From contig NMRA01000318.1 of the NCBI GenBank assembly GCA_002633005.1, forward strand, positions 273,594 to 337,593: DNA of 64,000 nucleotides, given 5' to 3'. Position 1 is the stretch's first letter. Every line of letters begins with the position of its first letter. Under the pieces are notes generated by a model. It was not told the origin of the DNA and searched no databases. It was given only the letters and a program-made list of their open reading frames with translations. This document shows positions 1 through 64,000 of the stretch, piece after piece. Both the position numbers and the translations under genes were made by a program. The DNA comes from Phoronis australis. Taxonomy: Eukaryota; Animalia; Phoronida.

Positions 1-707
1 GTTTGTGTTGCCACATGTGGTCCTACAACAGAAAGTTAACGACTCCATAAATTTCTAAATATATTACACAGACCATTATTAGGATTTTAGTAAGAAGGTG
101 AAATGAAATTTACCAGAAGCCTGAACTGAGATTTAAAAGATGAACAACACTGTTACTGAATTTCATGTGATGTATTCACAAACATAGATACCGACATTTT
201 AAGTCCTACACATTGCTAATGCAGATCAAGCTAAAATCAGAAACTTCAAATCAGAATAAGTCAAGTTACCAGCAACTCCTCCACACACCATGGTTTTATC
301 ATTGCTAACTCGCCTTAAAAACAAAACAAATACTTCCTATCCAAACTCAATTCAAATCAATGTTTTCAAATGTGGCGCTGCATGTAAGGTTTCAAGTGAA
401 CATGACAAAATTTTTGTAATATCACAGTTGTCTAGATTAACACCAGGCATAATGCCTACCTCTCATTTACATGATGGAGATTTGCTTGAAAGCACCTGCA
501 AGCCCTGCCATGCCAATTTTTGTTACCTTTGAGTAATGCAGAGTCAGAATATTAGCGACATTTTAATTGACTCATTCAGGCATAGAAATACCCGTGTTCT
601 CCCACAATGTTTCATTTGACTCCCCCATGTGATGCATTTGGTGTAAATGTAGTCTCTGGATGTTTACCCAAATTGAATGTTTGCCTAAACAATGATAGGA
701 AACAAAC

Positions 708-1843
708 CTCGATAACTTTAAGTCTTCTCTCGTAGTCCTTTTTGTCTTGTTGGATACGTGCCGCCAAATCAACGGTGGACTGGACTCTGGGACTTTCGCC
801 TGTCTTCGGCTTGTCTGTCCGGTCGATTGTGAAGGCATGTGTGTATCTCCCAGAATCCAGGAATCCATCAGGACCACACTTTCTTTCTTGTTCTCTGTGA
901 AATTGAAATTCACATTTTTATAAAAAATGCACCATAAGTTTTAGGCCTAGGTTTCTTTTGAGTATGGCCCAGATCAAATGCCCTTAACACTTAATACTAT
1001 CCATTTGTCACCTAAAATCACAGACTTTTAGCACACATTCTTAGTGAATATTATTTTATACTTGAAAGCATACTATGCAGCAATATCTATAATGGGAAGC
1101 GTTGTTAATTACAGAACACCCTAGTATAAATAATCAGTGTTCCACAACCTGGTTTGACTCGTCAAAGTAAAAGCATTGAGATCATCCCAGATGAGTTCGG
1201 TTTAATAGCTTGGCTTGAGTTAGAGCAACGAGATTGAGGTTTTGTGATATAAGTCCCTGCCTAAGAAAAATTAAGACGTTTTGGACTTTTGACTTCAGTA
1301 TAATACACTGATTCTAAGACTTTACATATGCCGGGTAAACCTTCCTTAGCATGGACATGGACTTTGGACACTCACTTTTGACTATGTACAAGAAATTGGT
1401 AATTCCTGCCGTGTTTGAAAATTTAATGGAAAACACTGATAATAGCCAAGGCCAGCACTAATTATAACAATTTCTAACCCTGGAACTATCTGGAACTTTT
1501 TTAACTTTCAAAAACGCTGCTTTTTCATTGACTCTAAATAAAGCAGGCTAGGACTCAGTGTTTAGAAACAGTGTTCCTAGTAACATCTTGAACTATACCG
1601 GCTAATTCAGGCACAAACTTTAAGTATACCCAGAAATCCAATGACATTTGAAACATATCAAGTTTTAACTTAACAATAGGCAAGACTTGCTCACTTCAAA
1701 AATGTGGCATATTCGCGGCTTGCATTAGTCTTCTCTTCTTCATTATCAGAGGGGTTCTCCAGAGTACTTCCTGGTCGGCGAATCACAGCATAGCGACTTT
1801 TCGTAAGGTTGGGCCGGGCAAACGGAAGATCAGTGAGCACCAT
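708..1843 (-). CDS. Uncharacterised protein, 5' coding exons only (gene continues beyond left edge)
   Basis: Coding exons 1843-1695 (acceptor TTTCTCCAG, ACAAAATGG start, GTGAGC donor, phase 2) and 894-708 (TTTCACAG acceptor, GTTTGT donor) join in frame: MVLTDLPFARPNLTKSRYAVIRRPGSTLENPSDNEEEKTNASREYATFLKEQERKCGPDGFLDSGRYTHAFTIDRTDKPKTGESPRVQSTVDLAARIQQDKKDYERRLKVIE. The C-terminal part looks coiled-coil. Non-coding first-exon donors (GTAAG) lie at 2805 and 2987. No family recognised. Confidence 0.7.
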
Positions 1844-2433
1844 TTTGTACTGGAGAAAGAAAATTACGATGTAAAGCAAAATGTAAGTTTACTACAAAGG
1901 TAATATGTTTCAAGCAACACTGCAGATTACAATTAACAATTAATTTTGAAAATTTCTTCTGGGGCCGAAAAACATGAGCAAAGGATATAGCACATGTGAA
2001 TATGAAACTAGTGTGATTTGATTGTATTGAAATAGTTCATACTTAAGTCAAAAGTTTCACCTTTTGCCAGTTTAGTAGAATGTACTTTTACTTCAGTATA
2101 CCATGCACTGTATGGCTACTCAGCTACAGTTAATGATTACACTGCAGTTTCTTTAGACGACACGCGTGATCATTGTAGTTATAGCATTCCTGCCAAGAGG
2201 TGTTGCAGTTTTATAATGGCGGTCACTCGAGATCGGCTGCCACAAATGAACACCTCGTAAAAACAGTGAATGAATCAATAAGAAGAGCCTAATTGGTACG
2301 AGTAATACAATTTTAGAACCACCATGATCACCATGGTGAGAGGATTCGGAAAATATTAATATCAAATTTTCGTGTCGTTAATGGAGTCGGATTGTAAACA
2401 ATAACTGACATTTACACTCAGACTCAGCTTGTG

Positions 2434-2707
2434 CCAGGAGGTATGACATCATATCCCTTGGTGCGAGCAGTGTACTAAAAGTGGCCAGTTGCCGATTTGG
2501 GCAACTGAATGAAGGACTGCTCGAAAAAAAGTTTATTTGTTCATTGAAGTTGGAAGAAATTCGAGGGCCTGACTACGGTGTCTCTCTATGCGCAACATAG
2601 AAACGTGATTTTGATGTTTTAATCAGTGTCAGGCATAATTCGCAGAAAAGCTTCCGGCGTACGAAGCGCCTATATCAGGAGCTTCACCGTCTCGAGTCGA
2701 AGGCGGG
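2434..2707. repeat. Old interspersed repeat, copy inverted relative to 3884-4189
   Basis: GCCAGTTGCCGATTTGGGCAACTGAATGAAGGACTGCTCGAAAAAAAGTTT is the reverse complement of about 4093-4143. Patchy similarity continues over about 270 bp. Confidence 0.75.
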
Positions 2708-3123
2708 TCGAGACTTAGTTGTACCGTATAAAAATTGTTGGTCACTTCCTTAAGTTCAGTTCTGACTTTCCGGAAGGCACATGATCGCATCAAAAGTTTA
2801 CTTACCTTTAGTTAAATACTTTGAATGTCCGATCCTTATTTTCCGAGAAGTTGGACATCAAATCATATTACAGTCGATATGATCGACCTAAACAGTAGCA
2901 CTGATTTCAGAAATCACACATGCCACCAAACGTCGTCTTGGTGATATGTTGACATCACGCGGTATCTCGATAAGTACGAGAACTTACCCCAAACCAAAAA
3001 ATATATTATTTCTTATAAATGATGAAAACATGTGTTTTAAAAATATCAGATTTGAAAACTAGTGCTTCTATTTCTCTTTATGTGTGATAAAACATAATAA
3101 ATTTATGCAGACGACGAGCTGTC

Positions 3124-3137
3124 GTTGGCATGGTAAC
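3124..3137. promoter_or_regulatory. RFX X-box in bidirectional promoter
   Basis: GTTGGCATGGTAAC differs by one base from GTTNCCATGGNAAC. It lies about 230 bp upstream of the CFAP299 ATG and between the divergent first exons. A forkhead-like GTAAATA is at 3349. Confidence 0.65.
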
Positions 3138-3364
3138 GCAAAATCAATGCGCTTTTCGAACTATTTTGTTGAACAAACTGATCCGGTGTCAAAATTCAAT
3201 TATCATTCACAATTTTCCGAAGATAAGTGCCGACTTGTCTATCTTGAATAAAATCTTTGTATTAAAATTTTTATTGATTTATTTTCAAGCAGTGGACCCG
3301 GTTTATTGCTGCGTATGAACATTCTTTCAGTCAAGGTGTGAGAAGCATGTAAATAAATTTCAAC

Positions 3365-6300
3365 ATGGCTGAAGAAGAGGTTCACGGTGGTGGCGACAAC
3401 ATCGTCACCGAATTCAACACTTACGAGGACTTCCTTGATTCTCAGATCACATCACTAGATTTATACTATCTTGAGGTATGTGTGTAAATTTAACACCCTC
3501 TGAGATAGTCCCACAAGTGAGAGTGGGGACTATCGATCCCGTCAAATATTTAACCCGCGGTTGGGTGAACTGACGACTGGAGGGCACAGGGGAGTGCAGG
3601 GGTACACATAGTTTATTTCTATTGACCTGAACAAGGAATTGACGTATTTTGCGAGCTTTTAATTTGAGATCACTCGACCAAGGAATCGCACCAGCAAAAC
3701 CTAATAAAACCAGCAAGCCCATGTATCAACCATTCACTCAGGTGATACTGATACTGATAGACCATTGCCTGTTATTAGTGTTAGCAGTGGCTAACTGAGG
3801 CTCATGCTCATAGAGTCATATGCTTCAATGAAATCACGTCTACAGTACAGGCTTGCTACCAGGAAGATGTACACTAGACAGTGCCGCCATCTCGACGAGT
3901 AATAGTAGAGACGGTCAGGCCAACCCACTGGCCCTTTATTATTATAGGACAGAAGCTTTTTGTCAAATTATGCCTCACACTCATTCAGCCGTTAGTCATG
4001 TTGCTTTAAGTACCTTCTGTGTATAAAGAGACACCTTAGGAGGCCGTTGATGTCTTTAATTTCTTTAATTTCAAACAAATGCTCCCATAATCAAACTTTT
4101 TTTGAAGCAATCCTTCGTTCAGTTGCCCAAATTGGCAACTGGCTATTTTTACACTACTTACGCAGGGGGTATGACGTCATATCCACTGGACCGGGGAATC
4201 AAAACAGTGACCCAAGTAAATGCAGTGGGCATGCTAACCATTCACGTTTTAGTAATTTTGCCCGTTAGCGAGTGGCTAACGGACTACAGAAGCTGATATG
4301 ATTAACCATGAGCATGTCTATTAACAATTCGCAATTTCGTAAATAATGAGATGCTTGCATGTCAACCCTGACCATGGAGATAGCTGTTTGAACTAGGCCA
4401 GCGCAACTGGCACAGACTGTAATCATCCTATAGGGATGCTATGAAGCAGGAAGTTTTTGGCAAATTATGCTTTACACTGACTTACCATAGTCATGTTGCT
4501 ATAAGTACCTTTTGAACATAGGACACCTTAGCAGATTGTTGATGTCTTCAACTCTTCCCAGCTTGAACCAATTCTGTATCAACCAACATTTTTTTTGATT
4601 ACCAACATTTTTTTTTATTAGTCCTTTGTTCAGTCAATAAAATTACAGTCAATGAGCTTGACGTTTAACGGAAACATTATTAGAAGGTCAGCCATGCCCA
4701 GAAGTGGCAGCACACACGGGACAGTGACCATAGCATAATATATAGCTACATTAAAAAATTGTAGTGGTTCCTGATTTAGAGAATCAGTTTCACCTACTGT
4801 ATAACAGACCTGTAACTTAGTCATTGCCTGGTTGTCTAAGTCAGGAACCACTATATCAGACCAGCATCACAAAGTAAAGCTGCCACATAGTCGTAGAAAG
4901 TGCAACTCAAAGAGGGTGGCCATCCCATAGACCATGTATGTGCGAGAAGCTTGTTTGGTAATTATATGCACGACTCTGGCTAAACCATCAGCCCCGTTGC
5001 TTTAAGCAGAGTACCTTTTGAGCATTGAAGGACAGATTTTAAGTTTACTGATATTGTTAGTATCATGTGACCTCAGAGCATATGACAGTTCAAGAGAAAG
5101 CCTCTCTAATCTGCTTGCCAAGGGACACTTTTCTCTTAGCTGAGCAGTTTGGAAGGCATGGAACACTGGTTCAAGTCTTGGTTTTGGCAGATTTTTCAGC
5201 TATGTCTCTAAATCCTTCCTACTTAAAGATTTCTCAGTGAACCTTGGTCAATGCCCAGTGCGTTAGTGATTGGCTCAGTTCTGATATCAAAGAGGTGGAC
5301 CTTGATAAAATTGACATGTGAGACGTGTGTAGTGATGCAATCACAAAAAGGCTAGTTCATGATTTTGTTGACAGAACAAAGCACTGCTCATAAAAATGTT
5401 TATTGAGGGTGTATCTGTTCTATCTGGAAGGATTTAAAAGCTCCCAGCTCCCTCCAAAGGAGTCCAGCTACACTCGCAAGCTATACATACAATAATAACA
5501 TGACATTTATAGTTTAGCGAAGATTAAGAATAATTTGCAGAAGATTTTGTGGTATATGTGATGTATTAGGATTCGTCACTGCTATTGACCTGTGAGACGC
5601 AGTGGAAGTGCCTGAAACCAAATCAATTTTTGTAGGAAACTTATTTCCAAGTACTATGTCTGAGTAAATTCTCCTGCCTGTAGTATTGTACTATTGTTTA
5701 TCATCCTCAAGCCAGTGAAACACAACTGAACGACACATAGTTGGTTATTTAGTCGAACGGGAAATTGGTAGTGTTTTGCGCGCTAGGTAACAATCAACAT
5801 TCCCATCTTGGGCCTGATGTTCCATGTAGGCTCATCTCCTGAAGCAGAGGCAAAGTGACTTGCACGCATTGCTTGTGCATGACTGATAAACGAGCCTTTC
5901 ATGAAAATTGTATTAAATGATCAAGATTTTGTTAATAGGCAAATTTTTTTCTGTAAAAAATTGCATTGGACACAAAATTGGCCAACATTCAAGGAAATTT
6001 TATTCAAGAGACGTTTGTTCACTCAATTTAAATCTCTAAGCCAAACTGCTCTGCTTCAATGGCAGTGTTGCAACCTATGCTCTGGTATGCATTTATTCAG
6101 TTAAACAAGACAGATGTTATCAGCTACATAGTTGTTCCTTCTTGGTAATGTCTTCCTGGTCTCACAGATGTTTGTCAATTGTATTTTTAAGGCCTGCCGT
6201 TCATGGGCTTCAAATCTTGTTGAGGTTCTGGATCACTTGGGGACACAAAAGATTAGCGGATTTCTGTAAAAAGATTTCATGCAAATTTTTGATATTTTGA

Positions 6301-7945
6301 AATACAAGGTATAACACTAATATCAACACATTCTTGTTAAATTCCTTTGTAACTTTCTAAATGTTATGTTTTGTTGCTTTGCAGGATGAAGAACTCGCTA
6401 GACAGCTTGTTGAGCTTGGCTATCGTGGTAGTGGTGAAGTGCTGAAGCGAGAAGAGTTTGAAGCCAGGAAGGCAGCAGCAGAGGCAAGTAGACTGTCAAA
6501 ACGGAGCCAACAGAAGACACTAGCTAGCTCTGGGAAAGAGCTAAAGGACCCTTTCCTCAAAAACCTTGCAATACGAGAAGAGGCTAACAGGAGTGGTAAA
6601 ATGACGGTAAGTTGGGATATGTGTGAACTTTGGCATGTAATGCTTCTGTATCGTTTATTTTTCAGTATCTATTCTTAGGACATAAATGGCAAAAGTGAAC
6701 CCTAGTCCTTAGCAAAATCCTAATGCCAACTTTTTTACCATTTACTGGTTGGTAACAATCTTCAAAATTGTAAATTTCCAATATGAAGACTTTCCATTTT
6801 CTATATTTGTATAATTATTCTAACTGATAATGTTATGATTGATGCTGATGAAGCTCAATTTTGATTATTTTTTACCGTTTGATGAAGGTTATGAATTAAA
6901 GAGAATAGTAGTTAAACAAAACGTTATCTACTCTTGCTTGAGAAATGTCTTTCAATGATCAAGTATTTATTTTTACTCAGTCACTCAGTCAAGTTCTTAT
7001 ATATATGTAGAATATGCAAATTTATCACAATTAGTAATTGTAAAATATACATTTGTATATAGATGAAGAATTTTGTCTATAACCAAACCTGCTGAAAGAA
7101 GAAAAAAGAGGTAATTATTCCGTCTGAAAATTTTCTTTCCTGATTTTCTTTTCAGACAATCATCTTCATCAGAGATAAAAATGCACGGGGACAAGAAATA
7201 TCTGGCTACCTTGATTATGCACACCGGCTCAAAACAGAAGACTTTGAGCCATACTTTTCTGGCAAGAAGAGGCTTCTTCCCAGGCCATCTGATCTAAGGT
7301 AATTAATTTATTAAATCACTCAGTTTCATTTAAATTGTTATTTTTAACGATATAACTCTATGGAAAAGTTGTTCTAGGTCTCCAACAGTGCTTGTTGTGG
7401 AAATGAACATGTTAGAATTATTACTAAAAAATACTTTGATATTTGAATGGTGCCAATAGAATAGTGTTTTTTAGAGAGTCCTGATTTGCCATTGGTTGAA
7501 TAAAGAAAGGTGTAAGACTCAATCAATTGGAAAAACTAGAATTGTCATCTATTAGTGTCGTCAACCTATTTTTTTGAAGCTGCATTTTGCTCTGTTTAGC
7601 TGGCTAAAAACAAAATGTTGAGTTCTTAACTGAAGTACTTTGGTATATAAACATTACCTTGCTCATATGATCTTGAATTGTTGCCGAATGAGCCGGTAAC
7701 TTAAGTCATGGGCAATGCGCCCACGCACAATTTTTGAATTCGCAAATTTAGGGTTGGCCACCCCCAGTCAACTCTGAATTGTTTTGTTAAGTAGCTGTGA
7801 TTGCAGAAATAGATTCTTATCATGGCAAGGATTTATTAGACTGATTTTATGACAGTAAAAAGTATAATTCAATTTTCGTTTTTCACCAGCTGAACAGCAT
7901 TTACCACATTGCTTTTGTCATGTTTTATTCCATAGTTATACTTGA

Positions 7946-7992
<47 letters not shown>

Positions 7993-8928
7993 GTGTGTGT
8001 GTGTGTGCGTGTGCGTGTGCGCGTGTGCGTGTGTGTGTCTTGCTTTTCTGAATCTATATCATTTCTTGCATTAAATTGATTGTTAGTGTTCAAGAGTTGA
8101 CTTTTATTGTTTACTTGCCAAACTTCAATTGGTGATGATGTTTATTTTAGCTTCTACAACTGGGAAACTCAAACTTCTACATCCAACCCCACCCCAAATT
8201 ATCAAGTGATAGCAGAAAATGCATCTGGGTTGTTGTTCAAGAACAAAAGAGACAGGAAAATATTAAATGTAGACCCCAAGGTATGTAAAACTTGTTGGCA
8301 TAACTTGTCAAGTTGTTCAATCAAATGTGTGTGTCATAGTGTGACACTTGTCATCAAGTGTAATTCTACTGAGCTACGACAATTTAATGAAAGCAATCTT
8401 ATGTTGTTGTGTAATACTCTTCACATACACGACCGTCCAAGATTAGGTAGCACGACACTGATAACATTGCATTCTGATAGTGCATACTCACATCAGCTAG
8501 TTTCTGAAGTGATCAAGTACTGCTTCTTGTTCCAGTTAAGTGAACATCAAATTTTATTCTTTCAATTCTTCTGGAAACAGGGCCATAGCTTTAGTTTGGG
8601 AGGGGGCAGGTTATAGTAATTCGCAACATCAGTCTTCTTGCTAGGTTTTGAATGGACTGTTCATCGACATTAAATATGTTTTTGTCCCCAATAATTATTA
8701 CTTTTCTACAGCCTTGTCAGTGAATCCCACATAATTATATTTATTCTGCTACCAGTCATCTTGCATTGTCTATGAATATTTTCTGGTTGCATGTTCAAAG
8801 AATTTAACGTTAATATCCTGTCTTTTCAGGCCATTTCACCTGGAGATAATTCAACCAGGACAGTTGTGGAGTCACCCAGATACATCCAAATAGTTATTTA
8901 TGATCATGTTACAAGGCGGAAGACATAG
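3365..8928 (+). CDS. CFAP299: Cilia- and flagella-associated protein 299 (C4orf22 orthologue), 234 aa
   Basis: Exons 3365-3475, 6385-6606, 7156-7298, 8151-8280, 8830-8928; all GT-AG and phase-consistent (705 nt). Translation includes [93 protein letters not shown] and [15 protein letters not shown] at 9153. Confidence 0.95.
3884..5060. repeat. Three degenerate copies (about 3884-4189, 4447-4570, 4945-5060) of the repeat seen inverted at 2434-2707
   Basis: Shared AAGCTTTT..CAAATTATGC..GTCATGTTGCTTTAAGTACCTT..GACACCTTAG blocks in CFAP299 intron 1. Confidence 0.6.
7950..8038. repeat. (GT)n/(GTGC) microsatellite
   Basis: Directly visible dinucleotide run in CFAP299 intron 3. Confidence 0.95.
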
Positions 8929-10554
8929 GATGAACGTTTCACATCAACACCTCGGCATTAGCATTACCCTGTCTTTAATAGCCTACTGTGATTTGTAAAT
9001 AGTCTCATCTGTTGACAAAGCAAACGAATGCTTTTCAGTTTATTCTCAGTATATTGTAAATAGAGATATATTTAATGAGAAAAACTGGTAGTAATAAGTT
9101 TACATCTTTGTCCATTTGAGTGTGCATGTATGACTGTTTATTTTTGTCATTCAATAAACATTCTTAATATTCTGTTTTGTTGTGTTTTGGTTGCAAAGTA
9201 TACCTTCAGACTGTTTATTCATGTATGATTTGAGAATTCTCATTGATGGCCTCTTGCAAGGATAACAATGGAATCCACTCAACTGCTTTTGTCACCATGG
9301 TATCTAAGTGCCAAATCTCTTTAGACTAGTTGACTGTAAGAAATGTCATGTGCCTCGTCAGTCTGAATCCTCAGCTGGTATTGCAGGATTGCATTCTGTA
9401 GAGTAAAACTGGAGTGGTAACGTGCTTTGCTTGCAATACATGGTGATATCTTGCTTTTTTGGAATTCTCGTGTCTGCAAAATGTTAATATGTGTCTGCCT
9501 TGGTTATTACCAGCTGGAAAAACATGAAACTACACCATTGTTTGCTGCTTGTAAATGTAAATGAGGCATAACAACTCAAAACTGGCTCTTTTGACCTTGG
9601 GATAAAACTTGGTTATACACAATCTCTTCTTGCACGCTATGTTCTTTTTTAATTGCCATAGTCGCTAGCATCTGAAAACAGAAACACAGATTTATGCTAA
9701 AATACAAGGGTCAATATCCACCTCAAAAAATAAAGTGTGTGGAAAACCACTAAGAGACAAGAATGCACAGTAAGATGTCAATTTCTTTATGTTTGTTGAC
9801 GTGTGGGACATTTAATTGATGTGGCAGGATGAGGGACAAAGCTTTGGAAAGCAGGACAATCTTGCCCAAAAATGAGACATTTGGCAAGAATGTTGTGGTC
9901 CTGAATATTAAGCAGAGCATATAAAGTTGCACTTTGCCCTGTCTAGTTGGCTGAATCTGTCTCATAAAATTAGGTCTCATAATATTACCCTTGATTACCA
10001 ACCAAAGCATCAACTCAAAACGCTTCAAAGGTAGTTGGAGATGGTCAACATGTTAAGAAAATGAAAGGTGCATGCATGTATGCGTATTGCTTGACTTGTG
10101 TTGGTAATGTAAATGGAATTCTGTTTTGGTAAGAAAAGGCCTAGTTCGATTTCAGTCTTCTCAGCCTGCTCAGGCGTCCCAGTAGCACATTCCTAGCAGC
10201 AGCCTAAGTCAGCTGATCACTAATTTCTGGATGTAAGAGTTTGCTTTTCTTACCTGGTAGATCTGTCTATAATAACTGAAACCACAACATGAGTCTTGGA
10301 GTTGCCAGCCAGCAACACACGACTGAAAGGCATGTCAAAATGCATTCTCAACTCCGGTTTCACATCCTGTCAAAATGGTCAAAAGTGAATATAGTAAACA
10401 AACAACTTAAGGCTAGTTTTTGAATGCAAAGACTTTATTTTCACCAACCAAAATATTGCAAGTTAGTGTACAAATTCACAGCATGGCCTGAAACCATTGT
10501 CCCAGGCATAACTGAGTGAGTGCAGACGAATTTTAGCTAACGACCATTTTGTAT

Positions 10555-10749
10555 GTCACGTGATTTATGGAAAACTGATTGTTTTTTCAACGTAGAAGGC
10601 ATATATGTAGATGTTTAACGTTTTTATTGGCAATTATATCCGTGTTATTTTATTTAAAACAGCAAAAAAGTTGTTTTAAGTGCAAAATATTGAAGTTTTT
10701 ATTCGAATGGTATTTACGTCTGAACCGGAAGTAAAGTAAAAATGGCCTG
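10555..10749 (+). promoter_or_regulatory. WDR45B core promoter: CLEAR-like E-box, ETS site, YY1-like site
   Basis: GTCACGTGAT 10555-10564, ACCGGAAGT 10724-10732 and AAAATGGCC about 10739-10747, all within 250 bp of the ATG. Confidence 0.55.
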
Positions 10750-10798
10750 CATCTTTTACCAAAAGGACTTTAAGACGTTTGCTGTTTAAACTGTTGAA

Positions 10799-13700
10799 AT
10801 GAATTTAGGACTTGCCGAAAACCAAGGCAACGGTTTGTTGTATGCAGGTTTCAATCAGGATCAAGGTGTGTTATTTTTAGGATCTTATTTTTATGACCTT
10901 GAAACCGAAGTCTGTCTCAGCCAGTGACTGTCACTGTCCGAAATAAGAAACTTAAAAAGTGAAAATGATACTGACCAACAGTGATCAGGGTGATACGGAT
11001 TTTCGGATGGACGTTTAAGCCTTGTCTTGTCACAGAAAATGTCATTGATCATGTATTTGAAAAAAGTCAGGACCAGCTTGCGGGTACGTGGCTGCAACTG
11101 GCAGGGTTGTGTCTCAGTTGGCAGTGTGTGTGTAATTTGTCACTGTGTATCACTGTTAGTGATTTTATTTAGGTATATTTATTGTCAGAAGATATATCAA
11201 ACCATCTAGCTTTGCATATATCTGGAACTAACCATGAGAGAAAATTCCCTCAATACAAAACAGTCTTCCCTGCTACTAACAACTTTGTTTAAATACATAA
11301 CATTCCTCCTATCAACTTAGTTTAATAGTCTCTTGACTATTGAGACAAAGACTTTACCAAATAATGCCTCTAAATCATCCGTTAAAGTATTTAAACAATG
11401 GCGAACAAGTTTAGTCTTTTTGGTGGTTTGGTAATGCGACTTGACCGAAGTAGTGAAGAGCGTTCGAAATACATGCTGGCCTGATATCCCGGGGCCAGTT
11501 GATTTGCAGCCGGGTCAGTAACTTTTTTAAGTTAACTTGGCACTTGGGCCAGTAAACTGTCAGACTAACTGGCCCGGCGGGCCAGCACAGTAATTTACTG
11601 AAGTTCGAACACTACAGTGGCTGTTCAAAGACTTCAGTCTGGGCAGCTTGCACAAATGTGATGACATCACACAGTCGCTATCAACAGTGAATCAGCTACC
11701 AGCATCCCTATGACTTGATGGGGATTCTGACCACGAGGTAGACTCATGTGTTGCCGGGACAAATGAGTGACTTTCAGCGTTAAGATGACTCAGTACCAGA
11801 TTGCTATCATCCTGAAGCAGGTGATGGACATGAGTAAACCTGGGGTTCTAACGACATAGGTTAACGAACTCTTAACCTTAACAATAGCTCAAAGAATCCA
11901 CTTCTCTCTTTCGCTCCTACATTGACGCACACGAACACATTGATGCAATCTATACTGCATAATAGTCAGTTTGTTACCATTGTGTTGAATTTTTTGATGG
12001 AGCCCTTTTTCCTGGCTTTATTTGCATTAGCCGCATACGTCTACACCACTGGTCAGTGAGTTTATTGCAAACAGGTTGTGTTTCGAAAATGTAGGCTCCC
12101 AGTTATGGAATACTATACGAACCCCTCCTCCATTTGGAAATTATTTTTGGCTGATTTTCAGAATGTCTGGACTCTGGACCTAGAAAAAATAGCAAAATCT
12201 CTGAGAGAGTGGTCACTTAAAAGCTGCATTTTGTCTGATTTAGCTGGCTGAAAACAAAAATTGAATTTGGCATTTTATTCTCAATTAAATCGGATTCTAT
12301 TACCATCACCAACAAGAATATCGAAACCATCGGCGTTTGAAGAAAATGTTTTGGACAGTCCATTATGTTTGGCCAACCCTAAAACTGAATTCGAAAATGT
12401 TGCATTGTCTGTCATTTAAGTTCCTGACTCATTCATCAGCATTGGATGAACATAGTTATGCTTTGAACCCCAAAGCTTTTTGGTTAATAATTGGCAGCTT
12501 AACAGCAATAAAACGTCTCTTTAAAGGAAAAAGAAGTAACAGCTCATTTTTCTGATTACTGACTGTTGAAAAATCGAGAAAATGGTCAATTAGTTGCTTG
12601 TGTAAAGATTATGCATTATTATGTCAAAGTAAAATCACACCATTGTTGGAAAAACATGCTCAAACTTGATCATGTACTGAAACTGTACTGATAGCTGACA
12701 CTTGTAAAGTTTCAGTCTGTAAGATCTGTGTCGTGTTACACTAGTATTGCGTGAATCAAGCTCACAGTGTGATGTCTTGGGTAGGATGCTTCGCCTGCGG
12801 AATGGAAACTGGATTCCGTGTGTACAACGCTGATCCCCTGAAGGAGAAGGAGCGTCAGGACTTCCCAGAGGGTGGCATCGGTCATGTGGAGATGTTATTC
12901 AGATGTAACTACCTTGCCCTAGTTGGTGGTGGCAAGAGTCCGAAGTTCCCCTCAAATAAAGGTGAGTAGTTAGCGGTCTTTGACACTTCCCCATGTCATA
13001 GCTGACTATTTTTTTTGGATTACTATTTGTACAATAACTAGCTGGTCAAAAAGTGGAATTTTGTATTGACAAAAATCTCCCAAAAATAAATGGAATCTGC
13101 ATGGTTTGCCCTGAAAAGCTGTCACAAACCAGCACTTGATTTCTCGTTGCTCTGGTCGTCCTTTGAAAAATAGAAAAGATACAGTTTTAGTTTTGGCAAT
13201 TCTTTTCGTGTGAAGTAAGTGAGGAATTGCCAAGAATAAACATATTTTACAAACTGTCATTAACCGTACTTAAAAAGGATTGTTTGTAATTATATCTCTA
13301 ATAGATTTATATGGTCTAAATGTAGTGTCGATAGTTTTCTGCGGTCATGAGGGCCCTGTTGTTTGATCTATTCTTTTACTAATTCCTTATTAACTTAATA
13401 ATTGAAAAATTGATTACCGTGAGTCAAATAAGTCTGGAGTGTCTTAGTATGGTATAGGTATTTCAGGTTTGTTTAGTAACTGTCATGTGATTTCTTTCTC
13501 AGTTATGATTTGGGATGACCTGAAGAAGAAACATGTGATTGAGTTGGAGTTTTCAACAGAAGTTCGAGGTGTCCGCCTGCGGAGAGACAGGTAGTGCATA
13601 CGGTTACCTGATTAGGCCAAAGTTAAAGCCATTTCCCCTGTTCATTAGACTGATTAACGCTAACAAAACTGGTATCAAAAATGTTCTCGTAATCAGAGCG

Positions 13701-16700
13701 ATCGATTTCTATCTAAAAAGAATCAAGAGATCATCTGCAATTGATATGAAGCTGTCAAAGTTTGATGGGTTGTCCACTCAGCAAACCATGACTTTTTGAC
13801 ACTCTTGCAAACTTAAAGCCTTGTTTGATCTTTTACGGCATGACAATTTGTTTTTACCATGATTTCGAAAAATGCGAGATATTTTCTGTGTTTGAGTAAC
13901 CTGGTGTATAATCAGTGTTTTAGCTAATCAGTAAGAAGGACATTTGGGGACAAGGAAGTGTTCTTTCTTCCTGGATTTTTTAAATGAAACATGCTTATAC
14001 AATGCTTAAAGCAATGTTTCAATTTTCCTGTACTAGTACTACTATCTACACCATTTCTTTAACTGTATCTTTGTTGGGCCAAATATGCAATATATCTTTG
14101 TTGGGCCAAATACGCAATATATCTTTGTTGGGCCAAATATGCAATATATCTTTGTTGGGCCAAATATGCAATATCTCTTTGTTGGGCCAAATATGCAATA
14201 TATCTTTGTTGGGCCAAATATGCAATATGCTTCAAATGACTTCCATTGATTTCAATTGCATGACAAATTTTTATCGGCCATTTTCTAGCTGTTTGGTGTT
14301 GGACACTTGTGTATAATGGTTTTTGGTTGAGGGAACCATTTCTGTGATTGTTGATTTTTCTTCACACGGTGGATGTATCAGCTGTCAAAAATGAAGGCTT
14401 GGGATGTTGTTTTAAAAGGAGACTTTGATGTCTGTTATCTTTGTACGTATGGGACAACTCTACCTAGATACTGACAGCAAATATACATGTGATAAATCAA
14501 AACCAAAGACTCATGCAATTCGTTCTCTCTTGTGTTTCACTTAGCTCTTGGTCATGAGTCAGATATGTTTACCCATATTGACCATTTTGGTTAACGCGCA
14601 CCCTTGACTTCTCAAAAATTTTTGTTTTTAAATGCCCACACTTGGCTTGATGCCCACCCCTGATTTTTGAGTTTGGGCTCTGGGCGTTTACCTGCTTGAT
14701 TATGTAAGATTTTCAGTCATCAAGAATTCCAAAAAATATATTCTTTTATTGTTTGATAATGGACAAAAAGTTTTAAGAAATGTTAGCAAGTTTCAGGAAG
14801 GTTGAAGCTATTACAATCTGACAAGTGTTGTTTTTGCATGCTTCATTACGGTGTTTTCCTGTTGCTCCCAAGTTGCTCATTTCTATAGCTCAACAACAAG
14901 TTGGGAAGTTTACCCCTGTAGCCAATATCTTACACGACTGATTAACACCATTCTGGCATTCATGGTTGGAGAGCCAGCTCTCTTTTGTTCGGTAATTGCT
15001 CTGAATCTTCAATAAGATCATATCTAGCCTGACTGGGCTGTGCTGTTAAAAATAAAAGTTAAGTTATAACGTATTTGAACATAAACCAATAGCATTTCTG
15101 AAATCCTCGTCAAATGGTGGTAATGTTTAGTTTTTGAATTGCCAAAATCGCCCAACTGCAACTGAAGTTACCATTCTTTCCGAATGTACCAATTCACTAT
15201 GGGTTTTGACAGTGTTCACATGTGGTCTGTAATAAATCTGATAGATAATTGGCGTGCCTGTTGTCATAACAGACAAAAGACTGTGCTTGGCAGTTAACAA
15301 GGAAGCTAGATGTTATCACACGCTTACAACACTCTTCGTCTGGTAAAGTCACTGAATGGGAAAACGCTGTCATGTGATCATGAAAGGGAAAGNATGACTT
15401 TTTGACACTCTTGCAAACTTAAAGCCTTGTTTGATCTTTTTCGGCATGACAATTTTTTTTTACCATGATTTCGAAAAATGCGAGATATTTTGTGTGTTTG
15501 AGTAACCTGGTTTATAATCAGTGTTTTAGCTAGTCAGTAAGAAGGACGTGTGGGGACAAGGAATGTAACTTCTTTCTTCCTGGATTTTTTAAATGAAACA
15601 TGCTTACACAATGCTTAAAGCAATGTTTCAATTTTCCTGTACTAGTACTACTATCTACACCATTTCTTTAACTGTATCTTTGTTGGGCCAAATATGCAAT
15701 ATATCTTTGTTGGGCCAAATATGCAATATATCTTTGTTGGGCCAAATATGCAATATATCTTTGTTGGGCCAAATATGCAATATATCTTTGTTGGGCCAAA
15801 TATGCAATATGCTTCAAATGACTTCCATTGATTTCAATTGCATGGCAAATTTTTATCGGCCATTTTCTAGCTGTTTGGTGTTTGACACTTGTGTATAATG
15901 GTTTTTGGTTGAGGGAACCATTTCTGTGATTGTTGATTTTTCTTCACACGGTGGATGTATCAGCTGTCAAAAATGAAGGCTTGGGATGTTGTTTTAAAAG
16001 GAGACTTTGATGTCTGTTATCTTCGTACGTATGGGACAACTCTACCTAGATACTGACAGCAAATATACATGTGATAAATCAAAATCAAAGACTCATGCAA
16101 TTCGTTCTCTCTTGTGTTTCACTTAGCTCTTGGTCATGAGTCAGATATGTTTACCCATATTGACCATTTTGGTTAACGCGCACCCTTGACTTCTCAAAAA
16201 TTTTTGTTTTTAAATGCCCATACTTGGCTTGATGCCCACCCCTGATTTTTGAGTTTGGGCTCTGGGCGTTTACCTGCTTGATTATGTAAGATTTTCAGTC
16301 ATCAAGAATTCCAAAAAATATATTCTTTTATTGTTTGATAATGGACAAAAAGTTTTAAGAAATGTTAGCAAGTTTCAGGAAGGTTGAAGCTATTACAATC
16401 TGACAAGTGTTGTTTTTGCATGCTTCATTACGGTGTTTTCCTGTTGCTCCCAAGTTGCTCATTTCTATAGCTCAACAACAAGTTGGGAAGTTTACCCCTG
16501 TAGCCAATATCTTACACGACTGATTAACACCATTCTGGCATTCATGGTTGGAGAGCCAGCTCTCTTTTGTTCGGTAATTGCTCTGAATCTTCAATAAGAT
16601 CATATCTAGCCTGACTGGGCTGTGCTGTTAAAAATAAAAGTTAAGTTATAACGTATTTGAACATAAACCAATAGCATTTCTGAAATCCTCGTCAAATGGT

Positions 16701-19700
16701 GGTAATGTTTAGTTTTTGAATTGCCAAAATCGCCCAACTGCAACTGAAGTTACCATTCTTTCCGAATGTACCAATTCACTATGGGTTTTGACAGTGTTCA
16801 CATGTGGTCTGTAATAAATCTGATAGATAATTGGCGTGCCTGTTGTCATAACAGACAAAAGACTGTGCTTGGCAGTTAACAAGGAAGCTAGATGTTATCA
16901 CACGCTTACAACACTCTTCGTCTGGTAAAGTCACTGAATGGGAAAACGCTGTCATGTGATCATGAAAGGGAAAGAATCAAATTTTTGCTTTCCCATCTAA
17001 GGATCTTATGCCTTGATCATGTATTAATTGATGCTCAGCTGATCCCACTGGTTGAGTTCTAGACAAATGGCTAACATCAGTTTGGTGATTTTTGTTGGAT
17101 GATAGACACATTGGTGATGTATGACACCGACACCTAACTGATGCCCACGATTATCTACCAGTCGTCGGCTGATATGACTATTTTTCTGCCAAAAACTCAC
17201 TGTATCATGGCCGAAAGATTTATGTAACCAAGGCATTAGAGGAGTGAGGATTCAGTGCAGTAAAGAAGAAGTATAATTAATGACAGCCTTGTCAGTTTGC
17301 ATAGATTGTGTGACTCAGACGAAGAAATTGTTTTTCTTTAGAATATGTTTTAGAGGTTTTTAGTGTGGCAAATTAGTGGTCAAGATTTACACAAAAATAC
17401 TATTAGCTAGACTTACTGGCTGCTGTAAACTTGATTTCTAAATTTTGGTTTAAAGTTGGAAAAATTTCTTCCCCTTATTATAGATGAACATGAAATGTAT
17501 GTATTTTGTTACATTTACCTGTATAGGGCTTAACTGTTTAGTACTAAGCAAGACTTTTCATTTTTTTCAGAATTGTTGTTGTTTTAGACTCAATTATTAA
17601 AGTATACACCTTCACACAAAACCCTCAGCAGCTGCACGTGTTTGAAACATCACCAAACCCAACAGGTAAGTTAGCTGTTTTCCCATAGCACCAAGCAGTC
17701 ATTCCCGAATAATCAGTATGTGTTTTGTCAACTCCTTAGCTTATGTTATAATTACATCAATATTTTGGAGTGCAACTTCGGACTTTTGAATGAGCTCTGG
17801 TCTCAATTTGTCATCTTGAACACAATGTGACATACGCATGTTTTTCAAGCAGTGCTTTGATGACTACATTTATCCACTGCTTTAAAAATCGGGCCAAAAA
17901 GATAATTCCTTGTTGTTTCTTGTCTGGGGTGTTTCTCATGCTGCACCATTTTTGAAACCTTTAATTTGGTCAGTCTTGAGGTGAGATTGATGAACGTTAT
18001 GGACCGAGTGGAGTTCATTGATTCCAGGTATGGCTTGATTCACCCCTTCCTTAAGCTTAATTAGTTACCAATATTTGAGATCTGCGGTTTTCGTGTGATC
18101 CAATTAGCACAGCACGGGCTTTGAGTGAACTTGTCTGGTTACTTTTCGAAAACGAATTTTAAAGAATTGCACCACTCAACTGGTTTTGGTAAAATAATGT
18201 TGGAAAAGTAACTATTTACACAAAACGTAATCCTTTCAATTATAAATCCTGAGACTTGCTTTAGCCGACCCCTTTTGCAGTTCTTTATCTCAATAACAGT
18301 CAGAAAGTTCCTGTTGAAAATGTTAACATCACCACACAACCCATTCTGCAGGTCTGTGTGTGATGTGTCCTAACAGCAACAACTCATTACTCGCCTTTCC
18401 TGGTCGACGGACGGGTCACGTGCAGATCGTGGACTTGGCTAATACGGAGAAGCCCCCTGTGGACATAGCGGCCCATGAGGCGGCGCTCAGCTGCATTTCG
18501 CTGAACCTGCAAGGGACACGGCTTGCGACTTCTTCGGAAAAGGTTTGCTGGAGATTTTTTTGTGAATTTGTTCCACTCGTGTTCTAAGATGCCTCTTCAT
18601 TTACGTCCTTCATTAAAGTGCCTATGAATCCAGTTCATGATGTTTTGATTTGTAACCACCATGTATCACCCTTTGAGGTATCTCTACATTTTTTTGGTTA
18701 TTTAACTTGTGTAACAAATTAAGTAGAACTGCAAGGTCATAGATTTCATTTACAAAATCCAATTTTCCATATTGCGGTCTTTTGCTGTTGACGTTTCTGT
18801 AGTATGTTGTCAATTTTCTGTTTTCCTTTAAGAATACTGTGCAATAAATTACCTTAAGTTTTAGATCTGTTTTTCTGTTATTTGGGGTTTTAATTTAATC
18901 TGTAGAAAGTGTAAAATGCACTTCAAGAATGCAACGTAATCATTGAGTTTCAAATTACACATTATTTCGAACGCATGATTAGATTGACTCTGTTACTTGC
19001 AGCCACTGCAATTAATGTCTTTCCATAGGGTACGCTCATTCGAGTATTCGACACGGCTTCAGGCACACAGTTGCAAGAGTTAAGGAGAGGTGCCAACAAT
19101 GCTCATATCTACTGGTATGTTGCGGTGTTATCCTAACAACTGAACTGCCAAAAAATGATGTCACGTCAATCATGTCATTACCTAGAAGTTCTTTAACCTG
19201 TATTTATATCTTCTATTTAATGTGGTTTAAATACTGTCTGAGAATTAAACCAAGGACGTTTCATCAATAATTTGACTTTGGTTTTGTAGACAGAATGTAT
19301 TAAGTAAATTGCCGTTATTTATTTATTTTCAGTGTTGCATCTTTGAGCATTTTGATAATTTCTGTTGTGTGTAAATATATTAATTCTAAATTTTTTATCT
19401 TTCTTACAACTTCTTCTGTATGCTACTGAGATGCCAAAAGTTGTTTTATGGTAATGGCTGTAAGTACTGCCATTTATTGACGGGTGGTTGTTGCATACCT
19501 ATTCTAAGGCCATCTATTGACCGTTTTGTGTTCCAGCATCAATTTCAACCATGATTCTACTCTGCTCTGTGTCTCCAGTGATCATGGTACTGTTCACATC
19601 TTTTCCATCGAGGACCCAGCCAAGAACAAGAAGTCCAGCTTGGCCTCCGCCGGATTCCTGCCAAAATACTTCAGCTCTAAATGGAGCTTCTCCAAAGTGC

Positions 19701-21424
19701 AAGTGCCTGGAGGGTCCCACTGCATTTGTGCCTTTGGAAACGACAACAACTCTGTGATTGGTGAGGCTACAACCTGAATGGTTCCATTATTACCAGTAAT
19801 GACATCAACTGTGTGTGAAGCCTTGTTATAAATAAGGCTATCCTCTTGATTACTTGCTCAAATAGTTCTAACCCGTTTCAAAAGAATCTGGATATGTTCT
19901 CTACACAGAGGTTTCATATCAAGTTTATTTTGCAAGGAACATCTCTTTCATTGCTCATATTTTGGATCTGCTAAAAATGGCTTGATAAACAATTAGTCCT
20001 TGATAAACAAAGTTATTTCTAAAAAGCAATATTGCTACAAAGTATAAAAAATTATCCTTTTCTATATTTCACATATTGCCAGCAGACTTCCACTTAGTGA
20101 AACACTGTTTTATGCAGTAATTGTTCTTATAACAGCGCATGATATACCAAAAATATGCAAATTCAAACTATTAATGAAAGAACTTTGAGATGATTCAACA
20201 CGTCAAAAATACCGGCTAATGCTGTTTGCTTCAGACATGGTGCCATAATAGAATTTATTTATTTCTTGCGATAAACGTAACATCAAAAAAAAAAACAAAG
20301 CAGGACTCACCTTTGAAACTCACAACTATGTGACTACGCAATAGACACTTTAGCTGTGAGCTCGGTATATGCACACTCAATAATATTCAAATAATGTGTT
20401 TGGACAAAACTAAGTGATCTTGCAGTTCATAATGCAAAGTCATTAGAATTAAATATTCAATAACATGTTCGAAAGCCCATGTCTATACTGTGGAGGGTTT
20501 GTATGTAAATGCTAGGAATGAGTATACTAAAATGGTGTCGAACCTCCTAGATATCCCATTTCGCTGAAAAGTGACTCATCTCCTTTGTGTTTAAACTCGT
20601 TGCATTCACTTTGTAACCTGGACATTGGTGAGCTAAACTCATTGCAGCAAAATTCAAAGTTGTTACTAGAGCTGGGAATTAGTCACTTATATCACTCCCG
20701 GATTTTGCGAACCAGATTGATACCTGTTATTCATTGGAAAAAAAAACTGGTTCTCAAAATTTGGGATCGCCGTAAGTGACTATTACCGAACACTGTTAGT
20801 GAAACTTCATGTTCACAGTTGTATGTATTTCGGTGATAAGTGTTCATATAACTGGTGTATGTATTGTCCGATAACCTCTCTTCATTTGTTGTACAGTAAA
20901 GTTTTCCAATTTCAGACAGTCTCTAGAATTTGGGACGTGGAAACTCCCGCAAAAATTGAATTTTCGTGATTCTGTAATAGGGAGAAGGACGATTTTGGCG
21001 TTCACCATATTTCTCAAATTATGGACAGGGTGTTTTCAATCTACAGATTGGGTAATGTTGCCCTCTTTCCAGTGATTCTTGAATTTTGGATGCCATTATT
21101 GTCTGTTTTTAAAAATTGAGAAAGCTCCAACCTTGAGCAAAATAAGATCAATATTTTTCACTGTCCCACACTGGAGTATTTTTATTGAAAGTAAAGCAAA
21201 AAGATTGAATGCCTTTTTATGAAAATTATCTTGACAGCATTTACAAACATTTTAATGTTAAAACATGAATCAATGCAATTTCAAACTACTGTTAATGAAA
21301 GGGTTGCTCTATTGCAGTTATCTGCGCTAATGGTAGTTACTACAAGTTCCTGTTCAATGCCAAAGGTGAATGCACGCGTGACGTTTATGCCCAGTACTTG
21401 GACATGACTGATGAGACATCCTAA
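10799..21424 (+). CDS. WDR45B: WD repeat domain phosphoinositide-interacting protein 3 (WIPI3, Atg18/PROPPIN family), 344 aa
   Basis: Exons 10799-10865, 12785-12961, 13503-13590, 17571-17665, 18352-18542, 19029-19114, 19537-19760, 21318-21424 (1035 nt, phases consistent). Contains [60 protein letters not shown], the PI3P-binding [26 protein letters not shown] and [18 protein letters not shown]. The N- and C-termini resemble WDR45B rather than WDR45. Confidence 0.95.
11457..11614. mobile_element. Small hAT-like MITE
   Basis: Ends AGAGCGTTCGAA...TTCGAACACT are inverted; internal GGGCCAGT repeats. Confidence 0.45.
14066..14227. repeat. 27-bp minisatellite x6 (TATCTTTGTTGGGCCAAATATGCAATA)
   Basis: Direct tandem units; produces the spurious [12 protein letters not shown]. 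Confidence 0.95.
15675..15809. repeat. 27-bp minisatellite x5 (second copy)
   Basis: Same unit inside the duplicated block. Confidence 0.95.
20680..20782. mobile_element. About 100-bp hairpin MITE (TAG...CTA ends); relatives at 25525-25602 and 31667-31766
   Basis: TAGTCACTTA...TAAGTGACTA ends. The internal TTTTG(A/C)GAACCAG motif is shared by all three copies; its inverted partner CTGGTTCTCAAAA is in the 20680 and 31667 copies. Confidence 0.65.
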
Positions 21425-22887
21425 ACTGTACCTAAACAATAACAGAGGTTGTGCACTGTGCCATGGCAATGACAGATTGAATCGAAGCTTTTGTCAAGTG
21501 GCAGACATAGAAAGGAGTTGTGAAGTGCATCTGTTAATGCCTAAGCAAGTGTAATCACCCATGAGTAATTGAATCCCTATCACATCTCAGCCAAGGATCT
21601 AAGCTTTTTACTCGAAATGGAAGTGAAATATGTTGACATTGTCCATTGTCCTTTAATACGAACCCAAGAGTCCTAGATACAAACTCAAGATATTTACCTT
21701 TTTTTCTGTGCTTGAGTATAGTATGGATTACGCAAACCACTGGGTAGTCTAGAATTCGTATTTGATTACCTGTAGATTTGAGCTACAAACTCGAATAAAA
21801 CTTGAGATTTCAAGTAAAGATTTGAACTTTCGAGTTCAGATTCCTCCGCGTTAACCATAATATACTTGAGCGTGGAATAATAAACACTTATGTTGCGTTC
21901 ATACAAAAGTAGAAATTAATTTCGATTGTGAGTGAGAAGATTAGATCCAGGTCAACTAGAGTCACAGTAGAGTTGACAATATTAGTGTTAGGGAGATGTT
22001 TTTCATCATACTAAGGCAGCATAATAGTAACAGGGATGTTAGCATCGCCAGGCTTTCTTTCTGTCAATGTCAAGTTAACTGCTGACACCAATTTATATTT
22101 GCAAGTTGAGGTCATATTGTCTCTATTGTTATCATGAAGCTTTAGCTGTTAAGGCATTGAACAAGTAACAAAGTGTACTTGACATGTAGTGGGCAGCAAT
22201 GAGGTGGTAACCAGACATGTGAAGAATCGTAAGTTGTGCTCAGCCATCCAGTAGGATAGGTCATACATCAACTGTCTGTAGACGTCCTGGTGTTTGTTTG
22301 ATAAATTGCGAACTACACTGAAAGTTTTTGTTGCCTTGCTTCAATACCCTGATCATTTATTTCTATTTTAGGCTGTTAGGATATCAGAATTGTGTGTTTT
22401 GCACTGCAAAGGTGCCATGACTTATCTTCAGTGATATGGTGTACTAATGCTATCATGTGTAGTTTAATAGCTGAACGTTGCATTATATTAAGTTAAATTC
22501 CATCCTAGACTGATTTCCATTCCATCCAGTTAATTTGCTGTCACGGTGGTGTGGAATGTCTGTGAAGAGAGTTCTATCGGTAAATGGGCTTTACATGTGA
22601 AGACTAGGATTTCAATAACTATTGGACATTGAAGCAATCAGTGTGACTTGATTTTTCACTTAGAAAGAGTTTTGTAAAATGTAACTTATGTGTAAACTAA
22701 ATTGGAATTATTCATTCTGTTGAAGTGGTTCTAGGCTGGTACTTCATTCATCTGTTTTTAAAAAATAATTGCAGTTTATCTGGTACATGTCACCAGTACT
22801 GAACAGGCCACTTGGGTGGTCCCACTGCACTGATCACCTGGAACCATTTTTATGCTTAGTTAAAACGGAGCTGAGGAGCTGGAGACC

Positions 22888-22978
22888 TGACTCAAGGGTC
22901 TAGCAGTGTGCCCCAGAAGCACTCGAACCCACGACATTGAGTAAAGGAAGCAGACACTTATTCCACTAGGTTACAGTT
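22888..22978 (-). mobile_element. tRNA-derived SINE remnant
   Basis: The minus strand reads TAACCTAGTGG (A-box-like)...GTGGGTTCGAGTGC (B-box-like); no intact cloverleaf. Confidence 0.45.
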
Positions 22979-24356
22979 CCCTCTCTCAATCATTATTTGA
23001 TTCACACTTGATATTTGTTTCTGCAAAGTGAAAGACTTGCTGCATATTGCTCTCTACTGTTTGGAAAAGACTAAACATGGATTTCTGATGGTAAGCACCA
23101 GAGGGTATTTGGAAGTGGCTTATTTCTTACCTTTCTGGTACAGTAACCACTCTACAATTTCACACATTCTAATTTTTAGCAGGCATTTTTACTTTCTATT
23201 CATCCAAAACTATGGTTACCATGTGCCATAATGTATCACACTATACAGACAATTTATATGCCCTAAGCAGCACCTGCAAAAAGTGCAATACTTAAGATGC
23301 TATTCCTTTTGTACCTTCGCCTTACAACATTTCCAGCCACTCTACTCATTTCACTCTACCCTGCTTCTTGAAAAAGTTAATTAAATTAATTCTGTGCAAA
23401 CATGTAGAGCGATAACTGTACACAGAATACATCCCGAGGTGTTCTTCCAAAACATAGCCAATAAACTGAAAATGTGCCAACTGCTTTGACAGGGATGGAA
23501 TCCCTTGAATATTTGTCTTTAGTGAAGTTAAGTTTATTTTGTAGATAAGGTGAAAATGTTCTGAAGTTAACTTTGCCCTGTTACACAGTAAAGCTTCATC
23601 TTTGTTTGAAACTCACCGACTATGTATTCTGAGAAACACCTTAACTGTTGAAAATCTTCCCAAATGTGTCTGTGTTTGGAGGGGTCCTGTTTGCTGAAAT
23701 TCAGATACTCCCCATATTTACTCATGAAATCAACACTTTAGAGTGCTCCATTCAAAGTTTACCTAACGAAAATACTCTGGGTTGCACTTCTGCATTGAGA
23801 ATATTTCTGTCACACTGTTGAAAGAGGTCTTTAAGTGTTCCATCCTCTGGCCAACACAACACTGAAGCAATATGTTTGGAAAGAGACTTTGTCTCTAAAC
23901 TGGGAGCGGTCAGGTGGCTTCATTTTGTTTCACATTGCTATTTTCTGTCGTGAATTTTTATATTGCTTCAAGTTGCAGATTCATTAATCAGCTAACTCTT
24001 CAAAGCTGGGTATGTTATTGGTGTTTTAAGATGAATGCCAGTTTCCTTGTTAATTGATAAATATTGTTAAAAGTTTTTGTATAAATTTATTATTGTATGA
24101 TATTCGAATGGATAATATATCACCTCATTTATCTGTATGTTCAGTTTTTGTCAAGGAAGTATTTAAGCCTCCAGTTTACCCGAATACATTTTCAATGCTG
24201 CAATGTGAAATGTGTGGAAATAGAATAATGTGTTATGGGAGTCATATGCTTATAAATGCATCAAAATGATACTGAAATACAACTGGGGCTATGAAACTTG
24301 CAGTGCCGCACTGGAGCACATCAAAAATTATGTTTTCAAAAAACATCTGGAACCTG

Positions 24357-24580
24357 CAGGGCTTGGAATTTTCCTCTTTTTAAAGGATTATCCTCTTTTT
24401 TGGTTTTGATTTCCTTTTATTTGATTTCCAGCTTCCTCTTTTTCCATTTCTTTATTATTGACTTACTAGTAATTCATGCAAAAACGTTTATCAGTTAAAT
24501 TTTACAACACAAAAATATTTCTATCATACAAGCTTATTTGTGGAACAATTCGTCACCTGGAAAATTATGATCCTTTTTTC
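24357..24580. mobile_element. MITE family CAGGGCTTGGAATTTTCCTC (copy 1; others at 33144-33399 and inverted at 45607-45821)
   Basis: Three homologous copies of about 220-255 bp; CAG..TTGGAAT / ATTCC..CTG terminal inverted repeats (hAT-like); no clear TSD. Confidence 0.75.
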
Positions 24581-25059
24581 ACTAGTTTAGTTTGCTCACA
24601 GTTTATTAACAACAGATCTTGATACCTGCTTTTATTCTCCTTTACATAATTTATTTGAAGATGAGTTTGAAAAACTCGCACAAGTCACATCGTAATACCT
24701 GTAGTAATGACAAAGTTGAAGACATGAATTAGGTACTTTTTAAAAAAATATAGTGATTTTACCTACATTTCACACTTTGCCATTGATTATCAGAAAACAA
24801 AGTTGTAGGAGTCGTCTGTTTTGGAAAGGTCAAAGTTCACCCACGGAATGTCATCTCTTAGTTGGGAAACTACTAAATGTTTCAATGCAGCTTTCTAGCT
24901 GTGATGTTTCGTCAAAATTATGTATTTAAGCTGAATTTCAGTACATATTGTTTTGTAAAGATCAAATAAACATTTAATGCCGATCGAAAAAAAGATTTCA
25001 AGACTAAATCAAATACGAAACTGAACAGGGAAATAAGAACTAGCTCCACAAGTTCAGCA

Positions 25060-25244
25060 AAGAACACTTCCGTATTTGTCATGAGTCATTTGTTTTTAGC
25101 CAACTCAAAGACGTGGAACGTTAGTAATTTACAAAAATAGGAGTGTTCATCGTTCTTATAAATGTAATACTTTTAGTGAGTTAGAATACGACCAACCCAG
25201 CAAGTACTTTGGGTCATATATACGACCAGCTTGACAAAAGGCAG
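25060..25244 (+). promoter_or_regulatory. Putative GGPS1 promoter and non-coding first exon
   Basis: The GGPS1 ATG sits 1 nt after an acceptor (TTTCACAG|A ATG), so an upstream exon is required. This region has CACTTCCG (ETS, reverse) at about 25065, TGAGTCA at 25082, and candidate donors at 25176 (GTGAGT) and 25245 (CAG|GTGAAC). Confidence 0.45.
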
Positions 25245-25855
25245 GTGAACACTTCTTTACTTATTTCGTGACTGTCGCGTTTGTCGGCTTGTGAAGCCTT
25301 GCCCTTGGTCTTGGACTTGGTGAACCTTGAACAGCAGCCCTTGGTGAAGGTGGAAAAGCTTGTGGCAGGGAGTTGGACTTCATTCACTCAGTGATTGAAG
25401 AGCTACTCACACTCGCACAATTATAACACAAGACACTTGTCTTACGCACAGACAAATCAGGTATGCTGTTCTTTCGTTGCCCTGGCCTAGGCCTAGCCTT
25501 TGTGCAAAGCTGTTTAAATATTGACACTGGTCGGATATAGTGGTCCCTGATTTTGAGAACCAGGCAATGACTGAATATCGGGCCCACTATATCTGACCAG
25601 TGCCACTGCCTTGGTGCAAAGCTGTATAAATATAAATATAATAAACAGGTAGCTGGCTCAGTGGCATTGGCTGCATGGATACCTTGACACTACAATCTTC
25701 ACCCCGTGATCTTTACCCCTTACAATCTTCACCCACATTGGCATTGACATTGTTCTCACTCGGTGACACTCATTTGCTCAGGTATGATCATTCTGCCATG
25801 GTCTTTGCTCACCTTTTCACTTTGTGGCGGAGCAGACGAAATGCTTCATATATCG

Positions 25856-26396
25856 ACCTGAAGCGTGTTCAACAGAGTAAGCGTCCGCTAGCGTGTACTC
25901 ACGAACACAAGGAACAGCTCTTGAACAGCTGTGAGCGCTCACTGTGTGATCCAGTATGGTGACTCTGAAGCAGATTGTGTTGAACGTCTTAGCCAATTAA
26001 CTTAACACTAACAGTCCTTCCTATGGCGTACTGAGTGATGAATATGATTAATCTTTGACAATATTAATATCGGCAGCCCAAGAAAACAACCATGAAGGCT
26101 TTGGAACAACAAGAATTGAAAATTATGTTGAGGAAACTGTTCCTCACTACAGCGACCCGCAATTTAAGTCGCACTTTCGGATGAGTTGGTCAACTTTTGA
26201 GGTTAGTTTTCGTGTTGCAGAACCATAATGGGTTCATATGTTGCAGACGTGAAGCCTTCGCGGCAGGACGCCATCTTGGAAATCTAAGCGAACATGCTCT
26301 CGAGGTTCTTTGCGAGCGCTAACATAAACACAGCTGTTCAGGACGAGGGAGCTCAAATCACTCGTGGGCGCTCACTCTATTGAACACGCTTCAGGT
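25856..26396 (+). mobile_element. PIF/Harbinger-type deletion derivative with N-terminal transposase fragment
   Basis: TIRs of about 30 bp (ACCTGAAGCGTGTTCAACAGAGTAAGCG / CGCTCACTCTATTGAACACGCTTCAGGT). Positions 26112-26201 translate to RIENYVEETVPHYSDPQFKSHFRMSWSTFE, matching the FxxxFRMSRxTF motif of Harbinger/HARBI1 transposases. Confidence 0.8.
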
Positions 26397-26873
26397 TAGC
26401 ACGGTCCTGGCCTCAGGATTGGAATTTATTGAAGTGCATGCCTGTCCTTTTAGCCAAACAGTAATGACTGTATAGAAATTATATTTTTAAAATGTCCTGT
26501 TAGGGCATTTACCTTTAAGCTGTCAGTTGGAGTTAACATTACTATAACGTGTCCATAAATAAAGACATCAACCTAGGCAAATACGGTCAATTAGTTTCTA
26601 TTGGCCGCTTTTGCACAATTATTATTTTCAGTTGATGCAAAAGTGACCTGTCAGTGGTTGACTGCAATTTTGTTTGTAGGTGTAGTTATTGCTCTCATGT
26701 ATCATGTAACATTGTTTTCATGATTGATTCCCTCATGGAGATTGATTTGATTCTGCAGTTTAAGCTATGAAATTCAAACGAAGATCACCAATGCGACACT
26801 GTTGATTGTACTCATTTGTGTGTTTAAGGAATGTAGGACTCATTCATATTGTTGTAATCTCTTATTTCACAGA

Positions 26874-29800
26874 ATGGCTGGTTCTCTTCCACCATTTTCC
26901 AATGGAATTGTCAATCATGTCAAGAGCAGTGAAGATCAGACTATGGAAGAGGTATTACTTTAAGGGCCAATAAAGCTGTGCCTTTAATTCTGTTAAAATC
27001 TTTTGATTTGGGTGGCAATTAGGACACTTACAGTAATTTGTGAAATTGGTGTCATCGTGTTCTTTACTTGGATTAGAAATGATTTCTAGGCTAGAGAAGA
27101 ACTGAGATGTTGTTATTGTTCCAAACGCAAGCCCACTCTTCACGGTGTATTAATTCCAGTCACAATGGCAGTCTGGCCTCCAAAGTAATTCCAAGCAATT
27201 TACTGTTACCAATTTCAAACAAAGGACAAGAACATTATGACTTTGCTTTAGATGAGCAAATTATTATGCTTGCAAAATTTTTGTTTTTAGCCCTGAAACA
27301 TTGTTAATATAGTGACTTCACACAGCTGCCTGATTGTGTTGGAAAAAAGGTCAGTTTTAGAGGTTAAGCTTGGAGTACGCAACTGTGAGGTCCATCGTGG
27401 ACATATATTTCAGTCTCGTTGAGCTACTATTTCTGAGACAATAAAGTGATTTCTCAATACAGCATGTTGACAATATCCTTCCTTTTTGAAGGTGGTCTAT
27501 ATCGTAATGACATGACAGACAAGGAACTAGGTACAATTTTTTGTGCTCTGCATGATATGTTCTGGTGGTGGCCAGGCAGCAATTCATAGATTTTTGAAGT
27601 CCAGTTTGAACTTGTATCTTATCTCGGATGAGCATGCAGTAAAAACTCAAAAGAAGTTTAATGAATTCAAGTAATGACAATTATTCATCTCTTTAATAGT
27701 TCTTAGTCTCTTTCTGATCATGGTACAACTGGAGAGTATGATTGTATATTCTTCTGTGATTTTGGAACCAATTGAGGCTGTGTTACTGTATATCTGATTT
27801 GCCTGAACTCAAGGAAATTAAATTGTATGTACCTGTATGTTGTATTTCATCACTAATATACATTTGTTTTTTCAATACTATTATGTATATATGTCTTAGT
27901 TATAGGCAATACTTTTTGTATGTTTCAGATATTGCGTGCACCGTATGATTACATTTTACAAGTTCCAGGGAAGAAAGTTCGAATGAAACTAGCATCTGTA
28001 AGTAAAGACTGTCTTTAAGAACAATTTTATATTTTGTTCGTTGGCATAATCCTTCCATACATATGGTGTTTTATTAGAACCACTTAAGGACTTGATAGTT
28101 ATGTGTGGCACATGTGCTTGCTTTTCAGGAAATTTTCTAAAGTAAGTAATGCAAGTAAGAGCAGTATATTACTTTTATTTCTGTTCACCCGTGGCAGCTT
28201 TGTGCAATTCTGAACATCAGATAGGCTCCAACTATTGCTGCATTTAGATCTGCCGTTTAAAATCTTTTAAGCATCTTCTCCACGATGTATGAAAGTGATG
28301 GTAATTTTAATTGATTTGTTATTTTTTCATTTATTTGTTATTAGTATTGATCTTATGGGCCCTGTTGGTTATTTTCGTTTTGCCTTATTCTGTTTTACCT
28401 ATTCTTTTGTGTTCACGCAATTGGGTTTATTTTGAGTTTTGGTAAATGTACTATCATAAGCAGAATTGAGAATGTCAATACAAGTGCTTGTCACAGTTTG
28501 TGAGATGTAATGCAATAAGCTCATGCAAAACATGAACCTATCAGGCCAAACTGTTTATTGCAGGCTTTCAACATGTGGTTGAAAATTCCGGCTGAAAAGC
28601 TGCAAGTGATCTCCGAGGTTACACAACTGCTGCACAATGCCAGTCTACTGTGAGTATTACTGTAACCAATTGACCTAATTAAGCTTAATTTTCATTTGCT
28701 CTGGAGTCAAATAGTTGACAAACAGCAGCCTTCCTGTTGCAACATTATCAGCCCATGGTTGAGTGAGGGCATTGCGAGAAACAATTCAAGTTTGAAAAAG
28801 AACCCTGCCATTTTCTTTGTCGCTTTATGCACGCAAAGTTTATTCTTTATTTATTCTTTATTCCTTACGTATACATATTTCATTGAAGAACGAATTGATG
28901 TAAAGACAAGATCTCTGTTTGGAGAAAAGAAAGAATTGAAATTAAACTTGTAAAAACAGATCAAAGTTGTGTCTTCAATGAAATATATACACGAGAAAGA
29001 TTACTGCCAAATTATAGTTATTCCTTACGTGTGAACAATCAGAGCCCAAAGCTTTTTCTACACAAGGTACTTTCGTTAGGCATGGGTTATCACATTGGAA
29101 GGCTTGCAGCAATGTGCTGCAATCTCGAGTGGGCATTTTGCCCTCTCAGGGATTGTCTTGGGTGGGTAAACACAAAAGATGTGATGACTGGGGAGAGAGG
29201 TTAAAACTGTTGTATTGGGGAGAATTCTTATCATTTGCCGCTGTTTTTAGTACCCATTTTTCCGACCATTAAGGTTTTGAGTTGGTTTGAAGTTTGATTG
29301 TGTGGAGGCATAGTCCTATTTGTTATTTGGAAGAGAGCCCTCCTACCCTGGGTTCATTGTTCATTTAACATTCTCTTTGCAAGAACTTTTCAGAACACAG
29401 ATCAAAAAAATAGTGCTTTTTGTACTCGCAAACATTTTTAAGTCTGGTCCGCATGCCACCACATCCCATGACCTTATATGAATATAAGTCTGAAAAGACT
29501 TTTGCCCAGACTGGGACTCAGAACCTGCGACTTTCTACTGACGCTCCAGTTCACTGAGCCATTGGGACCACTGGTCAAACACAGAAATCCTATACAAACA
29601 GGAAGGGCGAGATACACACTATGTCGAATTAGATTTCTGTATTCGACTGCTGGTCCTTATGGCTCAGTGGACTGGAGCATCTGGACAATTAGCAGATGGT
29701 CCTGGGTTCGAGTCCTGGTTGGGGTAGACTTATATTCATTAGGTCACGTAATGTCAGTGGCTAACAGTTGGCATGTGGACCAGACTTAAACATTTTCGCG

Positions 29801-32800
29801 ATCTATGTTCAAATGCCAGTTTAATATTTACATATACTTTCTGTACTTGCAACTCGGGTGTGGTGTTTTACACTGAGTTCAGGAGCTATTCTCAAGATGC
29901 GTGACTGACAGTGGCTAACTTTTGATTTAGATTTTTAAACAATTATGATATTGATCTCAAATTGTTGGAGGTGATTTATGAGTTTGGAAGGAACTGACTA
30001 TTTGGTGCTGCTTGACACAACGCTTTACAAGTTGGCTTGTTACAGTGGGTTATTTTATGGACCGAGTGTGATCTCAAGCAATTACGAACAGTCAATTTTT
30101 TCCAACCCCAGACGCCACTTTTTATGTGAGGTCGGGACAAGACAGTTGAGATCAGATTGATCAGTCTGTGGTAAATGTCCGTTCCCTTGACAGATCACAT
30201 GTTTGCATCTGCTTTAAGGTAAGAAGGTAAAAACAAACATCCAAATGCAAAACGGTAATTCTATTTGGGATAAGATTGCAAGAATAATTAAATTTGACTT
30301 TTTGAGGGGTTTGTGATTGCATTGTGTTATACGATAGCATTAACTAACAGTTTTGCTTCTCTGACATTTAGAAGTTTCCATTACAGAATAGATGACATAG
30401 AAGACAACTCAGATCTCCGGCGTGGTATACCAGTAGCACATAATATTTATGGAGTAGCGCACACCATCAATTCTGCCAACTATATCTACTTTGTGGGTTT
30501 AGAAAAAGTCATTACTCTCGATCACTCAGAGGCAACAAAAGTGTTTTCAGGTAATTGTCCAGTGTCTTTAAGTAAGGGCAATTTCTGCCTCAGCTTTTGA
30601 ATTGTCAAGAAATTTCGTTATGAAACAGTTGCGTGCTCAGAATCTACTACAAAATCTCCCCAGTTTTGTACAGAAATAATTGTAAAAATTGCTGTTTTTT
30701 CATATTTCAAAACCTTCTAAAATTACTTTTAATGCCCACATTTTTCAAAAAAAAATTAGGCCTTGGATGTGGTACAATTGGAGATGAAAAGTAACAATTT
30801 GGTGGTTCTAAATGTTTAGAAAATCGAAGGTAGGGTAAACACTCCCTATTAACTGTTGTAGAGCAAATGAACTATACCAATGTTGGGGTATCTAATAAGG
30901 TTTAAACGGCTTGCAAATCAACAATCAAATGGGCAATAAACAATGAATGAGGTGTCGGGTGAGTTTGCATTGTACATATACCGTCAGGGTGTAAAATCTG
31001 TCTACTGCAACATCTTTACTTCCTAATCTCTAAAACTGATTGTATGTAGAAAGCTCGTCACACTGAATATTTTTTCTACTCGAAGATCTTTACTTGCTGT
31101 GGTCCAACGCTAATTGAATGTATCAAGTCGGTCATGTCATATACTTTGTGACTTTTCAGAACAGTTGTTGGAACTCCACCGTGGTCAAGGGATGGACATT
31201 TACTGGAGGGACAGTTACACATGTCCTTCTGAAGAAGAGTATAAAGCAATGGTCATTCGAAGTAAGCATAACTGGTTATTGTATGTAACTCTGTACGCTA
31301 AGGTAAAGTATCCATGTTTTGTGGCTTTAACACCAGGCCTACTAAAAGTTGAGTGCTTATGCTGTGCCTACAGTGGCCTACATGGCAATACTTTTAATTA
31401 TTTCCTGTTTTGTCGTCTTGGAGCACTAGACGCAGAAAGTACGCTGTTTCATGCAGGTTTACGCAACACTGCACTACTGTGCGCAATGTCTACTCGGTAT
31501 GCCGCACGACGCCACTTTATGCAGGCACGGTGTGAAAGCCTCTTTGGGCTGCTTTCTTTAGACTTGGTGCATGCCACTTAAAAAAGGAATTTTTGTGCGT
31601 TTTATGTCTTGCATGCATCAACACGTATCTTCAAACCATGTATGAATGGTAGCCACCTAGCAGTAGTAGTCTGATATAACGTGCCCATATTTTGAGAACC
31701 AGTTTTCTCCCCTGAACAGCGGGCATCAAACTGGTTCTCAAAATGCAGGCCCGTCATGTCAGGCTATTGTGCATCCAGCAAAGACAATACATTGAAAGCT
31801 TTTCAAGTTTTAAATGAACTTAAAGCAAAAAGTTAAAATCATTTCATCTGTTTTTTTTTAAGTCTTCTAGCAAAATTGGCTTATCCATTTGTATTTTTCA
31901 TCTTTAGCTTGTGCTAGAGTACACCTACTTAGTAACAGTGTCATTACCTAGAATTTACCCAAACATTCCATAACATGGCCCACATCTTTATCCTTTTGTT
32001 TCAGAGACTGGTGGTCTGTTCGGTCTGGCCATTCGCCTCATGCAGCTGTTCAGCGAAAACAAGAACAATTTCAAGCCCCTATCTGACACATTGGGTCTCT
32101 ACTTCCAGATCAGGGACGACTATGCTAATCTTCATTCCAAGGAGGTAAGAAAAGTGCATGCGAGTGAATTCAGAATTTTGTGATGGTGTTGCTCTCAGTG
32201 AATTCTTGTACTTTGGGGCCTTTGAAACAATTTGTTTTATTCAAAAAATAATTTGTATCCATTTCACATTGGTGAGATGAGTTCTTTTTTATTTTAAAAT
32301 ATTTCGCATAATTATGAGCTTCACTTGTGAACTGATGCACGAGTATTTTGAACCTGTGTACATCTTTATCACTGTTATTAGTACTTTAAATGTGCATGTG
32401 TCTTAGATCTAGCAATGTTTGTCTGACTTAACATTTGCATACCACAACTCATATGAAGTCTTAACTTGAAGATAAGCAAACAAATAAACAATATTGCAAA
32501 AATACAAAATTTCTAATCTACAAATCTGCTGGTGTGCTGCGTCGACTTTTGGCCAACTGAAACATGTAACTTATGATGTGACTGAGTGGACAAAATCTCC
32601 TTTTCATCCCATTCCAAGAATACGGTAATTTACTATGTTGGAAAAATCCAAGATTATGGGTTAATTTGCCACTTATTTTGCACAAAAATGGTTCCCAAAA
32701 TGATAATTTTCCATTTTCAATGTCTGATTACCTTTTGCGAAATGGTAACATTTACAAAATGTTTTTAATGACATCTACATGCCTCAAACCACACTAAAAT

Positions 32801-33989
32801 GTTCTCCATCTTCACTTTTGTGGAGAAATTTACTAGTAGAATTTCACATGAAGGCCATATTGTGTTCTAAATAAGCGAAGATTTTATTTACCTAGTTACT
32901 GATTTCAATATTTATAGTACGAAGCTACAAAGAGTTATTGTGAGGACCTGACAGAAGGTAAATTCTCATTTCCACTCATTCACGCCATCACAAAGTCTTC
33001 TCAAGGAAGTCAGCTGATGAGCATTGTACGCCAGCGCACACAGTCGAATGACGTGAAGAAATATTGCGTCGATATCATGGAAAAGGCAGGCAGCTTTGCC
33101 TACACCAAGGCAGTCCTGATCGAACTTGAAGAAAAGTAAGTTTCAGGGCTTGGAATTTTCCTCTTTTAAGAGACAGTATCTCCTTTTTCGTTTTGATTTC
33201 CTCTTATTTCATTTCCAGACAGTTTCTCTTTTTCCATCTCTTTTTTATCATTATTTTGACTTTATCCATGCAAAAAGTATCTTGCAATTAAATTTTATAA
33301 CATAAAATATATTTCTATCACATACGCCTATTTATTTGAAGAACGCTACGTCACCTGGAAAACTTTCCTCTTTTTTGCCATTGGTCATTCCGATCACTGA
33401 ATTTAAAACCTCTTGCACAGAGAAGACCATTTTTCTGATTGAAGTGCTTCCCATAATTTGAGATTACATTAATCAACTAACTAATTAAATTGTCAGTTTT
33501 TCAAATTACAGAATTTTCACCAATTATTATGCATATCACACCTTAAAGATTTGTTTCCACGTAAATTCTGTTTCATGGAAGCAAGATTTTCAAAGCTTAG
33601 GTAGTGCTGGATATGGTTTTAATTCAAAATATTACTTGTAGATAATTTTTTATGAATTCCTCATAAGCCTTTATCTGGTACATACAGGCAAGCGGAATAA
33701 AAACAGGTGTATGAAAGACCTAGTGTTATAATGGTATAAGCACAATGGGATTTTTAGAGAAACTTTCACAATGTTATCATAATTGCAATTTCTGTCACAA
33801 AAGCTCAGTTCCAAAATTCTTAACAAGTCTTAGTTCATGTTTGGAATCTGTACATTAGACATGATGGAAAATTATTCACCGGTTCATCTTTTCAGGGCTT
33901 TGCAACAGATTAAGGACCTCGGTGGCAACGAAGTGCTGACAGCTTTAATTGTAGAGCTCAGGAAACTGTATCGCGAGGAAGAGTGCTAG
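26874..33989 (+). CDS. GGPS1: Geranylgeranyl pyrophosphate synthase, 316 aa
   Basis: Exons 26874-26951, 27929-27997, 28564-28649, 30387-30550, 31160-31261, 32005-32144, 32918-33135, 33896-33989 (951 nt, in phase). Motifs: [34 protein letters not shown] (first Asp-rich motif), [29 protein letters not shown] (second Asp-rich motif), [18 protein letters not shown] at 35872. Confidence 0.96.
29424..29803. mobile_element. Palindromic (foldback) element whose arms contain tRNA-like sequence
   Basis: TTTAAGTCTGGTCCGCATGCCA / TGGCATGTGGACCAGACTTAAA, TGAATATAAGTCT / AGACTTATATTCA and CACTGAGCCAT / ATGGCTCAGTG pair across the centre. The right arm has A-box TGGCTCAGTGG and B-box GGTTCGAGTCC (about 29652-29722). 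Confidence 0.75.
33144..33399. mobile_element. MITE copy 2 (CAGGGCTTGGAA family), inserted 8 bp from a GGPS1 splice donor
   Basis: Homologous to 24357-24580; ends CAGGGCTTGGAAT...ATTCCGATCACTG. Confidence 0.75.
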
Positions 33990-35248
33990 CAACCTCTGGG
34001 CTGTGTGTATCCATGTGCTGACATCTGATCTCGGGAAGTTATCATGTGGCATTGAGTTAGACAAAATCATATATTAAGCCAAGGCAGTTTGGTCAGTCAA
34101 TAAGCGCAGAGCCAAGTATAGACAGGTCCCTCTTTCCTTGCTACCTATTGTTGGCGTGGCTGGCAAAAAGTTGACTTTGTAGCCTTTCTTATGTTGCCTT
34201 TTGAACTCGAGCACACTGAAAGTTATGGAGGTCAACTTACAATTTCCTGAGGGAAAGAAATCGCCATTGACCGAGTATTTGTTCGAGAAATGACCTAAAG
34301 TTTCCCTCTACGCTTGAAAAGTACTTGTAGTGACATGATTTTGATGGTTTAGCCAGGGCTAGGCAGTATCTGCCAAAAAGTGTTTACTGTAGAGAGTCCA
34401 TTGGGCTGAGCATCCGTTGATGCATGGTGGTTTTGATGAGGATATTTCCGCTAAGTCAAGTTATGTTGGGTAAGAATGATGATGTCATTTACCTGACCTT
34501 TATGCTAAGTCACTAATGTGCTGTCATGTTAACCAAAATGGAATCTCATCGTGTTATGTCGGCTGCTTAAAATTGGACCCAACTGTGTGGCCTAAGCATG
34601 CTGGCGTACTGCAGAAGGCACCAGGTCACCTGCCCATCTTCTCTGAAATTGGAAAGGAAATATTTGTCCTTTCTTGACAGGTTCCATCTTAACCAGGGAA
34701 CAGATTTCAAATTTTGTGGCCAAAGCACCATAAGATAAAGTCTCACCAATGTCAGACGAAAACAATTATTTTCAAAATTTCCTTTTTCATTTTTCAAGGG
34801 TACATAACATTGTGAATGTTCACAATTTCTCAAAACAATGTCAGATAATACCTATCATGGTGCAGAAACTGAAGATGGAAAACCATTAACTTGGTGCAAC
34901 ATTTAACAACTGAGAAAATAAAATTTCACTAGTTGGCCATATTGTGTCCTAAATTGTTGAGGTTTTACTGTTGCCCTAGAAATTTCTGACTAGAAACTCC
35001 AGACGAAGTGTAGGATAGAACTTTGTTCGGCAACCATCAGTCTTATAAGACTGGAGTTGCCCTCTGGATGTTTTTCCGTCACGGTTCGGTACACCAAGGC
35101 TGTAACATTATTCGACAAACTGATCAATCACTATCAGTTAATCTCTCAAACGATGTTGTAAATTTGTTGTGAAGAGTGTTTTTTACACACATTGCAAAGT
35201 GTAACATTAGTTGTTTTGCAATGAAACTGATCTATGCTTCTTATACTA

Positions 35249-35606
35249 AGTACCGTCCACACACAGACTAACCCTAGAACAACTTACTCCTGGAACAAGT
35301 CGAGGGCTGTGTGGACGCTATTTAAACTAGTGCAACTTGCACCACTTGTGAAAACCCACTTGTTCTAAGGTAACTTGCTCCTCCTCTAATCGCCGTGTGG
35401 CTGCAAACCTGGGGCAAAGCAAAAGTAATAATCAGCTGCAGTTACATACTGATGGGTTTTCTTTTTCACGCCATTCAGCTATTCATTGTCATGCACAGAG
35501 CGATAATTTCTGGTTTGCTCTAGTTATTGCATATATATGTGTGTGCAGGCGCTTCACTTAAAGTGGGGCAAGTTGTTCTAGGGCAAGTCTGTGTGTGGAC
35601 TGGGCT
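35249..35606. mobile_element. Harbinger-like MITE in putative GGPS1 3' UTR
   Basis: GTCCACACACAGACTAACCCTAGAACAACTT / AAGTTGTTCTAGGGCAAGTCTGTGTGTGGAC inverted ends; CTA/TTA flanks (imperfect TWA-type TSD). Confidence 0.7.
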
Positions 35607-36864
35607 TTAGAAACATACACACCGTCATCCTTATTTCTGTTATGAAACTAAGCTAATGATAGTATTCATTTTATTGATTTTAATTCAATCAGTCTTCATT
35701 GGTACTTCTGATCAGGACATTAATACAGGATTACCTCATTTCCTTCTTGTCATTGTTGTATTGATAACCATGTTCATCTTGGTGCTATATCGTGTAATGC
35801 TAGTTGTACTTGATTTAGTCATTGTTTGAACTATGTTGCTGTTTTGCTTCGCATTAAGTCAATCATGGATTAATAAACTATACAACATGTAACAATAATA
35901 GTTTTTGTTTCCAAAATAGCAAAAATCATTTTTAGATAATTTCACTTTCGACTGACCATTACGCTCGTATTTTTGAAACCTCGAGTATTAAATTGGAAAG
36001 AGCTGTGGATTTGTCATAAAAATAACTAATCAGGGTCATGTTGTGTGTTAAACACACGGAACATACTCTTGGACTGATGAAAACTAATGGAATTAAAACT
36101 TGCCATACTACATAATTGTTGATGTGTGTTCTGCACGATTTGGCCAATGGTATATAGACGTTTTGAAAATCTCAAATAATGCCTTGCAGCATTAAGCAGT
36201 CAATGTTAAAATTTTAACTGAAGCGCTTTGGTGTTTAAAAACTTTTCCACGCTCCTCCAACTTTGAATTCTGAATGAGCCAGCACAGGGAATGTGTAGTT
36301 GTGCCATTTTTGAATTTAGGAATGGGCAACTGCAATAAACAATGAAGAGTTTTCTCGAGTCACTGAATGTTCTTGTTGTTAACGAAAACGGAATTTTATG
36401 ACCATAAGGGATATTACGTATTACGAGTTTTTTAATGCAGCCTAAAAAGAAAAGTGGGGAAAATTTTCCATCTTGTTGCATAATCGCGCAGAAAACCCAC
36501 CAGGAGGTCCTTCAAGCCTCAGGTGGATTTTAGTTGTGAAGGGTTAGCACCATGACGATAAGGAAGTGAGACAAACAGTCCTGCTTTGTGTCTCGCAAAA
36601 GATCGATTAAACAAAAATACTGTGATTATGATGTTTCCAACATCTCTCCTGCTGAAAACAGAAATGATGGCATATCAGATACCATTCAGAGATAAAATTA
36701 GCAACAAAGAAATACTCAAAAGTTTTTATTGACATGGATTCAGAAATGCAAAATATCTTAACTGATGATACTCAATCGTAACACCACGTAATTTTAAAGC
36801 AAACTATCTGTTCTCTCTCATTCCTAAACAGTGTTTTGAATGCTAGTAAGGTTTGTCTATTCAA

Positions 36865-39800
36865 TCAGAAGTCCGGTAGCTGTCCTTCATTTTCAGTATG
36901 GTACAAAATATCCCGGAGTGTGTTCTCCACGCTTGTTAATGAGGCTGCTTCGCTCATCTGCAACGAAACAAAAATGTCATGACAACGGATATGTGCATTT
37001 CACATCCACCTGGGCAACACAACGCTTCACCAGGGCCCGGGTTTAATCTTAGAACTCAAAATCAAACTCTGAACTATTTTTGACATTTCAAATTCCACTT
37101 TTGAGTGGGCTCAAGATACGCGTCTATTGTTCTGTTTTCAAGTACATTATGGTTAAGAAAGGTAATTGTCATAATCTGATTCACATTTGATGACCATAGC
37201 ATTATCGCTGTAAGTTTGAGTCTGCATGGCTGCTTAAAAGCAAAAATTTGGAAATTTCAGGGGTGGGCATTAACCCATAAATAGGGGCTAACCCGACTGA
37301 GTACAGTACATTTCTTTGTGTCAGCAAGAACCATAGATTGTGTGATTGAACACGTTACAGACACATGTAGCAGTTGTATGTGCAGTGAATTACATGACAG
37401 TGTGTCCAAAGATTCAAAGGTGGTGAGTTTTTGTTGTGAGCACAATGATAATTGTATAAGCTTTAGTGGTAAGTGCAGTTTATTTTCGAGTGCGACACAC
37501 TGCTCATCCCTAAGTACGCTTGGTAAAGGCAAATAAAAATTTGAAACTGCATCAGAAACAAATTTCCAAATTATCTGTACAATTAATTCCTTTAATTCAA
37601 CTACATCAAATTAAAAAATTTCCATCCAGTACCCACCGGTTGAAAGTCCAAATCTTTGGGCTGGAACTTGAAACTTGGTCCATAATTTGCGGTGACCTGT
37701 GAAAAATAAAAACATTAAATAACCAGTGAGTTTGGTGATGCCAGACACTAAACATAAACACATTCAGTTTACTGGTAATTCACAGTACAGTCAAACCCAA
37801 ATGTTTAGATTGGAAACCTGATAAAAGTGATACAAAATTGTCAATGTGGGACTGTTATGTCTTTGATACAAATGTGTTTATTAAATTGTCTTCTTGATGG
37901 AGTTTAAAGGAAGTGTTGTTATTTATGATAAAACATGATTCATAGAGACACACTTTCATATGAATTCCTGGCTTTAATCATAAGGGAATTGTTTTTTTTT
38001 TTGAAGGAATTTTGGTCAATTTGGCGTATTTTACTTAATCTGCAAGATATTTTGAGAATTTTAGGAGTGGATTTCTATTAAAAACAAAAAATAAGTAGAA
38101 GTATTTGCCTGATTAGATGTGTAACTTCAGGTTTAAAGAATTCTTTTTTAATTTCGGTTTAATAGTGCGGGTTCAAAATGCACTTTGTGGTAACTAAAAT
38201 TTGTTAATTAACCAAAATGGCTTCCAAAGGCGTAAACAAATGTTCCCCTTCAAGAATGCATACAAAATTTCTAAAGTGCTTTTCTTGAAGTATGCAAGTT
38301 TTCTCCATCTTTGTAAAGAATCAGTTGAGACAGTATTCTATCTTGAATTTGAATTCACCCACTGACTAGATGGAAAAAAAACATGTCTCTTTGAAAATAT
38401 TGAATGCACGGCTCATTAGAAATATGCAGAAACAGTTAATTCACATTGAAACGCATCTAGGATAACTAGTAATTCTCAATAATGTTAGGAAAACTAACAC
38501 CAAAAGGTTTCCTGTTTAAAATGCTTATTAGAATGATTTACATCATAAAATAATTGCAGCATATTGAGCTAGAGTGATTTGAACGAAAAAATAAACAGAA
38601 TCTAAACAAACATCAGATGCCAAATAATTTTCCAAGCCAAGATAATAATTCATTCAAGATAGGAAACGAAATAATTGCTCAATGCAGTTTTTGACGAATT
38701 GTAACGAGAAAGTTGTCCAATTTGAAGCAACATTTTGCCGCCGTTTAGCAGTCAAATTGATATCTTAACAAGAATAATAATTTAGGGTTTAAAAATATTA
38801 CACAATTTTTGCCAATGAGGTGACAGCTTTAGTCACAGGCGATGCGTACATGCACCATTCTGAATGCGCAATTTTAGGATTGGCCAACACTAATAAACTC
38901 AAAACCTTCTTCTTGAGTCACTGATGGATTTGATGTTTTTGTTAGTAACAGAATAACTATCAAGTTAAGGAATGTTATGAATGACTTAATTTATTTCAAA
39001 TTTTGGCAGCTAAACATTGAAGAAATGATGCCTTAACTGCAGAAGCAAAGAGCAGTTTTGCTCTCCCTAAAACTAGGCCTCAGAAACACCCATACAACGA
39101 AGCATTCAAAACGACTGTGTCAGAAGATGCCTTCTAATGTACATCCATCTGTCAACCTACCGTGGCATTTTTGTACAGGGAGATTGCTGGATAATAGTAA
39201 CCACTATAGATGTCTGTGAACGCCTCACCTTGGTTGACACCATTTTTAAAGAAAATTACCTGCAACACAACAACACAAACAACTTATCACGTATGATTCC
39301 AGTTATAACACACTGATGCAGTACCCATACGGGCAGAACTTTTATTTCCAGAATTTTGACATAAAACTCCCGCAAGCATTCTAAGCCCCACACAAACTAA
39401 AACAACAAAACTAAAACTGGAATAAATTAAGTTAGCGCTGGTGAATCTTCCCTGTTGAACCAATCGATGCACTTCATACGGCCCACAGTTTTATCATGTG
39501 TCCGAGTAGTCAAGATTCATGGTAACTCTCTGTATTAAGCATATAAGCAATGCAAACCATTGAATAGCTCACTTGTGAGTTTCCAGTTAGTCAATGTGAC
39601 ATCACCGGAAGAGGAGCAAAACCCGCCATATTGTTCTTGTTTTGCCCCGAGTCTTTGCTACACACGCGAAATCTTACTGGAGTTCTTACAGTGAATTTTA
39701 CGCTTAAAACGTCAACACGATTTAGGGGATGGTCGATGGATCGTGAAATAACTGTGAATGAACGAAGAAAATGTGAACTTGTTATGTTGTGCGAAGCTGT

Positions 39801-42800
39801 GAACGGACTGAAATTGGAACTCGATCCGGTCTAGGCCTGAATGCCGCAGGCATACAGGGGCAATTGTAAATCCCCATAAAAAATTAGTCATTTCAAAATA
39901 CAGCAAATAAAATCAATTGAAACATGCATATGGGGCATGGAGTTATAATTAGCCCATACCCTGACTTTGGATACAATTTAGTCTACAAATAACTTGAACA
40001 TGTCACTCGAGTTTCTCTCAGCGGGCACCATTTTGAGGAAGTTACGTGAAATCACGCTTGTTGACAAACAAAAAGACACAAATCTTACAAATTTCAGTTG
40101 ATATTTTCCCATGCTATTGGGCAAGTGCCACGTGCCAGGTCACACGCTTTGCTCAGTATTGCGCTAGCCTTTGCCTCATACTCACCTGACTCAGTTGAAA
40201 TACTTTGTGGTTATCGTGTGCGCAGTCAAAGTTAACAGTAACCAAAAAGTGGAGTTGGAATTCTTCGCCAAAGTCACCTGAATTCCCGTAGCTATGCTTT
40301 ATCGAAAATATATATAGAAGCAGAAAGGATCACTGAATAAAGTAAGCGCCTTTTTAGGTGATAATTTTAGGTGTGGAATGTATTTCTTGATGAGGTGAAA
40401 ACTTAATCAGTGAGCGGATTTCGCTTACCGCTCGTTTAAAATACACGGGACGAAATTAGTACAGAACGCGATGAAACGTATTGTAGTGCGAATCTGAATT
40501 TCATTTGCCATAACAGCAATGCTTGTTTGGCGTTTTTCACACTAAAAGATTAAAAACTCGACGTAAACAACAGAATACACTCTGCTACCATATCGGGCAA
40601 ATGGCCAAACGACAAGCTTTTGCCCCACTTCCGGTGATGTCACAGTTAAGTCTCACATAATCTCGCGTTATTGTTATAAACTCGCAAAAGGACTATTGCA
40701 GCCACGGCTACATCACAAACAGTATGCTTCTAGGGGTGTATATCAGAGATGTATATCAGAATGTTTGTTTTCGGGGTCTGTTAATTTTGGTAGAAATACA
40801 AAATTTTCACTCATTGGGTGTTGCTTTGTGACCACTGCATCATATCAATAATACTAAGAATGTAGTAAAAGTTGTTTAATGTCGATACATAAGACCTTCA
40901 TTTTGTGAAAATCCACTTGTACGCCACATCGAGTTTTACATGTGTGAGAACAAGTTTGACACATGAAAACGGCTTTGAAGGATTAGCAGTTCACTTTTTC
41001 TTACAATACAAAATAAGTAACCCATGCGCAAGATTCTGTAATAGTCCATGAGCCATCAATCAGATGCACATTAGATGTTTTCTGATTTGCTTTTAAAAGT
41101 TTCCAGTGAGAACATTTGTCAGATGTGTGATCTGTCTTCTTCTCATTTACCCCCAAATCAGTCGACTGATCTGCCTTCTTATCGTAAGCAGGCTACATTC
41201 CAATGGCATAATGTGCGGTAAGGCTCTGTTGGCTGGTGATGATTGCACTCCATTTGCGAGAATATTATCATTTTGCACATTGAAGTTACGCTAATTGTTG
41301 CTTAACAAAGTTGTTTTAAGCAGTTGATCTGCCTTCCAGTCACACAATCTATTTGCCTTGAACTCATAAATGTTCCACGTCTGCAGTAAATATGACCACA
41401 GTTCTTAAGAGCAAAAATACAGCAGAGACGCACGCACATACACAGACACACACACACATGCACGCTCATACACACAAACAATTCATTAGTCTTATTCAAC
41501 ATCAGTGTCACACTTTTTACACCAAGGTGACTGGTTTCAGTTTCAAGGAATGTGACAAATGACAGCACAGCAAATGTGGACTAAAGTTTGCTCTTGCCGG
41601 AACAAATAAATAAAACATCTATTACGTGTGCACGTTATTGCTTCACCTAGTATGCAAACCATAATCTTTTACACAAACTCCGTTCGCAAGCCTTGCAGAT
41701 ATGAGGCACACAAACTCAAGGTGGTAATTAAACAATTACAGTTAGTTTTTTTAAAACGAATTAAACAAAATTTCTTCTCGTCGAAACTTGGTAGAAGTTC
41801 AAAGCAAAAATTAGTGGCTCATTTTCATAAGATTTAGTGTTTATTTTCACGTGATTTCTGTCCGAGTTTTCGACATCACATCCACTTTTCGAAAACTACT
41901 GTAAAACTGTCTGCAGAACACTTAGCACAGGAAAGTGACCCTTACCACGCACCGTAACAACTCTACCACGCGCAAACAACCCTCATCACAGAGACTGGAC
42001 TAAAACACAAACTTAAGGTACACCTCCCACACATAATGTAGGTTCAGGTTGCCAAATAAGGATTCGTTTCATGAGGTGAATGTTCTTGCAGTTTGTGGTA
42101 CTTTGTGGGGAGTGGTAAGAGTTTCCCTTCAACGGTAATTATTCAATTACCAGCCCTGCGGCCTGCTTCCCCACTTAAGTAGGAGCTTAAGACCGAATTT
42201 CCGTCTTAAGTCACTTTTCATGAAACAGAATCCTGGATTTGACCATTCTACTAACCTTGCTCCTTTTCTGGGGCGTTAATTCCTTTTCTGTTTCCGTTAC
42301 GTAATCCTTTTCTTCGTAATACAGTTGACTCTTGAACTTAACTAGCGGCTAAAAAATAACACGGTGGTCGGTTAGACTTAAGGAAACCCGAACAATCAAC
42401 CATAACACAAGTTGTAAAATGAAGTTCACAGAGAAACATCACAAAATCTACGTGAAATTGAGCGCTACATAGGCGGGTAAAAATAAACAACTTTAAAGTA
42501 AGATGAAATAAGAATGAAGCAGATTACAAGGACACAAATAACACAAAAGAGCCCCATTCTTAACATAGTATTAACCACAGAAAACAAGGAGTGTTTTCAA
42601 CTGACACAAAGAGACAATGATGGTACCATCAGCCATTTAGCATGAATGTAATTGCCAAAAGGTCATTGTCTAATTTTCATTGGTTTACAACTTGGCTGCA
42701 AATAATCAAAATTTAACCAAGCGTTGTTTTATGGCAGCTGTTCAGTACAAACTATACTGACACTAAACAGAAAATTCTCTTCATGTTCATTTTTGTTGTA

Positions 42801-45800
42801 AATTTTAAAGTATTTTTCTGCCATATTGTTTGTTAAACAAGTGTAGAATTACTGTATTCAACCTTTTCAAAGTAATAACATTAGTCACATAAAGTGGAGC
42901 CTCAGGCCAAAAGCAATACAAATTTCTTTCACAAAATGTGCCCTCTGATGCTTTTCAGTCACCATCTATTTTGTTTCCATACGAGCCAGTTGCGGATTCA
43001 GAGAGGGGTAGAGGGGGTCCAGATTCCCACACGGTCACTTCTATATTTTTGTAATGGGGGAATCTCAAGTACCTCTTTGTTTGTTCCTTATCGGACTTCC
43101 TGGACAAAATTCTGGATCTGCGACTATGACATCAATTGAGATGGGTAACTCTGATCAGACTTCGCACAGATATTTTTAATTTTTAATTTTTGATTGATTA
43201 GATCATTTCCTGCACCATTTATTTCTGATCTGCATTTTTCAACATGACTTCTCAGAAACAGACACGTTATATTGAATACATTCTAATCACCTTTTTGACT
43301 AAACTGCATATCAAATACGGTACCTACTGTATGCATACTGGGTGTATACTCTATCAGTTGTTTCAAGTACTTGTATGCCATGTCTATGATTTAATACAGC
43401 TATATTGAATACACTGCGCACTGAATCCATGATTTTTAAACCGTGGTAAAAATATGCAATATACCGTATTAAAATACTTTACTGCATATACATAACAGGT
43501 TTACATCAAACTGGCTGAATGACTTCCAAATATTTGAAACAACAATTTTCATGTCCGCATACAAGACAATGCTCAATAGGTATGAAAACGCAGTTATTCA
43601 GCAATTCCCTTCAGTGGCAGACACACAAAATAGAATTTTAACAACTTCGGCTTAAAAGTTTAATTTCATTTAACCTTGGTTGTGTATTTCTGGCTAATTC
43701 ATGACCAACGTTTGTGTCTTTATTGAACAATTTGTACATCAATATGACAATAAATCAAAACTACATTACGAAGTTTGACAAACTGTCGGAATGTTTCTCT
43801 ACATTTATGCCCCCTGGCATCGCACATGTTAAGGTTAGCAATGAACAATTAATTACCGATGTCGCACCACACATAATTACAGCGTGAATAAAACATATGT
43901 TTAGTAATTCAAGCTAGAGCAGCCGGACAAATTTAAACAACAGCTGCTTATTGAAAGTGCAGTAACATTCCAGCCACAGCTGATCACCATGGCAACCTGA
44001 GGCACTTGGTTGTGACTGAAGCAGTCCAACACAAGGGCTTTGTGAAAATGGAATTTGAAGTACATCGACCCTAGACCACTTCTTCACCAGAAAGTTATCA
44101 AGTCCCAAGTTTGGTTTAGCATGACGGTGCATGCATTGTTTTTCTCTCCATAATGTTCAGTAAAGGAAAACCTATCCAATTCCCGACAAAATAATATTAA
44201 AACAGCCATTTTCTCTAATAATGTTGTCATGCCGATAATTTTTCCATACCATTATCAGGTGGTATCATTGCTACAGAACATGAACATTGGAAAGTATTAA
44301 CTTGGTGTTACGTATCGTTCAACAAAAATGAGAAAAAATAGAAACTCTCGTTTCAGCCATATTGCGTCCTAAATTGGCAAGATTTTACCACATGGAAATT
44401 AAGCCCGCACAATCATTGCTCTCAATTATTATTTACATGAATAACCCCTACCAAAAAAAGCCATCACTAACGGGGGTTCTTGATTTTGAAAAATCAATTT
44501 GACGTTCGCTACTCAGAGGATATCAATTCCAGAAGCAAAAACGGGACCTTTGACCAGATCCTTCAATAAACAGGCCTCTTGACAGAAGCCATGAAGCACA
44601 AGGTGCTGCGAAAAGGGCCCAGTTTCTAATGAGACCAAGTCTTAATAAACCATTCTGTTCAGCTCAGAAGTGTGCCAGTGGTACCACCATTCAAAACTAG
44701 GTTAATGACGCAGTGCGTTTTCTACTCCTGCAAAAGTGAAAAGTTTAATTCGGCAAGGGGAATTTCATTGTGACAAATTGGGTTCATTTTGCAAATCCTG
44801 CAAATTGAGCCTATCCAACTGGACATAAAACCTTATTTTCATAAGAAAACGACACTAGTGCCCAATCTAATGAAAACGGGCTAATTTCGAGATGGCCGGC
44901 CAGCATTACAATCTTTGAAGTTTTACTACTCGTAAATGCTTCGGTTCTAGACTATGAAAATGAAGTCCTATCATGATAAGGAAAATTCTGACACTGGTTT
45001 TCATTTTGGTTTCGCAAACAGCTTAACAGAAGGAAATGTAGTTTTAAGTGAATGAAAACCAAGTTATTTGAAGATTTGTCATTTACTATGCACGCACATA
45101 ATTTTATGGATGTTTAATGCACTATCCTATGCCTGCTTACATTGATACTGTTGAAAGACCAAGGCGATTTACTAGAAAAGGGCATATCAAATTCAGTTTC
45201 AAGCGGAAGACAACCAAGTAGTTTTTGACATCTATGTCTAAGGTTTAGGTGTACACACAGGATGTGCTGCTCAGACAATCCGGACTTTTTCACAACAGTT
45301 CTCCAGCAAAAGAGGTCTTCATCGAGTTACATTCCTCCCAAAAGGGGGTGTTTAGAATGTCTCCAACAGGTACACTGCATCAACAGCAGTAGGGTTAACA
45401 TGCTGTAGCTTGTATTTTTGTGTCCTGAATTTTAATGGATTGCTACTGTAAGCATTTGGAATCAACTGCCAGCAAGATAGGGTAAAACCTCACCAATTTC
45501 GGACAAAACTAACGCTTGCTAAAATTGCCTTCTTCATGTTTCCAAGGCTTCAAACATTGGTATGAAAGCCTACAATTTCTCAAATCATTGCCAGATGCTA
45601 GCTATGCAGACTTGGAATGACCACTGATAAGAAAGAGGAAAAAATTTCCAGGTGATGTATCATTCCACAAATAGGCCTGTGTGATAAGACTTTTTTTAAT
45701 TCAACTGAAATGAACGTTTTTGCCGGCATAGTCAAAATAATGATAAAAGAGATGTGAAAAAAGAGGAAACAGAAACCAAAAAAGAGGAAATCCCCTTAAA

Positions 45801-48800
45801 AGAGGAAAATTCCAAGCCCTGGTGTAGAAGCCGAACATGGAAAATATTAAAATCAGATACAACTTATCCTTAATGAAAAATTAGCAAATATGTCCTAAAC
45901 TAGTGGAATTTGACCGCAATGTTTTCGAATTTTAATAAAACATGCGCCAGTGGCCTGGTGCCTTTTGTGGTGCACCAGGTGTGCTAAGGCCACAAGGTTG
46001 CGCCCATTTCACTAATCACCTGATTAAGACTCAGGAAGATTCTTAAGCATGAGGTTCATTCTAAGTCTTCTAATCTTCCTGTTCTTCAGGAAATCAGAAA
46101 GGCTATTGTACCTGCACCATCTGTCAATGTCTACAAGGCAACTTGTATGTTGTCCATCCAGATTTTAATACAAAAAATGTAAAGAAACTCTATGAAAAGG
46201 TGACCTGTTTCATCAGTGAAAGCTTCCAACAAAAATGTCCCTTCATAAGAATAAGCTTTCCAAAATTTCTAATAGCGTGGTGGTAATTGTAATTTTCCAG
46301 CAATAGACTACTTAATTCAAAAAAATAAAAACATCAGTTTAACCCTTACTCTGCTCAGTTGATACTACAGTAAGGCAACAGTATAATGTAAACACAAACA
46401 CACAAACTTCACCAAAAGGGTTTCACAGCCTGCACTTGAAACCACTGATGGGCTCCCAGTGTAATCCAAGGCCCTGAACATGTATATACATACCCAACAT
46501 ACCATCAGGGGGCAGATAACGCTTGGCTGAAGTTAGCCAGTCAACCAAGCCACAGTCATCATAGCAATGCCAAGAAGAGGAGAAACAATGCAATAAGTGG
46601 AGAGACACACCATGATGTCAAGCAGACAAGAATGAGAAGGGATGAGACAGAGATACGACCCCATTCTGTACAGAGGTAAGGTAAGCAAGACTGTCTTTAT
46701 GGTGTACAAGCACAAGCTTATTGAATTCTCATGTGCATGAACATTCAGACACAAAAACGTATTAATGTTTTACTAAAACAAAGATTTAGCAGGTTTTGAA
46801 ATGGATGGTAGTGAATGTTGAAACGTGAACTGTAGCTGTTTCTTTTTCACCAAATCATGAATGGAAATGTACTTTGCATGCACACTTTGAGCCACAAGGC
46901 AACATTGAATTACTTTCTATAAGTTGTATGGGCTGAACCATCAACTCGAAAGCTTTCGAGGTTATATGTCTTCTGTGCACTTTAAAATTTTAGTGCGAAC
47001 AACTCAAAATGATTGACGTTGCATTGCAAGGCAACAATTGAGCAATGAAGTGTTCAACCAGTGTTTGCCAAACATATGAACCCATGTATTAAAGACTGGC
47101 TCTCAGGATATATGAGAAAAGCTAAACTGCCTTGTGTGACCCTTATGAGAAACTGTAGCTCCTTAATGGAACATTAGCGGTGAGAAAAGTGGTTTTCTGA
47201 CATCATCCCAAGCAGAATCAAACCCGCAACCCTTATGGTCGCAGTCCAACACTGCTTGTGGAGCTAAACACCATTTGATAAATGGTAGAGAATTTTAAGT
47301 GTATTTGACTGGCGAATTCACAAGCCTCAATTTCAGCGAATGTCTGGTAAACAATGGTGAGAGTTGGTGATTCGTAATAAAATAACAAAGCAACAATGGA
47401 TTTTGTTGTTTTAAAGCTCTGGTCAAAACTAATAATTGTACTAAGTCTATCCCACCCAACAACAATCACAAGAAATTTCCACTTAGNAACCACGCTAATA
47501 ACTATTTAATTGGTGTTGGAGGATCCAAGGGATTAACTGTGGTATGGTGATAAAGAATGGACAGGTCTTCGCGAAACAATGAGCAATTATAATTCTTATA
47601 GCCACGCAGTCGTCTGCGATTTCAAACGCAATTTTGCCTCCTCTCAAACAAAAATGACGAAAATTCACTCACTTCTGTCAAGGTGTAATGACAAAATTGA
47701 AGAGAACAATATTGGTTTTTTCAGTTTTGGAAGCAAATCTATTTCTTATAGAAAAACAACACATTGTTGTTAATCTAGTGAACAAATAACAAGTCAGTAT
47801 CTTTATTATAATTCACACTTTAGCAATAATGCCAAAAACAAACATGAGTGATGGGACTGTGAAAAACGACCAACAAATGGAAACAACTAAACCACAACTA
47901 GATGACAAATAGACGACAAATCTTCTCTTCATTCCAATCTTGCCCAACATCATGAACAAGGAACTGCAAAGACTTGGACCAATTAAAATCCAGATTACAA
48001 CACATTATCGCACACAAACTTCCCTTGCTATACACTCCAACAGCATTTGTTTTCAATTACCTTACATTTCATAAGAAAGCAGCTACTTCCCAACACAGGC
48101 TTTGTTAGTAATTACCTTAATTTCATCATAAACCACTACATCCCCCCCTGCCCTGACGCCGCCCAATTCAAATGCATGCCTTGTTCAAGATCAGATGTCA
48201 AGAGGACTTGTCAGAGAAAGTGGCCAAAGCCTGCCAGTTTACTAGGGTCAATATGGTTTTATTAAAAACAACTATATCAACAGCACACTTAGGCTCTTCC
48301 AGACAGAGCAAGGGAAATGAGAATTGATTTTTCTCAACGCCAGTGATGCGGAGCAACAAAAAGGTAGACATCAGACAAAAAGCCCTCGAGCAATTGCTCC
48401 GTGATCATTATCTAGATTCAAGAAGCCATAGGACAAAAGGTAAGGTGCTCTGATCCATTACATTTGATGACTGCAGTTAAGTGTGGACCATTTGATCTAA
48501 ACAAGACTTGATCAAGATAGCTTGCAAGCAGTGAACCATTAATATGTCATCATAGTGGGTTTAAAAAGAACAACTGTGAGGCAAAGGCTGAGAATAGTAT
48601 AGAATAGTGTCATCAAGCCTGTCCAGACACAAAGGACGTGTCATCTTACAGCAACCTGTGCGTTCATTTCATGCAGAAAGACTTGCATAAGAACCACAAT
48701 AGGTTCAGCAGGAAAATTTGGCTCGTTAGAATTAATTTACATGGGTTCAAACTAATTTCCATGAAAAGAGTAATTTGTGAAATAAATTGAAAATGCTATT

Positions 48801-51800
48801 AAAGTCCAAAAAGCAAAGTTGATTGTGGTCTGGTCTGTACCCAGACTCATTTTGAGATCTGCATTTACCAACTAAAAATAATGTTAAAAAATGTCTGCCT
48901 GCATCAATTCTCGATTTTTTTTAAAAAAGCTGAACAAAGGCACATAAGCAAGAATAAGCAAAGTGTGAAACACCGTGATGTTGTCAAGCCATGAGTAAAA
49001 AAAATCTCTCATCATTTGTGGAAGTCTCAGGTGGATTATCTTTTTTGAAAAAGTGAGCAACGAAACTACCGCACCACTCTAATTAAAAAAAAAAAAAAAC
49101 ACTGACTAAAACCAACTATGATATGCTTTTTAGCCATTTGAATGAATTACTAATTTATTCCTCTGGAGACAAATAAAGTCAAGACAAAATTCTAGATTAG
49201 ACTAGAATCATAATTTACTTCAAGAACATTACAAAAAGTTAAACTGACTTGATACAAGATCATTTCACAGGGACAAACTTGTTCTCTAGACAAAGACTCC
49301 ACTTCACATCCCACTTTTTAATATAACAGGTGCTCTTTTAATAAACTCATCCCGTGCATTTATTTGCATGTTTTTTCAATCGATGATTGGCACTCGGTTT
49401 ACGAGACTTTCCACTGACATTAAACAGGGTATCCCCTGTTGTTGATATTGAAACCCAACAAACACAGATGTCTACTACAGAAGTTGAAATCTCTGGCAGT
49501 GTTATGCTATGAATCATGACCCAAACTACACAGCTCCTGCAGTTAATAGATGTGGACAGATAATGTGTTTTTTGAGAGAATGTGCATGCTTGTCAGATGA
49601 GCAATTGCATCTTCCCTGCGAATATTTCTGGATTCTCTTGAAATGTTTTTCCAGCTTTATCAAACAATCTAAATGTAGGTTAATAGCTTGTGCAAAAAGA
49701 CCTGGAGGTGTCTAAGAGATTGCACACCATCTTTAAGACAGTTCAAGTTTTCACACAAATACCCTACATCTTGAAATGGGTGACCATATAGCACTTAAGT
49801 TTAAGGTGAAAATCTTATCAAAACAACTAGTTTGACTCGATCAAATAACTGTTTTTTCAATGTGCATTTGACAAGTGATAATTGTGAAAATTAAAAAAGT
49901 GTTTAACGAAAGGTTTGCAGTGATACCGGCACAACTTAAATCATTTCGTCACTGTTTACGATAAAATCTCACCAATTTCTGACAAAAATATTCTAAAATT
50001 GGTCTTTTTCATTTTCAAAAGCTTCTAACGTTATGATAGTAGCTGTGGCGTAGACCTTTAGAAATTATATAACATTTATCTGGAGCTACTTACTTTTTAC
50101 GAAAATAAAATTTCACTTGTGTCCTGAATTATTGAGACTATGCCATACACGGATTTAGAAATAACACAACAAATTTTCATTACTTTGCCCTCATCCGTGT
50201 TTCCAATCCATTTAGTTTTGTTGCAAATCAACCTTGGTTGGATCAGTGAACAACACTGGTAATTCACAAGCTGTTGTAAGACTACAGCATCTGATAACAG
50301 ATCAACAACACAATAACCAAACCAATATCAAGAGCATAGCAGAATGTCTTGTGGTGGCAATAACAATAAATACAACAATGGTGATAACATTCCAACCAAA
50401 ACACAGCCAAGCACCATACAATGCAATGTGACTCCAATAAGCTAATTACTGTTCACTCTACCCACCAATAACACAGCTCTTCTATTTATTCAATCAATTA
50501 TAAACTTATCCACAACAGTTCACAGGCACTGCAGCATACAGTACAGGTCAAAAGTATTCAGACAAAATGACCCAGAATTCCTGGTCATGAGGCCTGGGCA
50601 GAAGTTCAATTCTTTATCAGAGCAGCTTTGTGAGCGAGAATGAAGGGGAATTGACAAGAAAGTGAGAAAGGTGGCTAAGCCAGTCTGTAACAAGAATTTT
50701 GTGGCTAAAATAGTCAATATCAATTATTTTTGCCGTAAACATATACTTAGCTGTCATGACAGGAAATGGGTATTTTGTCCAACTACTTTTGTCCTATACT
50801 GTACATACAGAGAAATCTTTGCAAATCCAGATGAGGACAATGGCTCTGTGTCGAACCAATCTCTTATTTTCTAATTTGGGAAATTGATGCAGACATTGAC
50901 ATGAACGTCATTATGTGGACAGACTTCTTAATGAGGTAGGGGTTGGTTAGTTGTTGTCTAGTTAAGCATCTCAGTTACATACATGTAGAACTGTTGTTGA
51001 TGTGAATCATTAGTCATCTTGTATGCAAGTATTGTATAACCACAAGCTTTAATACCAGAAGGTATTTCTTTTCTGTGGCACTGCAATGGCACATTAAATG
51101 ACCAGTTTAGCTCCAGTCTCTTTTTGTATTGAAACGAGACATCAGGCTAATTTTGTACAGGACTCGGTTGTGTAATATTTCAAAACTTATATGCTGGATA
51201 GCTTGACTGCTGAGTGAGAATGGGATGTCATCGTTGCTATGGTATATAGCGCACATAACTTTATGCAACTGGGCCCTGATAAATTGTTGATCCACAGTCG
51301 GATTTTCTATTTTTCACCGACTAATAATTTCTAAGTTTGAACAAAGTCTACCTACGACAAAATGTGCACTGTGAGACAAAACCAACTTGCCACCAACTGT
51401 GTACCAAAACAATTCAACAACTTGGTGCCAATTTTTTGGAATAATTCTAAATAAATGGTATCTTCCAGAATCCCGAGTCAAAGTGAACATGCTTTGAGCA
51501 GAGCCAACACTGACAACCAACGATTCACCTCAGGAATGCCAGACAGGAAGTAGAGACCAGAGTGACTGGAGGTCTGACCCGGCTGAGATACCTGAGAGAA
51601 AGCTACTATTTGGACTAATGTGGATTAAGATGTCAGCTAGCTAAAAAACAACTACACATTTATCACAACAGACTAAGTGATGTTGTACGTGGATAAGAGT
51701 TGTGCTAAATCATTAGTCTTGGGAAGCTGATCGGATTGAGGGATTGACTGTGAAAGGTTATTTCTGGCTTGAACATTATCGGCCTTCTGAGCACTTGTAG

Positions 51801-54800
51801 CCATAGGGTCATTCACAAGCCAGATGCAAGCTGGATTCAATAACGAATGTGGGGGGAAGGATTTAGTCAAAATATGACAATGCCCATTTCATGAGGAATT
51901 TAGCAAGGAATTTAAGATGCATTTGACCAACATGGAAGGAAATCCAGATCCCCATGTGTGGGGTGTGGAAGAAAAATATGCTGTGTTATTCGGAAGCATG
52001 GCTACAGTCGTGACACTGACAAGCACTGTGTTGTTGCTAGCTTGCTGCTGTCCAAAGAAGAAGTCGTTATCGCTGGATTCAGAGAGTGTGGATGAGGTGC
52101 GGAGCGTAAACACTCCAGCTAAAGATGAGGAAGAGATTTTACCAAAAATCATAATGTAAGTATCAACAAAGAGCTCAAACAGCTGCTGTCCATTCGTTAT
52201 GAATTAGGCAAAAACTTTCTAGTTTGGGGAACTGGAGAATTTGAAATAGTTTTTTGTCACAATGTCTCTTTCTTATCAAAGCTAACAAACGCTCAAAGCG
52301 AACCAAAAGCTAAAACACTTGATTTTCAAGAATCAAGTCATAAGTAGAACTTGTAGGACGGGGCAACATAAAATCTGTCCAAAATACTTCAAAGACTACA
52401 AAAAAATGTTAATAAAGACACATGTATTTCACTTTCAATATAGTAACAGTTTCGCAGAGAAAACAAAGACTAGAATAAAAAAATTATGACTTTTTGATCT
52501 AATGATCATCAAATTCAGTAGTCATGGGTGTAATTTTCAATGCATTAACACAATTATATATTTCAACTAGAACAGTTACTATAGCTTAACACAAACAGGA
52601 TCCCACTCCAGTCATACATGCTATCTGTACTTACAAAATGACAAAATTATGACTTATGTACCCTCAACATTGCATGCTAGAGAGAATGACAACGTTGCCA
52701 ATATACATAGCAAGCTGGCAAAGAACATTCAAAATCTTGCAGAGACGGAAAAAACTCCCGAGTCTCCGTAACGGAGATGGTGCGGTCACTGGAGACTACG
52801 AAGGAAACCAATAAACCCCTGTATAAACCAGCAAAGAAGGCACCGCAAAGTGAAGCTTTCAAAGAGTTTGAATCATCAGGCCTCATTATTGGCATGGTAA
52901 GTAAATACGGTAAAACTTCTTCAATTTGGTAACACTCTATGGCGGACAGGAGTGTTAGCAAGTATTGCACAGGTACACTTTGATAAGTCAGTTATTACAT
53001 TCTTCTCATGGAACATGCTGACTTGTTCTTAATCTTGGTTGTTGCCTAAAGTCAACACGGTGAAATTTCGTTTTGTCAACTTTCTCAACAAAAGTAACTT
53101 TTCCGGAAACCTTACTTTGCGTTTTGCATGGTTTGTATGGCGTAGCAATCACCGAACAACATTTGGTAAAATGGTGAGCATTTGCAACAGGGTAAACCTG
53201 CCAAAAATAGAAATATGGCAATTTTAACAATTATTTTTGTCCCAAATTCAAGATTTTTTTACTGTAGGTGCTATTTTGTAAAGTAATTGCTAACAAGTGA
53301 TCTGTCTCAGATGCACCATAATATGAGTAACGTTATTAAATGCCTTAAAGGTGCTGTATTGGTTATTTCCAAGACAGAGTTCAAAAGTGCATCTGTCTAG
53401 CCTGTATGTAGAGAACAGCATCTCAAAAGAATACCTAATCTAACCAATTTCCAAAAAAAGGTAATTAAAATTATTCATTTTCCAAGGTCTCCTAATAATT
53501 GTTGTGGATGTCAATTTTCAAAATACTTTTCTGATGGTAAAGCATTACTTTGGTGCTGCTTATCTTTCATAAAAAACAAGAAAATTAAATTTCACTTGTC
53601 AGCAATATTGCGTCTAACTTGCTTAGATTTTACATAAATGTCGATAATCAGCCTATATGACTTCAAATGCCACCTCTGTTGAAGCCAAAAGCCTCATAGA
53701 ATTAAATGGCACTTTCAAGTAATGCTAAACAAGGTTAATATTCATTATTTTGTTTGGTTGCCAAATGAGCTAAACATCGTTTATTGCTTGCTTCTATCGG
53801 CATATTCTTCACTGGAAAGTAGATTTATTACAGTTAGATTTTTTACTTAGTTGACCTTGTCACTGCGTGTTACTTCCTAACTGAGATAACTTTTCAGCTC
53901 ATGTGAACTTCCTGCTTTCATTTTATAATTTATAGAAATTATGGAAACGATGATAGCACTGGTCTTGTCACAATCTGAAAAGGTGTCGAAAACCTGGTCT
54001 GTCTAGAACACGAATAACCTCACACCTGGCAACTTTGTATACTTCACAGGGCATGACTAAGAAAGACCGAGGAAATGGACAAAAGACTGATTTTGAAATT
54101 CCAGTGCAAATTGCCAATGGCAATGACAAAGAAGGGTAACCATGATGGCAAAGTTAACAAAAATGTCTCATTGAGATTTAGGGTGACCTCCCTAGACACG
54201 AACAACCCTGATATTGGTTTAGTGTTACAGTTGCCTTTAAAGGAACATTCTCGGTGAGAGAAGTAATTTCACAGAAATTAACAGTAGCCTGGAATCAAAC
54301 TCACCAATTGGTCTACAGTGGCTGTTGAATACTCTGCCGCTAAATCAAATCCCACGTGTTTAAAAAGCAGAGTATCTTAAGTGTATTTCAAAAGTAAAAA
54401 TTCCTAGCATCATTTCAGGGAATGTTTGGCAGACAATAGCGAGAAATGTCGATTTGTAATAAAATCAAGAAAACACAACAGATTTTTGTCTCATCCAACA
54501 ATAACCACAAAAATTAGATTGACCAAAAAACCCGATAATGTTCCTTTAAAAATAGACAAACCACATAAACAAAGCATGTCTAATTTCTTCAGCAGACACA
54601 TTGTAACTTTGTAGAACCAATGGTATTGTAAGATAAGAAGTCATTTGAAGTATCATCGGATAACTTGAACAAAAGAATGCTCACTAACGAACAACTAGGA
54701 ATCTTAATTGAATTGAGAAGATCATTTGCACTAGTTCGTGAAACTTGTATAACTAAGCATCTTGGGATTTTGTCACAAGAAACCAGGGTGAAAGGAAGAG

Positions 54801-57800
54801 CTATTTATAAATAACAGACAAATAATGTTTCCTTGTCATGAGAGTTAATAACAGCAAAAATGACTGAGAATAACTATTTGGGTGGCAAAACTCTAGTTAC
54901 AGAAAGGCTCAGCCGTATTACTAACATTCCTGTCAATTTCCCTTCATTTTCGGTCACCAGAGAAAACTACTGACAATGAATTCAGCTTCTACCCAGTTAG
55001 TAGTCATGACAGTGCATTCTGGGTCATTTTGTCAGAATACTTTTTCTTGTGGCTTGCATTGCGTGTCTAGCGCTTCACGAAAGTGGCGGAAATTAAATGT
55101 TGTGTCTTTATTATTACAGAAGTAATGAAACAAACAGCACTAACGATGAAAATAACCAAGAACAATGGGAAACTGTTACCACGGTAACGACGACGACGAA
55201 AACAACCAAACTGTAAGTTCATTCCAGGCAAACGCATGTTCAAGCTGGTTGCCATAGCAATGAACCAGTTCATGAAGCACCTGACATAACAGCACAGTTT
55301 GTGTCCGCAGAATAATTGTTATGGGAAAATCTAAATAATTGCCAAATTACCCGTATGATTTTCCAGGTATTTCAATATTGTTGCGAAGGCTCACATTTTT
55401 TTCAAAATATTTCCTGAGTGTAGCTACTATACAGAACTTGAACACCGTGAAGCATTGATTTGATGATACTCATTTTTTTAATAAAAAAATTAAATTTCAC
55501 TTGTCCGCCATATTGAGCCTCGAAGTGGTGGCATTTTACTGTACTCATCAAGACTAGATAAAAACTACTACGGTAAACTTTCCTAAAATCGCAACACAAA
55601 ATAATCGCCAAAATTGTCAATTTCCGTTGTTCAAAAGCTCACTGCAATGTAAAAACAGTTCAGATTTCAGCATGTTTTTTTTTTAAGTCAGCTCTACAAC
55701 ATAAACTGTGTAATCACTGAACTAAAGTTTTCCTGATGTTTACTTTTGTTAAAAATTTTGATAGCATAAAATTTCACTGTTCAGTCATATTGTGTTCTAA
55801 ATTCAAGAACCTTTTGTATCCTTTCTTTCCTTGCACACGCAGTCCAGACGTGGTACATTCTACCAGTGCAGAGGAAGACGAATTCGAAGGCATTGAGAGG
55901 AACTCAGAACTACTGTCCTCAGTAAGTCAGGTTGAAAGCAGCTGCAGATCAAATAATCTTCTCTGTTAATGGGACATGTATTTTGTTGGCCTTTACCCGC
56001 TGATTAAATCTGCTACTAGAAGCATGTTGACATAAACAGCAAAAGTAATTTAAGCTTTCTCTAACAGCTTAATTTGGCTAACTTCAGTACCACACATCCA
56101 ATTTCTCGTCATCATCAACTCAACTGACCATTTCAGTTCAGGAAACCAGCGCCTCCATGTAGACGGAGTTCCGGCAAAAATGGGAAACGGTCACCTAGGA
56201 AACCAGCCTCAGCAATAGCAATTCAGGTACAGATATTGGTGTTACAATACTTATATACGGTACCGTACTTAGTGACGACTTCATTTATCACTCACGCTAA
56301 AAATGACCAGCAAGCCGAACCTTTAATCTTCAGTATTTTGCACTTTTTGGTCAAACTTATAATGGTTACACATTTTTTGTGTGACCTGTATAGTACCTAT
56401 TATATTGAATAATAAAAAGATTAAAACTGAAAAAAGGTTAGTTCTTCAAAAAATCTGCAATTCGATTTACTTACTTTTACTTAATCCTAGTTTTCATGAA
56501 GTGAGCTTCGCCAGAACTTGTCTGCATCTCACTTGGACACAACAAACCCCCACAACACATTCTGGGTCTAAAAGTCACTACAGACTAGGAAGCAAATACT
56601 TTTAAAAATCTCATTTACTTACAAGGACAGATAGCCGAGTACCATTCAAATTGGACTACTTTGTAAGTCAATTCTGCCATTTAATATGAATATACATTTG
56701 AATTGTTCGAATAATATGGCAGCAGACCCTCTTGAAAACAGAATTCGCCAAGCACACGACAGCGATGTCAATGGACGATTTGTAAGAAAACCGTCAACAG
56801 ACAACGCTGGTGTGCATTAAGTGAATTTAAGTCCAAGTATATTTATTTTTTAGATAATTGTAAACTGTCTGATTATTTCATACATCAGGACGATTAATGT
56901 TTCAAACCGTTATCATACAAAATTGTCAATTTTGCAGAAGACCACAGATCCAGGACTGAATGAATGGAGTACAGTTCTAGACGACTTCTCCTTTGGTCCA
57001 TCGCTTGGAAGCAAAAGTAAAACACTCAGACCCTTCTCTCGTTATATTACATATTATGTTTATTATCGTAGATCATTAGCTATTAGCAACTATCTCCTTG
57101 GCAACCAAGTAAATGATATTCATTTAGCTTCAATAACCTGCTATAGCCGTATTTCATCGTGTAGATTTACAGCAGTAATCATTTTTCAGTGCAAAAAATC
57201 TAACACTCACGTATTTAAGTTGTTTTGTAATACGATGGCTTTATTAAGTCTATAGCATAATACAGCGTGTACACTGGAGGATCTAAGATGTAGTAAACAA
57301 GACCCAACCTCAACTTTCAAATGAAAAATGTCCGCGCAGGCCTTAAATATGGCTCCACCTCATTTTTTTCTTGTCCATGAGAAGCTCCATTAATCTGCCA
57401 ATGGTATAGCGCAGGTATTTGAACTAACCAAACATAAATCTGTCTTTGTCCTGTGTATTGAAGACGTAGCAGTTTACAAGAAAACGACAACAGAGGTCAT
57501 GCCAGATGGTACTGTAGTAGAGAGGACAGAGACATCTTCTGGGCCCTTCAGGAAGACGGCCATTAAATCACCACATCTCAGGGAGGATACCCCAACAATT
57601 ATTGAAGTGGAAGAACTGGAAGGTCAGCTTCAATGTTAACAGGATATCTGCTTGTTGAAGAAAAATGGAATTTACTGAACCGGTCGTGCAGAGTTCAAGC
57701 TGCGACGTGTCAATCTTTATCTGGGTTCTCACACCAACTGCATAATCTCACACCAGGTTTTAAAGTCTATTATCGAATGATTAGTGCATAGGATCTATAA

Positions 57801-60800
57801 GTTGAACAAATGTGCCGAGAATATGCACATGGAAGTTAAACACAAATCATTACATTCCTAATCACACTAACAGACAAATGTCATTTGTAAAAGGGCACAG
57901 GCGGGACTTGGCCTATACTTAACCAGATGATATATAGCGAGAAACTAGTTCTGATGTGGAATAAAGCTTGAAGAAGACTGTAATAACTTGTTGATATAAC
58001 AGAATAACTGTCCAAGACAACTTATAACAGCAAACCTTTCCATTTACAGGTGTCTTTCCAAATGACGACACAATGTGTGAGACTCTAAAGAGAACGAGGA
58101 AACTGTCCATGCAAAAGCACAACTTCTCGTAAGGCTAAAACGAATGTTTAATGTACTGTACTCCTTCCCCTGTTTAGCACAAAATACAGTCGACAACTTA
58201 AATTTTAGTTTGTCAAGTTCTAATATAAATGCTTTGATTACCAAAATTTTTGTCTATTGTTAGCTTGATTTACACAATGCAGATACCATAAACATAACTT
58301 CCCATTGCTTGCAGAAAGTAATAGGCATTTTTCACAATTATTTTTGTGCAAGGTAAGCAGAGAATTACGGTACCTTAAAATAATAACAGAACCATACTCT
58401 AAGTCCACAAAGAAAATTCAACAGACGTTTTCATTTATCGCCTAATTATCCAAAACAAAGTTTAATTCTTAAGGTCCCGTGCAAATTAGGTCAAGCCGAG
58501 GTCATAAACCTCAAACTGGAATAAGTCAAGTTAGAGGTGGTGAATCACCACATTCAAGTACTCAATGAACTCCACTTGGTCCACGGTGTTAACCGTTTGT
58601 GTCTTGAAACACTAACTCACGACATTAAAAAAAAAGATTTCACCCAAAAACATAAGCCGAAATAATGGTTTTTCAAAAATGACCATTGCACATGGCTTCA
58701 AGAGATCTTCCAAAACTGTCATTCGTGCACACGTATGTAAATAGTAACTTAATCCCCAAAGGGCCAAAGACATACAAGATACTTTGAAAATTAATATCAT
58801 GGTCAAAAAAAGTGATTCACAATTCATATAATACCTAGTAGACCAAATCACACCTTTAACATGCAACAATTTCAAAAGCAACTCTTTGATCTAGGTACGA
58901 CGATAGTGATATGGACACAATGCGACGGAAAAAACAAGGACAGCGCCTCGTTAAACACTTTCCGTAAGTAGGTTTGGTTCAGAAGTCTCTCACAGATAAA
59001 ATTTGTACAAGGAAATGTCCGAATACTGCCTCGACTGTTCTTTTTTTCGAAAACAACAAATCCATTATTCTAAACTTGGTTCTTCTCACTTCTTGTTTGA
59101 CTTCCAACAGGGGGTACTAATTGCATGTGTTTGACTCTATAGCTGCACTTCTAAGACATCGAATTGGTCTGTTAGCCAGAAGCTGTCGTCGAAAACGAAT
59201 CAGATGTCTTAACCAGTTGACCTGGCAGAACCATCCAAGTCAATCAACTGTACCTAAAGTAGCATGTGCTTAGCGCATTGTATCAAAATCTCAGTACACT
59301 ACAACTGGGAACATATGTCACATGGTTTACATGAAAAAATAATTGTATTCGTAAAAACAGAATTGCTTCATAATGGAAAAGAACTAAAGCTTGTGAGAAA
59401 AAAAGTACATTTGCGAGAGAAGAAGTGAAGGAGATCACATTTGATGTACATTATTTTGTGACTTACAGTAACTCTTCTACACTACGGATCGGTACAAAAT
59501 CGTATGTGAACAACTATTTGTGTTCTGTACATAATTTACTTAAAAGTGTTGTGCAAATAATCAGAAGACGTTAACAGCCAGGTGCAAAACATCAAACGAG
59601 GCGTGGATGAACTATGAGAAAAAAATGCACAAATGACTGAAAAACCCATAGCAAAATGCAAAAAATGCGAGCACGTGAAGTGTTGCAGTTCCAATAATAT
59701 GAAAACCCTTATAAATTAAACTCAGCTATTTCATCATTTTTCAGTGTTGAAATAACAGTTGAGAAGGTTAGTAAGGAAGACAAGAACTCAACAGGTGAGT
59801 AGAACAGGTGTTACACACACGGATATATTAAAACTTATCATAAACCCGCACATTTCATCAAATCCACCTTTTCTTTTAGACCTCTGCTGCTATGAAACTG
59901 ATTTCAACTTCTTCCTTGCTTAGATGTTCTCAGTTTCTGCATGGCTGATGCATAAATTGATACACTGTGACAAGCCAACGTATTGGGTTTGTCTGGTTAG
60001 CAACAAACAGACATTTTTTGCAAGTCCAAAGTTAGTTAAGAAAATTTAAATCAAAATCATAAAACCAAGTGGTCTAAACAAAAAGTTAATTTTTAACATA
60101 AGAAGTGTTTAAAGGCACATAGTAGTGCAGTGTACCTAGTTGTCATATGTAGAGTCGAGATTTTTAACGACCAAAAAACTCATATTTTCAGGAATATAGC
60201 AAATCGACTGAATCAGTGTAAGTTGTCAAATGTTCTATTAATCATGAATCGAAGCCAAATACTACAGCCACAAACTAATAGGGTCGTTTCCAAATCACAA
60301 CCAAATCTAGAATAAATTAAACTTGCTGTCCGTGGGGAATCTAGCCGTACAAGCAAACGACGACCTCTAGGTGGGTTACAGCCATGCAAATTTAGGAACA
60401 CTAACACAGCCTATTAAAAACCTCTAAAATGTGTGTTAGACAATAATGGAGAATTTTTAGGATGCTGTAACATGCAACTTCACTATGTCTATGTCGTCAA
60501 CTGTATTCTCTATTTCAGCGGCAAATAGAAAGATAAGTAGAGGCACACTTGTGTTGGACCAGTACGGAAATCTTGTGATAAACAAGTCGAGCTAGCAGAA
60601 CTGTGTAACTGGCAAGAGTGAAACAATTGTCAAAGCAGTCAAGGTCACGTGTGCTGACAAACACGGAGCGTTAAAGTTGCGTTGAGCGCAACATCAGCCA
60701 GTCAAAAACGAACAGCTTCAAAATTACATTGAAATAGATAATTAAGCCAAAAATAAACCTGTGAGCTTCATTATGACGACATTATAAACAAAGAAACAAG

Positions 60801-63800
60801 TGGTAACTAGCTTTATTTTACAAGTCATTCAACACTTGCTATTATGTGAAACAATAAGGATCACATTGCCCTATTTGCAGCTCAAAATAACTTTAATTTA
60901 AGTTTTCACTTTAATTTAAGTTTGCACTTTAATTTAAGTTTGCACTTTAATTTAAGTTTGCACCGGTATGGTGGAAATAAAGTGCAGCACTGCCACATAA
61001 TATTTACATTAAAAAGGCTGCGTGATACATCAACTGCTGATGGAGTACTGTTGACTGGCAGATAAGATTACACATGAGTACACTGTACTGGCACGCCATC
61101 TGTCTGTCAGATTGACCTAAATTCAAGGAATACGCATAAGTATTTGGGCTCTGCCTATCAGAAATACAATGTCAAACCAAATTACAATGAATAGGAGACA
61201 GCAGTGTAGACCAAGGAGCTAACAATTATGCGAACAATAAGCAAGACTAACCCAATAAGACCAAAGTGTGGCTCACCGGATGTTGGTTGTTAAACTGATT
61301 AGCAAAATGTAGAAGTGAAGATATCAGCAAGAATTTGTATTCATTGAGCTATTTATTGCTTTTTTCTATCATCAGTTATAAAGCACAAGCTTTGAAAGTC
61401 ATAGTTGCTGCTTTCACGTGCTTAGCTTAGAAAGTTTTTAGTGGGCACTCTCTCCATTGCTAGGTTGTGGGGCCACGTGAACTTGTTATAATTGTACAGC
61501 TTAGCTAATGAATACAATTGTTGACCAAAGCGCATGATTTAATTGTCTTCTACTGCTTACTCTCTCTTAACATTGACGACATTATCACAACTTCTACAAT
61601 AGCGAAATAGCAGGTAAAGAAAAACAAATTTTTGGGTGACTATGATCTTTAGTTCATACAAATTGATTAGGCCCGCTCACAAATGTACTTTTTCGACTTC
61701 AAACAACACTCACTGCATGTTTTTCACATTTGCACATTCTACAGCTTCCATTGGCCAAGGGTGAATATACATTGCCTCCCCCTCCCCGGGTTTCAAAATT
61801 CATTCGAGTCTCTTGACTTGTAATTCTTACGTGCAGAAACCTGCTTGAAGGTTATGTAGGACAATATTGACAGGTTCGTGCATTTAACAAAATATCTAGA
61901 AAAGTATAAATTTAACTCAGTAAAAGTATATATTTCTGAAAACAGAAAGGCTGTGGAATTTGATTTTTGACTTTTTAACAAACTGTTATTAATTAGGTCA
62001 CGGAACCATGCCTTTTTGGTAAAATTTAGCAAAAAAGAAAGATACATTGACAGAAAAACAACGGTATCAATCACACGGTCAAATTTTATTTGATACAAAT
62101 GAAAACTGGAACATTGTTAAAACAGTTCCTAACAGCACTTTTGAAAACAGTACATAAAGCAGAGTATCCGAAAGTTTCATAAGAATCCGATCAGCCGTTT
62201 CTAAGATGTGATGTTCCGAAGTCTGCCAAATTTGGTCATTTTTATAGAGTCCTACACCACTTCAATGGGTCCTGCGTAACATTAACGAGAACATGACAAA
62301 AAGTAAAAAAATATGAGCACTGCCCAGGAAATCGCTTTCGCATAAAATGCATGTTCTCATTCAGTACCTAGCATACCACACGCACTGGTAAGATGAGCTC
62401 AGCAGGAGACGGTGTGGCTCAGTGGTTTGAGCTCTGGATTCCCGTTTGGGAGACCCGGGTTCGAATCCTGGCTCAACTGGCTGACAATCAAAAACAGTAA
62501 GAAAAAAGCATTCCAAAACCTCCATAACAGTTGTATCCAGGCTCAAGATATTGAACTTATTGGTAACCATTCTATGCCATCAAATGCAGAAACCTATTTG
62601 TGCAATTGCTGAATGAGGTTTGGTAGAATTTGTAACTACCAGGTGGCATTGCTGTCCACAAACAAGGCATGAACTAATATTAGAATTCAAGTTACTTATT
62701 CAACACCACAAAATATTGGGTCGACTCGAAATATTCAGGTCAAGACAATCCAATCGGTGTATAGGCACCAAAACATCATGACAATATGCGGTCAAATCAT
62801 GACATCACAGATCAAGTTTGAGTTTACTGGGAGACCGAGACAAAAACTGACTTCAATTACCATGGGATCATACATCGCTTCCAATAAAAACACAAAATTC
62901 ACCTAGTTGTAGGCATTCAGTAAATCACACAAGACTCTCTTCCGACGAACACATGCGAGTACACTGCAATCTGTTCTCTATTTAGGTAATAGATAGAGGA
63001 CGCCCTCTTCATTACCACTACTCACTGAATATGGAGATTCTTATCGTTAGTGACACAGCCATATATCCTACCTTATCTTTGTATGAGGAAGGAAGAAGCA
63101 AGGAAGGTTCACTGGGACACGGAAGGTCGATATAGAACCCCACTACGTCTCCCTCCTGGTAGCTTTCACCGTAATGGTAACCGCGGCTCTCGTGGAAACG
63201 AGTTCCTTTCCTCGAACGATAGGAGTAGCTGAACTTATCGTAGCCGCACGGGGCTTGAAGATTACCTGGAAGGTTGGGAATAATTAATCAGATAGATGTT
63301 TCAGAAATCAAAGTCTGAACTCGCACGAGAAGTTTGACATGGGCCAGTTACGAAACGCATTGCAACAAGTGACGAGTGCCATTTGTCACATCAGTTTACA
63401 TTGAACAAACTATTTCGTCAGTTGAAAAAACTATGAGCATGACTTACAACAATACATTCCATCTAATCTATTCAAGTTGACATCAACTACAAAATTTCCA
63501 TTTTAATACGCATGTTTACTAGTTTTCAACAACAACTGTTCAAGTATTATGTGTGCTAGCAACCATATTATACACAACAGCTGGAGTAAAGTGATTTAGA
63601 TACATTTTCAATTTAATTCCCATGCATTAAACAAAGAATTTAGCTACAATAATGGAAACATGCAACTCAAAAGAATACAAGAGCAATAGACAGAACTGCT
63701 ACATGCGTGATGCTTGGAAATGCCAAATAACAAAATCAACTACCAATCTCAAGTATAGTGTCTGGCCATACCTAGCGACTGGGACCAGCCAATCCGTGCT

Positions 63801-63861
63801 GCTGTTTCAGCAGGCATCTCATCTATGCTGACCTCAAAGTACCATTTCCCCCTAGACACAC
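36865..63861 (-). CDS. ASH2L: Set1/Ash2 histone methyltransferase complex subunit ASH2, C-terminal half (SPRY + DPY30-binding SDI); 5' exons beyond right edge
   Basis: Exons 63861-63772 ([30 protein letters not shown]), 63265-63072 ([29 protein letters not shown]...[11 protein letters not shown]...SYKDK), 42348-42256 ([17 protein letters not shown]), 39259-39161 ([33 protein letters not shown]), 37696-37637 ([20 protein letters not shown]) and 36957-36865 ([30 protein letters not shown]). All are GT-AG and in phase. Minus-strand AATAAA at 36730-36725. Confidence 0.95.
39566..40694. mobile_element. About 1.13-kb non-autonomous DNA transposon, ISL2EU/PHIS-like
   Basis: AT|AG...CT|AT ends (possible 2-bp AT TSD), degenerate terminal IR (AG....TTGYGAGTTT), and a 27-bp subterminal IR TGTGACATCACCGGAAG(A/T)GG(A/G)GCAAAA at 39595-39621 / 40618-40644. 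Confidence 0.6.
42059..42234. mobile_element. MITE
   Basis: AGGATTCGTTTCATGA / TCATGAAACAGAATCCT inverted ends, with internal CTTAAG repeats. Confidence 0.5.
42987..43126. mobile_element. MITE (CAGTNGCGGAT..AGA type)
   Basis: CAGTTGCGGATTCAGA / TCTGGATCTGCGACTA inverted ends. Confidence 0.55.
43983..43996. promoter_or_regulatory. RFX X-box-like site upstream of the nested + strand exon chain
   Basis: ATCACCATGGCAAC (reverse complement GTTGCCATGGTGAT). Confidence 0.4.
44517..50661 (+). pseudogene. Chain of exon-like segments (decayed coding exons or spliced 5' leader of the nested gene)
   Basis: AG/GT-bounded segments 44517-44700, 45261-45369, 46429-46675, 48303-48439 and 50526-50661 are phase-compatible with each other and with nested exon 52743. 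They are interrupted by TGA x5 and TAG x1. Splice sites were chosen by eye. Confidence 0.35.
45607..45821. mobile_element. MITE copy 3 (CAGGGCTTGGAA family, inverted)
   Basis: Ends in GAGGAAAATTCCAAGCCCTG, the reverse complement of the start of copies 1 and 2. Confidence 0.75.
51932..60595 (+). CDS. Uncharacterised single-pass membrane protein (about 381 aa), nested antisense in ASH2L intron
   Basis: Exons 51932-52155, 52743-52896, 54050-54135, 55843-55921, 56137-56226, 56938-57016, 57464-57622, 58050-58128, 58895-58963, 59745-59794, 60519-60595. All ten GT-AG junctions are phase-matched (2,0,2,0,0,1,1,2,2,1), giving a 1146-nt stop-free ORF. AACATGG start, AATAAA at 60752 and 60976. TM helix [22 protein letters not shown] is followed by CCCPKKK. 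Confidence 0.8.
55175..55261. promoter_or_regulatory. Pair of X-box-like palindromes in nested-gene intron 3
   Basis: GTTACCACGGTAAC 55175-55188 and GTTGCCATAGCAAT 55248-55261. Confidence 0.4.
60890..60963. repeat. 18-bp tandem repeat x4 (ACTTTAATTTAAGTTTGC)
   Basis: Directly visible; lies just downstream of, or within, the nested gene 3' UTR. Confidence 0.9.
62404..62482 (+). mobile_element. tRNA-derived SINE head
   Basis: TGGCTCAGTGG (A-box) ... GGTTCGAATCC (B-box); the acceptor stem does not pair, so this is not a functional tRNA. Confidence 0.55.
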
Positions 63862-64000
63862 CTGCATGTAACAAACAGAAACAGGTCAAGGCACAAATTG
63901 TCATCGAAGATTTATTTCCTTCAGAATCACAAGCAGTTTATGTACACTCGGTAAAGATATTAAATAGTACTGGATAATAGGACAAAGCCAAATGAAAATC

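What the first reader, a model, noticed from the sequence alone, without database searches (positions are those of the whole stretch)
51932..60595. Complete 11-exon antisense gene hidden in a 20.7-kb ASH2L intron, encoding an unrecognised transmembrane adaptor-like protein
Seen: the other five ASH2L/intervening introns visible here are 0.5-3 kb, but the one splitting the SPRY-coding region (42349-63071) is 20.7 kb. On the opposite strand, 11 small exons splice with matching phase at all ten junctions into one stop-free 381-aa [59 protein letters not shown]...[10 protein letters not shown]...[21 protein letters not shown]...[25 protein letters not shown]...[24 protein letters not shown]...[29 protein letters not shown]...[22 protein letters not shown]. 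Most of these exons are invisible to the ORF track. Established: a short acidic ectodomain with no signal peptide, a TM helix, a juxtamembrane Cys cluster with basic residues and a disordered tail is the architecture of palmitoylated type III transmembrane adaptors (LAT/PAG class). Inference: this is a lineage-restricted membrane adaptor with basophilic kinase sites (RKLS, RKIS), transcribed against an essential COMPASS H3K4-methyltransferase subunit gene, so transcriptional interference is possible.
Basis: partly seen in the sequence, partly recalled or inferred. Interest (0 to 1): 0.8.

Follow-up and report, generated by a model that had tools for sequence, protein, structure and literature searches.

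The report
Old membrane-protein gene inside ASH2L intron
A spliced, expressed gene lies backwards inside a long intron of the chromatin gene ASH2L, here and in another, likely distant, animal, and it encodes an unnamed protein predicted to span the membrane once and likely to tie it to actin filaments; such nesting is common, though this pair is likely old.

Summary
The gene is real, but the model needs correcting. RNA reads confirm 11 coding introns (359 junction reads, all opposite to ASH2L): 12 coding exons and 412 aa, not 11 and 381, plus a non-coding first exon. It is not lineage-restricted. Metagenome contig L019 has a homolog antisense in the same ASH2L intron (blastp E 2e-8, nine intron phases in the same order), and L003 probably has another. 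12 of 24 ASH2L loci have a short intron there. The L019 protein has a mucin-like ectodomain and a PDZ-type tail; this species lacks both. No tail tyrosine is conserved, so LAT/PAG membership fails. What is conserved is the TM-CCC-basic anchor, a helix fitting the F-actin-binding motif SFM (Phe at P8 in L019, Leu here), and a Phe/acidic block. Best reading: a palmitoylated membrane-to-actin scaffold (about 40%, untested). ASH2L junction reads stay level while the nested gene varies four-fold, so no bulk interference shows. An extra ASH2L-strand exon lies back-to-back with the nested first exon. The scan noted this nesting before in another genome (e1-9070323).

The parts
42349..63071 (-). Host intron of ASH2L, 20,723 bp, splitting the SPRY-coding region (phase 0)
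   Evidence: model; 24 X1 reads join the flanking exons
63072..63265 (-). ASH2L exon upstream of the host intron
   Evidence: junction to exon 63772-63861 in 37 reads
42256..42348 (-). ASH2L exon downstream of the host intron
46350..46419 (-). Extra ASH2L-strand exon, donor at 46350, spliced to the exon at 42348; 5' end not determined (at least 69 nt in the best read)
   Evidence: 6 X1 + 7 X2 reads; candidate acceptors
46628..46680 (+). Non-coding first exon of the nested gene; start approximate, donor 46680
   Evidence: 4 X1 + 2 X2 junction reads
51469..52155 (+). Exon with the rest of the long leader (stops in all three frames) and coding exon 1 from ATG 51932 (in-frame ATG also at 51917): short acidic N-terminus, TM helix at residues 17-38, Cys-Cys-Cys plus lysines
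52743..52896 (+). Coding exon 2: SFM-like helix (residues 84-92) and the conserved AFxxFESxGxxIG block; 39% identical to the L019 exon
54050..54135 (+). Coding exon 3
55120..55212 (+). Coding exon 4, Thr-rich, phase 2-2, no counterpart in the L019 model
55843..55921 (+). Coding exon 5: conserved acidic-Phe-x-x-Ile block (LIR-like, residues 196-203)
56137..56226 (+). Coding exon 6: conserved basic/proline block
56938..57016 (+).
57464..57622 (+). Coding exon 8
58050..58128 (+). Coding exon 9
58895..58963 (+). Coding exon 10
59745..59794 (+). Coding exon 11 (50 nt, phase 2-1; the L019 counterpart is also 50 nt, phase 2-1)
60519..61600 (+). Last exon: coding part to the stop at 60595, then 3' UTR covered to about 61600 (AATAAA at 60752 and 60976)
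62568..63101 (+). Weak nested-strand RNA cover reaching the ASH2L exon; possible long 3' end
   Evidence: depth 2.6 and 4.5 in X1, X2; 3 of 42 and 4 of 22 reads at 63101 on the nested strand

Best explanation
This is an expressed 13-exon gene, nested antisense in ASH2L and shared with another animal, whose 412-residue product is predicted to be a single-pass, likely palmitoylated membrane protein that likely links the membrane to cortical actin through a short F-actin-binding helix in its tail. Shown: the transcript, exon chain, strand, sample-dependent level, one hydrophobic helix, and a homolog in the same intron. Inferred, step by step: (1) the helix inserts N-out, C-in (charge asymmetry; the homolog has its ectodomain on the N side); (2) the Cys cluster is palmitoylated; (3) residues 84-92 fold as an SFM-type helix on F-actin; (4) the conserved Phe-rich blocks in exons 2, 5 and 6 recruit a partner not yet identified; (5) the older form was a mucin-like surface protein with a PDZ-type tail, and this lineage lost both ends, leaving an adaptor-like anchor. 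The nesting is most likely an inherited arrangement that the host tolerates, not a device for regulating ASH2L.
For: Transcript. Coding constraint: 5 of the 6 single-base coding differences listed are silent against 22% expected (P 0.003; only the best-supported rows were shown, 240 were not). Homology: blastp E 1.9e-8; Smith-Waterman 184 against 58 +/- 12 for 500 local shuffles, maximum 104; intron phases 2,0,2,0,0,1,2,2,1 in the same order once window exon 4 is set aside and exons 7 and 8 are taken together; TM region 53 against 20 +/- 4, 0 of 1000 shuffles. SFM: the motif is V(P1)xxL(P4)xxxF(P8)E(P9) (PMC13364712). L019 has VKDRIKAFE, close to the PDZD2 entry of its Supplementary Table 3. 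The window has VTEMVRSLE at the aligned place; Leu at P8 occurs in 11 of the 65 rows of table part 1, among them DZIP1L and FBXO34. Each tail has exactly one match; 6% and 4% of shuffles do. The window segment is amphipathic (moment 0.57).
Against: No binding was tested or modelled. The paper calls P1 Val and/or P8 Phe essential and the window protein has Leu at P8; the Leu-P8 table entries are mostly predictions. My pattern was written after seeing the sequences, so the shuffle rates are optimistic. Only two sequences cover this exon. The L019 segment did not reach the 0.55 moment cut-off. The best-conserved part of exon 2 is the block after the SFM-like helix, which this reading does not explain. 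The L019 model has no RNA support. The direction of ectodomain loss rests on one homolog plus an unchecked note.
Confidence: 0.4

Rival explanations
1. Membrane-anchored disordered scaffold whose main ligand binds the conserved Phe-rich blocks (end of exon 2, exons 5-6), for example a trafficking or junction protein; the SFM-like stretch is incidental or decaying in this species.
For: Most of the 20 identities in exon 2 lie after the SFM-like helix; the only strong blastp segment is residues 113-219, which excludes it; P8 is Leu here.
Against: The S-V ... E frame of the helix is kept across a likely phylum-level distance, and L019 has the full V...FE form.
Confidence: 0.3
2. ATG8-binding receptor: the acidic F-x-x-I/V block in exon 5 is a LIR that couples this membrane protein or its compartment to autophagosomes.
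For: Acidic residues followed by F-x-x-I/V with Glu at X1 in both homologs; 2% of shuffles each (pattern written after the fact). Nearly half of LIRs have an acidic X1 (PMC8727931 passages).
Against: The acidic/hydrophobic pair after the core sits at +8/+9, not the +7/+8 given for FAM134B-type LIRs. A mucin ectodomain and PDZ-type tail in L019 point to the cell surface. LIR cores are common by chance (own knowledge).
Confidence: 0.12
3. Phosphotyrosine transmembrane adaptor of the LAT/PAG kind.
For: Short ectodomain, one TM, juxtamembrane Cys, no enzyme domain; one Y-x-N at residue 403.
Against: 4 tail tyrosines against 9-10 in LAT, NTAL, LAX, PAG; none aligned with a tyrosine in L019; the homolog has a long ectodomain.
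Confidence: 0.08
4. The arrangement is kept because nested transcription regulates ASH2L, by polymerase collision, by 3' antisense overlap, or by a divergent promoter making a short ASH2L 3' transcript.
For: Extra ASH2L-strand exon with its donor 330 bp from that of the nested first exon; nested-strand reads reach the ASH2L exon at 63101; exonisation near nested promoters is reported for same-strand human pairs (PMC3192792 section 6).
Against: ASH2L junction reads equal in X1 and X2 despite a four-fold difference in the nested gene. 12 of 24 loci have a short intron here, so ASH2L does without it. Drosophila tim2/2mit show no functional link (PMC3786989 abstract).
Confidence: 0.08
5. Artefact: chance exons or a non-coding transcript.
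For: Three protein searches and one phmmer search found no relative; the leader holds 17 ATGs.
Against: All 11 junctions read, one open frame, silent-biased variants, conserved homolog.
Confidence: 0.02

Closest known systems
Synapsin-TIMP host/nested pair (PMC2825198; passages read)
   Same: Multi-exon protein gene nested in reverse orientation in an intron of an unrelated gene, kept across distant animals and lost in some lineages.
   Different: There both genes are known families and the pair is mapped from cnidarians to humans. Here the guest is unnamed and fast-evolving, the host is a COMPASS subunit, and the range rests on two or three loci.
Drosophila timeless2 / 2mit (PMC3786989; abstract read)
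   Same: Chromatin or genome-maintenance host with an antisense intronic gene for a transmembrane protein with a disordered, motif-bearing tail; no functional link between the two was found.
   Different: 2MIT has a leucine-rich-repeat ectodomain and is reported from insects; this protein has none here and a Ser/Thr-rich one in L019.
SFM-bearing F-actin binders: ITPKA, neurabins, PDZD2, DZIP1L, FBXO34, PCDH15 (PMC13364712; abstract, passages, section 12, Supplementary Table 3 read)
   Same: A nine-residue V...[FL]E helix in a disordered region, preceded by Ser; L019 also has an RVxF-type and a PDZ-type motif (labels recalled; regex match).
   Different: Untested here; P8 is Leu in the window protein. 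No sequence homology to any of them was sought or found; the paper holds that SFMs arise de novo.
Transmembrane adaptor proteins LAT, NTAL, PAG, LAX (PMC3342071; passages read)
   Same: Short ectodomain, single TM, juxtamembrane cysteines, non-enzymatic tail.
   Different: Few and unconserved tyrosines; Cys-Cys-Cys instead of CxxC; homolog with a long ectodomain.
Unnamed nested gene in L019 (and probably L003)
   Same: Same ASH2L intron, same orientation, shared intron phases and tail blocks.
   Different: L019 model: 1,144 aa, at least 489 aa of Ser/Thr-rich ectodomain, C-terminal VKF...PTNV; the window protein has about 15 outer residues and no such ending.

Membership tests
Nested antisense protein-coding gene | Whole gene inside one intron of a host that is spliced across it | tested here: met
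   Exons 46680-61600 lie within 42349-63071; host junction read in 24 X1 reads. A minor 3' form may touch the host exon.
Nested antisense protein-coding gene | Transcribed and spliced from the opposite strand | tested here: met
   359 of 359 junction reads opposite to 37 of 37 host reads
Ancient host/nested pair (Syn-TIMP kind) | Same guest in the same host intron in distant lineages | tested here: met
   L019 clearly, L003 by its C-terminus. Depth is inferred from ASH2L identities of 62-69% among these loci and 64% to human; the organisms were not identified.
TRAP (LAT/PAG class) | Short extracellular part, single TM | tested here: met
   for this species; not so in L019
TRAP (LAT/PAG class) | Juxtamembrane CxxC palmitoylation motif | tested here: inconclusive
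   Cys-Cys-Cys, conserved in L019, not CxxC; palmitoylation itself not testable
TRAP (LAT/PAG class) | Multiple conserved tyrosine-based SH2 motifs | tested here: not met
   4 tail Tyr, none aligned with a Tyr in L019
TRAP (LAT/PAG class) | Phosphorylated by Src/Syk kinases downstream of a receptor | not testable with these tools
   needs cells
SFM F-actin-binding motif | Val at P1, aliphatic at P4, Glu at P9 | tested here: met
   V84, M87, E92 here; L019 has Val, Arg, Glu; Arg or Lys at P4 occurs in the paper's table
SFM F-actin-binding motif | Phe (aromatic) at P8 | tested here: inconclusive
   Leu here, Phe in L019; Leu in 11 of 65 rows of table part 1, but the paper calls P8 Phe critical
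SFM F-actin-binding motif | Helix docks on F-actin (model or co-sedimentation) | not tested
   no model obtained; no experiment possible
LIR/AIM with C-helix | Acidic residues then [WFY]xx[LIV] | tested here: met
   both homologs
LIR/AIM with C-helix | Acidic at +7 (or +6), hydrophobic at +8 or +11 | tested here: not met
   pair at +8/+9 in both homologs
Any Pfam family | Hit at the curated cut-off | tested here: not met
   0 of 11 window exons scanned (exon 11 not scanned); 0 of 10 L019/L003 exons; single exons only, so low power

The most novel reading that the evidence does not exclude
An undescribed, likely ancient family of membrane-to-actin linkers has stayed inside the same ASH2L intron across phyla; this lineage turned the mucin-like surface receptor into an adaptor-like anchor by letting the ectodomain half of the TM exon decay into 5' leader, and the nested promoter also fires backwards to give a short ASH2L transcript that could encode only the C-terminal helix.
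Probability: 0.15. Interest if true: 0.6.

Novelty: new member of a known kind. Interest (0 to 1): 0.33.

Why it matters
Nested antisense genes are common (9.5% of Drosophila genes are in nested structures; PMC3814207 abstract and opening), so the layout alone is ordinary. Three things lift it a little. The pair looks old, and its fixed address in ASH2L gives a way to collect orthologs of a protein too divergent for sequence searches. The family has no name, and its conserved motifs give a cheap test (actin co-sedimentation). The two homologs differ in topology class, a natural case of an ectodomain lost or gained around a constant TM and tail. It does not open a long-standing question unless the link to ASH2L regulation proves real.

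Tried and rejected
Protein searches, all blank and all with single exons, so weak: exon 1 (53 candidates, phmmer over 1.84 billion, 0 at E 0.001), exon 8, two-sequence exon-2 alignment. ESM Atlas: exon 1 gave only generic TM-plus-Cys hits (Stannin 0.93 with 161 of 256 features, families disagreeing), exon 8 nothing. No genome is held for the window or for L003/L019, so their upstream parts could not be read. The ASH2L scan of prokaryote genomes was empty. No RNA holder was listed by the index; the runs came by species label and were checked by laying them. A model of the exon-2 peptide on actin was not obtained, so binding is open. Earlier-findings look-ups near the place, for relatives and by sequence were empty. 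Paper searches: ASH2L + nested gene + intron, 0 papers; ash2 + intronic gene + antisense + invertebrate, nothing relevant among 12 of 31 listed; four motif strings, 0 papers; ASH2 is not in the main text of the ancient-microsynteny survey PMC3514665 and its supplements, where gene pairs are listed, could not be read. Rejected: a hidden ectodomain exon (longest stop-free + strand stretch in 42349-51468 is 92 codons; no such joint); an alternative PDZ-type last exon (no convincing candidate); similarity of the window C-terminus to L003 or L019 (not above shuffles). The L019 row of the identity table read through an intron and was not used.
Full report
Setting. The window is animal-type DNA (37% GC). 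On the + strand lie exons matching DUF4464, PROPPIN and polyprenyl synthetase (the names CFAP299, WDR45B and GGPS1 are recalled). On the minus strand lie the last six exons of ASH2L: exon 63072-63265 matches human ASH2L at E 1e-22 with 41 of 64 identities (counted from the alignment) and six exons join into one frame. Its introns are 506, 20,723, 2,996, 1,464 and 679 bp. The organism was not identified.

The gene is real. Three raw RNA runs with the same species label were laid on 49500-64000. Eleven GT-AG joints chain twelve + strand exons, with 284, 65 and 10 junction reads in X1, X2 and X3, all with the first mate on -, while the 37 reads of the ASH2L joint have it on +. At the third joint the reads carry five other letters at the start of exon 4, read as an allele. 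The twelve exons give one frame of 412 aa. A second lay on 41900-52300 (X1 and X2) showed the host intron spliced whole (24 X1 reads) and a non-coding first exon ending at 46680 joined to 51469 (4 + 2 reads). Depth is already near 38 just after 51469 in X1, so most molecules may start near there. The leader has stops in all frames and 17 ATGs counted from 46560. Five of six listed single-base coding differences are silent (P 0.003), from a truncated list.

Anatomy. One hydrophobic helix (residues 17-38), no second one, no signal peptide before it; net -3 before and +3 after, which by the positive-inside rule (own knowledge) puts the tail in the cytosol. Three cysteines follow the helix. The tail is rich in T, K, E and S and has four tyrosines. 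No Pfam family matches any of 11 exons scanned, and four protein searches with single exons were blank.

A homolog at the same address. An earlier scan note (e1-9070323) reported an antisense gene for an unnamed surface protein in the same ASH2L intron of another genome. To test this I scanned metagenome contigs with the ASH2L exon (the scan covered 29 of 64 parts) and got 24 loci. Of these, 2 are intronless, 12 have the next exon within 0.2-1.7 kb, 7 end too soon, 1 is a doubtful hit, and 2 (L003, L019) show no next exon in about 10 kb. In L019 the opposite strand holds two colinear matches to the nested protein; each alone is weak (E 0.16 and 0.87). A 13-exon model with GT-AG introns gives one frame of 1,144 aa (no RNA support). 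It matches the window protein at blastp E 1.9e-8, scores 184 against 58 +/- 12 for local shuffles, and shares nine intron phases in order. The L019 exon-2 counterpart finds the window exon at E 6e-5 among all loci. L003 holds the 3' part of an antisense gene whose C-terminus resembles that of L019 (60 against 31 +/- 6, 0 of 1000 shuffles) but not that of the window (967 of 1000 shuffles score as high), so its link to the window is indirect. ASH2L identities from the window to these loci (about 69%) are like that to human (64%) and far below the 87-89% inside the cluster L005-L013, which suggests phylum-level distance; this is an inference from 64 residues.

What differs. L019 has at least 489 aa of Ser/Thr-rich sequence before its TM helix, in the same exon, with a hydrophobic stretch near the start that could be a signal peptide (no predictor run). 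It ends in R-V-K-F ... P-T-N-V, recalled as PP1 and class I PDZ motifs; the RVxF pattern alone occurs in 28% of shuffles. The window gene has neither end, and no hidden ectodomain exon was found. Loss in this lineage is the simpler reading but rests on few sequences.

What is kept, and the mechanism. Kept are the TM-CCC-basic anchor, S-V-x-[ED]-x-[VI]-[RK]-x-[LF]-E in exon 2, the AFxxFESxGxxIG block, an acidic F-x-x-[IV] block and a basic/proline block. The first fits the short F-actin-binding motif SFM, VxxLxxxFE (PMC13364712). L019 has the canonical Val, Phe and Glu; the window has Leu at P8, as do 11 of 65 rows in part 1 of the paper's candidate table. One match per tail, at the aligned place, against 4-6% of shuffles (pattern written after the fact). 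I therefore read the protein as a palmitoylated membrane anchor that holds cortical actin and recruits a further partner (0.40). Binding was neither modelled nor tested. Rivals: a scaffold working through the Phe-rich blocks alone (0.30), a LIR receptor (0.12; core met, helix register off by one), a LAT/PAG-type adaptor (0.08; the tyrosine test fails).

Relation to ASH2L. Per Gb read, nested junction reads average 14.0, 3.6 and 0.6 and ASH2L 9.8, 9.1 and 2.5: the guest is sample-specific and the host does not drop where the guest is high, in line with the narrow expression and uncorrelated pairs reported for Drosophila nested genes (PMC3814207 abstract). One thing is unexplained: 6 + 7 reads splice an ASH2L-strand exon with a donor at 46350 onto the host exon at 42348, 330 bp from the donor of the nested first exon and facing away from it. 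Every larger candidate exon carries an in-frame stop; only a 15-nt version keeps the frame, and the reads run past it. A divergent promoter, a poison exon or a microexon intermediate all remain possible. If it is a first exon, the first in-frame ATG is in the last ASH2L exon and would give 30 aa, behind seven other ATGs, so translation is unlikely.

Against what is known. Reverse-orientation nesting kept across phyla is known from synapsin-TIMP (PMC2825198 passages), and tim2/2mit is a close parallel in gene type (PMC3786989 abstract). I found no paper on an ASH2L-nested gene; the supplements of the microsynteny survey could not be read and genome annotations may already hold the gene as an uncharacterised locus.

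Verdict. Real gene, corrected model, not lineage-restricted, not a LAT/PAG member. A new member of a known kind, already noted once by this scan in another genome, with a testable actin-binding lead. Interest 0.33.

Noticed in passing
window 46350-46364 (-): A 15-nt in-frame candidate microexon with good splice sites inside the long ASH2L intron; its donor is the one used by the 13 reads, its acceptor was not seen used.
   Followed up: partly
window 13783-16985: A 1.6-kb tandem duplication at 96.8% identity between PROPPIN-gene exons; could be real or two haplotypes placed side by side.
   Followed up: no
window 37260-37610 (-): A 117-codon Cys-rich open frame inside the last ASH2L intron with a weak ependymin-like Pfam hit (E 0.004, below cut-off); probably chance.
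   Followed up: no
window 46560-46680 + 51469-51931: The spliced leader of the nested gene is over 500 nt with 17 ATGs; strong translational control or a mostly downstream start is likely.
   Followed up: partly
window 50537-50590, 45779-45821, 54428-54467: Short repeats inside the host intron that collect hundreds of reads from elsewhere in the genome.
   Followed up: no
L019 640-565 (-): A possible alternative last exon holding LVLDQ, the same five residues as the window protein's last exon (E 2.6); may be chance.
   Followed up: no
L019-L023: These ASH2L genes have an extra intron inside the exon that is unbroken in the window, L003 and L005-L018.
   Followed up: no
L025-L034: Ten viral contigs, eight labelled as giant-virus MAGs, carry actin genes, nine with an ORF over 300 codons.
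   Followed up: no
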